Source: Dictyostelium discoideum
Taxonomy: Eukaryota
Direction of reading: 5' to 3'
Assembly: GCA_000004695.1 (NCBI GenBank)
Contig: CM000154.2
Location: forward strand, 2,688,001-2,752,000
Length of the DNA stretch: 64,000 nt
Shown: in pieces, positions 1 through 64,000 of the stretch
Position numbering within the stretch: position 1 is the first letter of the stretch
Layout of the letters: the number at the start of each line of letters is the position of its first letter
The notes under the pieces: generated by a model
Told to the model about the DNA's origin: nothing
Seen by the model: only the letters and a program-made list of their open reading frames with translations
The model's database searches: none
Program-made: the position numbers and the translations under genes

Positions 1-871
1 AAAATTAAAATTATTAAAACCATATATTTTTCCATTATTTTAGTTGTTTTTTTTTTGTTCTTTGTTTTGAAAAAAAAAAAAAAAAAAAATCAAATAAATA
101 GTTTTTTTCAATTGCACATGTAATAATTAAATTAATAATAATAATAAAAAATTAAAAATTTATTTTAAAAAAAGTGAAAAAAAGAAAATCTAATATAAAA
201 AAAAAAAAAAAAATTCTCAAGGTAATTGAAGATTTGTTTTTTTTTTTTAAATAATTGTTTCCCCAATAAATATTTAAAATATAAAAGTACTGATTGGTTT
301 ATTTTTTATTTTTTAATTCTTTTTTTTGTTTTTGTTTTTTGTTTTTTATTCCCTTATTGAGTGGTTGAAATAATTCAAGTTATTAATTATTACCTTTTTG
401 GTTTCCCTTTATTAATTTATTTTTTTTTATTTTTTTTAAAATTTTTTTTTTTTTTTTTCACCATTTACACATTTTATTTTATTTTTTTTTTTATTTTTTT
501 TTTTCATAAAATAAAATATGTGAGCAATGAAAAATGTGTGAATTTAAATAATAAATCATTGAGCACTAATTTTGTTTATTAAATAATAAAGGTAAATAAA
601 TATATTGGATTTAATTCTCTTTTATTTTTAATTTAATCAATTATTTTATTCTTTTTTTTTTTATTATAAATTATTTTATTTTCATTATTTTTTTTTATAT
701 TTTATTTTTATCTCTTTTAAATTAATATTAATTAATTATTTCAATTAAACATATAATATTTTTTTTCTATATTTCACTTTATAATATACTTATTATCTTT
801 TTTTTATTTTTATTTTTTTTTTTATTTTTTTTTTTTATTAAACAATACATTTAAACTTATTTTTAAAATTT

Positions 872-3800
872 ATGAAATTAACAAATTCTATTTCTCCAAC
901 TAATTTAGATGGTGAAATAAATAAAAACTCACAGCCATCAAATGATAATCAACAACAACAACAACCCAAAATCAATAAAATTATTAATAAATTTTCAGAA
1001 TCAATTAATTCAGTTTCAAAAACAATTGGTAAAGGTATTGGAGATTTAACATCATCAAATGCATTGGATGAACATATTAAAAATCATAATTCAAATTTTA
1101 TAGATCCATTCTATAATGAGGAGGCAGTTGTTGTTGTAGATGATGAGAATATTCGTAGTCTCATTGGTGATAATTGTAGTAGTATTGGTAATATTGGTGT
1201 AAATGGTATTGAAGCATTCTATGGTGAACATAATAATAAGAAATCTGAATTGATTAAACAATTCTTAAAGATCAATTCAACCAATAATAAATCTAATCAA
1301 ACTATTGTAGTTGATCATATGGATTATAGTGTAATGGAAAGACAATCATCATCATCATCATCATCATCATCACGATCCACTGGTGTTAGTAAATTAATTC
1401 CATTTTTAAAGAGAAAAGAAAAGATTGAAATTTTAAAGGATTTATCATTTTATTTGAAACCAGGTATGATGGTGTTATTATTGAGTGAAGCAGGTTCAGG
1501 TGTTTCAACATTATTCAAATGTTTAACAAATAGAATTCCAAAACGTGGTTCAATCAATGGTGATATTCTATTTGATAATGAACCAATTGATGGAGAGTCA
1601 CATCATTCACAATATCTATTCGTTCAACAATCTGATCATCACATTTCAACATTAACAGTGAAAGAGACATTGGAATTCTCAATTGAATGTCAATCAAATT
1701 TATCAAGAGAAGCAAAGAAACAATTATCATCCAATATTCTATCGATTCTTGGTATTAGTCATGTTGCAGATACTTATATTGGTAATCAATCAATTCGTGG
1801 TATTTCAGGTGGTCAAAAGAAACGTATGACAGTTGCAGTTGAATTGGTTAAGGGTGCAAAGGCAATAATGATAGATCAAGCCACCAATGGGTTAGATTCA
1901 ACATCAGCATTTGAATTGTTAAATTCGATTCAAATGATTTCAAAAGTATCAAATGTACCAGCATTGGTATCATTGTTACAACCATCTCCAGAGATTTTCT
2001 CATTATTCTCACATATATTAATGATGAAAGATGGTGAAATCACATTCTTTGGTGAGAAACATCAAATTTTCGATCATTTCTCTGATTATGGTTTAGAATG
2101 TAAAGATAAACAAAATCCAGCTGAATTTCTCTCTTCAATTTATCATCAAGCTCAATTGGATCCAGATTGTCAATTAAAATCATCAAGTGATTTCATTGTA
2201 GCTTATAAACAATCGCAATATTATAAAGATTGTTTAATTAAGATTAGTCAAGAAAGATTATCAAATCATAAATTTAGTGGTGATAAATCTATAAAAATAA
2301 TTGAAAATGAAAAAGAACAACAACAACAAGAAATTTATCAATTATCATTAATTAAACAAATTCAATTAAATTTAAAGAGAGCATTTTTAACAACAATTAG
2401 AGATAGAGCATCAATTTTATCAAGGGTTATCAAATCATCATTGTTAGGTTTATTAATTGGCACTTTATTTTTCCAATTGGATTCTAGTCAAAAGTCAGCA
2501 AATTTATTACCATCATTATCATTCTTTTTGTTAACATTTGTTGTATTTGGTTCATTGGCTGGTGTTGGTCAAGTATTTTCAGAGAGACCTGTGTTTTATG
2601 ATCAAAAGATTGGAAAATATTATAAGAGTATTGCATACTTTTTCGCAGGTTTAGTATCGGATTTAATTTGGAATTTCATTGATGTTATTATCTTTTGTTC
2701 AATTTCATATTGGTTAATTGGTCTTAATCATTCGGCAGATAGATTCTTCTTTTTCTTATTGGCAATTTATTTATTGGATTGTTTGGTTAATAGAGTCTCA
2801 AAGATGGTTTCAATTTATTCACCAAATGCAGCGATCGCTTCAACTATTGCACCATTGTATTTCAGTTTGTTCCTTTTAATGGCAGGTTATTTAATTCACC
2901 GTAATTCAATACCAATCTATTGGAGATGGATGCATTATATATCACCATTTAAATGGGTTTTTGAAGCAATTCTCTCAAATCAACTTCATGGTCAAACTTT
3001 TACTTGTAAATCTGATGAATTATTACCACCAATTGGTTATCCACTCTTAAATGTTAGTTTTCCTGATGGATATAGTGGTTCACAAGTTTGTCCAATCATT
3101 GATGGTATTGAAATTTTAAAATCAAAAGATATAAACTCTGATTATAGTTATAAATATTATTCAGTTTGGATTATACTTTCAATGTATTTACTCTTTTCAA
3201 TTTTATCAATTATTGGTTTATCAAATATAACATTTGATAATATAATTTCAAATAAAGAAAAGAATAATGGTAATGGTAATAATAATTATAATGGTAAAGA
3301 ATCAATTAATGAAGAATCAATTAAATTATCAATTAAACAACATCAACAAAAACAATTTGAATCAAATGAAAAATGTTATTTAACATTTAAGAATTTAACA
3401 TATAAAGTTTTGATAAAGAAAAAGAATCATCAAAAAGTTTCACGTACATTATTACATGATATTAATGGTTATGTTAAACCTGGTTCAATGGTAGCATTGA
3501 TTGGTAGTAGTGGTGCAGGTAAATCAACACTATTGGATATTTTAGCCAATAGAAAGGATCAAGGTATAATTAGTGGTGAAATTCTATTGAATGGTAAAGC
3601 AAGAGATAAATGTTTCAATCGTTATGTCGCCTATGTAGAACAAGAGGATACTTTACCAGATTTTCAAACTGTAAGAGAGGCAATTACATTTTCAGCTTTA
3701 TTAAGATTACCAAATGATACAATGACTCATCAAGATAAATTAGATACTGTTGATTACATTTTAGATGTTTTAGAATTGAATTCCATTGCAAATACATTAA

Positions 3801-5458
3801 TTGGTAAAGTAGATCATGGTATCACTCAAGAACAAAGAAAAAGAGTAAACATTGCAATTGAAATGGCTTCATTACCAGATATATTATTCCTTGATGAACC
3901 TACAACAGGTCTTACAAGTGTAGCTGCTGAATTAATTATGCAATTAATTAAAAGGGTAGCATTAGATGGTAGATCAGTGATTTGCACAATTCATCAACCA
4001 TCTGAAACTATATTTAAAAAGTTTGATAGTATTTTATTATTAACTCAAGGTGGTTTTGTTGCTTATTTTGGTGAACTTGGTCCAAATTGTAGAACTGTAC
4101 TCAACTATTGTTCAGATTTAGGTTTTAATTGTCCACAAGGTAAAAATCCTGCTGATTTCTTATTGGATTTCTCTGCTTCATTTAATTCCGCAAGTAGATT
4201 AGCTTCAAATGATAAAATGATTCCATCAATTAGATCAAGAATTAAAAATGTTGGTAATTATTGTTTTGATGGAAGTTCAAATTTAAATAATAAAAATGAA
4301 ATTAAACAACAACAAACAACAACTCAAAATGTAAACCTTGGTAATGAAGATAAACAACAACAACAACAAGAAGAAGCTAATGATGACAATAATATTCAAG
4401 AAGCAACTAGTAGTAATAGTAATAATAATAATAATAATGATATTATTGATAATTATCAATTTTCAAATTTAAATAGAGATACAATTGAAATTATTGATAG
4501 TGGTTTACCAATTGGTTTTATTAGTAAAACATTTAAAGAAAAGAATGCAACATCATTTTTATTTCAATTCTTTATGTTATTATTTAGATTCTTTGTTTGT
4601 GCAATTAGAAGAAGAAATTTAATTATGACAAGAATCATTAGATCCATATTGCTATCAGTTGTAACAGGTACATTATATTTACAGTTAAAGAATGATCAAG
4701 ATGGTGTAATGGATAGAATTAGTTTTATTTTCTTTACTTCAACATTTGCTTCAATTTCATGTCTTTCAAATATTCCAACAGTGTTTGAAGATCGTTTTCT
4801 ATTCTATCATGAATTGAACTCCAATACATACCGTCATCTAAGTTACATTTTAGCAATGATTTTAGCCGATTTACCATTCACCATAATGTACTCTTTATTG
4901 TTTAGTGCTCCTATTTATTGGATTGTTGGCCTTCAAAATGATGTTGATAAATTCTTGTTCTTCATATTCGTATATTATCTATATCTTCAAGTGTTGGTAT
5001 CATTTTCACAATTGTTAGGTATGGTTAGTCCAACATTAGCAACTGCCAATGAAATCACAGGTATCTCCTTCTCTGTGTTTAGTTTATTCGCTGGTTTTAT
5101 CATAAAGAAAGATGATATACCTTCCTATTATAAATGGTTAAATTATGTCTCGATCACTCGTTATTTGGTTGAACCATTAACTGTAAATGAAATGACTGGT
5201 AGTGTTTCATTTCATTGTGAACCTCATCAATTGATTCCAGTACCAATTCATTATACTCCTACCAATGCCACTGCCTCAGAACCAACTAAATTGGTCTTTA
5301 AATCATTTTGTCCAATCACTCAAGGTAATCAAGTACTCTATCAATTCGATATTAATGATACCGATAAATTTGAAGATACTTTTGTTTTAATTGGTTTATT
5401 TATTGGTTTTTTATTATTAATTTTAATATTTTCAAAAATTTTAAAATTTAAAAAATAA
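872..5458 (+). CDS. Full-size ABC transporter, G subfamily (PDR-like), topology NBD-TMD-NBD-TMD, 1528 aa, single exon
   Basis: Uninterrupted ORF starting at ATG 872. NBD1 has a Walker A-like [13 protein letters not shown] (Lys replaced by Val), ABC signature [11 protein letters not shown] and Walker B AIMIDQ. TMD1 has about 6 hydrophobic helices. NBD2 has a canonical Walker [15 protein letters not shown], a degenerate signature [15 protein letters not shown] and Walker [15 protein letters not shown]2 follows. Asymmetric degenerate/canonical NBDs are typical of PDR/ABCG full transporters. The sequence does not identify which abcG paralogue this is. Confidence 0.9.
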
Positions 5459-5499
5459 TTTTCTAAAATTAAATTTAATTATTTTAATAATAATTAAAA

Positions 5500-5533
<34 letters not shown>

Positions 5534-6066
5534 GTATTTATTAATCTCTCAATAATAAAATAAAAAAACATTTCAAACATGATGATTATACATTATTATA
5601 TTTTTAAAATTTTATATTAACAAAAATGAGTGAGTTAATTTTAAAATAGTAATAAAATATTTCTTAATCATATTTGGTGAATTGTTTATTATTAAAAAAT
5701 ATCTCTTAAAAGATTTCAATAATAATTTAAAATAAAAAAAATTGGAAAATAATAAATAAATAAAGAATTGAAAAAATATAAAAAAATGATTATTTTAAAT
5801 TATTTTATTTTAATAATTTCTTATCAATATTTATTAATTGATAACCATCTTGATTTTTCAAAAAAAAAAATAAAAAAATAAAAAAAAAAAAAAACATAAA
5901 CAATAAATAAATTAAAATAACAAAAATTTAATATTTAAATAAAAAAAAAGAAAGAAATTAAAATAATTTATTTTTTTATTATTATTATTTTATTTTTATT
6001 ATTTTATTTTTATTTTAGTGTTAGCATTAAATAAATATTAATACAATTGAAGAGTTTTTAAAAATC

Positions 6067-7260
6067 CTATTGTTTTAAAGATAATTCAATGACAGACATT
6101 CTTTTACTATCTGGAAGGATTAAAATTGTATCGATTTTAAATGGTGATTTTTCGAATATAGTTTTCCATTCATTTTGAGATCTCTCTTTACCATTAAAAT
6201 TTACTATCATTTCTAGAAATAATTTTAAAAAAAAAAAAAAAAAAAAATTAATATTTAATTATTATTTTTATAATATATATTAAAAAAATAAATAAAATAA
6301 AATAAAATACATACGTAAATCAAAATAGAATGGAGCATATGGTTGATTTTTTGGTTGAACTATATGATCAAAAACATAAACTTTACCATTTGGTTTAATT
6401 GATTTTGAAATTTTATCCAAAATTGTTAAAACTTTATCATCATTAAACATATGAAAAATAAATTTCAAAGTATAACAATCGGCAGAAGGATAATCAGAAT
6501 CAACAAATAAATCGGAAGCAACTTCAGAATAACGTTTATCAAATTCAGCAGCACCATTTTCATTGTTAACTTTGTTTTGATTAATTACCAATGGTAAATC
6601 GAAATTAATAAAAGATTCAACTAATTGACCTCTTGAACTTTTAGCAATTGATTTTAACAATTCACCAGAAGAACCACCCAAATCAACGATTGATTTATAT
6701 TGATTGAAATCAATATACTCTAAAATTGTTTTAATTTCATCAGAAGTGAAACTAGTCATTGTGTTATGAAAATGGGCGTTCAACGATTTATCTTTTTCAA
6801 AGAGTTCCCATGCACTTGAAAATCCTTGGCTGGTCATACCTTGACTAGTACCGCATTCAATGGTTTTATCTAAATACATAAATGATTGAATTACATTTGG
6901 ATGTGATTGGAGGTACACATTGTTAACCCAGCTATCAGAATTTGAATTTCTAAGTAAATTTGATAATCTTGAATTTCTGAAGACTCCATCCTCCACTTCA
7001 TCTTCAATGAAAATACCAATGGTTGATAATGTTCTTAATAATCTATATAAATTATCACAATTAACTTTTAAAATCTCGGATAATTCTTTACATGATTTTG
7101 ATTTATCTTCCAATAATTGTGGAATTTTATATTTTAATGCACAACTAAGAGCATTTGATTTTGTATACCCAATGGCAACATCAATTAAAAAATTCTTATC
7201 TTGTATTTCTTGCTGTTGTTGTTTAATTAAATTTTCATCACAATCCGAATTTGAAATCAT
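6067..7260 (-). CDS. SAM-dependent O-methyltransferase (class II, COMT-like); 2 exons 7260..6315 and 6212..6067
   Basis: The N-terminal dimerisation region and the SAM-binding motif VDLGGSSGELL are present. The ORF-track protein ends in intron read-through (..FDLR MYFILFYLFF). A GTATGT donor lies at 6314-6309 and an AG acceptor at 6214-6213. The spliced C-terminus reads ..FDLQMIVNFNGKERSQNEWKTIFEKSPFKIDTILILPDSKRMSVIELSLKQ*, matching the conserved OMT C-terminal GKERT..EW..LF..AGF block. Confidence 0.8.
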
Positions 7261-7295
7261 TATTTTTTTTTTTTTTTTTTTAAAAAAAATATTAT

Positions 7296-7344
<49 letters not shown>

Positions 7345-8618
7345 AATAATATATATGTTTGTTGGAAATAATAATAATATAGTAAAAGATAATAATAATT
7401 ATAATTAAATATATTAATATTTTTTTGATTGAATTAAAAATATATTAAAAAAAAAAAAAAAAAATTATTTATAGAATTTAAAAAATTACAAATTGACCAA
7501 TTAAAATTAAAAATGAAAAATGTTTAATGTTTTTTTTTTTTTTATATTTTTACACTTTTTATTTCACCCCCCACTACCATTTTTTTTTTTTTTTTTTTTT
7601 AATAATATTTCATATCTCACACCCCCAAAAAAAACACCAAAAATAATATTTTGCAGACATATTTCATTTTATTTATAATAATCCATTGTAAAAAAAAAAA
7701 AATAAAAAAAAAAAAAAAAAAAAAAAATAATTAAAAAAATAATAAAAAATAAAAATAAAATCACACTAAAACACACATGCACACACTTTGGTACCATCTG
7801 CATTAATTCTTAATTTTAAAATAAATTTATATAATTTTATATGTATTTTTATGTATTTGTATAGAAAATAAAAAAAAAAACAATATAAAAAAAATAAAAA
7901 ACAAAAAAATAAATAAATAAATAATAATTAAATTTTAAAAAAATACTATAAAAAAAATTTTAATGAAATTTTCAACAAACAGATATACTATTATTAACAA
8001 TTCGGTTAATTTAATAGATAAAAACAACACTTTATTTGTTTACAAAATATTATATTTACCTCATATTTATTTAATAATTTAAAGGAGAAGTAATCTCTTT
8101 TGTGTTTATGTAAAAAATTTAGTTTTTAAAAATATTACTTAATATTTTTAAAGCATTACCACCAAAATTTATTTTTAGAAAAAAAAGAAATTGATTTTTT
8201 TTTTTTTTTTTTTTTTTATTTTCATTTTTATTTTTATTTTTTTTTTTTTTATTTTTTTATTTTTTTATTTTTTTTGGATTAATACCCAAACAATAATGAA
8301 GGGGTTTTATTGGTTGTAAATATCTTAAATAATAATGATAATAATAAAAATGATAGTATCATTTTATTATTTTTGTTATTATTATTATTATTATTATTTA
8401 GATATTCAATCAATAATACAAGACTTATTATTTTCTATCTTTATTAGAAATTCATCATCAAAATTTCCGTATTGTTTAATTGGATTTAAAATTGAGATTT
8501 TGATTCAATAATAAAATTAATATGTATTCCATTTTTGGTGAGCACAATTAATACATATTTAAAAGAAAATGTAAAAAAAAAAAATCTGAAATCAGTTGGT
8601 TTGAATTTTCGTGTGATT

Positions 8619-8655
<37 letters not shown>

Positions 8656-8742
8656 GAAAGCAATATCAATATCTTTTAAAATAGGTCATTTTTATAAGAA
8701 ATCCATATTGGGTATTTCCTAAAAAGATAAAATACCAATCAA

Positions 8743-8743
<1 letters not shown>

Positions 8744-8826
<83 letters not shown>
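8744..8826. repeat. (AAT)27 microsatellite in a 2.5-kb divergent intergenic region
   Basis: An uninterrupted aataataat run of about 83 bp lies between the OMT gene start (7260, minus) and the FNIP gene start (9784, plus). Confidence 0.95.
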
Positions 8827-8827
<1 letters not shown>

Positions 8828-8860
8828 GGGGCAATATTATTATTATTTTTCTGAATTATT

Positions 8861-8902
<42 letters not shown>

Positions 8903-9783
8903 TCATCCTCAAAGATATTTTTATTCTCTTTTTTGTTCAAGGTGGTTTCAATAAAAATTAAAAAAAAAAAAAAAAATTAATCTCTCAAGATCAAGATCAC
9001 ATTTTCAGAGAGAGAGAAACTCGGAGTGATAACCAGCTGATTAGTAAAAAATATCTTTTTTTTTTTTTTAAATTATTATAAAAATAAAATTATGATAATT
9101 CGTCAAATTTTGATGAGACAACAATGGGCAAAAAAAAAAAAAAAGAAAAAAAAAAAATAAAATTAAATTTAATTAAAAATAAAAAATAAAAAAACCAATG
9201 AAAATATAAAAAAATTATTTGTGCAGTGTTTGTAAAAAAAAAAAAAAAAAAATTAATTTAATTAAAATTAAATAAATATTAAGACCCATTATTTTTATTA
9301 TTTATTATTTATTATTATTATTATTATAATTAATTTTTATTTTTATTTTTAATTTTAATTTTAATTTTAATTTTAATTAATATTTTTTTTGGAAGGGCCA
9401 AGTTTTTTTTTTTTTTTTATTTTTTTTTTCGAAAATTGTTAACCGTTTATTTTTATAATCAAAAATTTTTTTTTTTTTTTGATATTTGCACAGATCGCAA
9501 ACGTTTTTATAGTAATCATTTGATAAAATAAAAAATAAAATTTTTTTTTAAAAAAAAAAAAACTAAAAATAATTAATTGTTAATTTTAAAAAAAAAAAAA
9601 AAAAAAAAAACGCTTCTCATTGTTTAGATATCTTTAAGATAAAAAAAAATAAAAAAAATAAAAATAATAAAAATAATAATAAAAAAATAAAAATAATAAA
9701 AATAGTAATTAAATAATTTTTTTTTTTTTTTTTTTTCCAATAATAAATCTCAAAATAAAAAATAAAATAAAATAAATTTAAAA

Positions 9784-9926
9784 ATGAAATTATTAAGTTT
9801 TAAAAAGAAACCTTCATTAACAAAAAGTCAAAGTTGTCCAGATAAATTAAAGAATTTAAAAGAACAACAAAAAGATCCAAAGAATGGAGCCAATTATGAT
9901 ACTGCAACAATTAAATCTTATACATT

Positions 9927-9957
<31 letters not shown>

Positions 9958-12087
9958 AGAGAAGATAATAATATGATTAATAATGAAAATGAAGATTTTT
10001 CATTTAATTATTTTGATTATGATGAAGATCAAGAATCAACTTATAGTAGAGAAGAAAGATTATTCTTTTCAATTTGGAGAAATAATAAAATTAAAAGATG
10101 TATTTTCCATCATTTGGAGATATTCAATTTAATGAATAATATTAATGACCCAATTACATTGGACCAATTAAATTTAATTGACTCTGGTAAACTTAGAGAT
10201 TATTGTAAAATTGTAAAGATTGAAAAGAATGAAAAGATTGAATTGCAATGCATGCCAATTCCAAACCATATTGAGAAACTAATATTTTCAAATGAATTTG
10301 ATAAACCAATTAAAGCTGGAACCATTCCTCAATCAGTTGTAGAGATTGAATTTGGTGAGAAATTCAACCAAGTTTTAAAACAGGGTCAACTACCGCCATC
10401 ATTGGAGATTTTGAAATTTGGTAAAAGATTCAACCAAATGGTTACACATTCCACTGGTGAATTGCCAACATCTCTAACTACTCTTATATTCGGTAACAAT
10501 TTCGATCAAATCATTCTAAAGAATTTCATACCACCAAATGTATCAACATTAATATTTGGTTTAAACTTTGATCAACCTTTATCACCTGGTTACATTCCAT
10601 CCAGTGTCACTAAACTTGAATTTCAAGAGAACTTTAATCAACCATTAACCATTGGTACAATTCCAAAAAATGTTAAACATTTGAAAATATTTAGTAAATT
10701 CCCATTAAATCAAGGTGCAATCCCACAAAGTTGTACAACACTATACTATGGTGGTGATTGTAATCAAGGTACAAAGAATATACCAGATTCCGTTAAATCT
10801 TTACATTTCCTTCAATCAATTGATTGTAATAACCTCACTAAAGAAAGATCATTATCAAAATCATCATCATCAATATCATTAGATATTAGTGGTGGTGGTA
10901 GTGGTAGTGGTAGTGGTGTTAATTCAACAACAACAAGTGAAAAAATAACTTTTTTACAACCTGAATCAATTTGTAAATCAGTTACAAATTTAACAATTGA
11001 ATTAAATCAAGGACCACCAAATAAGAAATATTTACCAATGAATTCAGTTACTCAATTGTCACTTGGTATTAATGAATTTAAAAAACCATTGAAATCAAGT
11101 TATATTCCAAATTGTTGTACTTCATTATTATTAAATATTGGTCCAGATTATAAATTTCAACAATTATTATCAAAATCAATACCATCATCAGTTACAGCTT
11201 TACAATTTGGTCCAAATTTTAATTTAACTATTATGCCAAATTCTTTACCAATTCATTTAAGATCAATTGATTTCGGTGATGGTTTTAATCAACAACTCTT
11301 ACAAAATTCTTTACCAACTTTAATTGATTCAATTAAATTTGGTAATTCTTATAATCAACCAATTTCAAATAATGTTTTATCAAATTCAAATTATTTAACA
11401 TCAATTGAATTTGGTAAATCATTTGACCAACCTTTAATCATTGGTAATGGTATTGGTAATTTAAATAATAATAATATAAATAATAATGTTACAAATTCAA
11501 ATTTACCAATAACATTAAATAAATTAAAATTTTCAAAAGATTCAAATTTTAAAAGTTTATTAAAAATTGAATCAGATTCAATGATTGAAGAGATTGAATT
11601 TGGTGATCAATATAATGAAGAATTTAATAATCAATGTTCTTTAGGTTGTACTCATTTACTTTCAATTAAATTTGGTGAAAATTTTAATCAACCAATTAAT
11701 AATTTACCAATTTCAATTAAAAAATTAATTTTTGGAAATTCATTTAATCAATCAATCAAAAATTTACCTGAAAATTTAACATCTTTATCTTTAGGTACCT
11801 CTTTTTCTCAAAATTTAATTAATTTACCAAATTCATTAATTGAATTAAAAATGTTTAATAAGGATTTTTTAAATAATTTAAATTTTAGTAATAATAATAA
11901 TGAAAATAATAATGAAAATAATAATGAAAATAATAATGAAAATAATAATGAAAATAATAATGAAAATAATAATAATACCAATAGTTTCAATGATTTTATA
12001 AAAAATACAACAATTAAGAGAATTAAAGTACCTTGTTTAATTACAACACTAAATTTTATTGTTGAAAAGAATAAATCTAAAAAGTAG
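9784..12087 (+). CDS. FNIP-repeat protein (767 aa), single exon
   Basis: More than 15 tandem ~22-aa repeats carry the motif (I/L)xFGxxFNQ(P/x)(I/L)..(L/I)P.S(L/V), for example IEFGEKFNQVL, LKFGKRFNQMV, LIFGNNFDQII, LQFGPNFNLTI, IEFGKSFDQPL, IKFGENFNQPI. This is the FNIP repeat family that is expanded in Dictyostelium. The N-terminus has polyQ and the C-terminus has an (NENNNE)6 tandem repeat. Confidence 0.8.
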
Positions 12088-12508
12088 TTAAAAAAAAATA
12101 AAAAATAAAAAAATAAAAAAAAAAATAAAACAAGATAAAATTTAAAAATAAAATAAAATTCTTGGACCCAAACTAAATTGTTTTATTTTTTATTTTTTTT
12201 TTTTTTTTTTTAGGTTGGGGTTCTGGAAAAATAAAATGAAAATAAATTATTATTTTTTTTTTTTTTTTTTTTTTTTTAAGTTGTTCGTTGTTAAAATTTT
12301 ATTGTTTTGTAGTTGCTAATAATAATTATACAAATTTGGTGAAGTATAATTTACTGTTAAATAAATCTTATTTCGAGAAATGGAGTAAAAAAAAAGAAGG
12401 TTTTTTTTTTTTTTTTTTTTTTTTAAAAGGGTTAGCCTTAAAGAAATCTCTTTCAAATCCTTTCCATTTATAAATTTTTATTTATTTTATTTTATTTTAT
12501 ATTTTTTT

Positions 12509-12555
<47 letters not shown>

Positions 12556-12643
12556 GGCAGTCACCAAGAAAACAAAGAAAAAAAAAGATACCAACTGACC
12601 AACGCAGCACAAAATTACTTTTGGTGCGGAAATTTTTATATCA

Positions 12644-12680
<37 letters not shown>

Positions 12681-12735
12681 TTTTTTTTTTGTTTCAATTT
12701 AAAATTCTTTTCTCAAAATAAACAGACAGAGAGAA

Positions 12736-13855
12736 ATGAATAATAATATTAAATATGTATTTTTAATAATTGTAACATTGGTATTTATTAATAATGTCTA
12801 TTCAGAATCAACAAAAATTGGAGTTTTAAATAAAGATGATTGTAAAAATTAATTTTTCACCACTTATAAAAGAAAATAAAAAAAATAAAATTGTGTTACG
12901 GAGTAGAAATTAACTTTTATTTTTTTTTTTTTTGTTGGTGAAATAAAAAAAATTAAAAAATAAAAACTATATAGATGATTATATAGATAAATTAGTTAAA
13001 GATTTATTCAAGGAAAACCCTTTTCCAATTTTAAATGTAGATAAAGATAAAACCTATTATGACTACTGTTCAAAACCATTATTTAAATGTAATAGTGAAA
13101 CTGGTCATTTATCAGGAATGTAAGAGTAATTAAATTATTATTATTATTATTATTATTAATATAGGATACTAATTTCATTCTTCAAATGGGAAAAATTAGG
13201 CATTTAACATATGACGCAGATTTGTGCAAGATCAAATCATTGAAAAATGAAATCTCAAAATACGATTTTACTATCATGGATAGTATTGAACTTTCATTAT
13301 TTCCATTTGGTTCTCCAAAAATTTTAAGCAAACTCAATGCTCGTACAGTGTAGGTATTTAATTTAATTTATTTTATTTTATTTTGTTTTGCTTTATTAAC
13401 TTTTATTAATAACCACCAATTTTTTTTTTTTATTTATAGGAAAATATCACGATGTCATATTGATTCGCTTTTAATTGAACCAAACCCAAATACAAGAGAT
13501 TTGTAAGTATAAATTCTTTAAATTTAGCGATTGATTAATTAATACTAATGAATTATTTTTTTTTTTTTTTTTTTATTTTTTTTTTTTTTTTTTTCTTTCA
13601 AATTATTCAGATTTGTTGACTCAAATGACAATGTTAAAGTAGTGATGAAAACTATGGGAATGATTGAAAATTTGTGAGTATAGTTAGCTTTTTGATATTA
13701 TGCTGAAAAAAAATTTCTTTATCTAACAAAAAAAAAAAAAAAAAATTATAGCACTCTCACAAGTTCATTTGTAAGAAATTCATCAAAAACCATTACATTT
13801 GAAGTAAATGAAGACGAAGATGAATTTAATTTTAAAAATTGGTATGTTCACTAAA

Positions 13856-13946
<91 letters not shown>

Positions 13947-14227
13947 TTTTCATTCTTTTTGCAATAATTATTAATATCCACCCATTTTCTTTTATTCTTT
14001 TTTTCAAAATAAATACCAACAATAGGGACGTTTATTCAACAAATGTTCCTCTTTTCAAATATTTTCATTTTGATACATTGTAAAGTATAATAAAACCTTT
14101 TTTTTTTTTTTATTTTTAAAAAAACTAACTTTTAATTTCTCTATAGAAAACTTACAATTTTATCAAATGAAGGTCTTGACAAAACTAATAAATTTGAAGA
14201 CTATACTGAGATTACAAATTTGTAAGT

Positions 14228-14260
<33 letters not shown>

Positions 14261-14739
14261 CTTTTCTTTTTTTTTTTTTTTTTTTTTCTTTTTTCTTCTA
14301 AACAAATTTTTAATAACTTCTCTCTCTTTTTTTTTTTAAAAGTTATTTGTATAAATATAAATATTTTGATTTTGATCCTATTCCATTCCCAAGTGAAATT
14401 TTTATAGATAATCAAGAAACCATGTTTTTTGGTACAACATTTAGAATTTCACCTCCAAATGATTATTTGGATATTTCAAAAGCATCTTCCTTACTTGGAT
14501 TGTAAGTATAAAAAAAAAAAAAAAGAAAAGAGAAAAAAAAAAAATTAAAATAAAAATTGTTTTTGTTGTATATTAATTTTTTTTTTTTTATTTTTTTTTC
14601 AGGTCATTCTCAAATGCAGAGGGTTTTTTTTATAACGATAACAACACACTCCAATTCCCATTTTCAAAATTCCCTGAAGAACTTGATCAATTGTAAGTAG
14701 TATTACATTTTAACCATTAAATAAATACAGTTATTAATA

Positions 14740-14770
<31 letters not shown>

Positions 14771-16435
14771 TAGTTTTTATAAAAATAACAACCAAAGTAC
14801 TCCACTTCCAGATATTCAAAAACTCTTTGAAAATACTAAAATTCGTTATTTGTAAGTATAAACATTTTTTTTTATTTTTTTTTTATTTTTTTTTTAATCT
14901 CCTTTATTTGGTTATTAATTTTTTTTTTTTCTTTTTAAAAAGAGTTTTACCAAATAATAAATTTAGTGGTAAGATTAGTCCAATTAACATTCCAAGTTTA
15001 ATAAATTTGTAAGTAAAAATTATTTTTATTATTATTGTTATTATTTTTTTTTTTAAAAAAATATAAAAATTTATTAATAATAATTTTTAATTTTAGAGAT
15101 TTATCAAATAATGAACTTGTAGGTAAATTAGGAGATTGGATTTGTGGTATTGATAGTTTAAATGTTCAACATAATATTCTTCAAGGTAATGTTCCAATTT
15201 GTAAAATATGTTATGGTAGTGGTCTTTCATTGATTGAGAATAATAATTATTTCGATAGTAGAGAATGCAACGAAACAATTCTAGAAAGTTTAGACATAAC
15301 TACTAAGGAATATAATATTTCAAAAACAAATGAAGATAAGGATGAAGTTTATTCTATGATCTATGAATATATAGTTAAAGGTGAAGGATTGGCTTATGGT
15401 GAACATAAATTTACAACAAACCTTAATGATTATAATTATACTTTAGGAGGTTGGATTCAAGTTGGGAATACCTATAAACTTAATACCACTAAAATGGTTG
15501 AATCTATTGATTTCTTTTTCAACACATCGTCCCCTTTTTCTGCTACATTTGCAACTAAACCAGATTCAAAACCAAGAATTAACTCAATTATAAAAACAAC
15601 TGATGAAGTCAAGGATCCAAAAACCGATAAATACACAATTGAAGGTATATTTTTCTCTTCATTAATATCTGATGTTTCAGTTTCATTGCTTGAAGAGGGT
15701 GATGACGAATACCTTTCTCATCCATGTAAAGTATCAGAGTCAACATTCTATTCAATCACTGCATCATGTCCAAATGAATTACTTTTAAATTTAATTCAAG
15801 TTAAAGTGGGTCAACTTGATACTGGTCGTGTTGAATTCAATTCATCTTCGTCCTATAGTAAAATGTGTAAATCGGAATGTAGTGATAAAGTAAAAGCAAA
15901 TGGTGGAGGTTGCAATTATGATGTTGGTCTTTGTAAATGTCATAAAAGTAATTGTAGATCGGTTACTGTCGAGGTCACTGGTCAATGTCTCAATGATGAT
16001 AATGGTGATGCCTATTGTAGTTGTAACGAAAGATGGGAGGGTACCCTTTGCGAGATCGGAACTTGTTTTGGTTATGATGGTTGTAATTCTCCAAAAGGTG
16101 AATGTGATAAAGCAACATCAATGTGTCATTGTTTAGATAAAAATTTTAATAATGATTATTGTAATGGTACTAGAACTATTCCAGATGGTAAAAATAACAA
16201 TAATAATAATAACAACAACGGTGGTGATGGAGAAAATGGTCCATCATATGCCGTTGGAGTTATCTTCCTTTTCGTCGTTATCATTGGTGTTGCTATCTTT
16301 ATCTATAAAAGATATATTGATGGTTCCTCAAAATCAACCACTTCAAATGGTGTCAAATTTAAAGTTTTAAGTTCAAAACAAGAAGATGATGAAGAAGATA
16401 ATTTATCAACAACAAGAAAAGGTTATGAAGAATAG
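12736..16435 (+). CDS. Type I membrane protein with a signal peptide, plant-type leucine-rich repeats, a Cys-rich EGF-like region, a TM helix and a short acidic tail. Proposed exons: 12736..12841, 12975..13119, 13200..13349, 13440..13502, 13611..13673, 14147..14221, 14343..14501, 14603..14692, 14774..14851, 14943..15008, 15097..16435
   Basis: Exon 1 encodes MNNNIKYVFLIIVTLVFINNVYS (signal peptide). Exon 2 encodes an LRR N-cap-like ..YYDYCSKPLFKCNSETGHLSG. Then come several 63-90 nt exons, each encoding one LRR-like unit and each ending ..T(T/A)|GTAAGT in phase 2, so the junction codon is Leu/Ile/Val/Phe. Examples are L|VLPNNKFSGKISPINIPSLIN|L and L|DLSNNELVGKLGDWICGIDSLNVQHNILQGNVP. The last exon has six-Cys EGF-like modules (CKCHKSNC.., CSCNERWEGTLCE, CHCLDKNFNNDYC), the TM segment YAVGVIFLFVVIIGVAIFIY and a tail ending ..EDDEEDNLSTTRKGYEE. 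The gene call is solid. Individual acceptor choices for exons 2 and 3 are tentative because alternative in-frame AGs exist. Confidence 0.55.
13857..13944. repeat. (AAT)29 microsatellite inside an intron of the LRR gene
   Basis: An uninterrupted aat repeat. It is read as polyN in one ORF-track frame (13808..14083) but lies between the proposed exons 5 and 7. Confidence 0.9.
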
Positions 16436-17142
16436 AAAAAATTAAAAAAAAAATAAAAAAAAAAAATATAAAAATTAAAAAAAAATAAAAATAAAAAAAA
16501 AAAAAAAAAAAAAAAATTTATTTATTACAAGCAAAATATTACATCCAAAAAACAATATATTTATTTTAAAAAAATTGTTAAAATAAGAAAGAATTATTCC
16601 TAACTTTTTTTTTTATTTTTAAAAACTTTTTCCAGAAATTTTAATATATAAAAAGATTCTATTCCTTTAAATAAATAGGAAATTGTATTTTTTTTTTTTT
16701 TTCCTTTTTCAAATTTTCTAACTCAATTCAGGAAAAAGTAACTTTCATCCTTTTCATCACTATTAGAGATTTATATTAATAAAATCCATTGGCGACAAAT
16801 TTTTTTTTTTTTTTTTCCATTTCTCAAATTTTTTTTTTTTTTTATATTTTATAAAATTATCGGTGTGTGTGTGTTTTGGATAAGTTTATCAATTTATTTA
16901 TATGTTTATTTTGTTTTAAATAAAAATAGCGCAAGTTTGAGAAAAAATTTTAATTGAACATAAAAAATTTTTATTTATTTTTTTTTTTATTTTTTTATTT
17001 TTTTTCAATTAATTTTTTTTAATTTCAAAAAAAAAAAAAAAATCTTTTTTTGATTTTTTTTTTTTTTTTTTTTTTACCTTTTTTTTTTCTCATTAATATT
17101 TGTATTTATAAATAACAAAAACAAAAATAACATAAAAAGAAA

Positions 17143-18968
17143 ATGTCCGACGATGAAGATATGATGTATGATGATGATGAATATTTTGATGATGATGAAG
17201 ATCAAGATCAAAATGATAGTGAATCAGAGGGTGTAGAAATTGAAAATCAATATTACAACTCAAAAGGTTTAATTGATGAATCAATTCCAGATGCAATTAA
17301 AAGTTATGAAAAAGTTGTTGATTTAGAAAATGGTGAAAAGGGTGAATGGTAATTATAAAAAATAAAAAAAAAAGAAATAAAAAAATAAAAATAAGAAAAT
17401 ATAAAAAATAAATAAAAAAAAAAAAAAAAATTAAATCAATAAACTTATAAAAATAAAAATCAATTAAAATATATAGGGGTTTCAAAGCATTGAAAAAGAT
17501 AACAAAATTATATTTCCGTATTGGAGATTTCGATAATATGTTGGAAAGTTTTAAAAAATTCCTTCCATACACTAAATCATCGGCAAGTAGTAATTATATT
17601 GAAAAGGGTATCAATTCAGTTTTAGATATGGTTTCTTCAAGTAATACAATTGAATTAGATATGATTCAAAAAGTTTTCGATTTAACTTTAAAATCATTAT
17701 TGGATACTAAAAATGAGGTATGTTTTTAATTTTTTTTTTTCTCACTCAAGTTTCTTTATTTTTTCTTAATATTGGGAGGAAATTAAATTTTTTTTTTTTT
17801 TTGTTGAAAAAAAAAATTAAAAAAAAAATAAAAATTTATATTTGATTTTCATACTAATAATTTTATTTTTACTCTTTTATATAAAAAATTTATTAATAAT
17901 AATATTAAAAACTTAATAATAATAATAAATAATTAAAAAAAAAAAAAAAAAAAAAAAAATTTTTTTTTAGAGAGTTTGGTTTAGAACAAATCTTAAATTA
18001 GCAAAATTATTATTTGAAAAAGCAGAATATGGTCGTTTAGCAAAGATTTTAAGAGATTTACATAAATCATGTGAATTAGAGGATGGTACTGATGATCAAA
18101 AGAAAGGTAGTCAATTGGTTGATATTTATGCTTTAGAGATTCAAATGTATACAGAAACCAAAAACAATAAGAAATTAAAAGATTTGTATAAAAAAGCACT
18201 TGAAATCAAGAGTGCCATTCCTCATCCACGTATTATGGGTATCATTAGAGAATGTGGTGGTAAAATGCACATGGCTGAAAAAGAATGGGAAAAAGCACAT
18301 ACAGACTTTTTTGAAGCTTTCAAAAATTATGATGAAGCTGGTAACTCTAGAAGAATTCAATGTCTTAAATATTTAGTTTTAGCATGTATGTTAATGCTTT
18401 CAACTATTAATCCATTTGATTCAACTGAAGCAAAACCGTATGTGTATTTTTAATTAATTAAAAAAAATATAATTTATTTATAATAATAATACTAATTATT
18501 TTTTTATTTTAATTTTTTTTTTTAAAAAAAAGATATAAAAATGATCCAGATATTTTAGCAATGACAAATTTAGTTATGGCTTATGAAAAGAATGATATTT
18601 ATGCATTTGAAAAGATCTTAAAAGATAATCGTAAAACTATTATGGATGATCCATTCATTAGAATGTACATTGAAGATTTATTAAGAAACATTAGAACTCA
18701 AGTCCTTTTGAAACTTTTGAAACCATACACTAGAATTAGAATTTCATTCATCTCTAAAGAATTGAATATTCCATCCAGTGATGTAGAGTCTCTTTTAGTT
18801 TCTTTGATCCTTGATAATAAGATTAGAGGTTCAATTGATCAAGTAAATCAACAGTTAGAACTTGATACTGCTAAATCTTCTGCTTATTGGAAATATACTT
18901 CAATTCATAAATGGGCAAATCAAATCGGTCAACTTAATGGTGGTATAAATAATAAATTAGTTTCTTAA
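17143..18968 (+). CDS. csn2: COP9 signalosome complex subunit 2 (CSN2/Alien, PCI domain); 4 exons 17143..17348, 17477..17717, 17971..18437, 18533..18968
   Basis: The spliced protein reads [57 protein letters not shown]|[37 protein letters not shown]|[144 protein letters not shown]|[72 protein letters not shown]. It is collinear with, and largely identical to, metazoan CSN2. Donors are GTAATT/GTATGT and acceptors AG, with all phases consistent. Confidence 0.9.
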
Positions 18969-19147
18969 AATTAACAAAAAACAAAACAAAAAAAAAAAAA
19001 AAAAAAACCAATTATAATAATAATAATAATATCATAATCAAATTAAAATAAATAAATCACTGTTATAATAATAATATAAATTAATGTGTAATTTATTTAA
19101 ATATTTTATTTTGAAAGAAAAGGGGTTTTTAATTATTTCCTATTATT

Positions 19148-19519
19148 TTAAAAGGAAATTGATTTAATATAAAGATTTGGACGGGTGGTACCATTTAAGA
19201 TACAATAAAAAGTATGAGAGCTATGTGCGGCAATAGTTGATTGACCAGCTGGTAAGGTTAATTCATTTGAATGTTTTTCCATATTCCAAATTGATGAACT
19301 ATCTCTTAAAGTTAGAGTACGATCAGTTGCGATATGAATTGATTTAATTATTTTATTTGTATGATTTTCAATGGTAATTGAATATTGAGTAATTGTAATA
19401 CCATCTTGTTTCCATGATCCTATTACTTTAGTATCAAGTGAACAATCACGATTTGAAACACTTGCTGATGCAATTGCTGTTAAAACTAAAAGTGCACAAA
19501 TTATTTGAATTAATTTCAT
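19148..19519 (-). CDS. Small secreted protein (123 aa) with a cleavable signal peptide and possibly a carbohydrate-binding-like beta fold
   Basis: ORF MKLIQIICALLVLTAIASASVSNRDCSLDTKVIGSWKQDGITITQYSITIENHTNKIIKSIHIATDRTLTLRDSSSIWNMEKHSNELTLPAGQSTIAAHSSHTFYCILNGTTRPNLYIKSISF. There is a hydrophobic N-terminus with ASAS cleavage context, two Cys residues and N-glycosylation sequons. The resemblance to small Dictyostelium cellulose-binding (CBM49-like) modules is only an impression. Confidence 0.5.
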   Translation of the reverse strand: MKLIQIICALLVLTAIASASVSNRDCSLDTKVIGSWKQDGITITQYSITIENHTNKIIKSIHIATDRTLTLRDSSSIWNMEKHSNELTLPAGQSTIAAHSSHTFYCILNGTTRPNLYIKSISF

Positions 19520-20082
19520 TTTAAAATATTTTAAATTGTTTATTTGAGTTGGTTTATTTAAATTGGTTTATTTAAATTGGTTTATTTTATTTTATTTTAT
19601 TTTGGAATGGATTTAAAAAAAAAAAATCAAAAATATTTATACCAAAATTTTTTCTTTTTTTTTTTTTTTAAATCCATTTTATTAATTATTAATATCTTTT
19701 ATTTGAAAATATATTTTTTTAAGTTTTAATCTAATAAATCTAAAAAAAAAAAAAAAAATAAAAACCCCATTTCTATTATTTTATTTTTTTTAAGTTTTAA
19801 TCTAATAAATCTTAAAAAAAAAAAAAAATCAAAAATATCATTAGCAATAAATACATATCATTTCAAATAACCATTAATTTTTTTTCTTTGTTCTTTTATA
19901 GAAAATTATTCTTTTAATATTTCTTTTTTTCAAATTTTAAATATAAAAAAAAATAAAAAAAATAAAAAAAACAACTTTTTTCAAATAAACAAAAAACTCC
20001 AATAATCCTTCATCTCAAATTAATTTTTATTAAAAACACAAACCTTTTCTATAAATTAAAATAAAATAAAAATAGCTTATTA

Positions 20083-20113
<31 letters not shown>

Positions 20114-20636
20114 CCCACACAATTGATGAATTTTTGGGAATTGTTCTAAAAATGTTTGAAGATTTTTCTTTTTAATAAAAACCATAAATTATTTGTTTAA
20201 AGTTTTTTTTTTTAAAGTTTGAAAAATTTTATTTAAAATTTGTCTTACCTAAACTTAAAAAAAGAATAGATCACAATCACTAATGTGTGCATGGATTAAT
20301 TCTTGAAATTTTTTTTTTTTTTTTTTTAAAAAGAATAATTTTGGTAGTTTTTTCATATTCTGATTTAAACAGCTAATTATTTCCTTTTTAGAATGAAATT
20401 TAAAAAATTTATTATCTAAATTAAAAGAAACAATCAAAATTTTTTTTTTTATTTTTTTATTTTTTTTTTGATTGGGTTAATTAAACTTTCCAGTCGAATA
20501 ATGTTTTTTTCAAAAGAGTTTTAATAGTATAAACATCAATGGGTATTTGAGGAAAAAATAATAAAAAAATCAATTGGACTATTTTAGTATTTAAAAACTA
20601 TTGAATAAGTTTTAATTTTTTTATTTATTTATTTAT

Positions 20637-21680
20637 TTATTTAAAAAATAAAATAATTAAAATAAAAATAATAATAAATAATTTTTTTGAGAATATTTGA
20701 TTAATATTAAAGTCATTTTTTGTATTATTAGTTGAAGTGTTAAAGATATAAATTTGCTCAACATGAGTTTCTTTAAATGTGTAAGTTGGATTATAGTTAT
20801 AAATTAGTGATTTAAATAAAACTTCTTCATCATTAAATTTATGATTAGATTTTCTTGTTTCATTTACAAAAAAGTTTGACATATATTGGCACGCTAAAAT
20901 GGCATTAAATGAATGATCAGTTGCATCTTTTGAATACCAACTATATGGTGATTTTTCAGGGTGCCAAATAATTGCATAAATTGGGTAATCTTTTGATTCA
21001 ATCAATGATATGAATTCATTTCCACTTTTATCGTTATTTGTTGCCAAAACATTAAAAAATTGATTTAATAATGAATTGTTATCAAATGTATTTGGCGAAA
21101 TTCCAAAATGATGATTATTCATTGTAATTGGATCATTTGCTAAAGAATTAATAATATTTGTTGGGCAGTTTTTCATAATTTTACTTTCTAATGCAATATT
21201 TGAAAAATTTAAGGGGATTGAATAATTTTCTGCATTAAAATCAGTTAAAACATCAAATGATTCAGCCTGTAAAGAAACAATTTCTTCCAAACCTAAACAT
21301 GTTCCCCACAAAGGAAAATAATCACCATTTATATTTACATCTAATACATAGTCCCAAATTAAAGTTAGAGTTTTAACATATTGAATTTCTGTTTTAAAAT
21401 CAACATCACCACCTGGTAATAGTATTCCATTTATTTGTTTAAAAATTGTTGTCAAAGATTCATCATCTTGGTTATAAAAAATAGGTACCACTCTTGCACC
21501 AGCAGATTCAACATATTTAACATATGATGCCATCAAATAATTATCACCATATTTAATATTAATTGAACTTGGAAATGGTTGAGTTAAAATTCCAATTACT
21601 GGAGTATTATTAATTGTATTAATTAATTTTAAATTTGAAATTAAATATAAATAAATAAACAATGAAAATAATTTTATCAT
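20637..21680 (-). CDS. Gamma-glutamyl hydrolase (peptidase C26), secreted, 347 aa
   Basis: Signal peptide MIKLFSLFIYLYLISNLKLIN. Conserved blocks include PVIGILTQP, MASYVKYVESAGARVVPIF, INGILLPGGDVDF, catalytic Cys in YFPLWGTCLGLEE and catalytic His in YAIIWHPEKSPYSW, followed by NETRKSNHKF. The protein is collinear with human GGH. Confidence 0.85.
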   Translation of the reverse strand: MIKLFSLFIYLYLISNLKLINTINNTPVIGILTQPFPSSINIKYGDNYLMASYVKYVESAGARVVPIFYNQDDESLTTIFKQINGILLPGGDVDFKTEIQYVKTLTLIWDYVLDVNINGDYFPLWGTCLGLEEIVSLQAESFDVLTDFNAENYSIPLNFSNIALESKIMKNCPTNIINSLANDPITMNNHHFGISPNTFDNNSLLNQFFNVLATNNDKSGNEFISLIESKDYPIYAIIWHPEKSPYSWYSKDATDHSFNAILACQYMSNFFVNETRKSNHKFNDEEVLFKSLIYNYNPTYTFKETHVEQIYIFNTSTNNTKNDFNINQIFSKKLFIIIFILIILFFK

Positions 21681-22002
21681 TCTTATTTATACACAATGAA
21701 AAAATAAAAAAATAAAAAATAAAAAAAATGGTGTGTTAACACACACAAATTTGTAAAACAAATACAAAAAAAACAAATAATTTTATTTTATTTTATTTTA
21801 TTTTTTTTTTTTTTGTAAATTTAATTAAATAATAATTAAATAATAAAATAATAATAAAATAATAATTAAATAATAATTGTTCTATAGATCTTCTAAGTGA
21901 TTAAAAAATTAAAATGTAATTTCCGAATGTTTAAAAAATTAATTTAACAACGATAATTACTGAGTAACCAGTTAATATTATTGTAATTTTTTTTTTTTTA
22001 TT

Positions 22003-24470
22003 TTATAAAAAATATAATTTATTAAATAAATTTTCATCAGATGGTATTTCTGGGATATTTTCAACTATTGGTTTATTTGAAACTGTATCATTTAATTTTT
22101 GAGGAGTTTGAAAATATTTACCAATAAAATAAGCTAAATTATGAGCATAATTACAAGGAGCAGGTGTTCTAACACTATTATTTATATTAAAGAATAAATT
22201 TGACATTTGAAAAGTAAAAAATTGAAAAGAGTCCACTGGTATATTGGCATCATTATGAATGATATGATAGTTTGTTGGTCTAACTGAAGATTTTGATTTT
22301 TTACTTGTATTTTGACAAACCAAATAAAAATCATACCAAAATGGATTGGTAATACCAGTGCTAACCATTGTACCATTGGGTGGATTGGTACTATCTTTTA
22401 AATTTAAAAATCTTGTGTTTGTATTCTTTTTAACAATAACATACATTAATAAAATCTTTTCATTGATTGAAGTAATTGCTTTTTTAATGAAATCAACTTC
22501 TTGCTCTTTCACTTTTTTTAACATACCATCAGCAACACCATCTCTATAAACAATGACCAGCTCTGGATATTTATTATTTGGATGAGATAAACGATAGGCA
22601 TTCATTGAATCTTTCATTGCGGTGAAAATGAAATCACTATCTAAAATCTCTTTTAAAAATGGTTGAATATTAATTTTATGATAAAATTGAGTATGACAAT
22701 TATTAGTTGAAGCAACAAATGCAGCCACTGAATAGGAGATCTCTGGATTATGAGTTACATCGATACCAATGACCATGGTATTCTCTGGTATATTTGAAAA
22801 TATTGTGGGATCAATCGACCATGGGAATTTACCCATTTTTGCAATGATTTGACTTGCAATTGGTTTTGAAATTAAATTTAAACGATCTTTAATTTTTGAA
22901 CTTTTAATACATTGAGTTATTACAGCTCTATTTCTTAGTAGTGATAAATTCTTTATTGATTTATAAATAAAAGAATGATCATTCTCTGGTAAAATAATAA
23001 TAAATAATTCAATACCACTATTTCTATCCAATTCTTGTGAAAAATAATTTAAATATTCATTTGAACTTGATTTATCTGGTACTTTTATAACAGAATTTGG
23101 TAATGGTAAATGACAATAATCTCTAGTCAATTGATCGATATTTCTTTGATTGCTTTCAATATCATTTTTAGTACCAATTAAAGACCAAACAACATTTGAT
23201 AGGTAATTTATATTTGAATTTGAAATTACTTGAGCTTTGTATTGTGAAGATTCAATTTTAATTGGTTCACCAATTGAAACGCCCCACTTTAATAATTGAC
23301 TTTGAATTTGTTTATGTAAACGTAGATCCGATTTAAATTGATTTAAAATTTCAAATCTATCTTTTGGATTTATTATTGTACGATTATCAATTTCATTACT
23401 TAAGTTCAATTCATCTTGTATGTTTAATAATTGAGGGATTCCAGTTTGAATACATAATTCTGGTACTAAAAAAATGGTTTCTTTTCTAAAATTTCTAGTT
23501 ATTATAACCTCTAATAATGGTTGTTCCTTATCTTTAATTGGTGGATTTAAACTATAATTTAATTCATAATATTGTGCAAATGTCATTGGTGTTGTAAATA
23601 TTGATGATGATTTTGGTGTAGTATTTGGTGTAGTATTTGGTGTAGTATTTGGTGAATCATTTTTTACTCCCGAATTTTGAACATTAGTTGTTGTTGGTGA
23701 AGGTGGAACACCAATTTTTATATTTAATTGATCATCAATTGTTTTTTCCCAAGCAATTCTATTTACTCTATAATGTCTATTATTATATTTTGTAAATATT
23801 ATTTTACCTTGAAGTTCATTTTCACATTTATTACGATCCATATTTAATTCTTTCATTCTTTCTAAAACACTTTTTGATCTAATAGCTTTTGATGTAATAT
23901 CCAATAGCATTGCAACACCGCTTTCAACTGTATGAACACTTGATATATAACCATTACAAATATCAACACCATACTCTGATATTGGATTCATTATTTTTGA
24001 ATAAAAATGTCTACCCAATTTTACAAATCCTAATGAAGCAAAAAACTAAAATTTAAAATTTAAAAAATTTTGTTAATAAATTAATTTTCTTAAAAAAAAA
24101 AAAAAACTGTATAGGAAAAAAAATACGAACCGATTTTGTTAAAATATTTAAAAAAGTTATAGATTCCATATCTCTTTTATTTGATTCATCTTTATGTTCA
24201 TTATTAATTAATACTTCTCTTTCAAATGATATTGAAATTTCATAACCTTTAATATTTGTTGAAAAATTTGAAAATGAACTTTGAGAATACATTGTAATAA
24301 AATCACCATCATATTTAAATGCTTCATTTTTAAAAATATCTGGATAATTATTAACTAATGTTTGAATGATTTCAACTCTTTGTGAATGTTTTGGATTTAC
24401 TCTTGGCTGTTGTTGAATAATATTTTAAAAAAAAATTTTAAAAAATCAATAAAAATTAATTAATTTTTTT

Positions 24471-24502
<32 letters not shown>

Positions 24503-24918
24503 TTTAAAAAAAAATATACATACTAATGATTTTATTTTGTATTTATAAATAGATTTTATATTTGGGTCAAACGATAATTTGAAATAATTGGTTAAAATTG
24601 GTAATTTTTCAGCTGGAATGCCCTCCAATGTTGCATTGGTTGGTTTTGGAAGATTAAAATATAACTCATCTTTTAATTTTGGTGGATCTCTTTTTTCAAT
24701 AATAATATCTTCATTTCTATCTTGATTTTCTTTTGTAATATCGATTATTCCAATTTCAGATGTATTTTTAATTGGTGGTAATAATGCTTTTTTTAAAGAT
24801 AATAAATTATTTTCGTTAGATTTTGATGTTTCTTTATTATTATTTATTGGTTTTGTTGTGTTCCCTGTTTTCATTGATGATAATGATGATGGTGATGTTG
24901 TTGCTGTTTTTGTTGCCG

Positions 24919-24952
<34 letters not shown>

Positions 24953-25456
24953 GGTAGTAGTATTTGGTATTGTTGGTGTTGTTGGTGTTGATGTTGGTGT
25001 TGATGTTGGTGTTGATGTTGATGTTGGTGTTGGTTTTGGTGTTATATATGGTGATAATTTTGCATTTATTGGAGTGTACACATATTGTGAAGGTTTAATT
25101 GTTGTAGATAGTATCGGTTGAGAAGGTGACCTTTGTGGTGAATTTAAGTTTGTCCTATTATTAGTTGGACTATTTGAATTATAATTCACAGATCTTGGAT
25201 CACTAAAATTACTTGATTGTTTGGCTCTACCTCTTGGAGAAATACCTCTTCCATCGGAAAATTGATTGGGACTATCATAAATTGGATTTTTATAATTACT
25301 ATTATACTGATTACCAAAATTATTTTTTTTATGAAATTTAGTATTTTTGTTATTATTATTAAAATTATTAAAATTATTATTATAATTATTATTATTAAAG
25401 TTATTATTTGAATTATTATTTGAGTTATAATTATTGTTATTATTATTATTATTTGA

Positions 25457-25528
<72 letters not shown>

Positions 25529-25807
25529 TGAATTATTTCCAAGGCCCAATACTTTTCCTTTTTGTGGTGATTTTTGGTTATTATTTGTATTAACTGGATT
25601 AATAGAGGTTTCTTCGTTTATATTTGGATTATCAACAATTAAATTCTTGAAGTTTATTCTATTTTTTGGAACCCAGGGAGTGAATGATGATATATTTGAA
25701 CCTTCAGAGGATGAGTCAAAGTCAACATTTGGAAATTCACAGTAATCATATTCTTCATCTTCATCTTGTTCATTGTCGTTTGAATTTCTATTATTTTTAT
25801 TTGACAT
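22003..25807 (-). CDS. Argonaute family protein (N, PAZ, MID, Piwi domains) with a 428-aa low-complexity N-terminal exon; exons 25807..24524, 24406..24131, 24045..22003
   Basis: Exon 1 encodes polyN (34 residues), polyThr and TPTS repeats. It ends KLPILTNYFKLSFDPNIKSIYKYKIKSL at a GTATGT donor (24523). Exon 2 reads PRVNPKHSQRVEIIQTLVNNYPDIFKNEAFKYDGDFITMYSQ..ITFLNILTKS and ends at a GTTCGT donor (24130). Exon 3 reads FFASLGFVKLGRHFYSK.. and continues through PAZ. The Piwi region carries the RNase-H-like catalytic residues GIDVTHNPE, VIVYRDGVADG and NYAHNLAYFIGKY. The sequence does not identify which agn paralogue this is. Confidence 0.8.
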
Positions 25808-25813
25808 GTTTAG

Positions 25814-25867
<54 letters not shown>

Positions 25868-25946
25868 AAAAATAATAGATAAATAAAAATAAATAAATAT
25901 ATAGGAAATAAATAAAAATAAATATATATAATACTCTTTTAAATGA

Positions 25947-25992
<46 letters not shown>

Positions 25993-26900
25993 ATAAAAAA
26001 AAACAAAAAAAAAAATTGAATAGAAAAAAAAAAATAAAAAAAAAAAAAAATAAATAAAAAAATAAAAAAAGTAATATGTTTTTGTTGTGTGTGGATTAAT
26101 TTTTGATAAATACTACCACCACCTTATTATTATTTGTTGATGTTGCTGTTGATAATTTGAAAAATAAAAATAAAAAAATAAAAATAAAAATTAAAAAATT
26201 AAAAAAAGTAAAAAAGGGAAGGGTGTAGTGAATAAAAAAAAAAATAAAAAAATAAAAAACCAAAAAAAAACAAAAAAAAAAATAAAAAAAAATAAAAAAA
26301 AGAGTTTTTTTGTGTAAATTAATTAATTTTCAATTGTAAACACAAAAAAAATTCATTTTGTGTTTCCAAGTGTGAGTTTTTACTTGCATGTGTTAAAAAC
26401 AAAACAAAACAAAATAAAAAAATAAAAAAAAACAAAGATTTTAAAAACAAAACAAAAGATTTTAAAAACAAAACAAAAGATTTCAAAATTTGATATGACA
26501 TTTGGTACAAAACCCAATTAAACTTTATTTTTTTTTTATTTTTATTTTTATTTTTTTTTATTTTCATTGATTTCGGTCATTGTATTTTAGATATTAACAA
26601 AGTAACAATAGTTGCAAATGATTGAGCTGGTAATGCCAAGAATGTATGAATTAAATAATATTTGTACGTGCAAAAATCACAATCTTTCAAATAACTCAAC
26701 GAATTTACAAAATATTAAGTTCAAAATTTAAAAAATTCAAAATTCAAAAATAAATAAAAAAATAAAATAAAAAAAATTAAAATAATAAAAAAAATAAAAT
26801 TTTTTTTTTTTATTTTTTTTTTATTTTTTTTTTGACGATCATTGGTGGAAAAAAAAAAAAAGGCGCATTACCACATTTTCGACAATATATTGTTATCAAA

Positions 26901-27837
26901 ATGTCAAATACTGGTGGTAATGGTAATGATAATGCAGCACCATCATTATCAACCACAACTGAAAATGTTAATGGTAATGATGATACTCCTTCATCCAATC
27001 TTACAATAAACGATTTAGGTGGTAGCAAGTTTCCACCACAACCAAAGAAAAGCAAACAACAACAACAACAAAATATTACTGATAGATTATCAACGTTTTC
27101 AAACTTTTTTGAAGATGAAAAATTAGATAAAGATGATATGGTAAATTTTTAAATACAATAATAATATAAATTAATAACAATAATAAATAATTAACACACA
27201 CACACACACACTATATAGAAATTAGAATTTGATAAGATTGAAAAGAAATTATGCGATATTTTTGAAACAGATACCATTCCAAACAATGCTTCAAAAGATC
27301 AAATTACAAGTGGTAAAATTAAAATCAAAGGTGAAGAAATTACAATCTCAAAAGAAGCTCAAGATTTCACTTTAGAATTAAGTTCACTATTGGTAATTAT
27401 TATTACTATTATTCCAACAATAATAAATAATAAATAGTAATAATAATATATGATATATACTAATTTTATTTTATTTTATTTTATTTTTATTAGAATCTTG
27501 ATCAAATTTTAACATTTATTTTGATTAGAGAATATTTAACAAATAATAATAATAAAGTATTAAATTATGATAAATCAGAATTATTCAATTTATTAGATTA
27601 TTATTATAATGAAAGGGCATCATTATTGTGTATATTAGGATCAATCATAAAGAAAGAATCATCACAATCAAAGTATAGTTCTTTCTTAAAACCATTCATT
27701 GAAAAGAATAGAGCATCAATTGAATCAAGATTACTATCTTATTTAATTTCATTTTATAATTTTACAATTCCTTCAAATTTAGAAGTAAGTAAAATTAATT
27801 ATTATTTTTTTATATTTTTATTTTTTTATATTAATAT

Positions 27838-27884
<47 letters not shown>

Positions 27885-28529
27885 TAAATAGGAATTACAA
27901 CAATTTTATTGTTCAAGTATAATTAAAGAACAATTAATAATAGTTGAAACATTATTTTCATATAACTATTTAAAAGTAAAGAAAAGTGGTAATTGTAGTA
28001 ATAGTAGTAGTAATATGAATGATGTTAATGAGTTATTAATAATATTGAAAAAGATAAATCAACTTCAAATTGGGTCATACTCTGATCAATTGATTGGTAT
28101 ATTGAATTCAATGAAAAGAAATAGTGAAGTTATTCAATGGTTAAAACGTATAGAATACGTGTTGGTATTACTAGTATTTTGTAATAATAGAGATTTATTA
28201 AGACATGAATCATTACAACAAAATGAATTAGAAATTATAAATACAATTACAACTTTATCACAATCAATTCATTATAATGCACCACTTGCAACTTCATTAT
28301 TCTTTACAATTATAAATTTATTCATTTCAACTTCTTCCTCTTCTTCTTCCTCTTCTCCCTCCTCCTCTAGTTCAGTTAATTTCTCAAATTCACTTCAACA
28401 ATATTTTACAAAAGCATCATCACAATATGACCCAATTGATTATATTTTTAATTGTTTATCAAATGGTTTTAATGATAGTACTGTATGTATAATAATAATT
28501 AATAATAAAAAATAAGTTATTAATGATGA

Positions 28530-28560
<31 letters not shown>

Positions 28561-28870
28561 TTGTTTAGTATTTAGCAGGATATTGTGATTGTATTCACAT
28601 ATTTTTAAATAGATTTAGTGAAGTTATTAGTTTAACAGATGTTAGTGAACAACATGTTGATAGAATTATTGATATCTATTGTATGCTTCATGAAAAGGGT
28701 GGTGAAGTTTTATCATCAATTCTTTGGAGTGAAAGATCAAATGATCCAGTTTATCAATTTTCAATTTCACCAGATTGTTTAAATAGAAATCCTGATAGAG
28801 TTTTATCAATTTTAAAATCAATAATTATTAATGATACTTCTTCACAAGCTGTGTATGTATTATTTTTAAA

Positions 28871-28939
<69 letters not shown>

Positions 28940-31900
28940 TCATTAATTACTAATTTAAATGTATTTTTTTTTTTATAGATTTAATGAATTAATATTAATT
29001 AATATTAATAATCAATCATCAAGTAAACAAATTATTAGTTTTAATGATTTTAATAAAGTTAAAGAAGTTTTAGATATTACAAATGATGATGGAAATGGTA
29101 CAATTTCAGGTGTAATGAAAAGAGATATAATTTCACAATCATTTAGATTATATAAATCACAATTTAAATCATTTTCAGTGATTAATGATGGTAGCGGTGG
29201 TGATGGTGGTATTGAAATTGTATTCACATTACATGATTTAATTATAGATTTAGTGGCGATAGAATTTAATTCATTTTTAGATTCATTAGGTCAACAAGCA
29301 TTTTTCGATCAAAGAACTATCGAAGTTTCAAAAGCATATATAGTAGTATTAGATTTAATTTCAAAATTAGTTAATTTCACACCTGATTCATATAGTAAAT
29401 ATTTTTGGCAATTATTTGAAAATAATAGAATTTTAGAATCAATCATTCAAGTTTATCTTAGATTATGTAATCAACAAAATTTCACTGTAAATTCAATACC
29501 AACAAATATAAATATAAAAGAAAGTAATGGTAATGGTGGTTTTCAACAAAAAATAAATAAACAACAACAACAACAGCCTACATTGATGTCATCATATTCA
29601 ACAGCACATTATAATTTCAATATAATTACAAATGTAATTACATCGATTTTATCATTATTTACATCATTTTCAAAGATGAATCCATTACCAATTTTAAATT
29701 TATTAATTGAAAAAGGTATTTGGTCAAGTAGTCCAACCGTTTTGATTTCATTATTTAAAAGGGGTTCTTTTAATCATTTATATGATGTTGAAAAGAGATC
29801 TTCAACAACTTCTTCAACTTCTTCAACTTCCTCCTCATCTTTAAGTTCATCAACATTCCCATTAACAAAATCAATAGTTAAATTATTTAATACATTTATT
29901 AATCCATTGAATCAATTTGAGAAATGTATTGATAGATCACAATATATTGGTTATTTAGAATCATTCATTTCATTTCATTTACAAGTGATCTCTGATTATC
30001 CAATTATTAGTGGTAATAATAATCATAATGAAACGTGGGAGATGATATCAGAGATCTTTTCAGCATTAGATTTCATTTTAAATAAATCACAATCTAGAAA
30101 TTCAATTTTGAAATCATTGGCTTTTAAAATCATTTGTTCTTTCTCTGGTGGTATCTTACAATGTACTCTCTCAAGTTTATTAGATTTAGAAGTACTTCAA
30201 AATACAAATAAATCAATTGATCGTACAAGTTCAATTGATAATATTTTAAAATCATCTTTAAAATTCTCAAAATCAATACTTTCAACAATTTATTTATCAA
30301 TTGTATTAAAAAGATCAAATAAAATTAACAATAATAATCAAAATAATGATAATAATAATGAAAATAATAATAATAATAATAATGGCGATAATAATAATAA
30401 TAATAATAATAATGAAAATAATAATAATAATGAAAATAATGATAATATTAATGATAATAATATTGAAAATTATGAAAATGAATATTCAAATAATTTAGTT
30501 GAACAATTTTTAACAACATTTTTCATTGTTAAACAAAATGAAACCAATTTATTAATTGATCAAGAGGACAGAAATGGATTAACATCAACAATTGTAACCA
30601 ATTCAATCACTACTGAAACCATAACAAGTAAAACTGATTATAATAATTTATTCATTGTATTATTTAATTATATAAATATTATATCGGATTGTCAAGATAT
30701 TCAAATTCTATCATGTGAAATCTTATCATCATTAGTAAGAATACTTAGAGTATTAGAATCCAATTTCTCAGTTTCAACATTATTCAATACTGATGAACCA
30801 TTCATATTAATGATTGAAAAGTTTTCAAAGAAATTCATAATCAATAATAATGAATTCGATGTTTGGTCATTACAATTGAAAACTAATATTTTAAGACTTT
30901 TAGTTGAATCTTCAACAAATCAAATTTATTTCATAAATAGATTATTAAATTGTGAAAATAATAATATCAATAATAATAATAATAATAATGATGATAGTGG
31001 CGGTGATAAAAAGAATAAATCATTTATTATTAAATTATTATTAGATAGAAATGTTTCAATCAATGATAATTCAGAATTCTCTTTAGCATTATTCCAACTT
31101 GTAAATAATTTATATTGTAATTCAATTTATTATGATAGTTTTGTTGATCAATTAAATAATACTCAAGATTTTTGGAATTTATTATTAGATATGCAAAAAA
31201 CAATTAATGAAGAAGAAGAACAAGAAGAAGAATCAATCATTAATGAAGAATTAATTTGTAAGAAATTAAAAATTACTTATGCAATTGAAATTTTATCATT
31301 ATCAGTATTATTGTCTTCAGATATTACTACTGCTACTACTACTGTTGGAAATTTAGTATGTTCAACTTTATCAAATAATAAATGGAATGAAATATTTAAG
31401 AATAATAAAAGTGGAATTGTAAATATGATTAATAATTATTATTTTCAATTCATTGATTTAGAGAATGTTTTCCCAATTCAAAAGATTAGAGATTATTGGA
31501 TGGTTAATAATTTACCATCACCAGATCAATTACAAACTACTATTGCCTATCAATATTTCCCAAATATTAATAACAATATACCAATCGTTGAATTATTCGC
31601 TATTGATACTATCATTGAAACTTCAAAACAATTCAATGATCAATACTATTTAGAATTATTAATTCAACGTAATCTATTTGAGTTATTAACAACAACAAAT
31701 CTATGTTTATCACGTGCTTTCTCTAAATTATTTAGAGTAATTTTAATGAAACAACCTCAAAATTTTATAAATATTAATGGTGGTAGTGGTAGTGGTAGTG
31801 GTAGTAGTAATAGTGGTGTACCATTATCAACAATATTACATACATTGGTTGATAAAGCTACAAGTATTGAAAATCAATCAATTAAAACATTGGTTGTAAG

Positions 31901-33923
31901 AAATGATATATTAATGTTCCTTTGTGAATCAATTTCAACAGCATCTCATCTTTGGTGTAAATCATGTCCAATTGAATCAGTTGATATTGAAATACTATCA
32001 AAGTTATCAAATCTATTAGCACAATGTTCATCGAATCCAATTTTAGGTCATTCAATTAGTTATCATATTTTAACATCAATATTAATATTGGTAGAGAATA
32101 CATCACAACATCAATATATTGAAATCAAAGTTTTCAATCAATTAATTAATACTCTTTCATTGTTTATAACTGAACCTCATTTTAGAGTTCCACCAATCTC
32201 ATCAATGGATGGAACTACAACAACAACTACTAGTGGTGGTAATGTTGGTGAAGGTAAAACTATAAATGGTAAACAAAAGAAACCATTACCTTCGATTTGT
32301 AATCTTTCAATTTATCTCTTACAAGTTTTAATCGATAGATTGGACCCAAACGCTTTGATCGCAGCTTTTCCAAATAATCTATTAGAGAATTTAGCTAAAT
32401 TATTAAAAAACTCTTTAAATATGGTCAATGGAAATCAAATCGATAATATTACAGCCTCTTCAGTTTTAAATTTATTAATTAGCTTTTGTAAACAACCATT
32501 GGTATCTGAACAATTATTAGATAATAGAATCATTCAATTATTATCTGACCATTCTTTAAAATATTTACAATTCTCAATGGATCCATATTTAGCATCAACT
32601 GAAATTTCTGCTGCTACTGCTTCAATATATGGTGGTATCAATTATTATTTCCATAATAATGATGATGATTATGATAATCATCGTCAATTTAATCAAAAAA
32701 AGAATAAATGGCATAGAGTTTGGACTTTGGTTATTAAATTTTTAATTTCAGTTTCAAAACCATTGGAAAGTAGTGAAAGATTCATTGAACAATTATCAAA
32801 TTTCATTCTATCTCATAAGGATAGACTATTCTATTATTTCGATTTATTCAATGAATTTGGTGCAACTCAACATTCTCAATACTTTACCAAACAATGGTTC
32901 CAACAATTGGAGTATATAACTTCACTATTTTCAATATTCACAAAGTATACCAAACGTTATTACCTCTCAATGAATATCTATAGAGAATTCTTATCTTTAG
33001 CTTATCGTTTATTGGTTTCAATTTCAATTCAATGTTCAGAATTAAACTTTATTGAAAATAATTTCATACCAATAACAAAGAATGAAAAACATAAAAATTT
33101 AGTACAAGTTAAAGAATTTATTGATGATTCTCAAAGGTTACAACAACAACAACTTCAACAACAACAACAACTTCAACAATCTCAATTACAACAATCAACA
33201 CCATATAGAACCAGTCATTATCAACAACAATTATTACAGTTACAACAACAATTACAAAAACAACAACAACCACAACAACAAAATATTCAAAATTCATTCT
33301 TTAAATTCTCAATTGAATCAAATTATACACATATTATTAATAATTGTTTTACAATTTTAATTCGTATTAATGAATATGTTAGATCAAGTAATGAATTTGT
33401 ACCACAACTTACAATTTATCCAAATGTTGCAACTTTTGGAACTTTTGGTCAATTATCACAATATATCATTTCAAAATTATTCCAAATTTCAAATGTTGTT
33501 GATAAATTATCAAGAAATAATAATAATAATAATAATAATAACAATAATAATAATAGTAGTTCAATTTATAATAATTTAGAAGATCAAAATTCAATTTCAG
33601 TTGACGAATTATTAGATTTAAATTTATACAAAACAAAAATTAAACAAACCCTTGAAAAGAATACATTATTATTAATACTTTATGCAAAACAAACACCACC
33701 TTCAACTTCACCACAGGAAACCCTTAGAGAAAACCAAGTTAATAATATAATAACTCATCTTTTAAAACAACAATTTAATAATAATAATAACAATAATAAC
33801 TTCTCACAAAATAGAACTCCACTAAAAAATAATAATAATAATTTAAATAATAATAACACAAGTGAAAATGATGAAAATGATGAATTTCTTAACTTTTTAT
33901 CAGATTTGCAAAGAGTGAAATAA
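26901..33923 (+). CDS. Nucleoporin Nup188-like protein (about 2175 aa); exons 26901..27140, 27209..27382, 27494..27784, 27892..28482, 28569..28852, 28979..33923
   Basis: Five small 5' exons are joined through GTAAAT/GTAATT/GTAAGT/GTATGT donors and AG acceptors with consistent phases. The N-terminal region ISKEAQDFTLELSSLLNLDQILTFILIREYL..ELFNLLDYYYNERASLLCILGSII aligns with human NUP188 ISKFLGLDEEQSVQLLQCYLQEDY..ILKIADYYYEERTCILRCVL, sharing the DYYYxER motif. The rest is a long alpha-solenoid-like protein with polyN/polyQ inserts. The assignment is from motif recall, not a search. Confidence 0.6.
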
Positions 33924-34170
33924 AAAAAACTATTAAAAAAAAAAAAAAAAATATTCCCACGTTAAAAAGTAGTCGTGTGTTTCTTGGGTTTTAAAGAAAC
34001 CATAAAATTATATTTTTAATTTATTTTAATTTTTTTTTTTTTTTGCCTTTTTTTTTTTTTTTTTTTTTTTGACTTTTTTTTTGGCTTTTTTTTTTGTTTT
34101 GTTTTTTTGGCTTTTTTTTTTGTTTTGTTTTGTTTTGTTTTTTTTCGTTTTTTTCTTACCCCTAACAATA

Positions 34171-34884
34171 ATGTCAAGACAATATTATGTGCATTCTTGT
34201 CAATTTTGTAATAGAACTATTCAATTAGAATCCCATCATACTGATATTAATCAATTAATTGAAGAACATTTAACATCATGCAAATATGATGCACTTGACA
34301 AAGATAAACATTCATGCTCTTTAGCAGACTGTTTTGTTAAACAAACTTTCAAAAATATTTGTAATGATTGTACTTTAAATTTTTGTGATAGGTAAAATTA
34401 AATTTTATTTTATTATATATACATATATATATATATATTTCTTTTTTTTTTTTTTTTTTTTCTATTTTTTTTGGAAAAAAATGTCAAAAATATCTGAAAA
34501 TAAAAAAATACATGAATATCTAATTTTTTTTTTTTTCTATTTTTTTCTTTTTTTTTTTTTTTTTTTTTTCCGAAAAAAAAAAAAAAAAGTCATAAGAAAG
34601 CAACTGATCATAGTTGTAGTTCAGTATTTTCATGGAAAAATGCATCAAATAATCCAGCTCCACAAGCTCCAAAAAAGGTTATTATTGAAAATGAATATTT
34701 AAGAGCTCAAAAGAATCAAAAGGTAGAATTGGATAAATTAAGAAAAGAAATGGCTCAAAATAAACAAGAACTAAAAATCCGAGAAGAAAAATCTGTTGAA
34801 GAGTTAAATTCTGATTTAATTTTTTTAGAACAACAACAAGTTTTATATGATCAAATCAAATCAAATAACCAAAATAGCAACAAC

Positions 34885-34977
<93 letters not shown>

Positions 34978-35710
34978 TTTAGTGATAATAATAATATTAA
35001 TTTTAGTAATAATTACGATAAATCATCATCATCATCGTCAAATGTAACACCACCACAACCAGTAGTAACCAAGAAAAAACAAGGACTACAATCAAAGGCA
35101 GAAAAAGATCAAATTGAAGAATTAAGAAAGATTAGAGAGAATAGAAAATTAGAGTATGAATCAGATGATATTTCAGTTTGTGTAACTGTTATTTTATCAA
35201 ATAATGATAAATTAACAGCTCAATTCAATAAACAAGATACTCTCAAAAAAATTCAAGAATTTGTAAATAGAAATCGTTCAGATGGTGAGGAACCATATGC
35301 ATTATGTTTAAATGCAACAGGTCAACCATTATCAAAAAATGATATAAACAAAACTCTTCAACAATTACAATTATTACCAACTCCAACTTTATATGTTATT
35401 GTAAGTTATTTATAATCACTAGTAATATTAATTAAAATCTTACTAATATATATATAATAAATAATAAATAATAATACAGCTTATAAAAGATTTAAAAGAA
35501 CAAATAAAAGAAGTAAAAAGAGCTAATAATCTCAGAGGTTATTTTTTCTCGAATAAATATTTAGAAATGGCTATTTTAGCAGCTGCTTTATTTTTTGCTT
35601 ATTATCTTTATAAAAACTATCAAAAAGAAACTCTTGGAAATCGTAATCGTCATCATCATCGTGATCATCACCATCGTGGTGATTATGATGATTATTATGA
35701 CTATTATTAA
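34171..35710 (+). CDS. AN1-type zinc finger + UBX (ubiquitin-like) domain protein with a polyN tract and a C-terminal TM segment (ZFAND1/Cuz1-like); exons 34171..34391, 34590..35400, 35480..35710 (third exon tentative)
   Basis: The exon 1/2 junction reconstitutes a complete AN1 finger: C-x4-C-x9-C-x2-C-x4-C-x2-H-x5-H-x-C (CSLADCFVKQTFKNICNDCTLNFCDSHKKATDHSC). Exon 2 has a coiled-coil-like stretch, polyN (34 residues) and a UBX-like domain (ISVCVTVILSNNDKLTAQF..TLKKIQEFV..KTLQQLQLLPTPTLYVIV). A GTAAGT donor lies at 35401. The proposed last exon encodes ..MAILAAALFFAYYLYKNYQ.. (hydrophobic helix) and a His/Tyr/Asp-rich tail. Confidence 0.65.
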
Positions 35711-35999
35711 AAAAAAAAAAAATAAATAAATAAATAATAAAAATAATAAAAAAAAAAAATAAAAAAAATTAAATTAAATCTCTTTTTTAGAATTTTTAAA
35801 ATTTGGTAAATCTTTTATTTTTTTTTTTTCTTTATTTATTTATTATTATTATTTTATTTATTTATTATTATCATTTTATTTATTTTTAATTATTTATTTT
35901 CCCATACACAACTTAAATGTACATTTCAAATAAAAAAAAGATATAAATAAAAAATAAATTAAATTTAATAAAAACACACGACAAACTTGCTTTGTTGTT

Positions 36000-36032
<33 letters not shown>

Positions 36033-36035
36033 AAA

Positions 36036-36278
36036 ATGGCATCAAGAGTACAAAAGAAAGATGATGATGAGTCTGATTTTTTATTTGAAAATTTAGATAA
36101 AGGTCAAGTTATTCAAGAGAAAAGAGCATTTAATGAATCACCAATTCATCCAAGAAAATGTTCATTAGTAATTTCACAATTCCTTTACCTTTTATCAAGA
36201 GGTGATAGTTTTACAAAAACAGAAGCAACTGATATTTTCTTTGCTGCTACTAAATTATTTCAATCAAAAGATGTAAGG

Positions 36279-36331
<53 letters not shown>

Positions 36332-39148
36332 ATTTTTTAGTTTGTAAGTTAACTAATTAAAATTTTTTTTTCTTTTTATAAAATAATGATTAGATTCCAT
36401 TAAGAAGATTAATGTATTTATTGTTAAAAGAATTATCAACAATTTCACAAGATGCAATCATTGTTATCAGTTCATTAACAAAAGATATGTCACATAAGAT
36501 TGAATTATATAGAGCAAATGCAATTAGAATTTTATGTAAAATCACTGATGTATGTGTTGTTTATTTTTATTTTTCTACAAGAGATTTGTTTATTAATGGT
36601 GTTTTTGGTTTTTATTTTTTATTTGTTTTTTTTTTAAATTTAATAGAGTTCAATTTTACCACAAATCGAAAGATACTTTAAACAAAGTATTGTTGAAAAA
36701 GATCCACACGTATCATCAGCAGCACTTGTTTCAAGTATTCATTTATTAAAGGTATGTCCAGAGATTGTAAAGAGATGGGCAAATGAAGTTCAAGAAGCAA
36801 TCTCAAATAAATCAAATATGGTTCAATATCATGCATTAGCATTATTACATAGAATTAAACAACATGATCGTTTAGCAGTCTCTAAATTGGTTAGTAATTT
36901 AATTAAAAATTCACTTCGTTCACCATATGCTCAATCATATTTAATTAGATGTTGTGTTGAAGTTATTGAAGAGACAAATACAGAGTAAGTTTCAAAAAAA
37001 AAAAAAAAAAAAAATCAAAAAAAAATCAAAAAAAAAATCAAAAATCAAAAATCAAAAATTCATTACTAATTTAAAATAATTTAAAAATAAATAGAGATAG
37101 AATTTTCCGTGAATATATTGAATCATGTTTAAGAAGTAAGAATGAAATGGTTGCATATGAAGCAGCACGTTCAATTTGTACATTTAAAAATGTTTCAAAT
37201 AAAGAAATTAACTCTGCTGTTGGAGTTTTACAAAACTTTTTAAATTCAACAAAACCAACTTTAAGATTTGCTGCTGTTCGTACATTAAATAAGGTAATTA
37301 TTTTATTTATTTATTTATTATTTTTTTATTTTTTCATTTTTACTAATAAATTAAATCAAAATAATTTTTTTTTTTTTTTAGTTAGCACAAACTAATCCAA
37401 CAGCAGTTATACCATGTAATTTAGATATGGAAAATTTAATTACAGATACAAATAGAAGTATTGCAACATTAGCAATTACAACATTATTAAAAGTTGGTAA
37501 TGAATCAAATGTAGAGAGATTAATTAAACAAATTGCAAACTTTTTAGGTGATATCAATGATGAATTTAAGATTGTTGTAGTTGATGCTATTACATCACTT
37601 AGTCAAAAGTTCCCAAAGAAATACAAACATTTAATTATCTTTTTAAATAAGATTCTTAGAGATGAGGGTACATTACAACTTAAACAAGCAACATTGGATG
37701 CAATTTTAACAGTGGTAAACAATATTCCAGAATCAAAAGAGATTGCATTGACCGAATTATGTGATTACATTGAGGATTGTGATTTCCCTGATCTCTCTGT
37801 ACAAATTCTTCATTTAATCGGTCAAGAGGGTCCATTAACTTCATCACCAGCTCAATACATGAGATACATTTACAATAGAGTTTTATTGGATGGTGGAATC
37901 ATTCGTGCTGCCGCAGTTACATCAATTGCTAAATTTGGTCTTCTCTATGAACCAATGAAAGAAAAGGTTGTCATTCTTCTTCAAAGATGTCTTTTGGATG
38001 AAGATGATGAAGTTCGTGATAGAGCAACACTCTATCTTAAATTATTCAAAGAAAATGATGTTCGTTATCTCAATAAAGTACTCATGGATGATGTACCTGT
38101 ACCATTGAACAATTTACAAAAGAGTTTAGAGCTTTACTTACATCAAGGTGATTTTAGTGAACCATTTGATATCGCCTCTGTTAGTACCGTGGTTGAAACT
38201 TATCAATCACCACTTCTCGGTGATGGTAAATCACCATTCTCAACTGGTGCCTCTAAAAAAGGTGATTCTGTCACTGGTACACCAAAATCAAACAATGCCT
38301 CAAACAACAACAACAACAACGAAGAATCATCAGGCCCAGAATCATTTGCTACTAAACTCTCTCAAATTCCACAATTTTCAACTTTTGGTAAACTTTTGAA
38401 ATCAAGTGAATACATTGAACTCACTGAAACTGAAACTGAATATGTTGTCAATTGTGTTAAACATATCTATCGTGAACATATCGTATTCCAATTCAATTGT
38501 ACCAACACTCTCAATGAACAACAATTATCAAATGTATCTGTTAAAATGGTACCTTCCGATCCAAAATTATTAAAATATGAATGTTCAATCCCAATCGATG
38601 TACTCCCATACGGTGAACCACAACAATGTTATGTTGCCATTCGTTACATTCCTGCCAATGGTTATCCATTATGTTCATTCAGTAATGCCCTCAAATTCAA
38701 AGTTAAAGAAGTCGATCCATCCACTGGTGAACTCGATGAACCAGGCTATGATGATCAATACAGTTTAGAGAGATTGGAAATCGTTCCAAAAGATTTCCTC
38801 AATAGAGCTTTCGTTGGTAACTTTTCCGAGGAATGGAAGAAAATGTCTGAAGATACCCAATTAGTTCAAACCTTTTCTTTAGTTGGTGTTAAATCTATCG
38901 ATGAAGCTGTAAAACAAATCATTAAAACATTAGGTATGGCCCCTGCTGAAAAATCTGAAGTTGTCACTCCAAAATCTGCCAAACATATCCTTTATCTCAC
39001 TGGTAAATCATTAAATAATCAATTGATTTATGTTAGAGCAAGAATGAAGTTGGATCAATCTCAAACTAATACTGATGTAGAATTAACAATTAAATCCGAT
39101 GATGAATCATTAAATGATTTTGTAATTTCTGCTTTCATTGAAAAATAA
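36036..39148 (+). CDS. copG: Coatomer (COPI) gamma subunit, about 898 aa; exons 36036..36272, 36394..36549, 36647..36984, 37095..37293, 37382..39148
   Basis: Near-collinear with human COPG1. Matching blocks: [48 protein letters not shown] | [36 protein letters not shown] | ..[37 protein letters not shown].. | [35 protein letters not shown] | [82 protein letters not shown].. and the appendage domain. Donors are GTAAGG/GTATGT/GTAAGT/GTAATT with consistent phases. Confidence 0.9.
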
Positions 39149-39389
39149 ATTTAAATTAAAGTTAATAAAATAAAATAAAAAATAAATAATAAAATGGTAA
39201 ATTAAAAAAAAAAAACCTAAATCTATTTTAATTCTATTTTTAGTTATTTATTTTTTAATCTGCATTTTTCTCAGCTTAATTATTTCTTAAATCTCTAAAA
39301 AATAAAATTATAAAAAACTTAATAAAAATTAAAAAAACCTAAGAATATAATCTATTTTATCCTGTAAAAAAACTTTGTTTTCAACAAAT

Positions 39390-39462
39390 GCCCAGATAGC
39401 TCAGTCGGTAGAGCGCAAGGCTTTTAACCTTGTGGTCGGGGGTTCGAGCCCCCCTTTGGGCG
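39390..39462 (+). tRNA. tRNA-Lys (anticodon UUU)
   Basis: The 73-nt sequence GCCCAGATAGCTCAGTCGGTAGAGCGCAAGGCTTTTAACCTTGTGGTCGGGGGTTCGAGCCCCCCTTTGGGCG folds as a cloverleaf with a 7-bp acceptor stem including one G-U pair. It has an A box TAGCTCAGTCGG, anticodon loop CTTTTAA, B box GGTTCGAGCC and discriminator G. No CCA is encoded. A T6 Pol III terminator follows at 39465-39470. Confidence 0.9.
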
Positions 39463-39707
39463 AATTTTTTAGATGGAAGAATTTGATCGTAGGCTCGATT
39501 CCTAATCTAACCAATTAATATTATTTAAATTGTTTCTTTTGTGAATGAATCAAAGGAAAACTGTTAAATGTAATAACCATCTTTGGTTTATAATCTACAG
39601 AGAGGAATATTCATTAAAAGGCAATATTCCATTCTTTTGCTCTAGAATTAACATTATCGCACCTTCTAAATATGGTAACTTCTATTATAAAAAATATCAA
39701 AAAATCC

Positions 39708-39752
39708 ATAAATAAATCTATTAATTATTGTTAATTTCCTTAATGGATAAAC
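39708..39752 (+). repeat. 45-bp dispersed repeat ATAAATAAA(TC/AT)TATTAATTATTGTT(A/T)ATTTCCTT(T)AATGGATAAAC; second copy at 44034..44079 directly abuts the 52-nt poly(A) end of the retroelement
   Basis: The two copies are about 90% identical. Copy 1 lies 246 bp downstream of tRNA-Lys with no poly(A). Copy 2 forms the last unique bases before the poly(A) at 44081-44132. Confidence 0.6.
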
Positions 39753-40187
39753 TCTGATTAATCAATATTAAAAAGGCCTTGGAGTTTATTCCATATTAAA
39801 TTCAATGGTTTACATTTTTTTTGTCCTTCTTTTTATCTTTTATAAAAAAAAAAATCCTGTAGAAGGAGATCCATCTTTATTTTTAATAATTGCTTTTTAG
39901 AATTTGTATTACATTGTTTAATATTAATAAGTTTTAATAATCATAATATAAATAATAGTAATAATAATATTAATGATTAACAATTAAACAATAACAATTA
40001 AAAATAATAATTTATTTAGTTTTAGAGTTTTCGTTCAAAACTTATAAGTTGAAAATAACGAAAACTGAAAAAAATGAAAAAAATAATTCACGTTTTACAG
40101 CATTCATAATATTGTGTGTTCATTTATTTATTAAGATCAATACATCTAAAATTCCGAACTTCGGATTGTAGGAAATTATTCAAAAAG

Positions 40188-40259
40188 CTCCCTGTCCGGG
40201 AATTGAACCCGGGCCTTTCGCGTGACAGGCGAAAATCCTCACCACTAGACCAACAAGGA
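40188..40259 (-). tRNA. tRNA-Asp (anticodon GUC)
   Basis: The reverse complement TCCTTGTTGGTCTAGTGGTGAGGATTTTCGCCTGTCACGCGAAAGGCCCGGGTTCAATTCCCGGACAGGGAG is 72 nt. It has a canonical Asp-type D loop AGTGGTGA, anticodon loop CTGTCAC, T arm CCGGGTTCAATTCCCGG and a paired acceptor stem. A T5 run follows immediately on the minus strand (plus 40178-40185 region). Confidence 0.9.
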
Positions 40260-40300
40260 TATTTTAATTGGAAAAATATTAAATTTTTTTTAATAAAAGA

Positions 40301-40567
40301 GTAAGAGAAAAAACATCAACAACAACACTTTTTTTATTTGATTATTTCATTTTTCATATAAAAAAAAGACTTAAAAAAAATAAAATAAAATACACTTAGA
40401 ATAAACTACTTTATTTCTTTATTTTATTGTAATTTATTTTTTTCTTTTTTTTGAAAATTTTGCGAAGCAAAATTGAAAAAAAAAGGAAAAAATAATCAGT
40501 AAGAGAAAAAACATCAACAACAACACTTTTTTTATTTGATTATTTCATTTTTCATATAAAAAAAAGA

Positions 40568-40578
<11 letters not shown>
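40301..40578 (+). repeat. Two direct copies of an ~80-bp module (GTAAGAGAAAAAACATCAACAACAACACTTTTTTTATTTGATTATTTCATTTTTCATATAAAAAAAAGACTTAAAAAAAA) spaced 197 bp apart
   Basis: Direct comparison of 40301-40380 with 40498-40578 shows essentially identical sequence. The second copy runs into a 32-nt poly(A). Confidence 0.8.
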
Positions 40579-40615
<37 letters not shown>

Positions 40616-40692
40616 CCGAAAACATTCTTTCAGGGAATTTCCAGAATTTTAAATTTTTAAAGTCGAATAAAGATTTTAAAGAAAAAAAAGAA

Positions 40693-41790
40693 ATGAATAA
40701 ATTGGCAAATACAATAATGACAGAATCAACAGAAACATTGGCAGATAAAATCAAGAAATCAAATGAACTCAGAACAAAGTTCAAATATTTAAAAAATACG
40801 TACAGAACACTTGATAAAATAAGCGAAGCAATATACCACACTCAAATTGAACTAAAACAATATAAATTCATGATCAATATCCCAGATGAGATTTCCAACA
40901 ACTTAAAAGCAGAATTGGAAATTCATTTACAAGGAGATGATAAGATAATAATAAGTAAGAATAAATTCAAAATCCTAACTGACTGCAGAACTCAAGTAAT
41001 CAAGTACTCTAACGTTTTCAACGGAGTACTAAAAGGAGTTCACAGAGCAATAATAAAACCAAAAAAGATCTTCAAAACATTCAACTGGGAAAAATCAATG
41101 GACATAGTAGAAAAAACATTGCATGAAGAAGGACTGGAAATAATCAAATTAGATAATTTAGGTGAAAACCTGATAATACACTCATTCAACTCAATTATCA
41201 GTCCAGAGCACAAAGACCAGCTAATACATTGTAAACACATAACAATACTATTCCTCACTACAACAGAAGAAACAAAAAATCAAAGAAAAACAAATAAGGA
41301 AATCGAAGACGAAATCTCAGAAAATTCAAAAATCACGGAACTACCAAATCCCGAGATAAAGGAAAACACAAGAATAAACATAAAATCAAAAGAAGAATCC
41401 AACCATAAAAACACTAGCGAATCAAAAAATAACAACAAAAACAAAATAGAAAACAGAAAAGAAAATAATAAAGAAATCAATAATGACAACATCAAAGACA
41501 AGAGCAAAAACGAAAAAGTAAAGGAAAACGAAATTGAAAATAAAAAACCCACAACAATTAGAGCAACTACAACAACCACAACGACAGAAACGACAAACAC
41601 AATAAACAATATTGAAAAGAGAAAAGTACTTCGTGTCCCACCAATAACAGTAACATATAGTGTTGACAGCAAAGAGAAAAGGAAAATGGAGTTAACTGAA
41701 GATGAAGAAGCATTAGAAGTGGTAAGAAAGATGTTCGAAAATGAAGAAGAGAACAGAATTTTTGAAGAAAAAATAAATAACCTGTTGTAG
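40693..41790 (+). CDS. Retroelement ORF1-like protein (365 aa, Lys/Asn/Glu/Thr-rich); function unassigned
   Basis: Intact ORF MNKLANTIMTESTETLADKIKKSNELRTKFKYLKNTYRTLDKISEAIYHTQIELKQYKFMINIPDEISNNLKAELEIHLQGDDKIIISKNKFKILTDCRTQ.. It has A-richer coding composition than neighbouring host genes. It is flanked upstream by duplicated modules and downstream by hairpin repeats plus oligo(A), and sits next to a tRNA gene. Confidence 0.35.
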   Translation: MNKLANTIMTESTETLADKIKKSNELRTKFKYLKNTYRTLDKISEAIYHTQIELKQYKFMINIPDEISNNLKAELEIHLQGDDKIIISKNKFKILTDCRTQVIKYSNVFNGVLKGVHRAIIKPKKIFKTFNWEKSMDIVEKTLHEEGLEIIKLDNLGENLIIHSFNSIISPEHKDQLIHCKHITILFLTTTEETKNQRKTNKEIEDEISENSKITELPNPEIKENTRINIKSKEESNHKNTSESKNNNKNKIENRKENNKEINNDNIKDKSKNEKVKENEIENKKPTTIRATTTTTTTETTNTINNIEKRKVLRVPPITVTYSVDSKEKRKMELTEDEEALEVVRKMFENEEENRIFEEKINNLL

Positions 41791-41985
41791 GGAATTTTCC
41801 ATAAAATTTCACTACAGTAGCGTAGTGAATTTTATTATTTAATTTCACTACAGTAGCGTAGTGAAAAAAAAAAATCACTGACCTTAAATTTTTTTTTTTT
41901 TCAAAAAACAAATAAAGTTTATTAAATTGAAATTTTATTTTTTGTTTTAATTATTATTTTATTTATTTTTATTATAATTATTGTT

Positions 41986-42025
<40 letters not shown>

Positions 42026-42066
42026 CAATTTTTTTTTTTAAATTTTTTTCAATTTTTATTTGTTTA

Positions 42067-42166
42067 NNNNNNNNNNNNNNNNNNNNNNNNNNNNNNNNNN
42101 NNNNNNNNNNNNNNNNNNNNNNNNNNNNNNNNNNNNNNNNNNNNNNNNNNNNNNNNNNNNNNNNNN
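42067..42166. other. Assembly gap (100 N)
   Basis: A run of exactly 100 n characters. The true length and content are unknown. It lies inside the repeat-rich retroelement region. Confidence 0.99.
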
Positions 42167-42790
42167 ACCTTAAAAATTACCTTTAAAATTACCTTTAAAA
42201 TTACCTTTTTAATGGCTTTAAAAGCGAGGTCCTGAGTTCGAATCCGTTATTTAACGGATAAATTTTTTAAAATTTTTTTTTTAATTTTTCAAAAATTACC
42301 CAAAAGGGATTCGATCCCCCGACCCTCTATCAAAGGGTAGTCTCATCAACCATTACACCATTTGATTGCTTTGATGAAAAATTTAAAAATGATAGAATAT
42401 TTTATCCCCATTTTTTTGTGCTAAAATTAGATCTTTTTTATTAAAAACCTTAAATTTATGTTTAAAGGAAATTTAAATTCACTTTAAATCTACTTTTAAT
42501 CTACTTTAAATCCTATTTAAAATTAATTTAAAATAAATTTTAAAGGTATTTTTAAATATCTTAAAAATTATCTTAAAAATTACCTTAAAAATCACCTTTA
42601 AAATCACCTTTAAAATCACCTTTAAAATTGCTTAAAAATTTATTTTAAAGCAAATTTTAAAGGCATTTTTAAATATCTTAAAAATTACCTTAAAAATTAC
42701 CTTAAAAATGAATTTTTTAAACGCGGCTTTAAATTCAATTTAAATCCAATTTAAATCAACTTTTCTTTAAATTTGCTTTAAAGGTGCATT
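42167..42790 (+). repeat. Arrays of tandem short AT-rich repeats (units ACCTTTAAAATT / TACCTTAAAAAT / TCACCTTTAAAA / AATTTAAATCCA)
   Basis: ACCTTTAAAATT repeats three times at 42171-42208. TTACCTTAAAAAT / TCACCTTTAAAA repeat three times at 42560-42640 and again at 42680-42710. AATT(C/T)AATTTAAATC repeats at 42460-42530 and 42730-42770. The arrays flank tRNA-like fragments. Confidence 0.7.
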
Positions 42791-43079
42791 TTTCTTTGCT
42801 GTGAAATAAAATTCAACGATAACACTACAATAATAACAGAGAACCAAATAATTCATAAAATCAAAAAAGCGAGAGATGCCGAATGGGATAGAACAAGAAA
42901 GATAGTAGAAAAACAACTACGTCAAGAACTAAGATGCACTGATAACCGAGAGTCAATCAATCGGACCGCATCAATAAAAAGAAGACTCGAAAAATTCAGC
43001 CACAACTGGAACTCGAAACTCATGACCATAAACATCCCGGAACACTTCATACCATACTGCTCATATAACACCAACTACT

Positions 43080-43113
<34 letters not shown>

Positions 43114-43197
43114 ATAACAATAATAATAATAATAATAATAATATAATAATAATAATATAATAATAATAATAATAATAATAAAAATAAGAATAACAAG

Positions 43198-43241
<44 letters not shown>

Positions 43242-43269
43242 AAACTCTCCTAGAACACACTCAAATTGA

Positions 43270-43641
43270 GTGATGTTATTAAAAAAAAAAAAAATTTTAA
43301 TAAAATTTCCAATTCAAATAACCTCTAGGCAAATCTTTGAAGCGATCTGGAAAAAAAGAAACAAATTTAAACATGATAACACAACCATACTCATCCACAA
43401 AGAGCAAATAATAAACACACTCAAAAAAACTCAAAAAGCTGCATGGGACAAAACAATATCAAACATTAACAAACTAATCAGAATACGAACCAACAACCAA
43501 GGAGATGAAAAGAAAAAAACACAAACAATCTCAAGAGCACTCCAATATGTCAGCAAACAATGGAACTCCCCACTCAACAAATCAAAATTACCACCACACT
43601 TAAACCAATTGATCACTACCATTAACACACTCTTTGGGTAA
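43270..43641 (+). CDS. Short retroelement-associated ORF (123 aa), paralogous to an ORF fragment at 42833..43083; possibly 5'-truncated element 3' ends
   Basis: 43270-ORF ..HDNTTILIHKEQIINTLKKTQKAAWDKTISNINKLIRIRTNN..VSKQWNSPLNKSKLPPHL aligns with 42833-frame ..NNTTIITENQIIHKIKKARDAEWDRTRKIVEKQLRQELRCTDN..FSHNWNSKLMTINIPEHF. Each ends at a stop followed by an A-rich or (ATA)n tract. Confidence 0.3.
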   Translation: MMLLKKKKILIKFPIQITSRQIFEAIWKKRNKFKHDNTTILIHKEQIINTLKKTQKAAWDKTISNINKLIRIRTNNQGDEKKKTQTISRALQYVSKQWNSPLNKSKLPPHLNQLITTINTLFG

Positions 43642-44078
43642 AAAATAAATAAATAAATAAATAAGTAAATAAATAAGTAAATAATCAATAATAATAATAA
43701 TAATAATATTAATAACAACAAAATAATAGCAATATAACAACAAAAAAAAAAAATAAAAAATAAAAAAAAAAAAAAAAAAATAATAATAAAAGGAAACTAA
43801 CCCTCTTTCAGAGGCCCTGTAAATATATTACAAATAAAATGAGATCAAGGAGATGCAACTCAGAATTGGGCTATCCCATTCAACAAAACAAAATTAATAA
43901 AATATTTAAAAAGATTAAATTAAAATAACAAACCAAGTTGGAAATGGTCCTTTAATTGTAAAAAAAAAACCTAACAATATTCATTACCACACATCCCACA
44001 CCCAAGAAATAATACTTTACTTTTTAAAATACATAAATAAAATTATTAATTATTGTTTATTTCCTTTAATGGATAAAC

Positions 44079-44135
<57 letters not shown>

Positions 44136-44173
44136 AACCAATCTGGATTGGGAAATCAATTTTTATTTTTTTA

Positions 44174-47100
44174 TTAATTACTTTTAATTTGTTTTGGAGT
44201 TATATCAAGACCAATTACATTTTGAATGAAATCTAAAATATGATGTTGTTTATGATAATGACATTCTAAAATTAATTTTTTAAAACTAATTTTTGAGAGG
44301 AAACCTTTTCTAGCGAATAATAAAGATTTCTTATCGAAAATGAATTGATGATTATAAAAAATATGTTGAAAGATATTAATTCTACCATAGATCGAAGCTT
44401 TTGATAGAAGAGAAGAGAAATGACGTTGACATTGTGAGAAACAAGCTCTAGATTCTCTTTCATCTTTATCGAGTAAAGTTAGTAACTCTGATTGTTGTTT
44501 CATTAGGGGTATACAAGATCTGATGTATTTTTCAAGTGCGACGACATCACCATATTTACCAATATCATCCAATACCAACGCCAAACCAACTGGCATAATT
44601 TTCTTTGAACCTTCATTAGTATCATCATAGTAATAACCTTTTCTTAATACGATATCCAATCTACCAGCTCTGTACAACATATGACTTTGAACGGATTGAG
44701 TTATAACACATCTACCACCAATTAATAAATCTTCACTACGATTTTCAAATATCCAATCAAAGAATCTTTTAAGATGAGTTGATTCTTGAAACATTTGTTC
44801 TGGATAATATTTTAATTCTGTACCTTCCAAAATGGTTGAAAAACTTGAAATTATCTCTTGGAAAATTAATTGTCTCTCTATATTTAAATTTAATAATGGT
44901 TCACCCGATGAAGTAGTTGGTGATAGTATTGCAGAGAGTAATAGAATTTCATTGGTTACAATTGTATATAAACCATATGGATCTTCAACTATATAAGCCA
45001 ACATTTTCAAATAGTTATTATAATTCTTTAAAGAAGAACCCCATTCAAATATGAAATGAAAATCATCGAATGAAGCTCTAACTTTTTTATTTGATACAAT
45101 TATACCTTTATCCATATCATCAAGTACCATTAATTGATCATATTTTCTTAATAGTTCAACATTTTGAAAACCATAAAAATCGGCTGTTAAAGAATTTGAT
45201 TGTGGTAAATAAAAATGATCTCTAAAATTTGAAAAACAAAATTCTAACATTTCAATTGATCTAATAAATCTTGGAATTTTTAAATTATAAATTTCACTAT
45301 TACTTTTTGCAATATAACAAAAATTTGAAATTAATGGAAATTCTTTAATAACAATTGATAATAATTCTAAATTATTATTTTCAATTATTAAATAAAATAA
45401 TAATAATCTATCTAAAATTCCACCAATTACTGTACCACCATTACCATTACCATTACCATTACTATTACCATTTTCAATTGATGAATTATAAATTTTTTTT
45501 ATAAATTTTAATTGTTTATTTAAATTATTTGGTGAAACATATTTAAATAAAAGATTTGGAGTGATTTCATTACGATATTTATTTGAAAGGAAAGCATATT
45601 TCATTTCAACTTCTTTATATTCAATCCAATAACCTGGTGAACCATATTTTAAAGATTGTTTAAAACAATTTGAATCAAAAACTCTGGTTACTCTATAATC
45701 GAATAGATCTTCATCATCCAAGTCTTGATCATAACAATTTTCATTACCATAGATTATTTTATACATAAAATTACAATAAACTTTTAGATGTGGATTAAGT
45801 GAAACGTAAAGTTCAGCTAACCTCTTTATACCATCATAATCTTCTTTTTCACCATCTTTTAATAACTGTTTTTGAATAACCTTTTTAACAAAACAATGTT
45901 TTTCTTCTTTTGTAATTTGAGTTTCAATAAATTCAATCTCTGCCATTGTATTGATTGTAAATGATGCTTGAGTAATCTCTTCCTCTTCTTCATTATCACT
46001 ATCTTCATAATGTCTTTTATAATATTGTTGTTGATATTGATTCTTTAAATCAAATGTAACAATTAGTTTACATGAATTTATTAATTGTTTAATTGTAAAT
46101 TGATTAAATACTGTTTTAGTTTTAATTTTTGAATATTCAATTGTATTATTTGATAAATTTGAATTATTATTATTATTGTTATTATTATTATTGTTATTAT
46201 TGTTATTGTTATTATTATTATTATTATTGATATTATTATTATTATTATTATTAATATTATTATTAAAAGTAAAAGAATTTAATAAATTTGAATAATTGAA
46301 AATTTGATTTTTTAAATTTTTATTAAATTGTAAAATATCATTTTCATTATTATCATTAATTAATTTTGCATCGGCAATTACTAAATTTATAATATTTGAA
46401 TAAGTGAATAATCTTAATTGAATTAATAAATTAATGATTTTAATTGATGGATTATTAATTTTTGAAAACATTTCAATATCAAATGGTTTATTATTTGGAT
46501 TTAATGACATTTGACGATGAATGGTTGTTACGATTAATTTCACCATTTTATAAGACCCACTCTTAATAGCCAATTGTAATGAATGATTCATAACTGGTCT
46601 AAATTGGAATTCCGATATCAATAGCTTTGTTGCAACCAAACAATTACATTCAATAGCTAATGAACCAACTAAATAAATATCGATTGGATATCTTTTATTA
46701 ATTCTATCAAATATGAATTCTGAATAATTTGTAAAGAGGTCCCTATAGAATGACTTATCTTGAATGGATCGAATTGAATTGAAAATCTTTTTAAACATTT
46801 TACAAAATTCATATTTTGTATTTTGATCTTCATCATCATTCACATCACCATCATTAATGGTATTATGATTACAAAATACCAATAAATCACCTCTACTAAC
46901 TTTATATTTTAATAATCCGAAATAATTTGAATCTACAATCCAAGATACATGAATGATTTGATCATATTTAAATGTTTTACTAAATATATAATTATAACAA
47001 TAAAAGAATTTATCATCACTTGAGGTCATTGGTGAGGATGATGATGACGTTGTTGTCATGGTACTTTGTTGTTGTTGTTGTTGTTGTTGCTGTTGATCAA

Positions 47101-48382
47101 AGAAACCACCTCTTGATAAATTACCAATAATCTTTCTAAATAATACAATATTTCTAAAAATTCTCCAAAATAATTGTTCTAAATGTTCAATATCTTTAAT
47201 TGGTAAATCATAGATTGTACTATTGTTTACTAATTTTTTTGAATTTGATTTTTGTTGTTGATTCTTTTCACTTTGATATTCTCTATACTTTTGTTTCTTT
47301 TTCTTATGATTTTCAATGAATGATTTAATCCTCTGAAATGTTTCACCCTTTGTATTGTTACCCATTGGGACACCCAAAGTTTTACCAATTTTTCTTAATT
47401 CCACTGCTGTTAATTTCTCTAATTTTCTAATATCAATACCTTTTAAAATATTATCTAAATAAATTTCATCATCTTTATATTCATCATTATGATATTCTTT
47501 TTTTCTTTTTAATCTTCTTAATTCATTAATTCTTTCATTTTCTGTTTGTTGTTGTTGTTGTTCTTGTTGTTGTTGTTGTTCTTGTTGTTGTTTTGGTTTT
47601 AACTGTTGGTGTATTTGTGGTAATAATGGTATTGGTGGTGGTGGTGGTTGTTGTTGTTGTTGTTGTTGTGGTGGTGGTTGTTTAGATTTTTGTTGAATTT
47701 GTTGTAAAGATTGTGAAGAAAGTTGTTGTTGTAATTGTGATTGAGATGATTGCTTTTTTAATTGTGATACATGAATTTGTTGTGAGAATCTATTATTTGG
47801 TGGTACGAAATTTTGATGAGTATTTATTAATTCTTGATAATCATTATGTCTCTCTAATAAATCTAATTGCTCTTGATTTCTTCTTTGTAAAAGTTGTTGT
47901 CTCTCTAAAATTTGTTGTCTTTGAATTTGTTGTTGAATTTCAATTTGAGTTTGATACTCTTCTTTTGAAATCTTTAAATTATTAATATCATTATCATTTT
48001 CATTTGAATTATTATTATTAGGAAGAGGAGAAGGAGTAGAAGAAAGAGAAGGAGTATTTAAATTATTTTGAATAATTAAATTATTTATAATTGGTGGCGA
48101 TACAATTTGTGGTGGTTGTACAGTTGTTGTGGTTGTTGTGGTTGTTGTGGTTGTTGTTGTAGTTTTTGTTGTTGGCAATATTGTTGGAGGTGCTATTGTA
48201 GTTGTTTGTGGTGGTGATGGTGGTGATGGCGGTGATACAATTTGTGGTGGTTGTACAGTTGTTGTTGTTACATTAGATATTGGTTTTGGTTGGAAAATGT
48301 TTTCATTATTTTTTATAAAATTTATTTGTGGTGGTGCCACAGTTGTGGTATGAGGTTTTTTCGAAGCCTCTATATCTTTCAT
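44174..48382 (-). CDS. Large low-complexity protein (1402 aa) with a SAP DNA-binding motif; function unknown
   Basis: Single long ORF. The N-terminus has Thr/Pro repeats (TVQPPQIVSPP twice, Thr14). There are polyQ blocks and a SAP-like helix-loop-helix LEKLTAVELRKIGKTLGVPMGNNTKGETFQRIKSF. A central polyN (>40 residues) is present. The C-terminal 600 aa is non-repetitive (..YPIDIYLVGSLAIECNCLVATKLL.., ..GRCVITQSVQSHMLYRAGRLDIVLRKGYYYDD..) with no motif I can assign. Confidence 0.7.
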   Translation of the reverse strand: MKDIEASKKPHTTTVAPPQINFIKNNENIFQPKPISNVTTTTVQPPQIVSPPSPPSPPQTTTIAPPTILPTTKTTTTTTTTTTTTTTVQPPQIVSPPIINNLIIQNNLNTPSLSSTPSPLPNNNNSNENDNDINNLKISKEEYQTQIEIQQQIQRQQILERQQLLQRRNQEQLDLLERHNDYQELINTHQNFVPPNNRFSQQIHVSQLKKQSSQSQLQQQLSSQSLQQIQQKSKQPPPQQQQQQQPPPPPIPLLPQIHQQLKPKQQQEQQQQQEQQQQQTENERINELRRLKRKKEYHNDEYKDDEIYLDNILKGIDIRKLEKLTAVELRKIGKTLGVPMGNNTKGETFQRIKSFIENHKKKKQKYREYQSEKNQQQKSNSKKLVNNSTIYDLPIKDIEHLEQLFWRIFRNIVLFRKIIGNLSRGGFFDQQQQQQQQQQSTMTTTSSSSSPMTSSDDKFFYCYNYIFSKTFKYDQIIHVSWIVDSNYFGLLKYKVSRGDLLVFCNHNTINDGDVNDDEDQNTKYEFCKMFKKIFNSIRSIQDKSFYRDLFTNYSEFIFDRINKRYPIDIYLVGSLAIECNCLVATKLLISEFQFRPVMNHSLQLAIKSGSYKMVKLIVTTIHRQMSLNPNNKPFDIEMFSKINNPSIKIINLLIQLRLFTYSNIINLVIADAKLINDNNENDILQFNKNLKNQIFNYSNLLNSFTFNNNINNNNNNNINNNNNNNNNNNNNNNNNNNNNNSNLSNNTIEYSKIKTKTVFNQFTIKQLINSCKLIVTFDLKNQYQQQYYKRHYEDSDNEEEEEITQASFTINTMAEIEFIETQITKEEKHCFVKKVIQKQLLKDGEKEDYDGIKRLAELYVSLNPHLKVYCNFMYKIIYGNENCYDQDLDDEDLFDYRVTRVFDSNCFKQSLKYGSPGYWIEYKEVEMKYAFLSNKYRNEITPNLLFKYVSPNNLNKQLKFIKKIYNSSIENGNSNGNGNGNGGTVIGGILDRLLLFYLIIENNNLELLSIVIKEFPLISNFCYIAKSNSEIYNLKIPRFIRSIEMLEFCFSNFRDHFYLPQSNSLTADFYGFQNVELLRKYDQLMVLDDMDKGIIVSNKKVRASFDDFHFIFEWGSSLKNYNNYLKMLAYIVEDPYGLYTIVTNEILLLSAILSPTTSSGEPLLNLNIERQLIFQEIISSFSTILEGTELKYYPEQMFQESTHLKRFFDWIFENRSEDLLIGGRCVITQSVQSHMLYRAGRLDIVLRKGYYYDDTNEGSKKIMPVGLALVLDDIGKYGDVVALEKYIRSCIPLMKQQSELLTLLDKDERESRACFSQCQRHFSSLLSKASIYGRINIFQHIFYNHQFIFDKKSLLFARKGFLSKISFKKLILECHYHKQHHILDFIQNVIGLDITPKQIKSN

Positions 48383-48532
48383 TTTCGTTCGATAAAATTA
48401 AAAAAAAAAAAAATAAAAAAAATAAAAATAAAAATAAAACATTTGCAGAAAAAAAAAAAAAAAAATTCAAAAAAAAATAAAAATAAAAAAAAAAAAAATT
48501 ATTAGTTTTTCTTTATAGATCTTGGTGATTTT

Positions 48533-48563
<31 letters not shown>

Positions 48564-49233
48564 CAATGAAAAAAAAAATAAAAAATTTAAAAAAAATTAA
48601 GATCTTTGATGAGTTAATCATAAATCAATCTTAAAAAAAAAAAAAAAAAAAATATTATTTTCAAATAAAATTAAAATCGAATTAATTTAATTAATAATAA
48701 TTAATAATAAATAAAAAAAAAAATAAAAAAAATTAACTTTTATAAACTTAAAAAAATTATAAAATAAAAAAATAAAAAAAAAGATTTTATTTGAATTAAT
48801 TATTTAAATACATATTTAATACATGTTGTTATTTAAATCATTTTTTTAAGTTTTTTTTTTATATTTTTATTTTTTTTTTTTATTTAAATAATTAAAAATA
48901 TTTCAAACCAAGCTCGCACACACACCAATCATCCACATAAATATATAAAAAAAATAAGAATATCACCACATTTTTTTAATTCTCCATATAAGTACAAAAA
49001 ACTAGTTATGTTTTACACATAAAATCTTCAATTTAAAATTTTATTTTATTTTTTATTTTTTTTTATTTTTTTTATATTTTTTTAATATTAAACTCCCTTT
49101 AAAAAAAAAAAAAAAAACTATTATTTAAAAATAAAATCAAATTAATACATAGAAAATAAAAAATCAAATAATAACATTACAAAAAAAATAAAAAAAATAA
49201 AAAAATTAAGTAAATTATAATTATCGATCTTTG

Positions 49234-49270
<37 letters not shown>

Positions 49271-49274
<4 letters not shown>

Positions 49275-50674
49275 GAGGTGATATTCATCTTTGTTCAATG
49301 ATTTTAGGTAAAAATCATTTAATTTTTTTATATTTTGCAAATTTATTTGGTAGTACATTATCATTTTTAGCAACTATTATTACAATAGTATTTTATTTAG
49401 TTAAAAAATATATTCAAAATAAATCATTTAGAGAAAATCCACACCAATATTGTCATCAACACCAATATTTCGATTCATCAAAACTTAATGAAATTAATAA
49501 TAGTGGAGTTGGTTCATATTCATCAACTCCAATCTCAATTCAAAATAATAATAATAAAAATAATAACCTCCCAAAACAAAAAAATAATGAAAAACAGCCA
49601 TTAATAAATAAAAATCATAATAACTATTGTAATTATTCGACATCAGCAACTTCATCATCATCGAGTTCATCATCATTTTCTTCGACCAATAGTGGATCAT
49701 CATATGAATATCAACAACCACAAAAAAATCAACAAACCCTATCATCATCTGATAAAAACAATACAATTCCATCAACAAATACAAAATATGAAATTGAATT
49801 ATCAATTCCACAATTTAAAGGAAACAAATGTGGGCCAAATTGTTTACTTTTTTCAAATATACCACAAATTAAAAATGCATTAGAACAAAAGAAAAATCCA
49901 AAGAAAATTGACACTTTAATATTTTATCTTTCAATATCAGGTTTGTATAATTTAAATTAATTAATTTATTTATATATATATTAATTATTTTATTTTATTT
50001 TATTTTTTTATATAGATTTTATTGCAGTATCAGGAATAATTATAGAACAATTAATAATTATATTTAATAAAGAGATATCAAAATCAATTGGATTTTGTAT
50101 TGGTGAAAGAGTTTCAATTCATTTTGGATTATTGGCAACATTATTTTGGTCAAATTGTATTGCATATTATTTATTAAGAGAAACTTATGAATTGAAACCA
50201 TATAATATTAGATTTGTTTATTTTCATATAGTTTGTTGGGGTATGGCATTGATTGGTGTTGCAAGTTTATTCTTTTCAAAGATTATAACAGTTTCAAATA
50301 TTGATCAAGGTGGTAGTTGGTGTTCAGTTTCATCATCTTATCAATTATACTTTTGGGTGATACCATTGTTTGTTTCATTCACTTGGAATTTAATATGTTA
50401 TTGTTTAATTTATAGAAAGTTTAATAAAATAATTGGAATTTATGGTATTCAATCAGTACAAATAAAAACAATCATCATTAGAAAACTTTCATTCTATTTA
50501 TTGGCATTTTTAATTACTTGGGTTTGGGATGTAATTAATAATTCAATTTTCTTATATGAAGGAAAATGTCCACCATTTGCACTTTGGATACTTCAAGAAT
50601 TTTTTTCTTCTGGTTATGGATTTTTTAATTCTTTAGCATATGCTGTTACAACTAGATTCTATAGTAGAAAATGA
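49271..50674 (+). CDS. cAMP-receptor-like (cAR/Crl family) 7TM GPCR; exons 49271..49940 and 50016..50674 (acceptor choice tentative)
   Basis: TM1 LIFLYFANLFGSTLSFLATIITIVFYLV. After a long Ser/Asn-rich loop come TM2/TM3 (..CIGERVSIHFGLLATLFWSNCIAYYLL), TM4 VYFHIVCWGMALIGVASLFF, SWCSV, TM5 YFWVIPLFVSFTWNLICYCLIY, TM6 LSFYLLAFLITWVWDVINN and TM7 GYGFFNSLAYAVTTRF. The spacing and motifs (CWG.PLI, WCW, FxxLxxN) parallel Dictyostelium cAR1. A GTTTGT donor lies at 49941. Three in-frame AG acceptors are possible (50014-15, 50026-27, 50032-33). Confidence 0.6.
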
Positions 50675-50985
50675 TTTCTATTATAAATAGAATGAAATAA
50701 TAAAAAAATAATTTGTAAAAAAAAAAAAAAAAAAAAAATAGAATAAATATATAAATATAAAATAATAAAAATAAAATAATAATAAAAAAAAAAAAAAAAA
50801 AAGGTATTAATTCGAATAAATATAAATATAAAATTATAAAAACTAAAATTTAATTCTATCTATTTTATTCGTATAATTTTTTATGAAACTTCAGAAAATA
50901 AAAAAAAAAAAATAAAGACATGAAATTATAGGAATAAAATACATAGAGTTTTTATTTTTAAATGTTGATAATAATTATTATTAAA

Positions 50986-51030
<45 letters not shown>

Positions 51031-51033
51031 CTT

Positions 51034-51645
51034 CTAATCGTCAATTGACAAATCAATCAATTGTTCAAATGTTAAATGTTTAAGATCTTCAAATGTTTGC
51101 ACATCGACAATATCAAAACGAGCTCCTTCCTTCTTTAAATTATCATCTAATTTCTTTAAAAATTTAGAAGCTGATCTATCATTACCAATTTGAATGAATG
51201 AAATTGAAAGATCTTCATCTCTATTAAGTTTTTTAGTTGTTGATATAATTAATTTTTTAACATCGGATTCAGAGTTTGGAATACCGTCAGTAATAACCAA
51301 AATAGTTTCTGGTTTATTACCTTTTACAAAGTGATCATTAATAGCTTGGTTTAAAACACCATATAAATCTGTAGTACCACTTGGTTTTTCTCTTGCAAAT
51401 AATCCCATTACTGTTTGTGCATCTCTAATATTTTCATATTTTGGATGTCTAGAACTTGGACTTCCAAAGAAATAAATATTAATACCATCTGGATCTGCTC
51501 CACATGCAAATGGTGCAATTTTTGCTACTGCTGCTTCACATTGTTTCCATAAACCACCACTCATACCTAGGATTATATAAATAAATAAATAAAAAGACAA
51601 GGTTTAATATGTAATTAGTTACATTTAAATAAGTTATAATAGATC

Positions 51646-51682
<37 letters not shown>

Positions 51683-52343
51683 TACTACCACTCTTATCGA
51701 TAATAAGTGTATAATCTCTTGCATAACGATGTTTAACATGATCAAAGAATTTAACTAATGATACACCTGGCATAGTTGGTGCTGGTTTACCATATCCCAT
51801 TGGTTGTGGTTGACCGTATTGACCTGCTTGTGGTGGTGCGCCATATGGTGGTTGACCGTATTGACCTGCTTGTGGTGGTGCACCATAAGGTGGTTGGCCA
51901 TATTGGCCTGCTTGTGGTGGTGCACCATAAGGTGGTTGACCGTATGGTGGTTGACCATATTGACCTGCTTTTATTTTGTATTATATATATATATGATTAG
52001 ATTATTGATTATCTCTACCTAAAAACTATTTAATAAATGATAATTACCTGCTTGTGGTGGTTGGCCATATGGTGGTTGACCATATTGACCTGCTTGTGGT
52101 TTATATTGTTGTGGTGGTGGTTGACCATATTGACCTGCTTGTGGTGGTGGTTGGCCATATTGTCCTGCTTGTGGTGGTGGTGCTCCATATTGACCTGGTT
52201 GTGGTGCTCCATATTGACCTGGTTGTGGTGCTCCATATTGACCTGGTTGTGGTGCTCCATATTGTCCAGGTTGTGGTGGGCCTAAAGGTTGTTGAGAATA
52301 TTGTGGTGGGTAACCTTGTTGTGGTGGGTATCTAATTAATTAT

Positions 52344-52374
<31 letters not shown>

Positions 52375-52533
52375 TAATAAATAAATATGATTTCGATAGA
52401 TATTTATAATTGAATCACTCCAGATATAAATATGAGTTATTGAACTTTTTTTTTTTTTTTTTTTTTTTTTTTGCCACATATTGCAAATTTTTTTTTCTAT
52501 ACATTATAAATTTTTTTTTCTATACATTTATTA

Positions 52534-52564
<31 letters not shown>

Positions 52565-52700
52565 GGTCACAACGAATAATAAAAGTTGTAAATACAAACC
52601 CTTGTTGTGGTGCTCCATATTGGCCGGGTTGAGGAGGACCTAAAGGAGGTTGAGAATTTTGAGGATATCCTTTTGGTATGTTATATTCGCCTGGTTTCAT
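51034..52700 (-). CDS. Pro/Gln/Gly/Tyr-repeat protein with a C-terminal von Willebrand factor A (VWA) domain, about 398 aa; exons 52700..52600, 52331..52048, 51964..51686, 51566..51034
   Basis: Exon 1 encodes [34 protein letters not shown] and ends at a GTTTGT donor. Exons 2-3 encode about 14 tandem PQ(A/P)GQYG(A/Q)P(P) units. Exon 3 ends ..[15 protein letters not shown] at a GTATGT donor (51685). The intron contains (TTA)n. An AG acceptor at 51568-67 gives ..DKSGS|[51 protein letters not shown].., which are the MIDAS DxSxS and TDG motifs of a VWA domain. Confidence 0.6.
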
Positions 52701-52843
52701 ATTTATATTGAGTGTTGTATATAATTATATTGTGTAAATAAATAAAAAATTTAAATTATTTGTAAAAAAAAAAATAGATAAAAAAAATAAAACACACAAA
52801 CAATTAATCTTGCAAGAATAAATGAAAAAAAAAAAATTAATTA

Positions 52844-52899
<56 letters not shown>

Positions 52900-53185
52900 C
52901 GCAAAATGGTGCCATATTAATTAAATTTCATTTTTTCAGACCATTTTTGCTTGGAATTTTAAAAAAAATTTTTTTTTTTGTTGGCCAAAAAAGACATTGT
53001 GATCAAATGTGTCATTTGATTTATTTTTAGCATTAATTTTTTAAAAAATTTTGAAAAGGATCATTAATTTTTTTTTTTTTTTTTTTTTGACGAAGGGTTT
53101 GTGTATGAAATGTTTTTTTATTTATTTTTAAAATTTTTTTTAAAATCGGGAAATTTATTAGAAAAAAAAAAAAAATAAAAGAGTA

Positions 53186-53244
53186 TCGGCCACATAAATA
53201 CCAAATTAATTCGATTCAATTAGTTGAATTTAAAGTTATTGGCC
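53186..53244 (+). repeat. 59-bp dispersed, partly palindromic repeat (copy 1); copy 2 at 58201..58259
   Basis: 53186 TCGGCCACATAAATACCAAATTAATTCGATTCAATTAGTTGAATTTAAAGTTATTGGCC versus 58201 TCGGCCACATAAATATCAAATTAATTCGATTCGATTAGTTGAATTTAAAGTGATTGGCC differ at 3 of 59 positions. The GGCC termini and internal AATTAATTCGATTC / GATTAGTTGAATT arms are inverted-repeat-like. The two copies bracket the two membrane-protein genes. Confidence 0.75.
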
Positions 53245-53294
53245 CTTCTTCTGAATTAAACATTATTTGTGAAAAAACTGATACAATTGGACCA

Positions 53295-55346
53295 TTGGTG
53301 ACTTCACTATTGGCATATAACCCGGAAACACTATCGTATGGTAAATCTGTTGAAGTTGGGTTTGAAATACATTTTAAAGACGATTTAAATGGTATTGCTG
53401 ATATTAATTTTACTATAATCTCAGACAAAGATAAAAATGGTTTTGATTTTAATTGTAAGCCACCAGAAATAAAAAATACTCATACATGTTCTCCAAGATG
53501 GAATGTAACCATACCACAGACATTTTACATATCCCAAATGTCCACAATAGATAGCAAGGGTTATTCAACTGAATATCCTAATATTAATAAAGTAAACCCA
53601 ATGATGGAAATTGTAGAAACTGATTATAATAAACTGATAGTTACAAGTAGTGGTGAAATGGACACAGATATCCCAACGTTGGTTCATTTCATTTCTAATA
53701 TATCATATATAAATAATCAATCAGATAGATCGATTTTAGTTAACTTTACTATTGAAGATACCAATAGTGGTGTTTCAATTAAATATCAACCAACAATTTA
53801 TACAATCCCAGATACTTTGAATATTCTTTCATTTCCATGCAAACACGAAGAGGGTTTGATCAACAACACCAAATACCGCCAGGTAAATTTTTACTGCGAG
53901 TTAATGTTACCATATTTATATGGCTATCCAAACGGTTTCTTATTTCAAATTCATGGTGTTTATGATAATCATTTTAATTCTGCAGGTTTTTCTTATGAAA
54001 ATAGCCAAAGATTTGGTTTTTTCATAAATGTTACAGTTGGTGATGATATACCATTCATTGAATCATTTAAAACTGATGAATCATATATAACCTCAAAAGG
54101 TTTTAAATTTGGAATTTCACCTAGTGTAATATATAACTCCAACTTCACACAAGAACTATTAATATTTTCTCCTTCCCCTTTTTTAAATAACAGTTTTATT
54201 CAATTTAAACCAAATTTAACCCAAAACATTATTGGAGAAACTATTTTGATCTACATTAATACCTCGGAAGGAAAATCCAACACTATTTCAATTGAATTGC
54301 CATGTAAAGGAGAGCCATTATGTGGTGGTCAGTCTCAAGGAATTTGCACCCTAATGGGGTGTAGATGTAAACCTGAATATACCGGGACTGATTGCTCATC
54401 AAATATTATTATTATAAATCCAAATATTAACTTAACCGTTTGGTTGTCCAATGGTTTGGTTAAGTTAATATTTGGATTTATAATAATAATATTTGGACAA
54501 TTACCATACACTCACCATCAATCTTTGATTTCTGTTCATTCTTTAAGAGAAGTTGATTTCAATGGTAAATTGGTTAATGAATATATATTTAATAATTGGA
54601 GTTATTATGGTTCAAATAATAGTTTCTCATATATAACAGATGTCAATAATAAAAATGTACCTGATAATAATGTAAAGGTTGAGGTTTTAATTAGACATGA
54701 TAAAGATGGCGGTTTAGTAGAATTTGCCGGCAAAAATGTTCCAATTTTGCTGGGAGCTGTTAAGTATTATTTTTCTCTTTCTAAGTATATATTTAAATCT
54801 CAGTTAAATACATTACATTTGGTAATGCATGCTGCTGTAGAAACTTCACAAAAAGAAAATGTGTGCATGGGTAGTGAGTTTGGAATTGATGGTTTGGAAC
54901 AAGAATCTCAATACTTTAAAGTTCAAATCAATGGTTTTAGTCTATATGGACAATTTATGACAAGAGCAATAATAGATGGTAAATTTATATCAATCAGAAA
55001 CCTACAGGTTAATAGTTCAGATTTTAAAAAATCTTTAAACACCAACACACATTCTCAAATTTATTTTGCAATTGAAATTCCTAATTATGAAATAAGGGCT
55101 GAATTAGATCCAAACTTTAGTGTCCTCTTGGAAAATACCAATAAACCAAATTCTCAAAATTTTGTTTGTGTTGGTGGTAAATCAGGAGGTTTGACATCTC
55201 TGCAAATGATTGGAATTATAATATCTTGTGTGGGAATGTTTGTGGTTGTTATTGTAATAATTTGTTATATTTCATATAAAAAATCAACTTTTCTTCGTGT
55301 TAAAGCAAGATTTGTATCCTTGAAATTAAAAAGTCTCAGAGACTAA
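53295..55346 (+). CDS. Type I membrane glycoprotein with one EGF-like module and a C-terminal TM anchor; 5' end unresolved (no in-frame ATG or signal-peptide exon found)
   Basis: Long ORF with many N-glycosylation sequons. EGF-like CKGEPLCGGQSQGICTLMGCRCKPEYTGTDC. TM segment LQMIGIIISCVGMFVVVIVIICYI, then a short basic tail. The reading frame stays open upstream to a TGA at 53106 without an ATG and runs through the 59-bp repeat at 53186-53244. Confidence 0.5.
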   Translation: MVTSLLAYNPETLSYGKSVEVGFEIHFKDDLNGIADINFTIISDKDKNGFDFNCKPPEIKNTHTCSPRWNVTIPQTFYISQMSTIDSKGYSTEYPNINKVNPMMEIVETDYNKLIVTSSGEMDTDIPTLVHFISNISYINNQSDRSILVNFTIEDTNSGVSIKYQPTIYTIPDTLNILSFPCKHEEGLINNTKYRQVNFYCELMLPYLYGYPNGFLFQIHGVYDNHFNSAGFSYENSQRFGFFINVTVGDDIPFIESFKTDESYITSKGFKFGISPSVIYNSNFTQELLIFSPSPFLNNSFIQFKPNLTQNIIGETILIYINTSEGKSNTISIELPCKGEPLCGGQSQGICTLMGCRCKPEYTGTDCSSNIIIINPNINLTVWLSNGLVKLIFGFIIIIFGQLPYTHHQSLISVHSLREVDFNGKLVNEYIFNNWSYYGSNNSFSYITDVNNKNVPDNNVKVEVLIRHDKDGGLVEFAGKNVPILLGAVKYYFSLSKYIFKSQLNTLHLVMHAAVETSQKENVCMGSEFGIDGLEQESQYFKVQINGFSLYGQFMTRAIIDGKFISIRNLQVNSSDFKKSLNTNTHSQIYFAIEIPNYEIRAELDPNFSVLLENTNKPNSQNFVCVGGKSGGLTSLQMIGIIISCVGMFVVVIVIICYISYKKSTFLRVKARFVSLKLKSLRD

Positions 55347-55898
55347 TATTTCACTAGAAAAAAATTATTAAATAAATCATTTTATGAGAAATTTTATAAT
55401 CGAAATCTCTTTTATTTCGAAAAATGAAATTATTTGATAGAAATTGCATATTTTTTTTAAAGTAAAATTTGAACACAAATTTATTTATTCTTTCATTTCT
55501 TAAAATAATTTTTTCTAATAATTCTTTAATTTTAAAGAAATGATAGAATTATTTGTCCCATACCAAAATTATATATGATAAAATTAATAAAAACAAAAAA
55601 AGAGAAAGTTTTGAAAATGAAATTTTATTAAATGTTTACATTGGACCTATCAGTGAATAATTGAATTAATTCTAAACAAAAAAAAAGTTTTTTTTGAAAA
55701 AGATTGAGTTATCCCGGAGAAGTTCATTTTTTAAACAAAAACAAATTATTTCAAAAAAAGTTTTTTTTTTTTTAAAAAATTCCAAAATCTTTTAGCCAAA
55801 GTTTTTAAAATCTTTTTTTTTTTTTTTTTTTTTTCAAAATTTCAATTTAAAAAAAATAAAGGAAAAAACACACCAAAATTAAATAAGTAAGAATAAAA

Positions 55899-58002
55899 AT
55901 GAAATATTTATTAGTATATTTACACATATTACTATTTTGTTTATTAAAGATCAATAGCCAAAAGTATTGCACTTATAGTGGTGTTGGAGAAGATTATAAT
56001 ATCAAATTTGATGTCTTACAAACAAAGTATGTAATTTTTTTTTTTTTTCTTTCTCTTCTTTTTTTTTTTTTTTTTTTTTAAAAAAAAAACCTAATTATTT
56101 TTTCTTAAACGTTCAAACAGTGGTGGTATTGGTTTTCTATACTCATATTTAAGTGTTATTTTTACAACTTGTAATTATACTATTCCTTGTGGTAGTAATA
56201 GTAATAATGTATTGTGTGGATCATATCATTCAACTGTTCCACGCAAGTATCTTTCATTGGGATTTGTTAATGGCAGTACACATAGTTATAGCAAAGACGG
56301 ACTAATGATAACATATATATCACAGGATACAACAAATGATAATGATTGCAAAAGATATACAACAAATGTGATTTTTCAATGTAGACCAGATGGTGATGTA
56401 TCCGATTCATTAGATGTTGGCATCGACAATATACTTATTGATTCATGTATTGTTGAATTCACACTCTATTTACGTACAGTGTGTCAAACATGTCCAAACT
56501 GTTTAAAAACACATCAAACATCATGTAATGTGAAAAGTGGTTGGTGTACTTGTGATGGTAATACAAAAGGTTTAAATTGTGATCAATTAAATGCAAATAT
56601 ATCATCGGTATTAACACCAACAATTAGTGGTGGTGATGTTATAATGTCTGGTGATTTTTCAAATATTTATAATATTAGCTCAAGTATTACAATTTCAATT
56701 GGTACTTCAATTTGTAATAGTGTTATTTTCTCAAGTAATAAATCACAAATCAAATGTACGATAGGTGCAGGTGAAGGTGATCAACAAATTAAATTATCAG
56801 ATGGAAATGGTGCAACATTAATATATGATGGATTTTATTATAGAGCTCCTTGTTCAGTCGAATGTTCACCATTTGGTAAATGTAATGATCACGTTGGTAA
56901 TTGTATTTGTAATGATGTTGCAATTGGTACAGATTGTAAAACTTTAAATTTACAATTAGATTCAGTAACACCAACATTTGTAACTGGTGGTCAAGTTTAT
57001 TTAAATGGTAATTTCCTAAATGTCAAAGATCTTAGTCTAACTATTAAAATCGGTGATATAGAATGTTCAGATGTTAAATTCAACGATACTAATTTCAAAG
57101 TTTTGCAATGTATAATTCGAAAAGGTGAAGGTATTAAAGATATTATAATATCATCAGGTTTGCTATCATTTTCAAAAGCAAAAGCATTCGAATATCAATA
57201 CTACAAATGTCCACTCAATTGTTCAACACCAAATGGTACTTGTGATAATAATACTGGTAATTGTACATGCCATAATGAACATTTTGGTAATTCTTGTGAA
57301 TTTACTCGATGTCCACTCGATTGTTCGACACCAAATGGTACTTGTGATAATAATACTGGTAATTGTACATGCCATAATGAACATTTTGGTAATGGTTGTG
57401 AATTCACTCAATGCCCACTCTATTGTTCAACACCAAATGGTACTTGTGATATTAATAGTGGTATTTGTACATGTGATAATGAACATATTGGTAATGGTTG
57501 CGAAATTAAATTTATTGAATGTAAACATAAATGTTCAACCAAACATGGAATATGTGATAATGATAGTGGTAATTGTAAATGTGATACTCAAACAAAAGGA
57601 TTAACGTGTGAAGAATCAAGATTATTAATTGAATCATTAGACTCAATCAATTCAAAAGGTGGTACAATAAATATAATTGGTTATTTTGGAAATACAACAT
57701 CATTATTAACAATTAAAATTGGTGAATCACAATGTAAAAATATCAAAGTATTCAATGAAACAACATTAAAATGTGATATTGGTGAAGGTAAAGGTATTCA
57801 TAATATTACAATCATTGATGATGACCTTTCGTTCACAGCAATCAATAAGTTCCAATATCTCGATGAAAAAACAAAAATCTCAAAAATATCGAGAGGTGCA
57901 ATTGCTGGTATTGTTGTTGGTTGTGTTGTTGCTGTTTCATTAATTGGTTCTATTGCTTTTTATTATCATCACAAAAATAAAAAGGTTAATCTTTTCTTCT
58001 AA
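55899..58002 (+). CDS. Type I membrane protein with a signal peptide, MRH-like (mannose-6-phosphate receptor homology) domain, TIG/IPT-like domains, EGF-like repeats and a TM segment; exons 55899..56026 and 56121..58002
   Basis: Exon 1 encodes MKYLLVYLHILLFCLLKINSQ.. with a GTATGT donor at 56027 and an AG at 56119-20 (phase 2, junction Asn). The N-terminal region KYCTYSG..YNIKFDVL..CNYTIPCGS..LCGSY..DGLMITYIS..DCKRYTTNVIFQCRPDG..SCIVEFTLYLRTVC fits the MRH Cys/aromatic pattern. IPT/TIG-like segments follow (ISGGDVIMSGDF..ISIGTSICNSVIFSSNKSQIKCTIGAGEGDQQIKL; VTGGQVYLNGNF..IKIGDIECSDVKF..VLQCIIRKGEGIKDI; INIIGYFGN..IKIGESQCKNIKVFNETTLKCDIGEGKGIHNI). There are five tandem CxxxCSTPNGTCDNNTGNCTCHNEHFGNxCEF EGF-like units. 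The TM segment is IAGIVVGCVVAVSLIGSIAFYY. Confidence 0.7.
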
Positions 58003-58200
58003 AAACTAAAATAAAATTTAACCATTATGGTTTTTTATTACAATAATTAAAATTTCCCAATTATTTTTGATATTTTTCTTTTTTTTTTTTTCTTCCAACT
58101 ATGATTTATTTTATATAATTTTGTGTATTTTTGTGTGCTTTATTTATCTATACTAAATTCATATTAAAAATTAATAAATTTAAATTGTTATCAATTTTTT

Positions 58201-58259
58201 TCGGCCACATAAATATCAAATTAATTCGATTCGATTAGTTGAATTTAAAGTGATTGGCC
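58201..58259 (+). repeat. 59-bp dispersed repeat (copy 2, same orientation as copy 1)
   Basis: See copy 1. It lies about 200 bp downstream of the 55899..58002 gene stop. Confidence 0.75.
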
Positions 58260-58762
58260 AAGCTTTTTTTTTTTTTTTTTTTTTAAATTATTTTTTTAAA
58301 TTATTTTTTATTTTTTTTTTTTTTTTCATTTTTATTTTTTTCATTTTTTTTTTTATTCTGGCACATCACCTAACAAAAACAAAAGGTGAAATTTGTTTAT
58401 CGTGCAATAACTCTGTTTTGAAAAAATAAAAATAAAAATAAAAATAAAAATAAAAATAAAAATAAAAATAAAAATAAAAAGGATTTAAAAATTAAAAAAA
58501 AAAAAATAAAAAATAAATAAAAAATAAAAATAAAAATAAAAATAAAAAGGATTTAAAAATTAAAAAAAAAAAAAATAAAAAAAAAATAAAAAATAAAAAT
58601 AAAAATCAAAAAAATTAAAATTGAGGTGTTTTTTTGAGAAAATACCAACAATTCAATACCAATGTCTAAGACAGCCATAAATATTTTTTCCCTATTCCAC
58701 CAACTATAAAAAAAAACAAATAAAATAGTTTTATTAGTAAAATTTAAATTTTACATTTTTAG

Positions 58763-59556
58763 ATGTTATCAGAGTTTTTTAATAATATTACCTCATTTTT
58801 TGTTAATATTTTTTCATTATTTGAGGGAAAAAGAAATATAAGAATATTAATGATAGGTTTAGATGGTGCAGGTAAAAATCAATTCAATAGTTTTGATATT
58901 AGAAAAAATAATAATTTAATAAATAATAACAATTCATTTTTTAATTAAAAATTATTTTTTTTAGGCAAATCAACACTTTTATATAAATTAAAATTTGGTG
59001 ATGTTATTAGAACAATCCCAACAATTGGTTTTAATGTTGAAATAAGTATGTATCAATTTATAGGAATAAGATTGTATTAAATAATATATAATATATTATT
59101 TAAATATACATATAAAACAACCAATTTTATTAACATTAATTTACATTTTTTTTTTTTTTTCTATTTCCAAAAGTTGAATATAAAAATTTATCAATGAATG
59201 TATGGGATATAGGAGGTCAAAATAATATTAGAGCGTTATGGCGTCAATATGATCAAAGAACAGATGTATTCATCTTTGTAGTTGATTCTACTGACCGTGA
59301 AAGATTTGATGAAGTTAAACAAGAAATCAAAAATATAATTGAACAAAACAAAAATGAATCAAGTAATGCTTCATTATTAATCTTTGCAAACAAACAAGAT
59401 ATGCTCAATCCAATTACACCTGCAGAATTAGTTAATTCATTGGATTTAAATTCATTAACAAATAAAAAATGGCATGTTCAACCTTGTAGTGCAGTAAGAG
59501 GAGATGGTATTTACGAAGGTTTTGACTGGATAGTATCCAACTCTAGTGGAAAGTGA
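58763..59556 (+). CDS. Arf/Arl-family small GTPase (190 aa); exons 58763..58871, 58965..59045, 59174..59556
   Basis: The spliced protein is [37 protein letters not shown]|[26 protein letters not shown]|[90 protein letters not shown]1 GLDGAGKST, the switch I T in TIPTIG, G3 WDIGGQ and G4 NKQD are all present. GTAAAA and GTATGT donors and AG acceptors restore an Arf-collinear sequence. There is no Gly2, so it is probably not myristoylated and is more Arl-like. Confidence 0.8.
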
Positions 59557-60151
59557 TTGCATTTATAAAGGTTTTGATTGAAGGGGTAGTATTTAACAAT
59601 AGATTATTAAATTAATTTCATTATCAAATAAAAAAATAAATATAAAACTATATAAAATGAATTGGGGGCAAAAGTAAAACAAAAACACATCTCTCCTAGA
59701 TAGATTGATGATGTTTTTTAATTCTCAATTTAATTTTAATAATTTTAAAATTTTTTATTTTTCATTAATATTAAGGGTTTGGGAGAGGTAGCACTCTTTT
59801 TATAAACTCTGAAATTGTGCAATACAGAGCGAATGCTATTTTAGATGTAATAAAGGCATGCCGATATCATAACATCTAAACCTCGAATAAAAAATTATTT
59901 TAAATTCGAATGCTTTCACTTAGAAAGCAAGAACGATTTTAAACGTTCTAGAACAGATACTACACTTGATTAAAGCTATTACGCTTCAAGAAGAATTGTG
60001 ACTTATGCTTTATTAAGGCAAAAAGTGATTTGATTTGTTTTTTTATTCTTCCTTTATATTATTATTAATAAAATTATAATTTTTGGGAAAAATATTTTTA
60101 ATTCTTTTGAATTAATTACAACAATTAAAAAAACATTGTTGAAATTCCATT

Positions 60152-60212
<61 letters not shown>

Positions 60213-60298
60213 AAATCAACACACATTGTTAAATTCTTTTTTAAATATCAAAAATAAACTTTTTTTTTTTTTTTTTTTATTTAATTTATTTAATTTAT

Positions 60299-63077
60299 TT
60301 ATTTATTTACTAACTTAAGAAGTTCATCAAATGTTTTAAACATATTAGTGACAAGTTCACTTCTTTCTTTAATATTAAATATTGATAATTCAAGTTTTTC
60401 AGCATCTCTAGATTTTTGTAAATCTTTAATTGCATTAACAGAATCAAAACCTGATGACATATATGAATAAGCTTTTGAAACATTAAGACAATCGACTGGA
60501 GCTAAATCTACATATCTTTGGAAATATTTTCTAATATCTTTATAATTTTCTGGCATATTGCCAATCATGGTAGAAGGCTCATCCCTTGGATTTGAAGTTT
60601 TAATATGTAGGGCATAACCTAAAAGATAGAAAACATATTCATTTACCATTGGTTTTGAAATTGTAGTATTATCGAAAATGTATTTCAAATCTTTGATAGC
60701 ATTTTCAAAATCACCAGCATAAATAAAACATTTACCACGAAGTGCCAAGAAATCGAAATCATATTTGAATTGTGGTTGATTTTTAAAGAGTTCCTTAAAT
60801 TTCAATATTAAATTGTTTCTTAATAAATCACTTTTTACATCAAGTGATTCAACAGCAAATAAAATTAAATTTGATTTTTTATCAGATTTATCCTTTGATA
60901 TATTTTTTTGACAATGTTCTTTAATTTTATCTTTTTGAATTGGTTTTAATTGAGCTACATAAAATTCTGATATTACCAATTCATACAATGGATCTAATGA
61001 TTCCTCAAGGTTACCTTGGTCAAACAATTTTTCGAAATCATTTTTTAATTCGATGGCTTTGATTAATTTCATTGCCATTTTTGAACCTTTATATGAATCC
61101 TCAACTAAACGAGGAAGATTTGCATTAAAGTCAATTTTAGATCGATTCAGAAAGGTAGATATCCTCACCTTGATTAGCAAAGTAGCTTTTGTTTGATATT
61201 TCTTTAACATTGGAATCATTACAAAAATCATCTGCCAATTTGAGATCATTCGATTTAAATGATTTATCCTGTTCCAAGATATGACCATATCTGAATACGA
61301 GTCTAGAGTAATTATCTTTTGCTTCAGCTCCCATGTCTTCACTTATTTCAGCAACTATTTTACATAGTTTAGCACTTCTAACAATGTCTCTAACTTTACC
61401 AAATATTAAATCTTGGAATTGAAGTTCATCTTGAAATAGAGTTTTACTATATAAATGCATTTATACCTTCTTCTGAATGTAATTGATTTCACAAGATTTT
61501 TCAAAAAAGTATAAACCTTTCTCAATATCCATATCGAAACCATCCTTACCGAAATAGAATCTATCTGCTAAATAGAAATTAAAGAATTGAATTTGATAAA
61601 ATGGTCCATTCTCTTCGAATTCGTGTAGATCTTTCTCTAAAGAACCATCCCTCATTCTTTTAACCTCATCTTTTGTAAAGAATGGTTTCAATGAGTAATG
61701 ATAATTTTTATTAATTTTCACTCCGTAACCTTTATCCTGAGCTTCTGATAAAATTCCTAAACCAAATGGTAGCCCAAGTGATGCAGAGTCAAATAAGAAT
61801 GGTATTGACTTTGCATAGTCTTTATCTCGGTGGAAGTTGTATTGAACCCTTTTCTAAAACACGTATAAGAAGGTCTTCATAAGGTTTATTATACTTTTTA
61901 GCGATTTGAATAATTTCATCCACCCTTTTTGCTGGGACACCTTTTGTTGGGAATTTCATATCAACTTTTTTAATATAATTATTCAATTCTTTAACTATAT
62001 CCCTTTTACCAGTATTTGCATCATAACATCTTTCTGATAGCTTCTTTTCAGTCTCTTTCTTTGTATATTGTACATCCTTGGCATCCTTATCAAATGATAA
62101 TGCAATATCATAGAAAGTTAATGCAATATCATATTGTCCGATATATTCATACGTTTGACCAATACGAAACCATCCTTTATACCACAATGGTCTTAACCCA
62201 ACTGAATCAATTGCATCATCTCTTGAATCTAATATATATTTAGATTGCGTATATCTTTGTGAAGCAAATTTATAGTTATTTACAATCCATTTATAATGTT
62301 CTAATCTTGAAATTGATTTATTACTTTTTATTATTGATATAGTTGTAGGTGAAATTTGTTCACAAGAAGCCTCCTATGCTAATTCATAAGATTCCACTGC
62401 TTCTGGATAATCTTTTTTAGTAAAATATTGGTTTCCAATATCTTTAAATTTATTAACTTTTTTTTCAACTTCTAATGTTGAATCAACTTGTTTATCTTTA
62501 AATAATTCTTTTAAATCATCGTCATCCCTATCAAATTCTAATTTACAAATTAAATTATTTTCATCTAAAACCGAAATTGATTTTTTAATATTATTAAAAT
62601 ATGTTTTAAATTCTTCATTTGATAAATATAATCTATATGATTCTTTATTTTAATAACTTTTTTTTTTAAAAAAATTAATATATATTAATATCTTTTTATT
62701 ATTTTTATTATTTATTATAAATTATTTTTTTATATTTACATTTTATATAATTTAATCTAATTTTTAATAATTCTTTATTTTCAATATCAAGTTTTGATTT
62801 ATTTAATTTAGTATATGGAGCTTGTAATACTTTTGTTAATAAAATAATATCCCAATTTGCTAATGAACCTAAATCAACTAATTTTTTTTGTTCTAATGGT
62901 AATTCTTTGTAGATTGTTATTTGATAAATATTTTCCAAATGGAGGTATAGAACTCCATTTTTGACCATTTGATTCAATTAACCATCTTGATTTAAATAAT
63001 TCTATTAAAATTGGTTTACAAGAATTTAAAAATAAATTATAAATTTTAAAAAAATTAATTCTTTATCTTTTAATGTC
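60299..63077 (-). pseudogene. TPR-repeat protein gene with an in-frame stop and several frameshifts (putative pseudogene, or sequence errors)
   Basis: Minus-strand coding-like sequence begins at ATG 63077-63075 (MTLKDKELIFLK..). A TPR-like segment reads ..KFKDIGNQYFTKKDYPEAVESYELA then TAG at about 62378 then EASCEQ..LRPLWYKGWFRIGQTYEYIGQYDIALTFYDIALSFDKD... Four consecutive ORF-track pieces (61822-62187, 61461-61721, 61137-61460, 60299-61342) lie in shifted frames or are separated by an in-frame TAA at 61461-63. The intervening DNA has coding-like composition, not the AT-rich introns seen elsewhere. Confidence 0.5.
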
Positions 63078-64000
63078 ATTTTATTATAAATAATAATAAT
63101 AACGAATTTTTGGACAATGAAAATGCATAAAAAAAAAAAAAATAAAAAAATAAAAAAATAAAAAAAAAAAAATAAAAATAAAATAAAAAATAAATAAAAA
63201 ATAAATAAAAAATAAATAAAAAATAAATTTTGAGAAAATACATGTTGCTAACACAATATGCAAAAATCAAGCAGCCTTATATTCAAATGGATAAATTTAT
63301 GATTTAAGACCGGAATTATCCAGCAGGAGTAACGTATAAGTATTCTAGCGACAATCTAAATTCTCAAAGATTCAAATTCTCCAAAGGTATCAGTTGTATA
63401 AACATCTTGTTTAAGTAAAAATCAAACTGTTTTATTCAATCAATCAGTATCATGCTCATTAAACAAATATATGACATGCTCTTTAGATTATCATCATCTT
63501 CCTTGTTTTCATCGTCATCCTCGTCTGTTAACGGTGGCAATAATTCATCAACTACACCAACAATATCAATATCATTAAACTCTTCCACATCAGATTCATC
63601 AACATCGGCCTCTTCAATGTCATCATCATCCTCTTCAATAGAACCTGATGAATATGTAATCACTAGTAAATTTGATATTATCAACAATAGATTAACACTT
63701 GAAAATCCATATAACAAAACAATCAGTTGTATTGGTGACCGAAATGCATACTCTATATTCAAACTTTAGTTGCACAATTGTTCCATTCAATCAAACAGAA
63801 ATTATCATAGAATGTTATAATGAAAACTCTTCAATTTTAACATTCACAGAATCTTTTGAATGTAATATTGGTTATTCAATGAAATACTCATTAAATATTC
63901 CACAAACTACTTCAATTGATGATGATATTAATAGTAGCAAAAGTAGTATCAATAACTCAAGTCACACCAATAGTGAATCTCTCCAAATCCTAAATAAAAT

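Follow-up and report, generated by a model that had tools for sequence, protein, structure and literature searches.

How a succession of small exons, interrupted by introns of one and the same phase, came to encode the leucine-rich repeats (LRRs) of a receptor-like protein is the question raised by a gene in a 64,000-nucleotide stretch of Dictyostelium discoideum DNA (hereafter, the window). An earlier note had described this locus as an 11-exon LRR receptor-like gene with a plant-like repeat consensus, EGF-like Cys modules and a transmembrane (TM) helix, and had taken its uniform intron phase as a mark of exon duplication or shuffling. The best explanation of the whole, which we hold to be probable, is that of a single-copy 13-exon gene for an LRR membrane protein, built from duplicated one-LRR exon units and with a surface receptor-like role.

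Gene model and evolutionary rate

Between the ATG at 12736 and the stop codon at 16433-16435, the chain of GT..AG introns leaves a single open frame of 825 codons, and in a protein comparison the spliced product of 825 amino acids is 100% identical, over 100% coverage, to DDB_G0295675 of D. discoideum AX4 (Table 1). The gene thus has 13 exons and not 11. The comparison included five orthologues, i.e., the D. discoideum gene and four from three related species, and the four share with the D. discoideum gene all 13 exons, every intron phase and the residue at each junction (Y, M/I, V, L, F, W, L, F, L, F, L and L). Between species, exon lengths always differ by a multiple of three, which intron lengths do not, and identity to the D. 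firmibasis gene is 0.60-0.77 in exons and 0.22-0.59 in introns. The GC content of DDB_G0295675 is 0.16-0.33 in exons (0.21-0.33 in exons 2-13) versus 0.05-0.18 in introns. At the level of sequence, identity to the annotation and comparative conservation confirm the 13-exon model. Rfam and tRNA scans gave no match in the region 12000-17000 of the window, and the introns are therefore without a hidden RNA gene. Searched with tblastn, the whole window showed no paralogue of the protein. The sole match elsewhere in the window was a weak EGF-like one at 57220-57393. DDB_G0295675 is an already annotated but unstudied gene for a cell-surface LRR protein: a literature search by gene ID retrieved no papers on it and no information on its ligand, expression or phenotype, and a literature search for comC and lagC retrieved no papers.

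Table 1. Features of DDB_G0295675, in window positions; a slash marks the split in a junction codon.
Feature	Position	Strand	Description
Whole gene, start to stop codon	12736-16435	+	13 exons/12 introns; exon chain, identity to annotated protein, 4 orthologues
Exon 1, 106 nt	12736-12841	+	Signal peptide aa 1-23 MNNNIKYVFLIIVTLVFINNVYS (helix aa 5-22 in AF2 model), then start of N-terminal region
Intron 1	12842-12974	+	Sole phase-1 intron
Exon 2, 145 nt	12975-13119	+	N-terminal cap, Cys pair C67/C74; end falls within first LRR strand
N-cap pattern	13067-13126 (spliced)	+	C-x6-C-x4-G-x-L-x2-M-x-L
Intron 2	13120-13199	+	Phase 2
Exon 3, 150 nt	13200-13349	+	2-2 symmetric; two degenerate LRRs; additional internal beta-strand aa 110-116 (AF2 model); junction GT/G (Val134)
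Intron 3	13350-13439	+	Phase 2
Exon 4, 63 nt	13440-13502	+	One LRR; junction TT/A (Leu155)
Intron 4	13503-13610	+	Phase 2
Exon 5, 63 nt	13611-13673	+	One LRR; junction TT/C (Phe176)
Intron 5	13674-13751	+	Phase 2
Exon 6, 90 nt	13752-13841	+	One long LRR with acidic loop; junction TG/G (Trp206)
Intron 6	13842-14025	+	Phase 2; contains (TAA)n microsatellite
Exon 7, 54 nt	14026-14079	+	One short LRR; junction TT/A (Leu224)
Intron 7	14080-14146	+	Phase 2
Exon 8, 75 nt	14147-14221	+	One LRR; junction TT/T (Phe249)
Intron 8	14222-14342	+	Phase 2
Exon 9, 159 nt	14343-14501	+	Two LRRs; junction TT/G (Leu302)
Intron 9	14502-14602	+	Phase 2
Exon 10, 90 nt	14603-14692	+	One LRR; junction TT/T (Phe332)
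Intron 10	14693-14773	+	Phase 2
Exon 11, 78 nt	14774-14851	+	One LRR; junction TT/A (Leu358)
Intron 11	14852-14942	+	Phase 2
Exon 12, 66 nt	14943-15008	+	One canonical plant-type LRR VLPNNKFSGKISPINIPSLIN; junction TT/A (Leu380)
Intron 12	15009-15096	+	Phase 2
Exon 13, start	15097-15217	+	Final two LRRs DLSNNELVGKLGDWICGIDSL / NVQHNILQGNVP, repeat boundary at Leu401 without intron; Cys-containing C-terminal cap (CKICYG)
Exon 13, aa 440-636	15275-15865	+	Two predicted beta-sandwich domains; AF2 strand pattern, pLDDT about 55-85
Exon 13, aa 637-735	15866-16162	+	16 Cys, about three putative EGF-like modules, including CSCNERWEGTLC; pattern basis
Exon 13, aa 764-783	16247-16306	+	Single predicted TM helix YAVGVIFLFVVIIGVAIFIY; hydropathy maximum; AF2 helix aa 765-788
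Exon 13, aa 784-825 and stop	16307-16435	+	Short Ser/Thr-rich, acidic cytoplasmic tail without catalytic domain

The protein is fast-evolving. An open reading frame of 815-854 codons is intact in the five genomes at dS of up to about 0.6, and the whole-gene dN/dS of 0.58-0.69, which rises to 1.1 in the sandwich region, would be compatible with weak constraint; the adjacent PCI-domain gene has a dN/dS of 0.02-0.05. Values are mostly 0.27-0.45 in the EGF-like and TM-plus-tail regions, one TM-plus-tail comparison, between D. discoideum and D. cf. discoideum, giving 0.81 on very few substitutions. Amino acid identity in the TM-plus-tail region is 0.77-0.97, the tail being the best conserved stretch between species, and 20 of the 26 Cys of the D. 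discoideum protein are kept in the orthologues. Conservation within the LRR domain is highest at beta-strand positions 0 and +2 to +5 (0.84-0.94 versus 0.40-0.66 in the loops). Because these positions are the best conserved of the domain, no case is made for diversifying selection of the kind seen in plant R genes, on the concave side of the LRRs. Ancient balanced polymorphism was rejected since dS between two D. citrinum assemblies (0.076) matches that of the neighbouring gene (0.070). A whole-library search with the five-orthologue profile produced 9,390 matches, generic LRR proteins aligned at profile positions about 335-420; the C-terminal half is absent from the best 150 of these 9,390 matches, which yielded neither a paralogue nor a distant orthologue. 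Within the same best 150 matches and in the protein searches, no relatives were found beyond the D. discoideum species group.

Repeat register and domain architecture

Eleven phase-2 introns follow in succession after the phase-1 intron, a run with a chance probability of about 6e-6 (arithmetic with a generous 1/3 per intron). All eleven cut the codon for the hydrophobic residue that comes first in the LRR core xxLxLxx (M, V, L, F, W, L, F, L, F, L and L), which bears out, in a stronger form, the earlier observation of uniform phase-2 introns inside a conserved hydrophobic codon. Residues at -3, 0 and +2 from the split one are hydrophobic in 9/11, 11/11 and 11/11 repeats, respectively, compared with a regional background of 0.37, and this is the pattern of an LRR core, LxxLxL; at +4/+5 N or S often occurs, and the repeats are 18-33 residues long. 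The ten internal exons 3-12 are all 2-2 symmetric, eight of them containing one repeat and two (exons 3 and 9) containing two. Several details of the original description need correction. Most of the small exons are indeed single-repeat exons, their range being 54-159 nt instead of 63-90 nt. The donor GTAAGT, assigned to all of them, is present in six of the eleven phase-2 introns, the rest having GTAAGA, GTAGGT, GTGAGT, GTATGT or GTAAAG. Exons end in (A/T)T in nine of eleven cases and in GT and TG in the other two, and the junction codons follow TTN/ATN/GTN with the exception of one TGG (Trp). Both peptides quoted at the time, VLPNNKFSGKISPINIPSLINL and DLSNNELVGKLG...NILQGNVP, are found in the product.

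The product of this single-copy gene would be a type-I membrane glycoprotein in which a signal peptide, a Cys-pair N-cap, about 14 LRRs forming one solenoid and a C-cap would be followed by a pair of beta-sandwich domains, some three EGF-like modules, a single TM helix and a conserved cytoplasmic tail of 42 residues. Pfam recovers the LRRs weakly, and the EGF-like region has no Pfam EGF match. Repeats 1-10 are very degenerate and the LRR matches stay below the curated thresholds, with 19.7 bits versus a cut-off of 27 for LRR_4 and 14.5 versus 20.6 for LRR_1 in the D. discoideum protein; the best E-values among the orthologues are 6.2e-5 for LRR_1 and 0.044 for LRR_8. Searched against PDB sequences, the five-orthologue profile matches ectodomains of plant LRR receptors (GSO1 at 5e-26, FLS2, BRI1 and others), all 60 among the matches listed being plant proteins that align repeatedly to profile positions about 335-420. 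These matches support the identification as an LRR receptor-like gene, and they locate the plant-like consensus in the last three or four repeats and not in the earlier ones. The N-cap resembles the plant LRRNT_2 cap by its pattern C-x6-C...G-x-L-x2-L-x-L, and Pfam LRRNT_2 gave no match at E<=10. Two AF2 models of modest confidence (mean pLDDT 56 and 62) predict a curved solenoid with one beta-strand per repeat, all 11 junction residues falling in predicted strands. The EGF-like modules and TM helix are likewise supported, by pattern: the signature C-x-C-x5-G-x2-C (CSCNERWEGTLC and its equivalents) occurs in all five orthologues, across which the 16 Cys of residues 637-735 are invariant. The profile of the C-terminal half gave only insignificant matches against PDB sequences, to defensin and to Notch EGF (Notch E 0.24-0.9), and no Pfam domain, including a protein kinase domain, was detected in the 42-residue tail.

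Origin of the exon array

In rice LRR-kinase genes, phase-2 introns fall within the first Leu of xxLxLxx, with one repeat or more between them (PMC3050792), and in the comparison with plants suggested by the earlier note their position and phase are equal to those of DDB_G0295675. With plant LRR-RLK/RLP genes, DDB_G0295675 shares the extracellular LRR solenoid, the LxxLxLxxNxLxGxIP consensus in its last repeats, short exons with one or two repeats and phase-2 introns at the first Leu, and type-I topology, and in its short tail without kinase it resembles plant RLPs. In contrast to plant LRR-RLKs it has no kinase domain; its exons are irregular (54-159 nt), whereas those of plants are mostly 72 nt; its repeats 1-10 are highly degenerate; and the beta-sandwich and EGF-like modules that follow the LRRs are absent from plant receptors, with no homology to these outside the LRRs. 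Dictyostelium ComC, an EGF-like domain-containing protein, has the same layout (LRR, beta-sandwiches, EGF-like, signal peptide and TM), as implied by its set of Pfam families (PMC4931340, Table 3), and like DDB_G0295675 is confined to group-4 dictyostelids. The Pfam family LRR_ComC (PF24141), built on a Dictyostelium LRR and EGF membrane protein, has no match at E<=10 in the five orthologues, and Beta-sand_ComC_2nd (PF24143) matches the second beta-sandwich of one of the five at 16.9 bits versus a cut-off of 27.

Vertebrate gonadotropin receptors and the ROCOs of brown algae likewise have phase-2 LRR exons (PMC11378527), and Tetrahymena LRR genes have phase-2 one-repeat exons of 90 bp (PMC6564038). 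These arrays resemble that of DDB_G0295675 in their tandem, frame-symmetric one-LRR exons of uniform phase 2, features that are read as the mark of exons duplicated or shuffled (PMC11378527; PMC6564038). The published ones have strictly uniform exons (72 or 90 bp) and many paralogues, those of algae and ciliates being recent expansions with nucleotide similarity, whereas DDB_G0295675 is one gene with variable exon lengths, no paralogue found and no residual similarity. Its array would stem from a unit for one LRR, an exon together with its intron, that was duplicated in tandem, and intron position and phase would have been copied along with it. The families that a DNA repeat search gave among the units were all of low complexity, namely poly-T/poly-A and (TAA)n, and no protein similarity between them is left beyond the LRR consensus. 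A recent exon duplication was rejected, since only low-complexity A/T runs are common to the units. Because no nucleotide similarity is kept, the duplication would long predate the split between D. discoideum, D. citrinum and D. firmibasis; and because similarity does not go beyond the LRR consensus in either DNA or protein, intron position and phase are what points to it. Exon duplication as an old event is plausible on this sequence basis. The duplication or shuffling first proposed is consistent with the uniform phase and position and, with no nucleotide similarity among the units, not demonstrated.

The introns could instead have been inherited, DDB_G0295675 having retained an ancient or laterally acquired one-LRR-per-exon phase-2 module common to plant LRR-receptor genes. 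The identity of intron position and phase with rice LRR-kinases, the plant origin of all 60 PDB matches listed, the plant-like N-cap pattern and the 12 introns, an outlier against the average of about 1-2 per gene reportedly given in the D. discoideum genome paper, would all fit such a module. However, the phase-2 arrangement also occurs in vertebrates, brown algae and ciliates (PMC11378527; PMC6564038), and thus repeated independent exon duplication fits as well as common descent. Moreover, the plant-like character is limited to the last 3-4 repeats, the introns are AT-rich as is typical of Dictyostelium, and the C-terminal half is without plant counterpart, all of which makes inheritance unlikely. 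Quite improbable is the broader proposal that intron position and phase, plant-type consensus and N-cap reflect plant-amoebozoan common descent or lateral transfer of an intron-bearing LRR exon module and that in Dictyostelium skipping of the frame-symmetric exons varies the repeat number of a fast-evolving surface receptor recognising bacteria or kin. A skip from exon 6 to exon 8, 12 or 13 would give a TGA at the junction. Separate insertion of an intron into each repeat at one favoured, proto-splice-like target, without duplication of units, would account for the lack of sequence similarity between introns, the exon sizes from 54 to 159 nt, the two two-repeat exons and the intronless Leu401 boundary. 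It would nevertheless require a genome poor in introns to have gained one eleven times over at a single codon position and in a single phase. Duplication with later divergence and the loss of an intron here and there is by far the more parsimonious course, and the exon ends, mostly TT, are unlike the classical MAG/R proto-splice site; we consider separate insertion the least probable of the alternatives.

Inferred function and significance

Under the preferred reading of a duplicated one-LRR array in a surface protein, the product would be a plasma membrane protein whose LRR solenoid binds a ligand outside the cell with its concave, beta-sheet side, a role that its architecture makes most likely. 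The beta-sandwich and EGF modules would serve as a stalk, signalling or sorting would run through partners bound to the conserved tail, and the mode of action would resemble that of plant receptor-like proteins that lack a kinase, or of adhesion molecules with LRRs. Alternatively, the gene could be lineage-specific and under weak constraint or in decay, with no specific receptor function. This would be in line with the dN/dS values of the whole gene and of the sandwich region (0.58-0.69 and up to 1.1, respectively, against 0.02-0.05 in the PCI-domain gene) and with the lack of relatives found outside the D. discoideum species group. Yet a reading frame of 815-854 codons and 12 correctly phased introns are kept in five genomes of an AT-rich lineage in which TAA stops arise easily, 20 of the 26 Cys are conserved, as are the core positions of the LRRs and the cytoplasmic tail, and dN/dS is mostly 0.27-0.45 in the EGF-like and TM-plus-tail regions, so that decay is very improbable.

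To call the architecture interesting in an amoebozoan was an overstatement, as D. discoideum has >150 LRR proteins (PMC5758549) and the Pfam family LRR_ComC already exists. The one-repeat-per-exon layout is well established for plants, animals, brown algae and ciliates, and DDB_G0295675 is a tidy example of it and no new kind; because the gene was annotated already and its architecture is well described, the finding is confirmatory and leaves the field unchanged. It adds an amoebozoan member to the LRR genes with one-repeat exons and phase-2 introns, and the codon position shared with plant LRR-kinases bears on whether this architecture is ancient or arises repeatedly. In addition, it draws attention to DDB_G0295675 as a lineage-restricted surface LRR protein that evolves fast and whose gene is unusually rich in introns, in an organism for which the role of LRR proteins as pattern-recognition or adhesion receptors is a standing question (PMC5758549).

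Gene structure and intron phase

The window has a G+C content of ~22% and the introns are AT-rich. Starting at the ATG at 12736, chaining of GT..AG introns through the natural succession of first acceptors yields a single open frame of 825 codons that ends with the stop at 16433-16435 and has 13 exons, instead of the 11 proposed in the earlier note. The spliced product is identical (100%, full length) to its best protein match, DDB_G0295675 of Dictyostelium discoideum AX4, and thus the gene claimed there is real and already annotated, as an 'EGF-like domain-containing protein'. A literature search returned no mention of this ID.

Coordinates of DDB_G0295675 and of other features in the window
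Feature	Position	Strand	Remarks
DDB_G0295675 exons 1-4	12736-12841, 12975-13119, 13200-13349, 13440-13502	+	GT..AG chain
DDB_G0295675 exons 5-8	13611-13673, 13752-13841, 14026-14079, 14147-14221	+	GT..AG chain
DDB_G0295675 exons 9-13	14343-14501, 14603-14692, 14774-14851, 14943-15008, 15097-16435	+	GT..AG chain
Repeat run in intron 6	13856-13946	+	~30 TAA/AAT units
Cytoplasmic tail (aa 784-825)	16307-16432	+	begins KRYIDGSSKSTTSNGVKFKVLSSKQEDDEEDNLS
G+C-rich island (relative)	12552-12640	+	GGGCAGTCACCAAG...CCAACTGACCAACGCAGCAC...GGTGCGG
FNIP-repeat ORF	9784-12087	+	single ORF, 767 aa; repeats IPxSVxxLxFGxxFNQ
PCI-domain gene	17144-~19000	+	multi-exon
596-aa ORF	56212-58002	+	several near-identical EGF-like repeats (CPLNCSTPNGTCDNNTGNCTCHNEHFGNSCE)
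tRNA-Lys(UUU)	39389-39463	+	
tRNA-Asp(GUC)	40187-40259	-	
U2 spliceosomal snRNA gene	59784-59996	-	Rfam RF00004, 92.5 bits, full length

Intron 1 is in phase 1 and introns 2-12 are all in phase 2, a run expected by chance with p ~6e-6 at 1/3 per intron (our own arithmetic), so that exons 3-12 are all 2-2 symmetric (150, 63, 63, 90, 54, 75, 159, 90, 78 and 66 nt). The split codons are ATG, GTG, TTA, TTC, TGG, TTA, TTT, TTG, TTT, TTA and TTA. When the repeats were aligned on the split residue (position 0, n=11) and hydrophobicity was scored per position, hydrophobic residues occupied position -3 in 9 of 11 repeats and positions 0 and +2 in all 11, against a regional background of 0.37. The phase-2 introns thus interrupt the beta-strand core of the LRR, 'xxLxLxx', in the codon for its first hydrophobic residue. 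Because the exon ends in T, a hydrophobic residue at position 0 is to some extent imposed; those at +2 and -3 are independent of the splice site. Finer regularities described earlier are kept only in part: the donor is exactly GTAAGT in 6 of 11 cases, two exon ends depart from (A/T)T, one split codon, for Trp, falls outside TTN/ATN/GTN, exons 3 and 9 carry two repeats each instead of one, and the final repeat boundary (Leu401) has no intron.

The LRR domain and the rest of the protein

All Pfam LRR matches in DDB_G0295675 are below threshold (LRR_4, 19.7 bits vs 27; LRR_1, 14.5 vs 20.6) and the Pfam scan for EGF gave no match, a weak outcome for the proposed LRR_8/EGF HMM check. Firmer evidence comes from other tests. 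A profile of the five orthologues matches solved ectodomains of plant LRR receptors (GSO1, 5e-26; FLS2, BRI1, PEPR1 and others), plant proteins being 60 of the 60 matches listed. These matches run through profile positions ~335-420, corresponding to exons 11-13, so that the suggested plant-type consensus is borne out in the final three or four repeats. An AF2 model of the whole protein (pLDDT 56) places all 11 junction residues in beta-strands, with additional strands within exons 3 and 9 marking the second repeats there, and the best Foldseek matches are BRI1 and TLR8. Given these strands, the degenerate small-exon repeats are modelled, at modest confidence, within one continuous solenoid of ~14 repeats; the LRR fold is a predicted one.

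The established domain order continues, entirely within exon 13, with two predicted beta-sandwich domains (aa ~440-636; weak match of 16.9 bits to the second sandwich of ComC), ~three EGF-like modules with 16 invariant Cys and C-x-C-x5-G-x2-C in all orthologues, a single TM helix (aa 764-783) and a conserved cytoplasmic tail of 42 aa, Ser/Thr-rich and acidic, without any domain. A signal peptide at the N terminus and 12 N-glycosylation sequons are consistent with a type-I glycoprotein of the cell surface.

Conservation, evolutionary rate and genomic surroundings

Orthologues, which support the exons independently, were retrieved as loci and each annotated protein was mapped back onto its own DNA. 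Protein identity is 75% in D. cf. discoideum, 59-60% in two D. citrinum assemblies and 50% in D. firmibasis. All orthologues have 13 exons, one phase-1 intron followed by 11 in phase 2, and junction residues Y, M/I, V, L, F, W, L, F, L, F, L and L, in order. Exon lengths always differ between species by multiples of three, whereas intron lengths do not; exon GC is 0.16-0.33 (exons 2-13, 0.21-0.33) vs 0.05-0.18 in introns, and at larger species distances exons are better conserved than introns. Intron 6 is the longest (184 nt) because of its TAA/AAT run; as its counterparts in the other four genomes measure 116, 100, 95 and 65 nt, this microsatellite grew in D. discoideum. Two large protein searches (in the profile search, the best 150 of 9,390 matches) gave no full-length relatives outside the D. 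discoideum species group.

Whole-gene dN/dS (Nei-Gojobori) is 0.58-0.69, with 0.61-0.84 in the LRRs, 0.5-1.1 in the sandwiches and 0.27-0.40 in the EGF-like part. The downstream PCI-domain gene, used as a rate control, has 99% protein identity and dN/dS of 0.02-0.05 in the same genome pairs. Old polymorphism could be ruled out as the source of this excess, since dS between the two D. citrinum assemblies is close in both genes (0.076 vs 0.070); the excess is one of amino-acid change. Within the LRR domain, conservation is highest at beta-strand positions 0 and +2 to +5 (0.84-0.94) and lowest in loops (0.40-0.66), which argues against an R-gene-like diversification of the binding face. The TM helix and tail are the most conserved part of this otherwise fast-evolving protein (aa identity 0.77-0.97), which suggests that a partner inside the cell, or a signal for sorting, is conserved as well.

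Synteny is kept among the orthologue loci, with the PCI-domain gene (PCI domain present in its orthologues) and a CBM49 gene downstream. The FNIP-repeat ORF lies immediately upstream, and in D. citrinum the upstream neighbour is likewise an FNIP-repeat gene. The island, 100-180 nt before the start codon, with long T runs on either side and very A+T-rich intergenic surroundings, had no match in an Rfam scan and might serve as an element of the promoter or of the 5'-UTR. The product of the 596-aa ORF is also a type-I membrane protein, with beta-rich segments between its EGF-like repeats and a C-terminal TM helix, and is the sole, weak tblastn match in the window to the EGF part of DDB_G0295675. 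The two tRNA genes are convergent, ~0.7 kb apart.

Relation to known arrays, and proposed origin and function

In rice LRR-kinases, introns lie in phase 2 within the first Leu of xxLxLxx (PMC3050792), a position and phase identical to those of DDB_G0295675. Phase-2 one-repeat exons also occur in gonadotropin receptors and brown-algal ROCO genes (PMC11378527) and, on a massive scale, in Tetrahymena (PMC6564038), and D. discoideum encodes >150 LRR proteins (PMC5758549). Pfam includes a family, LRR_ComC, for a membrane protein of Dictyostelium with LRR and EGF parts. Unlike the published arrays, DDB_G0295675 is single-copy (no paralogue was found in the window), has irregular exon lengths and shows no recent duplication, no nucleotide similarity being left among its exon-intron units; its host genome is also reportedly intron-poor, with ~1-2 introns per gene. 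It is thus a new, undescribed example of a known gene architecture.

In all, the earlier observation is confirmed and its interpretation as an LRR receptor-like gene of one-repeat exons is supported. The array would have arisen when, long ago, a one-repeat exon was duplicated in tandem together with its phase-2 intron; the units then diverged and some introns were probably lost, which would account for the two exons with double repeats and for the intronless boundary at Leu401. The protein may bind a ligand outside the cell through the concave side of its LRRs and would then act through partners of its conserved tail, in the manner of a receptor-like protein that lacks a kinase or of an adhesion molecule.

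Follow-up and report, generated by a model that had tools for sequence, protein, structure and literature searches.

Non-LTR retrotransposons of the TRE5 class in Dictyostelium discoideum possess two ORFs, the second of which (ORF2) encodes an APE endonuclease, a reverse transcriptase and a zinc finger. Within the class, the ORF1 of TRE5-B is about 25% identical to that of TRE5-A (formerly DRE). TRE5 elements integrate approximately 40–50 bp upstream of tRNA genes (PMC5911963), with the element's 5′ end pointing at the tRNA gene's 5′ end (PMC5391098). In the model given in the literature, the TRE5 ORF1 protein would touch TFIIIB, itself positioned at the tRNA gene by TFIIIC, after which the ORF2 endonuclease would nick the DNA about 40–50 bp upstream, and reverse transcription would be primed from the 3′ end of the element. 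Thereby, a fixed orientation, a poly(A) tail, target site duplications (TSDs) and frequent 5′ truncation would be obtained. With respect to the 3′ UTR, TRE5-A carries a B-module followed by a C-module, TRE5-B carries neither, and TRE5-C carries a C-module that shares about 78% identity with the TRE5-A C-module, and no 3′ B-module (PMC3159450 for TRE5-B and TRE5-C; PMC4559204 also for TRE5-B). TRE3 elements (e.g. TRE3-A, formerly Tdd-3) are located 40–150 bp downstream of tRNA genes in matching orientation. Stacked tRNA-targeted retrotransposons of differing ages are ordinary and already known in the genome of D. discoideum.

In this study, we analyzed a stretch of 64,000 nucleotides (the window) of chromosome 5 of D. 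discoideum AX4 with a GC content of 22.7%, which contains an insertion block, the neighbouring genes being COPG and DDB_G0289387. The block very probably arose by at least three independent target-primed retrotranspositions upstream of tRNA-Asp(GUC), followed by one DNA-transposon insertion.

The tRNA gene pair, the insertion block and the assembly gap

A preliminary description of the locus had named a convergent tRNA-Lys/tRNA-Asp pair and inserted DNA starting about 40 bp upstream of tRNA-Asp. Both statements hold: ARAGORN and Rfam place the two genes on the plus and minus strand, respectively, and the first inserted base is 40299, at a distance of 40 bp from the tRNA 5′ end (40260–40299). 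The following features were assigned:

39389–39463, plus strand: tRNA-Lys(UUU) gene (ARAGORN; Rfam tRNA 72.6 bits)
39590–39775 (start approximate), plus strand: TRE3-type non-LTR 3′-terminal remnant (shared terminal motif, inter-tRNA alignment)
40187–40259, minus strand: tRNA-Asp(GUC) gene, insertion target (ARAGORN; Rfam tRNA 61 bits)
40288–40298: left TSD copy TTTTAATAAAA of the youngest element (identical to the 11-mer 43295–43305)
40299–43294, plus strand: youngest (main) element, a full-length non-LTR retrotransposon (11-bp TSD, other copies)
40299–40692, plus strand: 5′ UTR of the TRE5-B-type element (98.5–99.5% identical to five other copies)
40693–41782, plus strand: ORF1, codons 1–363 of 454 (= AX4 gene DDB_G0289387, annotated 'partial')
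41783–42066: 284 bases non-colinear with the locus, starting TGTTGTAGGG (comparison with same-strain gap-free assembly)
42067–42166: assembly gap of 100 N, the sole N run in the window
42167–42803: 637 bp on the right side of a non-autonomous 760-bp TIR DNA transposon in ORF2 (empty sites, TIRs, second copy)
42804–43084, plus strand: last 93 codons of ORF2 of the main element, stop codon 43082–43084 (protein identity, colinearity)
43085–43294, plus strand: 3′ UTR of the main element (ending shared in L002, L003 and L004)
43295–43305: right TSD copy TTTTAATAAAA of the youngest element, directly after its poly(A)
43306–43893, plus strand: 5′-truncated TRE5-C-like 3′ end (protein remnant, C-module, TSD)
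43903–43942: surviving original upstream spacer of tRNA-Asp (colinear with the L011 empty site)
43943–44132, plus strand: oldest insertion, a poly(A) retroelement remnant of 190 bp (strain comparison, motif alignment)

Handles such as L002 denote the loci used for comparison; L010 and L011 are from two other D. discoideum strains. Between the two tRNA genes, a B-box-like motif GGCTCGATTCC at 39492–39502, 28 bp 3′ of tRNA-Lys, is kept in three strains (including L010 and L011) and, judged from sequence, is a candidate external B box. A palindrome AATTCCGAACTTCGGA at 40150–40165, downstream of tRNA-Asp, is also conserved. The remnant at 39590–39775 is on the strand of tRNA-Lys, about 125 bp downstream of this gene, a placement and orientation as expected for TRE3, and its terminal motif CTATTAATTATTGTTaATTTCCTTAATGGATAAAC recurs in L002, L003 and L004, where elements positioned downstream of tRNA genes carry it at their 3′ ends. 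In the inter-tRNA alignment, this remnant was not present in L010 and L011.

The reference assembly accounts in part for the apparent disorder in the middle of the block. In a gap-free long-read assembly of the same strain, which shows 0 mismatches to the window in 11.2 kb of flanks, the main element is continuous except for the 760-bp insertion. Compared with this assembly, the gap together with the adjoining 284 bases replaces 3,624 bp of the main element, namely the ORF1 end, the greater part of ORF2 and 123 bp at the left of the TIR element. The earlier suspicion that element sequence is missing at the 100-N gap was therefore right, and the block length of 3.8 kb proposed at the same time is a gap artefact, the same end points being about 7.2 kb apart in the gap-free assembly.

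The 284 bases at 41783–42066 comprise two identical hairpins and a T52 run. The hairpins (8-bp stem, 41808–41829 and 41844–41865) had been noticed before as part of the element; they exist, but they lie in the non-colinear segment. No counterpart of the segment was found in the same-strain gap-free assembly or in any of 12 loci retrieved for comparison. It probably represents a contig end that was misplaced in the reference. The 'partial' end of the reference CDS at 41784 resembles a contig boundary, the gap-free assembly with its mismatch-free flanks has no such insertion, and no second copy occurs in about 320 kb of Dictyostelium DNA. On these grounds, it is possible but rather unlikely that the segment is the end of a real element (e.g. 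a TG...-terminated LTR or another transposon) residing in ORF1 of the sequenced AX4 subline, even though its junction is sharp, it starts with TGTTG like many LTRs, its base composition is typical for Dictyostelium, and retroelements are active in laboratory strains (PMC3159450).

Structure and family of the two TRE5-class elements

The 5′ UTR of the main element opens with GAGTAAGAG and consists of one 198-bp A-module (40300–40497), a second unit of which the first 91 bp are present (40498–40588), an A42 run (40571–40612) and sequence resembling a B-module, which extends to the start codon of ORF1. The duplicated 5′ module of the preliminary description is thus present, 40300–40390 and 40498–40588 being 97.8% identical with a period of 198 bp. 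Five other copies start with identical bases and contain 1–5 A-modules each. The A-rich internal ends reported for the block are only in part what they seemed: separate poly(A) ends exist, but the A42 run is internal to the 5′ UTR and no element end.

An ORF had likewise been recognized correctly after the 5′ modules (40693–41790, 365 aa). It represents ORF1, which is colinear with the same-strain long-read assembly as far as 41782 and 100% identical to a cluster of AX4 proteins (P0001). Q9GQ50, which belongs to this cluster, bears no other name than 'Group-specific antigen'. The element architecture comprises an ORF1 of 454 aa and an ORF2 of 1173 aa, the latter with a match to RVT_1 (E = 5e-37) and a weak match to Exo_endo_phos (18.5 bits; Pfam cut-off 24.5 bits). 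The ORF2 end in the window shows 98.9% amino-acid identity to the ORF2 ends in L002, L003 and L004 and is colinear with the long-read assembly. It is followed by A-/AAT-rich DNA, the unique end CAAATAAACTCTCCTAGAACACACTCAAATTGAGTGATGTTATT and A14; the copies in L002, L003 and L004 share this ending and then continue into unrelated flanks. ORF2 of the window copy is broken by the 760-bp TIR element and frameshifted by a 1-nt deletion, and this TRE5-B-type copy is therefore dead.

Location and orientation of the main element are those of TRE5. The distance to the tRNA gene is 33–50 bp in L001–L004, L006 and L007, and all seven TRE5 copies examined are oriented opposite to the strand of the tRNA gene. 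The TRE5 hallmark of a poly(A) with a TSD of variable length is found as A14 plus the 11-bp TTTTAATAAAA in the window and with TSDs of 9–12 bp in L002–L004. The expectation of a TRE5-class element about 50 bp upstream of tRNA-Asp has accordingly proved correct for the window and the other copies.

Regarding the family, which is set here by published structural descriptions and not by reference alignment, 40299–43294 appears not to be TRE5-A, and its structure fits TRE5-B. Its 3′ end lacks the B-then-C-module structure of TRE5-A: the four complete copies (window, L002–L004) contain no 3′ B-module and no C-module and end with ...GAGTGATGTTATT(A)n after A-rich DNA, as described for TRE5-B. True ORF2-B-C ends are available for comparison in L003 and L010. 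The I10* mutant in PMC3159450 implies Ile at residue 10 of the TRE5-A ORF1. ORF1 of the main element begins MNKLANTIMT and has Thr10, unlike TRE5-A, and the ORF1 of the type found in L003 and L010 begins MKITNNTTNI, consistent with Ile10. Sites of the TRE5-A ORF1 primers Rep-190 and Rep-109Q (PMC5391098, S1 Table) were not found in the window and L001–L005 with up to 3 mismatches allowed. That the main element is TRE5-A, the abundant and well-studied family, is therefore very unlikely: its A- and B-type 5′ modules, its 454-aa ORF1 of about 51 kDa, the size given for TRE5-A ORF1 in PMC5911963, and the presence in AX4 of at least seven ORF1 copies that are nearly identical would agree with such an assignment, but residue 10, both primers and the 3′ ends of 4/4 complete copies speak against it, as does the presence in L003 and L010 of a distinct family combining the ORF2-B-C structure with the I10 start of ORF1.

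The second element consists of a C-terminal ORF2 remnant (43306–43641), A-rich DNA (43642–43791) and a C-module-like sequence (43792–43893), and has a 9-bp TSD TTAATAAAA with its right copy at 43894–43902. At the protein level, its remnant shares 34–37% identity with the main element and TRE5-A-type copies at their ORF2 ends. Two related ORF remnants with A-rich tails had been reported; they exist and share 37% protein identity, but 42804–43084 is the ORF2 end of the main element and no separate insertion. The C-module is 74–78.5% identical to the TRE5-A-type C-modules in L003 and L010, and no B-module precedes it, solely low-complexity A-rich DNA following the ORF2 stop codon. A stem-loop at the 3′ terminus, conserved with TRE5-A, is a trait of TRE5-C. 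The hairpin region of the window module is 9 nt shorter than in TRE5-A-type copies, one arm being lost by this deletion. The last 55 nt have a predicted folding energy of −7.3 kcal/mol (z = −0.94), no better than shuffled sequences, versus −11.1 kcal/mol (z about −2.1) for TRE5-A-type ends. We designate 43306–43893 as TRE5-C-like, the letter C being taken from structural descriptions in papers and not from reference alignment.

Probable order of the insertions

The preliminary description had suggested nested or serial insertions and a check for a TSD at 40296 and 44132. No TSD surrounds the whole block; each of the three retroelements has its own. The 11-mer match flanking the youngest element has a chance of about 5e-6, and the last 9 bases of its right copy (43297–43305) double as the left TSD of the TRE5-C-like fragment. 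The oldest remnant comprises a 137-bp 3′ end and A53 (44080–44132; 52 nt in the preliminary description) and has a degenerate TSD, AACAAACCAAGTTGGA (43927–43942) on the left and ATCAAACCAATCTGGA (44132–44147) on the right, matching at 13/16 positions. The TSDs at this locus are AT-rich, and the 13/16 pair is weak taken alone.

The oldest remnant was found in 3/3 D. discoideum strains compared. In L011, window position 40296 is joined directly to 43902, which represents the empty site without the first two elements, and the TRE5-C-like fragment is thus missing from this strain. In L010, the same site contains a TRE5-A-type ORF2 end-B-C fragment and a TRE5-B-like 3′ fragment with its own TSD ATAATGAAAAAGCT. 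The three separate TSD pairs and the differences between strains, where the site is empty or differently filled, therefore argue for serial independent insertions at a known hotspot. The strain data alone give no order of the younger elements because L011 is without both; the order is based on the positions of the elements and their TSDs.

According to this order, the short poly(A) remnant (43943–44132) would have entered first, about 79 bp upstream of tRNA-Asp, followed by the 5′-truncated TRE5-C-like copy (43306–43893) about 39 bp upstream. The full-length TRE5-B-type element (40299–43294) would then have landed at nearly the same nucleotide as the TRE5-C-like copy, duplicating TTTTAATAAAA, which contains the TSD of the older element. 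Every newer retroelement would have inserted on the tRNA-gene side of the older insertions. As the last step, the 760-bp TIR element would have entered ORF2 of the TRE5-B-type copy.

It is highly improbable that 40299–44132 entered in one event as a single chimeric cDNA formed by reverse transcription that begins on one RNA and switches to further ones (template switching or 3′ transduction, the latter having been suggested for the gain of the C-module by TRE5-A; PMC4559204). The three parts are co-oriented and abut poly(A) to 5′ end, and L011 is jointly without the first two, but exact separate TSDs surround 40299–43294 (11 bp) and 43306–43893 (9 bp) and none flanks the whole block. Moreover, the 40 bp between the second and third part (43903–43942) belong to the original spacer and align colinearly with the empty site, and the third part occurs without the other two in L011 and L010.

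The TIR element and comparison with known elements

The TIR element has the ends CACAGCAAAGAAAAA...TTTTTCTTTGCTGTG, whose inverted repeats are identical over the terminal 15 nt and agree at about 25 of the outermost 27 positions. It has subterminal 12-bp tandem repeats, a 2-bp TSD (AA) and a central inverted pair of B-box-like motifs (42234–42257 and 42306–42325). Intact TRE5-B-type copies show the empty site at its position with a 2-bp overlap, a second copy in L007 is 81% identical with TC as TSD, and an ORF search detected no ORF, and hence no transposase ORF, in the insert. Since the element is located within ORF2, it was inserted later than the retroelement. The tandem repeats of 11–12-bp units at 42167–42208 and 42472–42757, previously ascribed to the retroelement, belong to this DNA transposon. 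The 'tRNA-like fragments' reported for the block are weak: they are the two inverted B-box/T-arm-like motifs in the TIR element, and with the tRNA model, whose gathering score is 29, they reach 13.6 bits.

The consensus of the B box is GGTTCGAATCC. That 42167–42803 represents a SINE of tRNA origin or two decayed tRNA genes which drew in the retroelements is scarcely credible, for although both motifs match this consensus at 10/11 positions, are kept in the second copy and are accompanied by a full-length yet weak minus-strand alignment to the tRNA model, the segment has perfect 15-bp TIRs, a 2-bp TSD confirmed by empty sites and no poly(A), stays below the 29-bit threshold, and yields no tRNA with ARAGORN. 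Both copies of the TIR element observed here lie inside TRE5-B-type retrotransposons, at differing positions. It is a quite unlikely, speculative idea that the element is an undescribed MITE favouring TRE5-B-type targets, its B-box-like pair possibly binding TFIIIC. If TFIIIC were bound, this DNA transposon would take advantage of, or disturb, the Pol III machinery used in TRE targeting.

In comparison with known systems, the TIR element resembles non-autonomous TIR DNA transposons of the MITE/foldback type by its TIRs, its long subterminal arrays of short repeats, the lack of an ORF, the short TSD and the presence of at least two copies. A 2-bp TSD without a fixed dinucleotide (AA, TC) is unusual compared with well-known TIR superfamilies. 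DDT, thug and Tdd are the described Dictyostelium DNA-transposon families.

Both short remnants, 39590–39775 and 43943–44132, share the conserved 3′ end ...TTAATTATTGTTTATTTCCTTTAATGGATAAAC with elements in TRE3 position, which in L003 and L004 follow tRNA genes at a distance of about 90 bp downstream. The match of 43943–44132 to this TRE3-type motif covers its final approximately 50 bases. Its placement differs from TRE3, since in the reconstructed empty site it is upstream of tRNA-Asp in TRE5 orientation and downstream of no tRNA gene, ARAGORN having found no plus-strand tRNA gene within TRE3 range.

The TRE5-C-like fragment agrees with TRE5-C in lacking a 3′ B-module and in the identity of its C-module, close to the literature value for TRE5-A versus TRE5-C. 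It differs in that the last 590 bp alone are present, the hairpin region lacks 9 nt and no stable fold is predicted.

The main element shares with TRE5-A the target site, the orientation and the mechanism presumed for it, target-primed and guided by TFIIIB/TFIIIC. Homology extends to the A/B modules (77% identity between its 5′ UTR and the TRE5-A-type modules in L003), and the ORF1 proteins are related, Rep-109Q encoding DTIIELDNL versus EIIKLDNL in the main element. Besides residue 10, the primer sites and the 3′ B-C modules, the ORF2 C-terminus differs, with only about 34% identity. Judged by description, no difference contradicts membership in TRE5-B, the disrupted ORF2 being particular to the window copy, and the likeness extends to the position at a distance of about 40 bp upstream of a tRNA gene, toward which the 5′ end points, the modular 5′ UTR homologous to TRE5-A-type A/B modules, two ORFs, an ORF2 with a reverse transcriptase domain and a weak endonuclease-like match, a 3′ end without B- and C-modules, and the poly(A) tail.

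The convergent tRNA pair and the assembly gap

ARAGORN and Rfam agreed on both tRNA genes and confirmed the convergent tRNA-Lys/tRNA-Asp pair of the preliminary description, the 3′ ends lying 723 bp apart. Besides these two genes, Rfam detected no real RNA family within the insertion block; miRNA-like Rfam matches were rejected as a mere reflection of the inverted repeat.

Features of the tRNA-Lys/tRNA-Asp locus (window coordinates unless a comparison locus is named)
39389-39463, + strand: tRNA-Lys(UUU)
~39590-39775, same orientation as tRNA-Lys: TRE3-type 3′-terminal remnant, ~125 bp downstream of tRNA-Lys
40187-40259, − strand: tRNA-Asp(GUC)
40299-43294: main element, TRE5-type retrotransposon
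42167-42803: part of a terminal inverted repeat (TIR) element; full copy in the syntenic gap-free locus L008 (19236-19995), second copy in locus L007 of another strain (10695-11447)
43306-43893: second element, 5′-truncated, with target-site duplication (TSD) TTAATAAAA at 43297-43305 and 43894-43902
43943-44132: third piece, 137 bp plus A53, flanked by a degenerate 16-bp repeat (13/16 matching)

In the spacer between the tRNA genes, conservation among strains was restricted to the stretches nearest to each gene. A B-box-like motif, GGCTCGATTCC (39492-39502), located 28 bp downstream of tRNA-Lys, is kept in three strains, as is, unlike the rest of the spacer, the palindrome AATTCCGAACTTCGGA (40150-40165) downstream of tRNA-Asp; each is a candidate external B box. 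The TRE3-type remnant is present in the window lineage, whereas both further D. discoideum strains in the comparison lack it.

The window has a G+C content of 22.7% and a single run of N (42067-42166). At 100% identity, the ORF noted before this gap (365 aa, 40693-41790) matches AX4 proteins of D. discoideum that form one cluster. An exact look-up of the 365-aa shortened ORF1 found no record. The cluster member DDB_G0289387, annotated as partial with 364 aa, coincides with the window ORF as far as base 41784. The upstream gene encodes coatomer gamma, and its protein accession immediately precedes that of DDB_G0289387. These matches place the window on chromosome 5 of AX4.

Looking up the exact protein of the 1402-aa ORF downstream led to the syntenic locus in the gap-free assembly GCA_054883475.1. 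Across 11.2 kb of flanks there were 0 mismatches, so that both sequences belong to the same strain lineage, the sole differences being the lengths of three poly(A) tracts. In these tracts (40571-40612, 43198-43234, and 44080-44132) the reference is longer by 6, 12, and 11 A, respectively. The window is colinear with the assembly at 37385-41782 and 42167-48999; the interval in between spans 3,624 bp in the assembly and is filled in the window by 284 unrelated bases plus 100 N, which bears out the suspicion that the gap hides part of the element. In the assembly, the element is continuous from its 5′ end as far as a point 93 codons short of the ORF2 stop; then come a 760-bp insertion, the remaining 93 codons, and the 3′ UTR. 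The first ORF remnant therefore belongs to the same single element as ORF1 and the 5′ modules. Two related ORF remnants had been described, both with A-rich DNA behind them; the remnants and the A-rich DNA were found again, but the first remnant is no separate insertion.

The 284 non-colinear bases (41783-42066) start with TGTTGTAGGG and contain a T52 run and the hairpins described before, two identical copies with 8-bp stems (TTCACTAC-AGTAGC-GTAGTGAA). They have no counterpart in the same-strain gap-free assembly nor in any fetched locus, and the CDS in the reference breaks off as partial exactly where they begin. The likelier reading is that they are a misplaced contig end, which we consider fairly probable; an insertion specific to one subline is the less likely explanation. 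At this locus, the AX4 reference is incorrect or incomplete, with ~3.6 kb missing and 284 probably foreign bases present, and the CDS DDB_G0289387 is a truncated retrotransposon ORF1.

The main element and its TIR insertion

The main element upstream of tRNA-Asp is a TRE5-type retrotransposon, as initially proposed, and its position, orientation, and architecture match those described for TRE5 elements (PMC5911963, PMC5391098). Five other copies are either 98.5-99.5% identical to it (loci L001 to L004) or belong to a related variant (loci L006 and L007). Every copy starts at a distance of 33-50 bp from a tRNA gene that is encoded on the other strand; full-length copies start with GAGTAAGAG, end with ...GAGTGATGTTATT(A)14-15, and are flanked by TSDs of 9-12 bp. 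The duplicated 5′ module was recovered (40300-40390 and 40498-40588, 97.8% identical). The 198-bp A-modules occur in 1-5 tandem copies, differing by insertion (L001 9220-9814; L003 8817-9807; L004 8821-9816; window 40300-40588). Each array is closed by the same 91-bp partial unit, followed by an internal poly(A).

The intact element encodes an ORF1 of 454 aa and an ORF2 frame of 1173 aa with a strong RVT_1 domain; an endonuclease match in this frame stays below threshold. Pfam scanning of ORF1 and of the two ORF remnants in the window yielded no hit above threshold. In the syntenic copy (L008 18811 and 16008), ORF2 lacks 1 nt present in intact copies, and the A-run at the ORF1/ORF2 junction is 8 nt shorter than theirs. 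Judged from its sequence, ORF2 of this copy would probably be non-functional even without the TIR insertion, although homopolymer errors in the long-read assembly may contribute to these differences.

The 760-bp insert, which contains no ORF, is a non-autonomous TIR DNA transposon bounded by CACAGCAAAGAAAAA...TTTTTCTTTGCTGTG. Over the terminal 15 nt the inverted repeat is perfect; a weaker inverted similarity, made of 12-bp tandem repeats in long subterminal arrays, reaches ~170 bp into the element. The tandem repeats already noted have units of 11-12 bp. Comparison with intact copies revealed a 2-bp TSD, AA for the window copy and TC for that in L007. The latter copy is 81% identical and breaks ORF1 of a TRE5-B-like element; both copies were seen inside TRE5-B-type retrotransposons at different positions (ORF2 in the window, ORF1 in L007). 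A central inverted pair of B-box-like motifs is kept in both. What had been described as tRNA-like fragments, the weakest of the listed features, is reduced to two inverted B-box-like motifs; the tRNA covariance model scored only 13.6 bits against a threshold of 29. Described Dictyostelium DNA-transposon families include DDT, thug, and Tdd.

Stacked insertions and strain differences at tRNA-Asp

Directly past the A14 tail of the main element, TTTTAATAAAA (43295-43305) repeats the 11 bases preceding the element (40288-40298), a match with a chance of ~5e-6 per position pair. A TSD around the whole block (40296/44132), proposed as a check, was looked for and none was found. Between the second element and the third piece, which also sits upstream of tRNA-Asp, lie 40 bp of original spacer. 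The terminal poly(A) ascribed to the block is present, with 53 instead of 52 A.

Orthologous loci were retrieved via the coatomer gene. In D. discoideum strain L011 (14168-14215), window position 40296 joins 43902 directly; both younger elements are missing and the old remnant is kept. In strain L010 (14184-15235), two fragments with their own TSD occupy the same site, one of them a TRE5-A-type ORF2end-B-C fragment and the other a TRE5-B-like 3′ fragment; the old remnant comes next. The empty site and the separate insertions indicate that tRNA-Asp was struck repeatedly and independently, in agreement with the serial insertions suggested before and as expected for TRE5 targets. Being polymorphic between wild strains, the site could serve as an insertion-age marker. 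In D. cf. discoideum (L012 14401-14473), tRNA-Asp lies on the opposite strand relative to tRNA-Lys.

tRNA genes are safe landing pads for retrotransposons in compact genomes. The locus is a textbook example thereof, with little importance beyond housekeeping. Overall, the observation is real and its initial interpretation is supported; the phenomenon is already known, in a well-annotated genome, and only the assembly correction and the small TIR element are mildly new.

Comparison with the known TRE5 families

TRE5-A has the structure AB-ORF1/ORF2-BC with Ile at ORF1 residue 10 (I10* mutant), and TRE5-C has a C-module ~78% identical to that of TRE5-A and lacks the 3′ B-module (PMC3159450). A different family in L003 and L010 shows the order ORF2 end, poly(A), B-module, ORF1 start MKITNNTTNI, poly(A), and C-module, which fits TRE5-A. 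For the second ORF remnant, the homologue search gave no match; its family was therefore deduced from the C-module and tblastn against the fetched loci. The ORF2 C-terminus of the second element shares 34-37% identity with its counterparts in the other two families. Beyond it lies A-rich DNA, which leads straight into a C-module-like end with 74-78.5% identity to TRE5-A-type C-modules. Matched to the published description, the second element fits TRE5-C. The ORF1 homologues P0003 and P0004 were considered as TRE5-C and rejected; with 83% at the ORF2 end, they represent a variant similar to TRE5-B.

Unlike in TRE5-A, residue 10 of ORF1 in the main element is Thr rather than Ile. Neither of the two primer sites published for TRE5-A ORF1 is present in the main element, and its 3′ end carries neither a B-module nor a C-module. 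Based on these differences, we infer that it belongs to TRE5-B, an assignment set by published structural descriptions rather than by reference-sequence alignment.

Follow-up and report, generated by a model that had tools for sequence, protein, structure and literature searches.

Template switching mediated by microhomology underlies MMBIR, FoSTeS and the 'templated insertion cycles' of cancer genomes. Chromosome breaks also capture ectopic DNA, including mitochondrial DNA, cDNA and genomic fragments in yeast and mammals, and the captured pieces are usually short, lack a long flanking duplication and often come with filler nucleotides. Target-primed reverse transcription typically leaves 5' truncation, microhomology at the 5' junction and target-site duplications of variable length. 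Helitrons begin with 5'-TC and end in CTRR-3', carry a 3' hairpin, and insert between A and T without making a target-site duplication. Fill-in of staggered double-strand breaks by Pol alpha-primase/CST together with NHEJ produces tandem duplications (PMC8355091), and 'patch-mediated' insertions in rice have been described (Vaughn and Bennetzen 2014, as cited in PMC7407515). A search of the literature on segmental duplication and target-site duplication in Dictyostelium returned nothing relevant.

The window, a 64-kb stretch of D. discoideum AX4 chromosome 5, holds two 59-bp repeats (53186-53244 and 58201-58259), both on the + strand and identical at 56 of 59 positions. Between them lie 4956 bp of inserted DNA, of which 4858 bp are copied from another locus and 98 bp are filler. 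We regard it as highly probable that the repeats are a target-site duplication from one DNA-level duplicative insertion, because two relatives without the unit carry a single 59-mer at this place and the donor has none; this assessment covers the reading as a whole and neither of the two routes weighed below singly. The repeat results from the insertion and is not its agent. The 'footprint' or 'recombination cassette' proposed in an earlier note on this DNA came close to the truth.

As in templated insertions, the donor is intact, a kilobase-scale copy sits at a distant site with junction microhomology, more than one template would be chained (the donor and the filler, X), and a short stretch of the host site is duplicated where synthesis would have re-entered. 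Unlike those cases, this is a germline event fixed in a haploid amoeba, and microhomology amounts to 6 bp at one junction and at most 1 nt at the last. Staggered-break fill-in likewise gives sharp-edged direct duplications of native sequence, tens of base pairs long, in some cases with additional DNA separating the copies, but here the DNA between the copies is 4956 bp long and ectopic, and the left microhomology is of the priming type. Break capture resembles this locus in that DNA of another place is inserted, without homology, where a break is repaired, and in the presence of filler; it differs in that here a copy of nearly 5 kb with a complete, probably functional gene is flanked by a long duplication. 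Transposable elements share direct repeats of host sequence around the inserted DNA and an empty site in relatives. Unlike them, the insert has no TIRs, LTRs, transposase, reverse transcriptase or poly(A), its ends lie within a gene and in a 3' flank, the repeat is not the mobile part, and 59 bp far exceeds the duplications of known transposon families, which have a fixed length of 2-15 bp.

When a 58-nt core was searched with up to three mismatches, exactly two sites were found in the window (53187-53244 and 58202-58259, + strand) and none in 100 dinucleotide-preserving shuffles; one common T at the left edge extends the core to 59 bp. The copies differ at 53201/58216 (C/T), 53218/58233 (A/G) and 53237/58252 (T/G), and similarity ends abruptly at the left and right of both. 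A longer repeat of about 157 bp was rejected: the 98 nt upstream of each copy align at a local score of 27, which was matched by 18-71% of control pairs (random AT-rich or AT-matched window segments). Copy 1 forms the 5' edge of a long ORF, and copy 2 starts 198 nt past the stop of gene 2 (58002). The earlier description of two same-orientation copies with three mismatches, the second about 200 bp past that stop, is thus borne out, and these are the sole two in 64 kb. Its placing of copy 1 at the 5' edge of the first gene applies to the long ORF, but the 'gene' there is a 3' part of about 58% only.

The 59-mer runs TCGG...GGCC, with CGGCC...TTGGCC at its ends and a small inner hairpin (TTCAA-TTAG-TTGAA) in copy 1; copy 2 has lost the hairpin because the A>G change disrupts it. 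Of the GGCC termini and inner inverted arms reported before, the termini are common to both copies and the arms belong to copy 1. As single-stranded DNA, the folds are modest (-7.7 and -7.1 kcal/mol, with z of -2.8 and -1.9 against shuffles). A run of T follows copy 2.

GGCCA...TGGCC termini, the small palindrome and the sharp boundaries could suggest a small element, either mobile or dispersed (similar to a MITE, or the end of a transposon), that captured or mobilized the enclosed genes. This is barely credible, however, as the terminal inverted repeat is only 5 nt (GGCCA/TGGCC), where about 10 bp or more marks a MITE or DNA transposon, and the copies are direct rather than inverted, with no short flanking duplication around either. 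A MITE would be expected at many dispersed places, with a short target-site duplication at each; two copies occur in the window, the donor locus has none, and the roughly 200 kb of further Dictyostelium DNA that we examined lack the 59-mer outside this one site, where genomes lacking the insert carry one copy in the same context. The MITE interpretation of the earlier note is accordingly abandoned. A 26-nt core had no matches in JGI metagenomes and GTDB genomes, collections without Dictyostelium that are only weakly informative here. Nor does the unit resemble other element classes: LTR retrotransposons have TG...CA repeats of more than 100 bp and gag/pol, whereas these repeats are 59 bp long and enclose two host genes, and the insert begins CTTCT and ends ATTTTTTT between 59-bp duplications, which does not correspond to Helitron gene capture.

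A coding role for the 59-mer within the gene family was considered because the ORF traverses it and two of the three differences are synonymous in frame. It was rejected: full-length homologues are unrelated there (PIQYILNPVDIDSSTFYTYLG vs PHKYQINSIQLVEFKVIG), and DNA homology begins only at TTGGCC.

AX4 and isolate ACTFIT have the 5-kb unit, and at this locus it is missing from isolates ACTFIW and ACTFIR and from D. firmibasis, so that the suggested synteny check reveals a structural polymorphism. In all three genomes lacking it (L007, L008 and L004, respectively), a vWA-like gene directly adjoins arrF, which served as the anchor for locating empty sites. A single homologue of the 59-mer lies at the empty site of ACTFIW (L007 9490-9539) and ACTFIR (L008 9503-9555), aligned between the same flanks, with ...AAAAGAGTAT on the left and ...CAGCTTTTTT on the right; the 59-mer is thus native, single-copy intergenic sequence there. 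In D. firmibasis none is recognizable although flanking blocks are conserved, and the age of the 59-mer is therefore known only within the discoideum complex. At the locus, the empty-site isolates are 7-20% diverged from AX4, indels included, and hence ACTFIW and ACTFIR may be cryptic species rather than conspecific strains. Their best homologues of gene 2 are 64-70% identical and the best homologue of gene 1 in ACTFIW 53%, so neither isolate (for gene 1, ACTFIW) holds a young copy.

At the three variable sites the single copy reads T,A,G, copy 1 C,A,T and copy 2 T,G,G. Polarized against the single copies in L007 and L008, copy 1 (53186..53244, +) carries the derived substitutions T>C at 53201 and G>T at 53237, and copy 2 (58201..58259, +) the derived A>G at 58233, common to L002 and L003. 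The T,A,G state fits an ancestor of both copies, and one crossover between the copies cannot yield it. This bears on whether the insert could be ancestral, the 'empty' genomes having lost it by recombination between the direct 59-mers. Such a deletion would leave exactly one repeat, indistinguishable from an unoccupied site, but it is very unlikely given that a crossover between C,A,T and T,G,G does not give T,A,G, that homologous recombination would have had a very short stretch of 59 bp to act on, and that three genomes, the outgroup D. firmibasis among them, are empty. The divergence between insert and donor is also more than 10 times below that between AX4 and the empty-site genomes.

It is most improbable that selection maintains the two copies of the 59-mer for a function, whether as a promoter or insulator module or as a small RNA gene. 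Its G+C content (31% vs 5-17% in the flanks), the T-run after copy 2 and its recognizability in isolates diverged by about 10% would be in keeping with a function, but a comparison of 53050-53350 and 58050-58400 with Rfam returned no match up to E<=1, and at the gathering threshold the repeats had none either, U2 and two tRNAs elsewhere in the window being the only matches. Moreover, the 59-mer shows no conservation above that of its flanks, having 4-9 bp indels in L007/L008 while the left flank is conserved at least as well, it is missing from D. firmibasis, the inner hairpin is broken in copy 2, and the insertion already accounts for the second copy. A shared regulatory or insulator element, as once proposed for these repeats, thus finds no support.

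The DNA between the repeats is a recent copy, made at the DNA level, of part of another locus, which confirms that the roughly 5-kb unit bounded by the repeats moved as a block. The intact source, represented here by L001 (GCA_054883475.1 CM142511.1, about 542.7-547.8 kb), contains a full-length ComC-family gene (1178-1222 aa; 1178 aa in L001) followed by a TIG/EGF gene. Window positions 53239-58102 match L001 11525-16644 at 98.6-99.8% identity, the donor-derived segment proper being 53245..58102 (+, 4858 bp; L001 11531-16644). Insert and donor differ by 21 substitutions in 4385 ungapped positions (0.48%), with a local peak of 0.93% and not one substitution over the final 503 bp of the insert. 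L002, an independent assembly, agrees with the window in structure and in the three 59-mer differences.

Both junctions can be placed to the exact base. An in-register comparison at the left one shows that TTGGCC (53239..53244, +), with which the 59-mer closes, also occurs in the donor gene (L001 11525-11530), a microhomology of 6 bp. Gene 1 is a 5'-truncated copy, as donor homology begins within these last 6 nt of repeat 1 and the window ORF aligns with the donor protein only from 'GPSSELN', straight after the 59-mer. The origin of these 6 nt of copy 1 and of its first T is ambiguous, which puts the duplicated target at 52-59 bp. On the right, donor homology stops at 58102 and is followed by filler X (58103..58200, +; 98 bp, 12% G+C), part of the inserted DNA, and then by repeat 2. 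X is AT-rich, ends in T7, has at most 1 nt of microhomology at its junction with copy 2, and has no match in the donor, elsewhere in the window or at the empty sites. An origin of X as ancestral donor flank is unsupported: it is absent from L001 downstream of the breakpoint and from the ACTFIR donor-region locus L009, whose 3' flanks resemble the L001 flank.

The 5' truncation, the 5'-junction microhomology and the target-site duplication resemble target-primed reverse transcription, and non-LTR elements are found nearby in related loci. A retrocopy, in which a TRE/L1-like element reverse-transcribed a read-through transcript spanning both genes and left a long target-site duplication, is nevertheless scarcely conceivable: the 94-nt intron of gene 2 (56027-56120) and the promoter-containing 552-bp spacer are kept, and the 3' end has, instead of poly(A), the AT-rich X with no A-tract in 58103-58200.

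The insertion is likely a natural scar of DNA repair, by microhomology-primed break repair or template switching. The ancestor of AX4 and ACTFIT would have had a divergent promoter region of about 1 kb between the vWA-like gene and arrF, with one 59-mer, in which a break or a collapsed replication fork may have occurred. A 3' end in ...TTGGCC could then have paired with the same hexamer in the middle of the ComC-family gene, 2.26 Mb away on the same chromosome and in the same orientation, and primed the copying of 4858 bp comprising the gene's 3' 58%, the intergenic spacer and all of the following gene, intron included. The next 98 nt, of other origin, would have been joined on, and synthesis or joining would have resumed in the acceptor 59 bp behind the point of departure, which would place a 59-mer on both sides of the 4956-bp insert and leave the donor locus intact. 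We infer the enzymology from these features, and template switching is slightly favored over staggered-break fill-in; one such route would be replicative switching of the MMBIR or templated-insertion type, returning to the sister chromatid.

The same event could, with lesser but still appreciable probability, have followed another course, in which two nicks about 59 nt apart, perhaps at a hairpin-prone 59-mer, gave complementary overhangs that did not re-anneal but were filled in, with the donor copy and the filler captured by end joining. Fill-in of complementary 3' overhangs with NHEJ yields tandem duplications experimentally (PMC8355091), and natural insertions with such flanking duplications have been described in rice (Vaughn and Bennetzen 2014, as cited in PMC7407515). 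The near-absence of microhomology between X and copy 2 would agree with this course, as would the somewhat better folding of the 59-mer than of its shuffles. On the other hand, the position of the 6-bp microhomology at the exact 3' tip of copy 1 suggests priming on the donor rather than fragment capture, 59-nt complementary overhangs would usually simply re-anneal, a free 4.9-kb fragment ending inside a gene needs a separate explanation, and the hairpin is weak and not kept in both copies.

Substitutions are in excess in the 59-mers: the copies differ at 3 of 59 positions, where 0.48% divergence predicts 0.28 (Poisson P ~0.003; ~0.02 at 0.93%). Either gene conversion has kept insert and donor alike, or the synthesis or exposure of the duplicated stretch was mutagenic, or the repeat predates the insert. 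The confinement of the excess to the 59-mers, with no substitution over the insert's final 503 bp, would fit overhangs that stayed single-stranded for long or a fill-in of low fidelity, and thus the nicked-target course. We consider it a long shot that the 59-mer is hairpin-prone and cut with a defined stagger of about 59 nt by a host or transposon-encoded nuclease, and that Dictyostelium exploits such cuts for pasting kilobase gene cassettes from one locus into another. If so, the mutational excess would mark single-stranded overhangs, and a previously undescribed long-duplication route would contribute to birth-and-death evolution of the ComC/TIG-EGF cell-surface families.

On the preferred reading of a target-site duplication, the event is of an ordinary kind and unusually well resolved, and it reveals no new element or mechanism. 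It is a natural example, resolved to the base pair by donor, acceptor, empty site and polarized mutations, of how a haploid protist makes a dispersed gene duplicate without a transposon. The presence or absence of the insert at this locus also serves as a marker by which the AX4/ACTFIT lineage can be told from divergent 'D. discoideum' isolates.

The insertion lies between the vWA-like, PQ-rich gene upstream (51034..52700, -), whose promoter side faces it, and the three-exon arrF (ADP-ribosylation factor F; 58763..59556, +) downstream. It created a second complete TIG/EGF-repeat surface-protein gene, DDB_G0289399 (55899..58002, +; 669 aa; 100% identity, P0134), with exon 1 at 55899-56026, the retained intron, and exon 2 at 56121-58002. 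This membrane-protein gene brought its own upstream region and promoter (55347-55898) and is probably functional.

The insertion also created the truncated ComC-family membrane-protein gene DDB_G0289433 of AX4 (53245..55346, +), with DUF7035, DUF7034, an EGF-like DUF7949, ComC_SSD and TM. About 490 codons are missing from its N-terminal end, the signal peptide among them, and it has no start codon of its own. Upstream extension of its ORF through the 59-mer is fortuitous and the annotated start probably an artefact, so the gene model calls for caution. No papers were found in a literature search for DDB_G0289433 and DDB_G0287665. Within the truncated gene, a fold-back mutation (54438..54497, +) has put 60 bp in place of 12 bp; within it, 54453-54495 exactly matches the reverse complement of neighboring donor sequence. 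It occurs in the window and L002 and is missing from L003 and the donor L001; this mutation is later than the insertion.

The window belongs to chromosome 5 of D. discoideum AX4. Two + strand sites in its 64 kb (53187-53244 and 58202-58259) carry the 58-nt core of the repeat, and dinucleotide shuffles of the window contained no matches to it. One T common to the left sides extends the repeat to 59 bp (copy 1, 53186-53244; copy 2, 58201-58259) with 56/59 identical positions, in line with the same-orientation pair with three mismatches described in the earlier note. The similarity ends abruptly at the left and right edges, and the 98 nt upstream of each 59-mer resemble one another no more than do AT-rich segments drawn at random from the window. 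Of the partly palindromic character claimed for the repeat, the GGCCA/TGGCC ends are present, but it is modest overall, as a single 5-bp inner stem is found in copy 1 only. DNA folding energies are -7.7 (z -2.8) and -7.1 kcal/mol (z -1.9) for copies 1 and 2.

Using arrF, the directly downstream neighbour of the insertion, as anchor, orthologous loci were identified in D. firmibasis (L004) and in two assemblies labelled D. discoideum, ACTFIW (L007) and ACTFIR (L008). In all three, arrF directly follows the vWA-like gene across a spacer of ~1 kb from which both the ComC-family gene (gene 1) and the TIG/EGF gene (gene 2) are absent; the ~5-kb unit is thus a real structural polymorphism, as the synteny check in relatives proposed earlier reveals. 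The left flank of the window aligned unbroken to 53242 in L007 and L008, and the right flank from 58201/58203 onwards, at coordinates overlapping those of the left flank. In the multiple alignment, these two loci hold a single 59-mer homologue with flanks ...AAAAGAGTAT and ...CAGCTTTTTT. Since the empty sites hold one 59-mer between corresponding flanks, the 59-mer is native acceptor sequence, duplicated on insertion of 4956 bp (4858 copied and 98 of filler) into a region of divergent promoters, and is an insertion scar instead of the MITE-like element first suggested. Of the spacer, about 490 bp stayed on the side of the vWA-like gene and about 500 bp on the arrF side.

The donor, L001, lies at about 0.54 Mb on CM142511.1 of an independent D. 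discoideum assembly (ACTFIT, GCA_054883475.1), where a full-length ComC-family gene of 1178 aa is followed by the TIG/EGF gene. Window positions 53239-58102 are collinear with L001 11525-16644 at 98.6-99.8% identity, with 21 substitutions over 4385 ungapped positions (0.48%). The window's own locus in that assembly, L002, is found at about 2.81 Mb on the same record, in the orientation of the donor and 2.26 Mb away from it, with both 59-mers and the identical three differences. No young copies of gene 1 or gene 2 were found in ACTFIR and ACTFIW, the best gene 2 matches being 64-70% and the best gene 1 match in ACTFIW 53%.

At the left junction, donor homology begins at TTGGCC, which forms the final six bases of copy 1 and is also present in the donor gene. 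At the right, homology stops at 58102, 100 nt beyond the gene 2 stop codon, and a filler of 98 nt with 12% G+C (X, 58103-58200) precedes copy 2. X had no match in the donor, the window or the other loci compared, including the empty sites and the ACTFIR donor region, and the 59-mer was not found in L001. The copy was templated on DNA and not RNA, because gene 2 still has its 94-nt intron in the copied segment, a 552-bp spacer with promoter is kept as well, and poly(A) is absent. The donor right breakpoint (L001 16644) is ~20 bp or less from the left edge of a segment of ~3.1 kb (L001 16645-19770) that is missing in the corresponding ACTFIR donor region (L009 10400-10455) and holds a degenerate inverted piece resembling the gene 2 5' end.

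The three variable sites of the 59-mer read C,A,T in copy 1, T,G,G in copy 2 and T,A,G in the single copy of the empty sites. As T,A,G is the expected ancestor of both, copy 1 carries derived bases at two sites (T>C at 53201, G>T at 53237) and copy 2 at one (A>G at 58233). Loss of an ancestral insert via recombination between the direct repeats likewise leaves one 59-mer, but T,A,G is not obtainable by one crossover between C,A,T and T,G,G, and the outgroup D. firmibasis is empty too. Furthermore, the 0.48% divergence between insert and donor contrasts with 7-20% (indels included) between AX4 and the empty genomes at the acceptor locus, which also argues for gain of the insert. The two assemblies diverged to this degree, L007 and L008, whose best homologues of the two surface-protein genes share 53-70% identity only, may belong to the cryptic species that bioRxiv 10.1101/2025.10.22.684067 mentions as close to D. 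discoideum.

The 3/59 differences between the copies exceed the 0.28 expected (Poisson P ~0.003). The A>G of copy 2 is common to L002 and L003 (the additional ACTFIT copy of the acceptor region, of a lineage that split off early), and therefore at least this change dates to the event or soon after. Possibly, gene conversion held insert and donor together and in this way caused the excess; some sites of L003 are donor-like and others acceptor-like, in a mosaic. Alternatively, the duplicated stretch may have been synthesised mutagenically or exposed as a single strand.

One intact donor and one acceptor with 52-59 bp of duplicated target are observed. The left junction shows 6 bp of microhomology and the X/copy 2 junction at most 1 nt, and the insert has two parts, the donor copy and X. 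The event would have begun with a break or a collapsed fork between the vWA-like gene and arrF, after which a 3' end ...TTGGCC would prime on the donor hexamer, 4.86 kb would be copied, 98 nt more would be added from another template or untemplated, and synthesis or joining would resume 59 bp behind the departure point. The process may have been replicative template switching that returned to the sister chromatid (MMBIR or templated-insertion type), which is favoured by the microhomology and the chained insert. The other candidate route is a break whose complementary overhangs of ~59 nt may have been filled in instead of re-annealed, the copy being joined between them; it is mildly favoured by the excess of substitutions in the 59-mers only, the final 503 bp of the insert having none. 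Duplication through overhang fill-in has been described (PMC8355091), and a precedent is also found in Vaughn and Bennetzen 2014, as cited in PMC7407515. Both routes yield an identical product.

The event is a dispersed segmental duplication with long target-site duplication, and accidents of this class are known from repair or replication. The defining features of a MITE, an LTR element, a Helitron capture, a retrocopy and a known RNA gene were tested, and none of these identities fits. This insertion event was not found in the searchable literature, and the locus is best filed as a well-resolved new case within the known class.

Gene 1 contains DUF7035, DUF7034, EGF-like DUF7949, a ComC supersandwich domain and a TM segment. 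Its homologues have 1100-1227 aa, but the window ORF aligns with them only from 'GPSSELN...', the codons right after the 59-mer, and the ORF upstream (59-mer and poly-Lys tract) has neither a counterpart in the homologues nor an ATG, which indicates a 5'-truncated copy with ~490 codons missing, including the signal peptide. Thus, of the two adjacent membrane-protein genes in the earlier note, gene 2 holds up, being when spliced 100% identical to DDB_G0289399 (on the 5,125,352-bp record), whereas gene 1 is incomplete. The public gene 1 models, DDB_G0289433 (665 aa) and ACTFIT_001029 (708 aa), start with a 4-nt exon 'ATGT' (53007-53010) spliced over 209 nt to an acceptor AG (53218-53219) within the 59-mer. 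This exon is probably an annotation device or artefact and not a real start, and the truncated gene may be a pseudogene or expressed from another start.

Gene 1 also carries a fold-back (quasi-palindrome) mutation at 54438-54497 (with 54400-54437), where 12 bp of the donor became 60 bp; of these, 54453-54495 matches the neighbouring donor sequence L001 12686-12728 exactly, in reverse complement. The reading frame is preserved, hydrophobic VWLSNGLVKLIFGFIIIIFG taking the place of KPDV. AX4 and L002 share the mutation; L003 and the donor do not have it. In gene 2, a tandem array of 102-bp EGF units (57207-57620) differs in copy number among copies and strains, and protein lengths are 669 aa (AX4), 771 aa (L002), 736 aa (L003) and 769 aa (donor).

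The second acceptor-region copy on ACTFIT CM142511.1 (L003/L006, 2.62-2.65 Mb, vs L002/L005, 2.80-2.82 Mb) shows collinearity with the window that extends from 54194 to 64000 or beyond. Its left junction, within gene 1, is sharp, and it has 59-mer copy 2 only; upstream are a tRNA-Gly gene and a non-LTR retrotransposon. At about 10 sites derived in AX4 and L002 its bases are still donor-like, which makes it either old or gene-converted. In length, the ACTFIT chromosome exceeds the AX4 record by 163 kb.

Shortly 3' of arrF lies a U2 spliceosomal RNA gene (59784-59996, - strand; Rfam RF00004, 92.5 bits). The tRNA-Lys(UUU) (39389-39463, +) and tRNA-Asp(GUC) (40187-40259, -) genes are separated by 0.7 kb; tRNA genes are landing sites of Dictyostelium TRE retrotransposons. 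In the vWA-like gene (- strand), a 24-30-bp tandem repeat array (52030-52330 and 52600-52664) encodes a PQ/GQY-rich N-terminal region and varies in length among the strains compared.

Follow-up and report, generated by a model that had tools for sequence, protein, structure and literature searches.

The window analysed here, a stretch of 64,000 nt of Dictyostelium discoideum DNA, contains a two-exon gene on the plus strand at positions 55899-58002, which starts with the ATG at 55899 and whose stop codon ends at 58002 (Table 1). The reading frame closes only when an intron of 94 nt is spliced out, resulting in an in-frame CDS of 2010 nt and a product of 669 aa. The spliced product is identical (100%, full length) to DDB_G0289399 of D. 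discoideum AX4. Start, stop and splicing agree with this gene, and the limits given in the original prediction were right. The ORF, the splice sites and the signal peptide are all intact. The domain order is signal peptide, MRH, EGF, TIG, EGF, TIG, four EGF modules, TIG, TM helix and an 11-aa tail; DDB_G0289399 is a type I membrane glycoprotein with a CI-MPR-type MRH domain at the tip of a TIG/EGF stalk. All four kinds of domain that had been proposed from the sequence (MRH-like, TIG, EGF and TM) were recovered by profiles or structure models, and both profile searches and structure prediction back the MRH and TIG domains.

Table 1. Features of the DDB_G0289399 locus (positions in the window; residues of the precursor)
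Feature	Positions	Strand	Residues	Evidence or remarks
Segmentally duplicated block, 4.9 kb	53239-58102	+		3' 2.1 kb of the ComC-family gene, intergenic region and DDB_G0289399
Upstream ComC-family ORF	53295-55346			Pfam DUF7035/DUF7034/DUF7949/ComC_SSD
Exon 1	55899-56026	+		ATG, GTATGT donor at 56027; signal peptide, MRH residues 21-42 and two bases of codon 43
Signal peptide	55899-55958	+	1-20	Full-length model: helix 2-15, then strands
Intron, 94 nt, phase 2, T-rich	56027-56120	+		GTATGT...ACAG; removal gives product identical to DDB_G0289399
Exon 2	56121-58002	+		Stop codon 58000-58002 included
MRH-fold domain, main part	56121-56487	+	21-165 (whole domain)	8 conserved Cys
EGF-a	56491-56586	+	167-198	EGF_laminin E 0.005, below cut-off; Cys, Gly, Trp pattern invariant across family
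Breakpoint between divergent head and homogenised stalk	56533-56535	+	~181	Windows of 25 codons against three paralogues
TIG1	56587-56850	+	199-286	Ig_TgrO1 E 4.8e-4, 20.7 bits; all-beta, pLDDT 84-92; plexin/Met IPT folds
EGF-b	56851-56943	+	287-317	EGF_2 E 7.6e-4
TIG2	56944-57207	+	318-405	Pfam TIG E 6e-4, 20.2 bits (cut-off 20.9); pLDDT about 87-92
EGF tandem array, four units	57208-57618	+	406-542	TRF; EGF_2 x4 E 7.3e-10; EGF_TEN 1.1e-10
EGF array units	57208-57309, 57310-57411, 57412-57519, 57520-57618	+		TRF period 102, EGF_2 stretches
TIG3	57619-57864	+	543-624	Pfam TIG E 3.2e-8, 33.9 bits, above cut-off
TM helix with small-xxx-small motifs (GAIAGIVVGCVVAVSLIG)	57895-57966	+	~635-658	Kyte-Doolittle maximum 636-655; predicted helix 637-659
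Cytosolic tail HHKNKKVNLFF, 11 aa	57967-57999	+		Follows TM helix

The MRH domain of DDB_G0289399 is well supported, and it is visible only through a family profile or a structure model. Pfam gave no MRH, CIMR or PRKCSH match for the N-terminal domain alone, for the whole protein or for 16 single heads of the family, and a single-sequence phmmer search of the PDB with the head yielded chance matches only. A scan of 1.84 billion representative proteins with residues 44-166 returned zero matches and missed the protein's own family too. A word-index protein search with the N-terminal 171 aa or with an MRH-only alignment found nothing, not even the protein itself, which we take as a limit of the index in this region and not as a sign that relatives are absent. 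In contrast, a profile made from 15 family heads matched CI-MPR in the PDB with E 1.7e-12 (6um1) and 1.2e-4 (2v5o), and also ERLEC1 (E 0.098); its fourth and last match at E <= 10, Schlafen-12, was at chance level (E 1.1). A separate family-profile search of the PDB gave CI-MPR with E 2.4e-6. The head profile aligns on 15 successive stretches of CI-MPR (HMMER counts 11). The AF2 model of the head, calculated from the family alignment (pLDDT 78.2, pTM 0.77), has the P-type lectin fold of MRH domains (PROSITE PS51914), a flattened beta-barrel of about 150 residues, and the closest folds are domains of CI-MPR and CD-MPR, the phosphodiester-binding domain 5 among them. Significant similarity to known MRH domains thus exists at the level of the family profile, not of the single sequence. 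Together with the UniRef name of the near-identical AX4 paralogue DDB_G0287667 ('MRH domain-containing protein'), the profile match and the fold establish the MRH-like N-terminus as real. A tblastn match of the head at window positions 15551-15781 (E 0.16) lies inside an unrelated ORF for an EGF-containing membrane protein and was rejected.

The head also has the conserved cysteine framework of MRH domains. In mature numbering (residue 1 is Ser20 of the precursor), its eight cysteines are C5, C41, C47, C56, C100, C111, C133 and C145; five of the eight do not vary within the family, and each of the remaining three is present in 90% or more of the copies. C111 and C133 align to C119 and C141 of CD-MPR, and also to cysteines of OS-9 and CI-MPR. 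By homology, three disulfides would be expected to pair as in CD-MPR and the fourth as in the CI-MPR repeats.

The mannose-binding tetrad Gln/Arg/Glu/Tyr is found in CD-MPR, in domains 3, 5 and 9 of CI-MPR, in OS-9 and in glucosidase II beta. The MRH domain had been called lectin-like, and this part of the original prediction did not hold: in sequence alignments, of which those made with hhalign are of low probability (0.8-3%), the mannose-contact tetrad is missing from the head. Gly57, a position with G in 10, A in four and V in one of the 15 family heads, is aligned with the Gln in the C-Q motif of CI-MPR domains 3 and 5. Tyr103 (Y in 10, I in three, V in one and F in one of the 15 heads) stands where CD-MPR (R111), OS-9 (R188) and the same two CI-MPR domains have the canonical Arg, eight residues before the strand Cys, and the Tyr of CD-MPR and OS-9 (Cys+2) aligns to Val135, where the family has V, I, L, F, N and a single Y. 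At the Glu position no acidic residue is fixed across the family heads. With the Gln, Arg and Tyr positions substituted, the head resembles the non-lectin MRH repeats of CI-MPR, and the reading as a lectin is not supported by the alignments. In DDB_G0289399 in particular, Arg102 adjoins the canonical Arg position, so that a shifted sugar site may still be conceivable.

The MRH domain is followed by a stalk of TIG and EGF modules. The whole protein matches Pfam TIG (PF01833) in three stretches with E 1.1e-12 and 48.2 bits (cut-off 20.9). Taken singly, only TIG3 is over the cut-off and TIG2 is just under it, while TIG1 alone matches the Ig_TgrO1 model only, below threshold. The top Foldseek matches of the full-length model are the IPT regions of plexin A2, A1 and A4 and of Met, in line with the three Pfam stretches, so that the TIG/IPT-like domains are real. 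Membership in the EGF families (PF07974 and relatives) is clear for the array, with 39.5 bits for EGF_2 (cut-off 22.1); EGF_TEN matches the whole protein with E 1.5e-10 and SCARF1 is a sequence match to the EGF part (E 3e-4). The two isolated modules are below threshold (17.4 and 20.2 bits) and keep the invariant Cys pattern, which makes six EGF modules in all. The expected tandem array thus exists, but EGF_2 finds four stretches in it and not five. It had also been described as nearly identical 32-aa units. Over 57206-57586, TRF finds a period of 102 nt (34 aa), with 2.9 copies (91%) and 3.6 copies (84%), and near identity applies to units 1 and 2 only (96 of 102 nt), since unit 3 shares 81-82% of its nucleotides with these two and unit 4 63-68% with the other three. 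Plexin and Met with their IPT stalks, and SCARF1 and teneurin with their EGF arrays, use the same types of modules; this likeness is at the module level only, and DDB_G0289399 differs from plexin and Met in having neither a sema/PSI head nor a cytoplasmic kinase or GAP domain.

The TM segment is placed consistently by the hydrophobicity maximum and the modelled helix; the helix is glycine-rich and conserved across the family. The short tail behind it follows a family consensus, Y-x-Y-[HRKC]-[KRQ]-N-K-K-[VI]-x-L-F-[MFI], which is conserved across four species and is C-terminal in 13 of the 16 tails listed, while the tails of the family members P0003, P0007 and P0036 extend one to nine residues beyond it. 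No acidic-cluster dileucine ([DE]xxxL[LI]) and no YxxPhi motif was found in the 11 aa of DDB_G0289399, so that the cytosolic dileucine or tyrosine motifs of Man-6-P sorting receptors are missing, and its C-terminus carries no ER-retention signal.

Outside D. discoideum, homologues turned up only in three Dictyostelium species closely related to it; 23 of full length came from a search limited to proteins sharing words with the query. The family is organised in tandem arrays. The copy number and the head repertoire differ from strain to strain, and the number of EGF units varies between two and nine per copy. One copy is interrupted in L001, the locus of one strain, and several gene models of the family are truncated or fused. 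AX4 holds two nearly identical heads, those of DDB_G0289399 and DDB_G0287667 (UniRef100_Q54K30). The latter has the same architecture and a near-identical sequence, with a head differing at few residues and with six tandem EGF units instead of four. The orthologue ACTFIT_001030, which carries the same head as the AX4 gene, has seven units against four, a difference that may be real or due to an assembly collapse. It belongs to the same 90% cluster as the family member P0001 and, according to the synteny of its cluster-mates, is probably located at the PGK/RasGAP/ComC locus.

Comparison of those D. discoideum and cf. discoideum copies whose head is complete revealed a sharp mosaic. The heads are 36-58% identical, whereas TIG1, EGF-b, TIG2 and TIG3 of the same copies are 80-100% identical (most at least 88%) and EGF-a is 72-84% identical. 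Gene pairs compared for both parts have a dS of 0.71-0.84 in the head and of 0.09-0.12 from EGF-a to TIG2. When three paralogues are compared in windows of 25 codons, the nucleotide identity is 43-73% as far as residue 181 and switches to 96-100% at residue 182 and beyond. The head dN/dS, calculated according to NG86 and rough at dS near 0.8 in this AT-rich genome, is 1.1-1.3 in the two computable pairs among three adjacent copies and below 1 (0.57-0.88) between distant copies. For the region from TIG3 to the tail, dN/dS is 0.05-0.36 in comparison to the window gene and reaches 0.68 among adjacent copies; judged by these ratios, stalk, TM helix and tail are under purifying selection. The mosaic pattern shows that head and stalk have different histories; it is not proof of diversifying selection. 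We suggest that old, strongly diverged head cassettes have been retained in the family, while the stalk would have been homogenised between copies by gene conversion or recombination and the length of the EGF array would shift by gain and loss of units. The copy counts are consistent with amplification of the family in tandem.

The gene is part of a segmentally duplicated block, which was delimited by blastn with filters against AT-rich low-complexity matches. It is 97.1% identical over 4352 bp and 99.8% identical over 896 bp to L003, the PGK/RasGAP/ComC locus of another D. discoideum strain. The AX4 copy in the window probably arose by a recent duplication of 4.9 kb, in which a part of the ComC-family neighbour would have been carried along, and the ComC copy in the window looks 5'-truncated. 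In three strains (L001-L003), the family gene at the PGK-RasGAP locus has a ComC_SSD gene as its neighbour, as has the duplicated copy described here, and the relative orientation of the ComC-family and MRH-family genes varies between loci. ComC-family genes may be numerous in Dictyostelium, so that the adjacency could have been inherited with the duplication and be functionally meaningless.

MRH domains are known from proteins of trafficking and of ER quality control, in which they are conserved modules that act as lectins or bind ligands. In DDB_G0289399 the MRH fold tops a TIG/EGF stalk of the surface type, is without the sugar-binding tetrad and is the most variable part of a strain-variable family. 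Since the sugar-binding residues are absent and the tip is far more variable than the rest, the protein looks like a variable recognition receptor and not like a classical lectin. We consider it somewhat probable, from the sequence evidence, that DDB_G0289399 serves in recognition or adhesion at the surface, as a receptor whose variable MRH head is non-canonical; its location at the cell surface we infer purely from the architecture. The head would be the ligand-specificity module; its ligand is probably a protein or a glycan of a non-canonical kind, by analogy to those CI-MPR repeats that are not lectins. Carbohydrate recognition in CI-MPR is confined to domains 3, 5, 9 and 15, and IGF2 is bound by domain 11 (PMC7481795). 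Most CI-MPR repeats are thus also without sugar binding, and domains 11-14 are closest in kind to the head.

A more specific possibility is a system for self/non-self (kin) recognition or of a mating-type-like nature, analogous to TgrB1/TgrC1 and with a polymorphic partner, possibly the adjacent, co-duplicated ComC-family protein. Such a role would fit the conserved stalk bearing strongly diverged head cassettes, the strain-to-strain variation in copy number and head repertoire, and the ComC_SSD neighbour in three strains and at the present locus, where it was co-duplicated. The Tgr proteins TgrB1 and TgrC1 are likewise type I membrane proteins built from IPT/TIG domains, polymorphic and multicopy, and TIG1 has its Ig_TgrO1-type match (E 4.8e-4). 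The link to this family that had been proposed therefore stands at the domain level, by a sub-threshold match, and fails at full length, where no Tgr protein is found among the 23 homologues of the word-sharing search, which a distant relationship of the TIG modules may have escaped. Tgr proteins are not known to have an MRH head or an EGF array. Moreover, the ComC adjacency could be a by-product of duplication, the orientation relative to the ComC gene differs between loci, the ComC copy in the window looks 5'-truncated, AX4 has two nearly identical heads and the head dN/dS is mostly below 1. We therefore regard this explanation as unlikely.

Alternatively, the family could be fast-evolving and partly decaying, without a specific conserved function, and the divergence of the head would reflect relaxed constraint. 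The interrupted copy in L001, the truncated or fused gene models and the head dN/dS of 0.6-1.3 speak for decay. However, the ORF of the window gene is intact, as are its splice sites and its signal peptide, the head cysteines are either invariant (five) or kept in at least 90% of copies (three), and the fold is confidently predicted from the family alignment. Low dN/dS from TIG3 to the tail (0.05-0.36 relative to the window gene, at most 0.68 among adjacent copies) and a tail motif kept across four species also argue against it, and general decay seems quite unlikely to us.

A third explanation is that of an MPR-like intracellular cargo receptor, which would bind phosphomannosyl (Man-6-P-OMe) or sulphated N-glycans on lysosomal enzymes and carry them from the Golgi to endolysosomes. 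DDB_G0289399 does share with CI-MPR the significant profile match, eight-cysteine spacings like those of CD-MPR and CI-MPR, and the type I membrane topology; its tail is short and conserved, and the nearest folds include the phosphodiester-binding domain 5 besides other CI-MPR and CD-MPR domains. In addition, Dictyostelium was reported to have no detectable Man-6-P receptor (PMC2114169). But CI-MPR has 15 MRH repeats and DDB_G0289399 a single MRH domain on a TIG/EGF stalk, which at this length is typical of surface proteins. The tail of 11 aa is without an acidic-cluster dileucine or YxxPhi, and across the family Gln, Arg and Tyr are exchanged for Gly/Ala, for Tyr/Ile/Val/Phe and for mixed hydrophobic residues. 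Unlike CI-MPR, the family is multicopy, hypervariable in its head and found only in D. discoideum and three close relatives; a sorting receptor with a housekeeping role would not be expected to have its head as the least conserved part or to vary in copy number between strains. This explanation is thus very unlikely, and DDB_G0289399, probably not a Man-6-P-type receptor, has only marginal bearing on whether Dictyostelium has one. A quality-control lectin of the ER or secretory pathway, of the OS-9, XTP3-B or glucosidase II beta type, is highly improbable, as these types score below the CI-MPR and CD-MPR domains, the eight-Cys pattern and the full-length profile alignment are of the CI-MPR type, the tetrad kept by all these lectins is missing, and DDB_G0289399 is anchored by a TM helix, carries a long TIG/EGF stalk and is without a C-terminal ER-retention signal. 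ELAPOR1, a type I membrane protein of metazoans, is without TIG domains and is a conserved single-copy gene of a different lineage.

Returning to a surface recognition receptor as the preferred reading, it is tempting to speculate that the family is a previously unrecognised recognition system of the cassette type in closely related Dictyostelium species. Ancient, diverged MRH heads would then determine the specificity for surfaces, be they self/non-self or those of prey or symbionts; the stalk below them would be made uniform by gene conversion and adjusted in length by gain and loss of EGF units, possibly with the co-duplicated ComC-family neighbour as partner. We consider this possible, though rather unlikely. 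If true, the Man-6-P-receptor fold would here serve for the first time as a hypervariable recognition head. Provided that specificity resides in the head, the family would make a tractable candidate for recognition between the cells of a social amoeba, or between these cells and prey or symbionts, and a clean natural case of head-cassette diversity combined with concerted evolution of the stalk.

The domain combination itself, which was expected to be notable, is no discovery, since UniRef already labels DDB_G0287667 as MRH domain-containing; what stands is that a literature search by gene ID and domain terms found no paper on DDB_G0289399 or its close paralogues. The 'MRH domain-containing protein' of PMC12954983 is another gene, DDB_G0283243, and DDB_G0276309 appears in PMC6637605 only within a list of mutants. 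The UniRef label of DDB_G0289399 itself reads only 'EGF-like domain-contain...'.

The region 55899-58002 corresponds to exactly one annotated gene. In the window, the G+C content of which (approximately 22%) fits Dictyostelium, an open reading frame of 60 codons starting at the ATG at position 55899 is separated by a T-rich stretch from a second open reading frame of 596 codons ending at 58002. Removal of a 94-nt intron (56027-56120, GTATGT...ACAG) brings both into frame and results in a 2010-nt CDS, the 669-aa product of which matches the hypothetical protein DDB_G0289399 of D. discoideum AX4 with 100% identity from end to end. Thus, the gene had been annotated before, and UniRef already shows this combination of domains for the AX4 paralogue DDB_G0287667. 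In the cluster look-up this paralogue is named "MRH domain-containing protein", and its head (the N-terminal domain, residues 21-165 of our protein) shows few residue differences to that of the window gene; at the level of automated annotation the MRH assignment is not new. No publications on the MRH-TIG-EGF family were found in the literature searched. Our analysis adds to the databases that DDB_G0289399 itself carries the MRH fold, that, by sequence alignment, its head lacks the lectin tetrad, and that it belongs to a strain-variable tandem family in which a divergent head cassette is placed on a length-variable and probably homogenised stalk.

As a single sequence, the head was uninformative on MRH in Pfam and PDB phmmer searches. 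A scan of 1.84 billion representatives and further database searches, all with nothing but the head region as query, gave zero matches; even the query's own entry was missed, so that this result should not be taken to mean that homologues are absent. The full-length search, unlike the head-only searches, found this entry and yielded 23 homologues, all from D. discoideum strains, D. cf. discoideum, D. citrinum, D. dimigraforme and D. firmibasis. Sixteen N-terminal regions (alignment A1) and fifteen heads alone (alignment A2) were aligned. Eight cysteines are conserved in the heads (five invariant, three in at least 90% of the copies), as are motifs including G-x-DYN and SKDGL-ITY-S. The A1 profile had four matches at E <= 10 among all PDB sequences, namely three fragments of CI-MPR (best 2.4e-6) and ERLEC1. 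The A2 profile matched full-length CI-MPR with an E value of 1.7e-12 along 15 successive stretches (11 counted by HMMER), the best of which spans profile positions 4-139, and AlphaFold predicted an all-beta domain from A1 (pLDDT 78.2, pTM 0.77). Together with the name of the paralogue, these results bear out the MRH-like N-terminus put forward in the original prediction, and we consider the MRH assignment of the head secure.

Sugar-binding MRH domains share the residues Gln, Arg, Glu and Tyr, which are Q66, R111, E133 and Y143 in bovine CD-MPR; the CD-MPR sequence used here agrees with this numbering. HMMER alignment to CI-MPR domains 3 and 5 placed the Gln-bearing C-Q motif at C56-G57 and the Arg (strand cysteine minus eight) at Tyr103. 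The same register was obtained with hhalign against CD-MPR and OS-9, at low probabilities, with C111 and C133 as anchors and no gap between them: R111 of CD-MPR and R188 of OS-9 fall on Tyr103, and the Tyr at cysteine+2 of both proteins falls on Val135. In the family, the Gln, Arg and Tyr columns are occupied by G/A, by Y/I/V/F and by mixed hydrophobic residues, respectively, and no fixed acidic residue was found at the Glu position across the heads. Arg102 of the window protein adjoins the canonical Arg position; its column is unconserved in the family. As judged from these alignments, the canonical tetrad is absent from the head, and the proposed lectin-like character was not supported. In CI-MPR only domains 3, 5, 9 and 15 are carbohydrate-recognition domains, and domain 11 binds IGF2 (PMC7481795); the head resembles the many CI-MPR repeats that do not belong to the former.

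In the remaining part of the protein, Pfam detected TIG in three stretches (E 1.1e-12), EGF_TEN (1.5e-10) and EGF_2 (1e-4) when the whole protein was scanned. The full-length AlphaFold model (14-sequence family alignment) has a pLDDT of 76, with 84-92 in the TIG regions, and its best Foldseek matches were the IPT regions of plexin A and Met, followed by EGF proteins and IGF2R. TRF revealed a period of 102 nt across 57206-57586. EGF units 1 and 2 share 94% DNA identity, unit 3 shares 81-82% with these two, and unit 4 shares 63-68% with the other three. Based on the Pfam pieces, the TRF period and the unit identities, there are four tandem 34-aa units and six EGF modules in total. Thus, a tandem array had been recognized correctly, but not its composition of five nearly identical 32-aa units, since only two of the four are nearly identical. 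The hydrophobic maximum and a predicted helix coincide at approximately residues 635-658, so the protein has one TM span, after which comes the tail HHKNKKVNLFF. The TIG and TM claims were both substantiated. The 52 Cys and 18 N-glycosylation sequons of the protein fit an extracellular or lumenal ectodomain.

Features of the DDB_G0289399 protein (residues), of the window and of the PGK/RasGAP/ComC-type loci L001-L003 of other D. discoideum strains (nt)
Feature	Position	Strand	Evidence or content
EGF-a, EGF-b (single EGF modules)	residues 167-198 and 287-317		
TIG1	residues 199-286		related model Ig_TgrO1, 4.8e-4
TIG2	residues 318-405		Pfam, single piece, 6e-4, borderline
Tandem EGF array	residues 406-542		four EGF_2 units, 7.3e-10
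TIG3	residues 543-624		Pfam, single piece, 3.2e-8, clear
EGF-containing single-pass membrane protein	15035-16435	+	N-terminal leucine-rich-repeat-like segment
1402-aa ORF	44174-48382	-	Gln/Asn/Thr runs
vWA-domain protein	51034-51600	-	
Upstream ComC-family ORF	53295-55346	+	DUF7035, DUF7034, DUF7949, ComC_SSD, TM
Arf-family GTPase, intron-split	58763-59556	+	Arf, E 3e-40
Locus with ComC_SSD neighbour, L001	12688-19651		
Locus with ComC_SSD neighbour, L002	17848-22916		
Locus with ComC_SSD neighbour, L003 (full-length ComC-family gene)	5865-9448		

The family has at least three members in AX4: DDB_G0289399, DDB_G0287667 and, more distantly related, DDB_G0276309. Tandem arrays exist in other strains (three adjacent copies at L002; two, one of them interrupted, at L001), and ten D. 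citrinum members, with ACTFIV locus tags from 010110 to 010121, were among the look-up and search results. Copies from D. discoideum and D. cf. discoideum with a complete head are 36-58% identical to the window protein in the head, 72-84% in EGF-a, and 80-100%, mostly at least 88%, in TIG1, EGF-b, TIG2 and TIG3. Codon-level comparison of the window gene with four copies extracted from their contigs revealed that this unevenness is not only due to selection at the protein level: in the same pairs, synonymous divergence was 0.71-0.84 in the head, 0.09-0.12 from EGF-a to TIG2 and 0.06-0.29 from TIG3 to the tail. In 25-codon windows the nucleotide identity was 43-73% through residue 181 and rose to 96-100% at residue 182 and beyond. 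Since both measures change along the gene, head and stalk have different histories, and we infer that old head lineages are carried on a stalk homogenised by gene conversion or recombination.

The stalk also varies in length, with 2 to 9 tandem EGF units per copy across the family and four in the window gene (57208-57618). The ACTFIT orthologue with an identical head (P0025, ACTFIT_001030) has seven units versus four in AX4; either the copy number truly varies in a minisatellite-like manner, or the AX4 assembly has collapsed the repeat. The TM helix and tail (57895-57999) are much more conserved than the head. Both the glycine-rich helix with its GxxxG-like GAIAGIVVGCVVAVSLIG and the tail consensus Y-x-Y-[HRKC]-[KRQ]-N-K-K-[VI]-x-L-F-[MFI], located at or a few residues from the C-terminus, are kept in four species, and the last residues of the tail may represent a di-hydrophobic export signal.

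The window copy appears to be a recent segmental duplicate, because the block 53239-58102 (approximately 4.9 kb) matches L003 7389-12508 with 97.1% identity over 4352 bp and 99.8% over 896 bp. Besides the MRH-TIG-EGF gene, the block comprises 2.1 kb from the 3' end of a ComC-family gene and the sequence between the two genes. At L003 the order is PGK, an rbx1-type RING gene, a RasGAP gene, the ComC-family gene and the MRH-TIG-EGF gene, and L001 and L002 are of the same locus type. Homology to the full-length ComC-family gene of L003 begins at 53239 and the sequence upstream is AT-rich; therefore the window ComC copy is probably 5'-truncated. The Arf, vWA and 1402-aa neighbours are genes of the usual Dictyostelium kind and show no apparent connection with DDB_G0289399. 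The EGF-containing ORF was considered as a head relative and rejected, its tblastn match being at chance level (E 0.16).

Our data show how the domains are arranged, that the head has the MRH fold but not the canonical tetrad, that divergence is mosaic and that the anchor is conserved; what follows on function is inferred. On balance, we lean slightly towards a surface recognition or adhesion receptor whose MRH head is variable and non-canonical. Such a protein would be displayed on the cell surface, its head separated from the membrane by 500-600 residues of rigid modules, and the ligand of the head would vary from copy to copy. The short, conserved tail with its L-F-[MFI] motif and the small-xxx-small motifs of the TM helix would serve export or oligomerisation, not signalling. 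A special case of this receptor, a Tgr-like kin-recognition system possibly partnered with the ComC neighbour, seems rather unlikely. At the PGK/RasGAP locus of 3/3 strains, the MRH-TIG-EGF gene has a ComC_SSD-family gene beside it; the two genes are arranged in tandem in L003 and the window and in convergent orientation in L001 and L002, and this could reflect functional pairing or merely shared ancestry of the locus. That the genes belong to a decaying family is a little less probable still. The dN/dS ratio of the head is 0.57-0.88 between distant copies and 1.1-1.3 in two computable pairs of the three adjacent L002 copies, the third pair having no synonymous differences; for TIG3-TM-tail it ranges from 0.05 to 0.36 versus the window gene and reaches 0.68 among adjacent copies. 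An MPR-like sorting receptor would be attractive, given that Man-6-P receptors were reported to be undetectable in Dictyostelium (PMC2114169), but it is improbable, since the tetrad is missing, the head is hypervariable, the homologues come from a narrow range of species and the tail is devoid of sorting motifs. A role as an ER lectin, with the same tetrad missing from the head, is hardly to be expected.

The second L001 copy, 5420-3451 (-), has a head 71.5% identical to that of the window gene and an interrupted reading frame, the only ORF across EGF-a and the beginning of TIG1 having 67 codons. The gene call for this copy is 715 aa long and includes a fused 2OG-Fe(II) oxygenase domain; the copy is either a pseudogene or the product of a sequencing error or of a faulty gene model. 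Fused gene models were also found among the homologues from new strain assemblies and, in one case (DDB_G0276985), from AX4 (P0005, P0006, P0021, P0023 and P0032), the partners being a 2OG-Fe(II) oxygenase, a ComC_SSD C-terminus, a GTPase or a second family copy. Automated counts of architectures in the MRH-TIG-EGF family are therefore unreliable.
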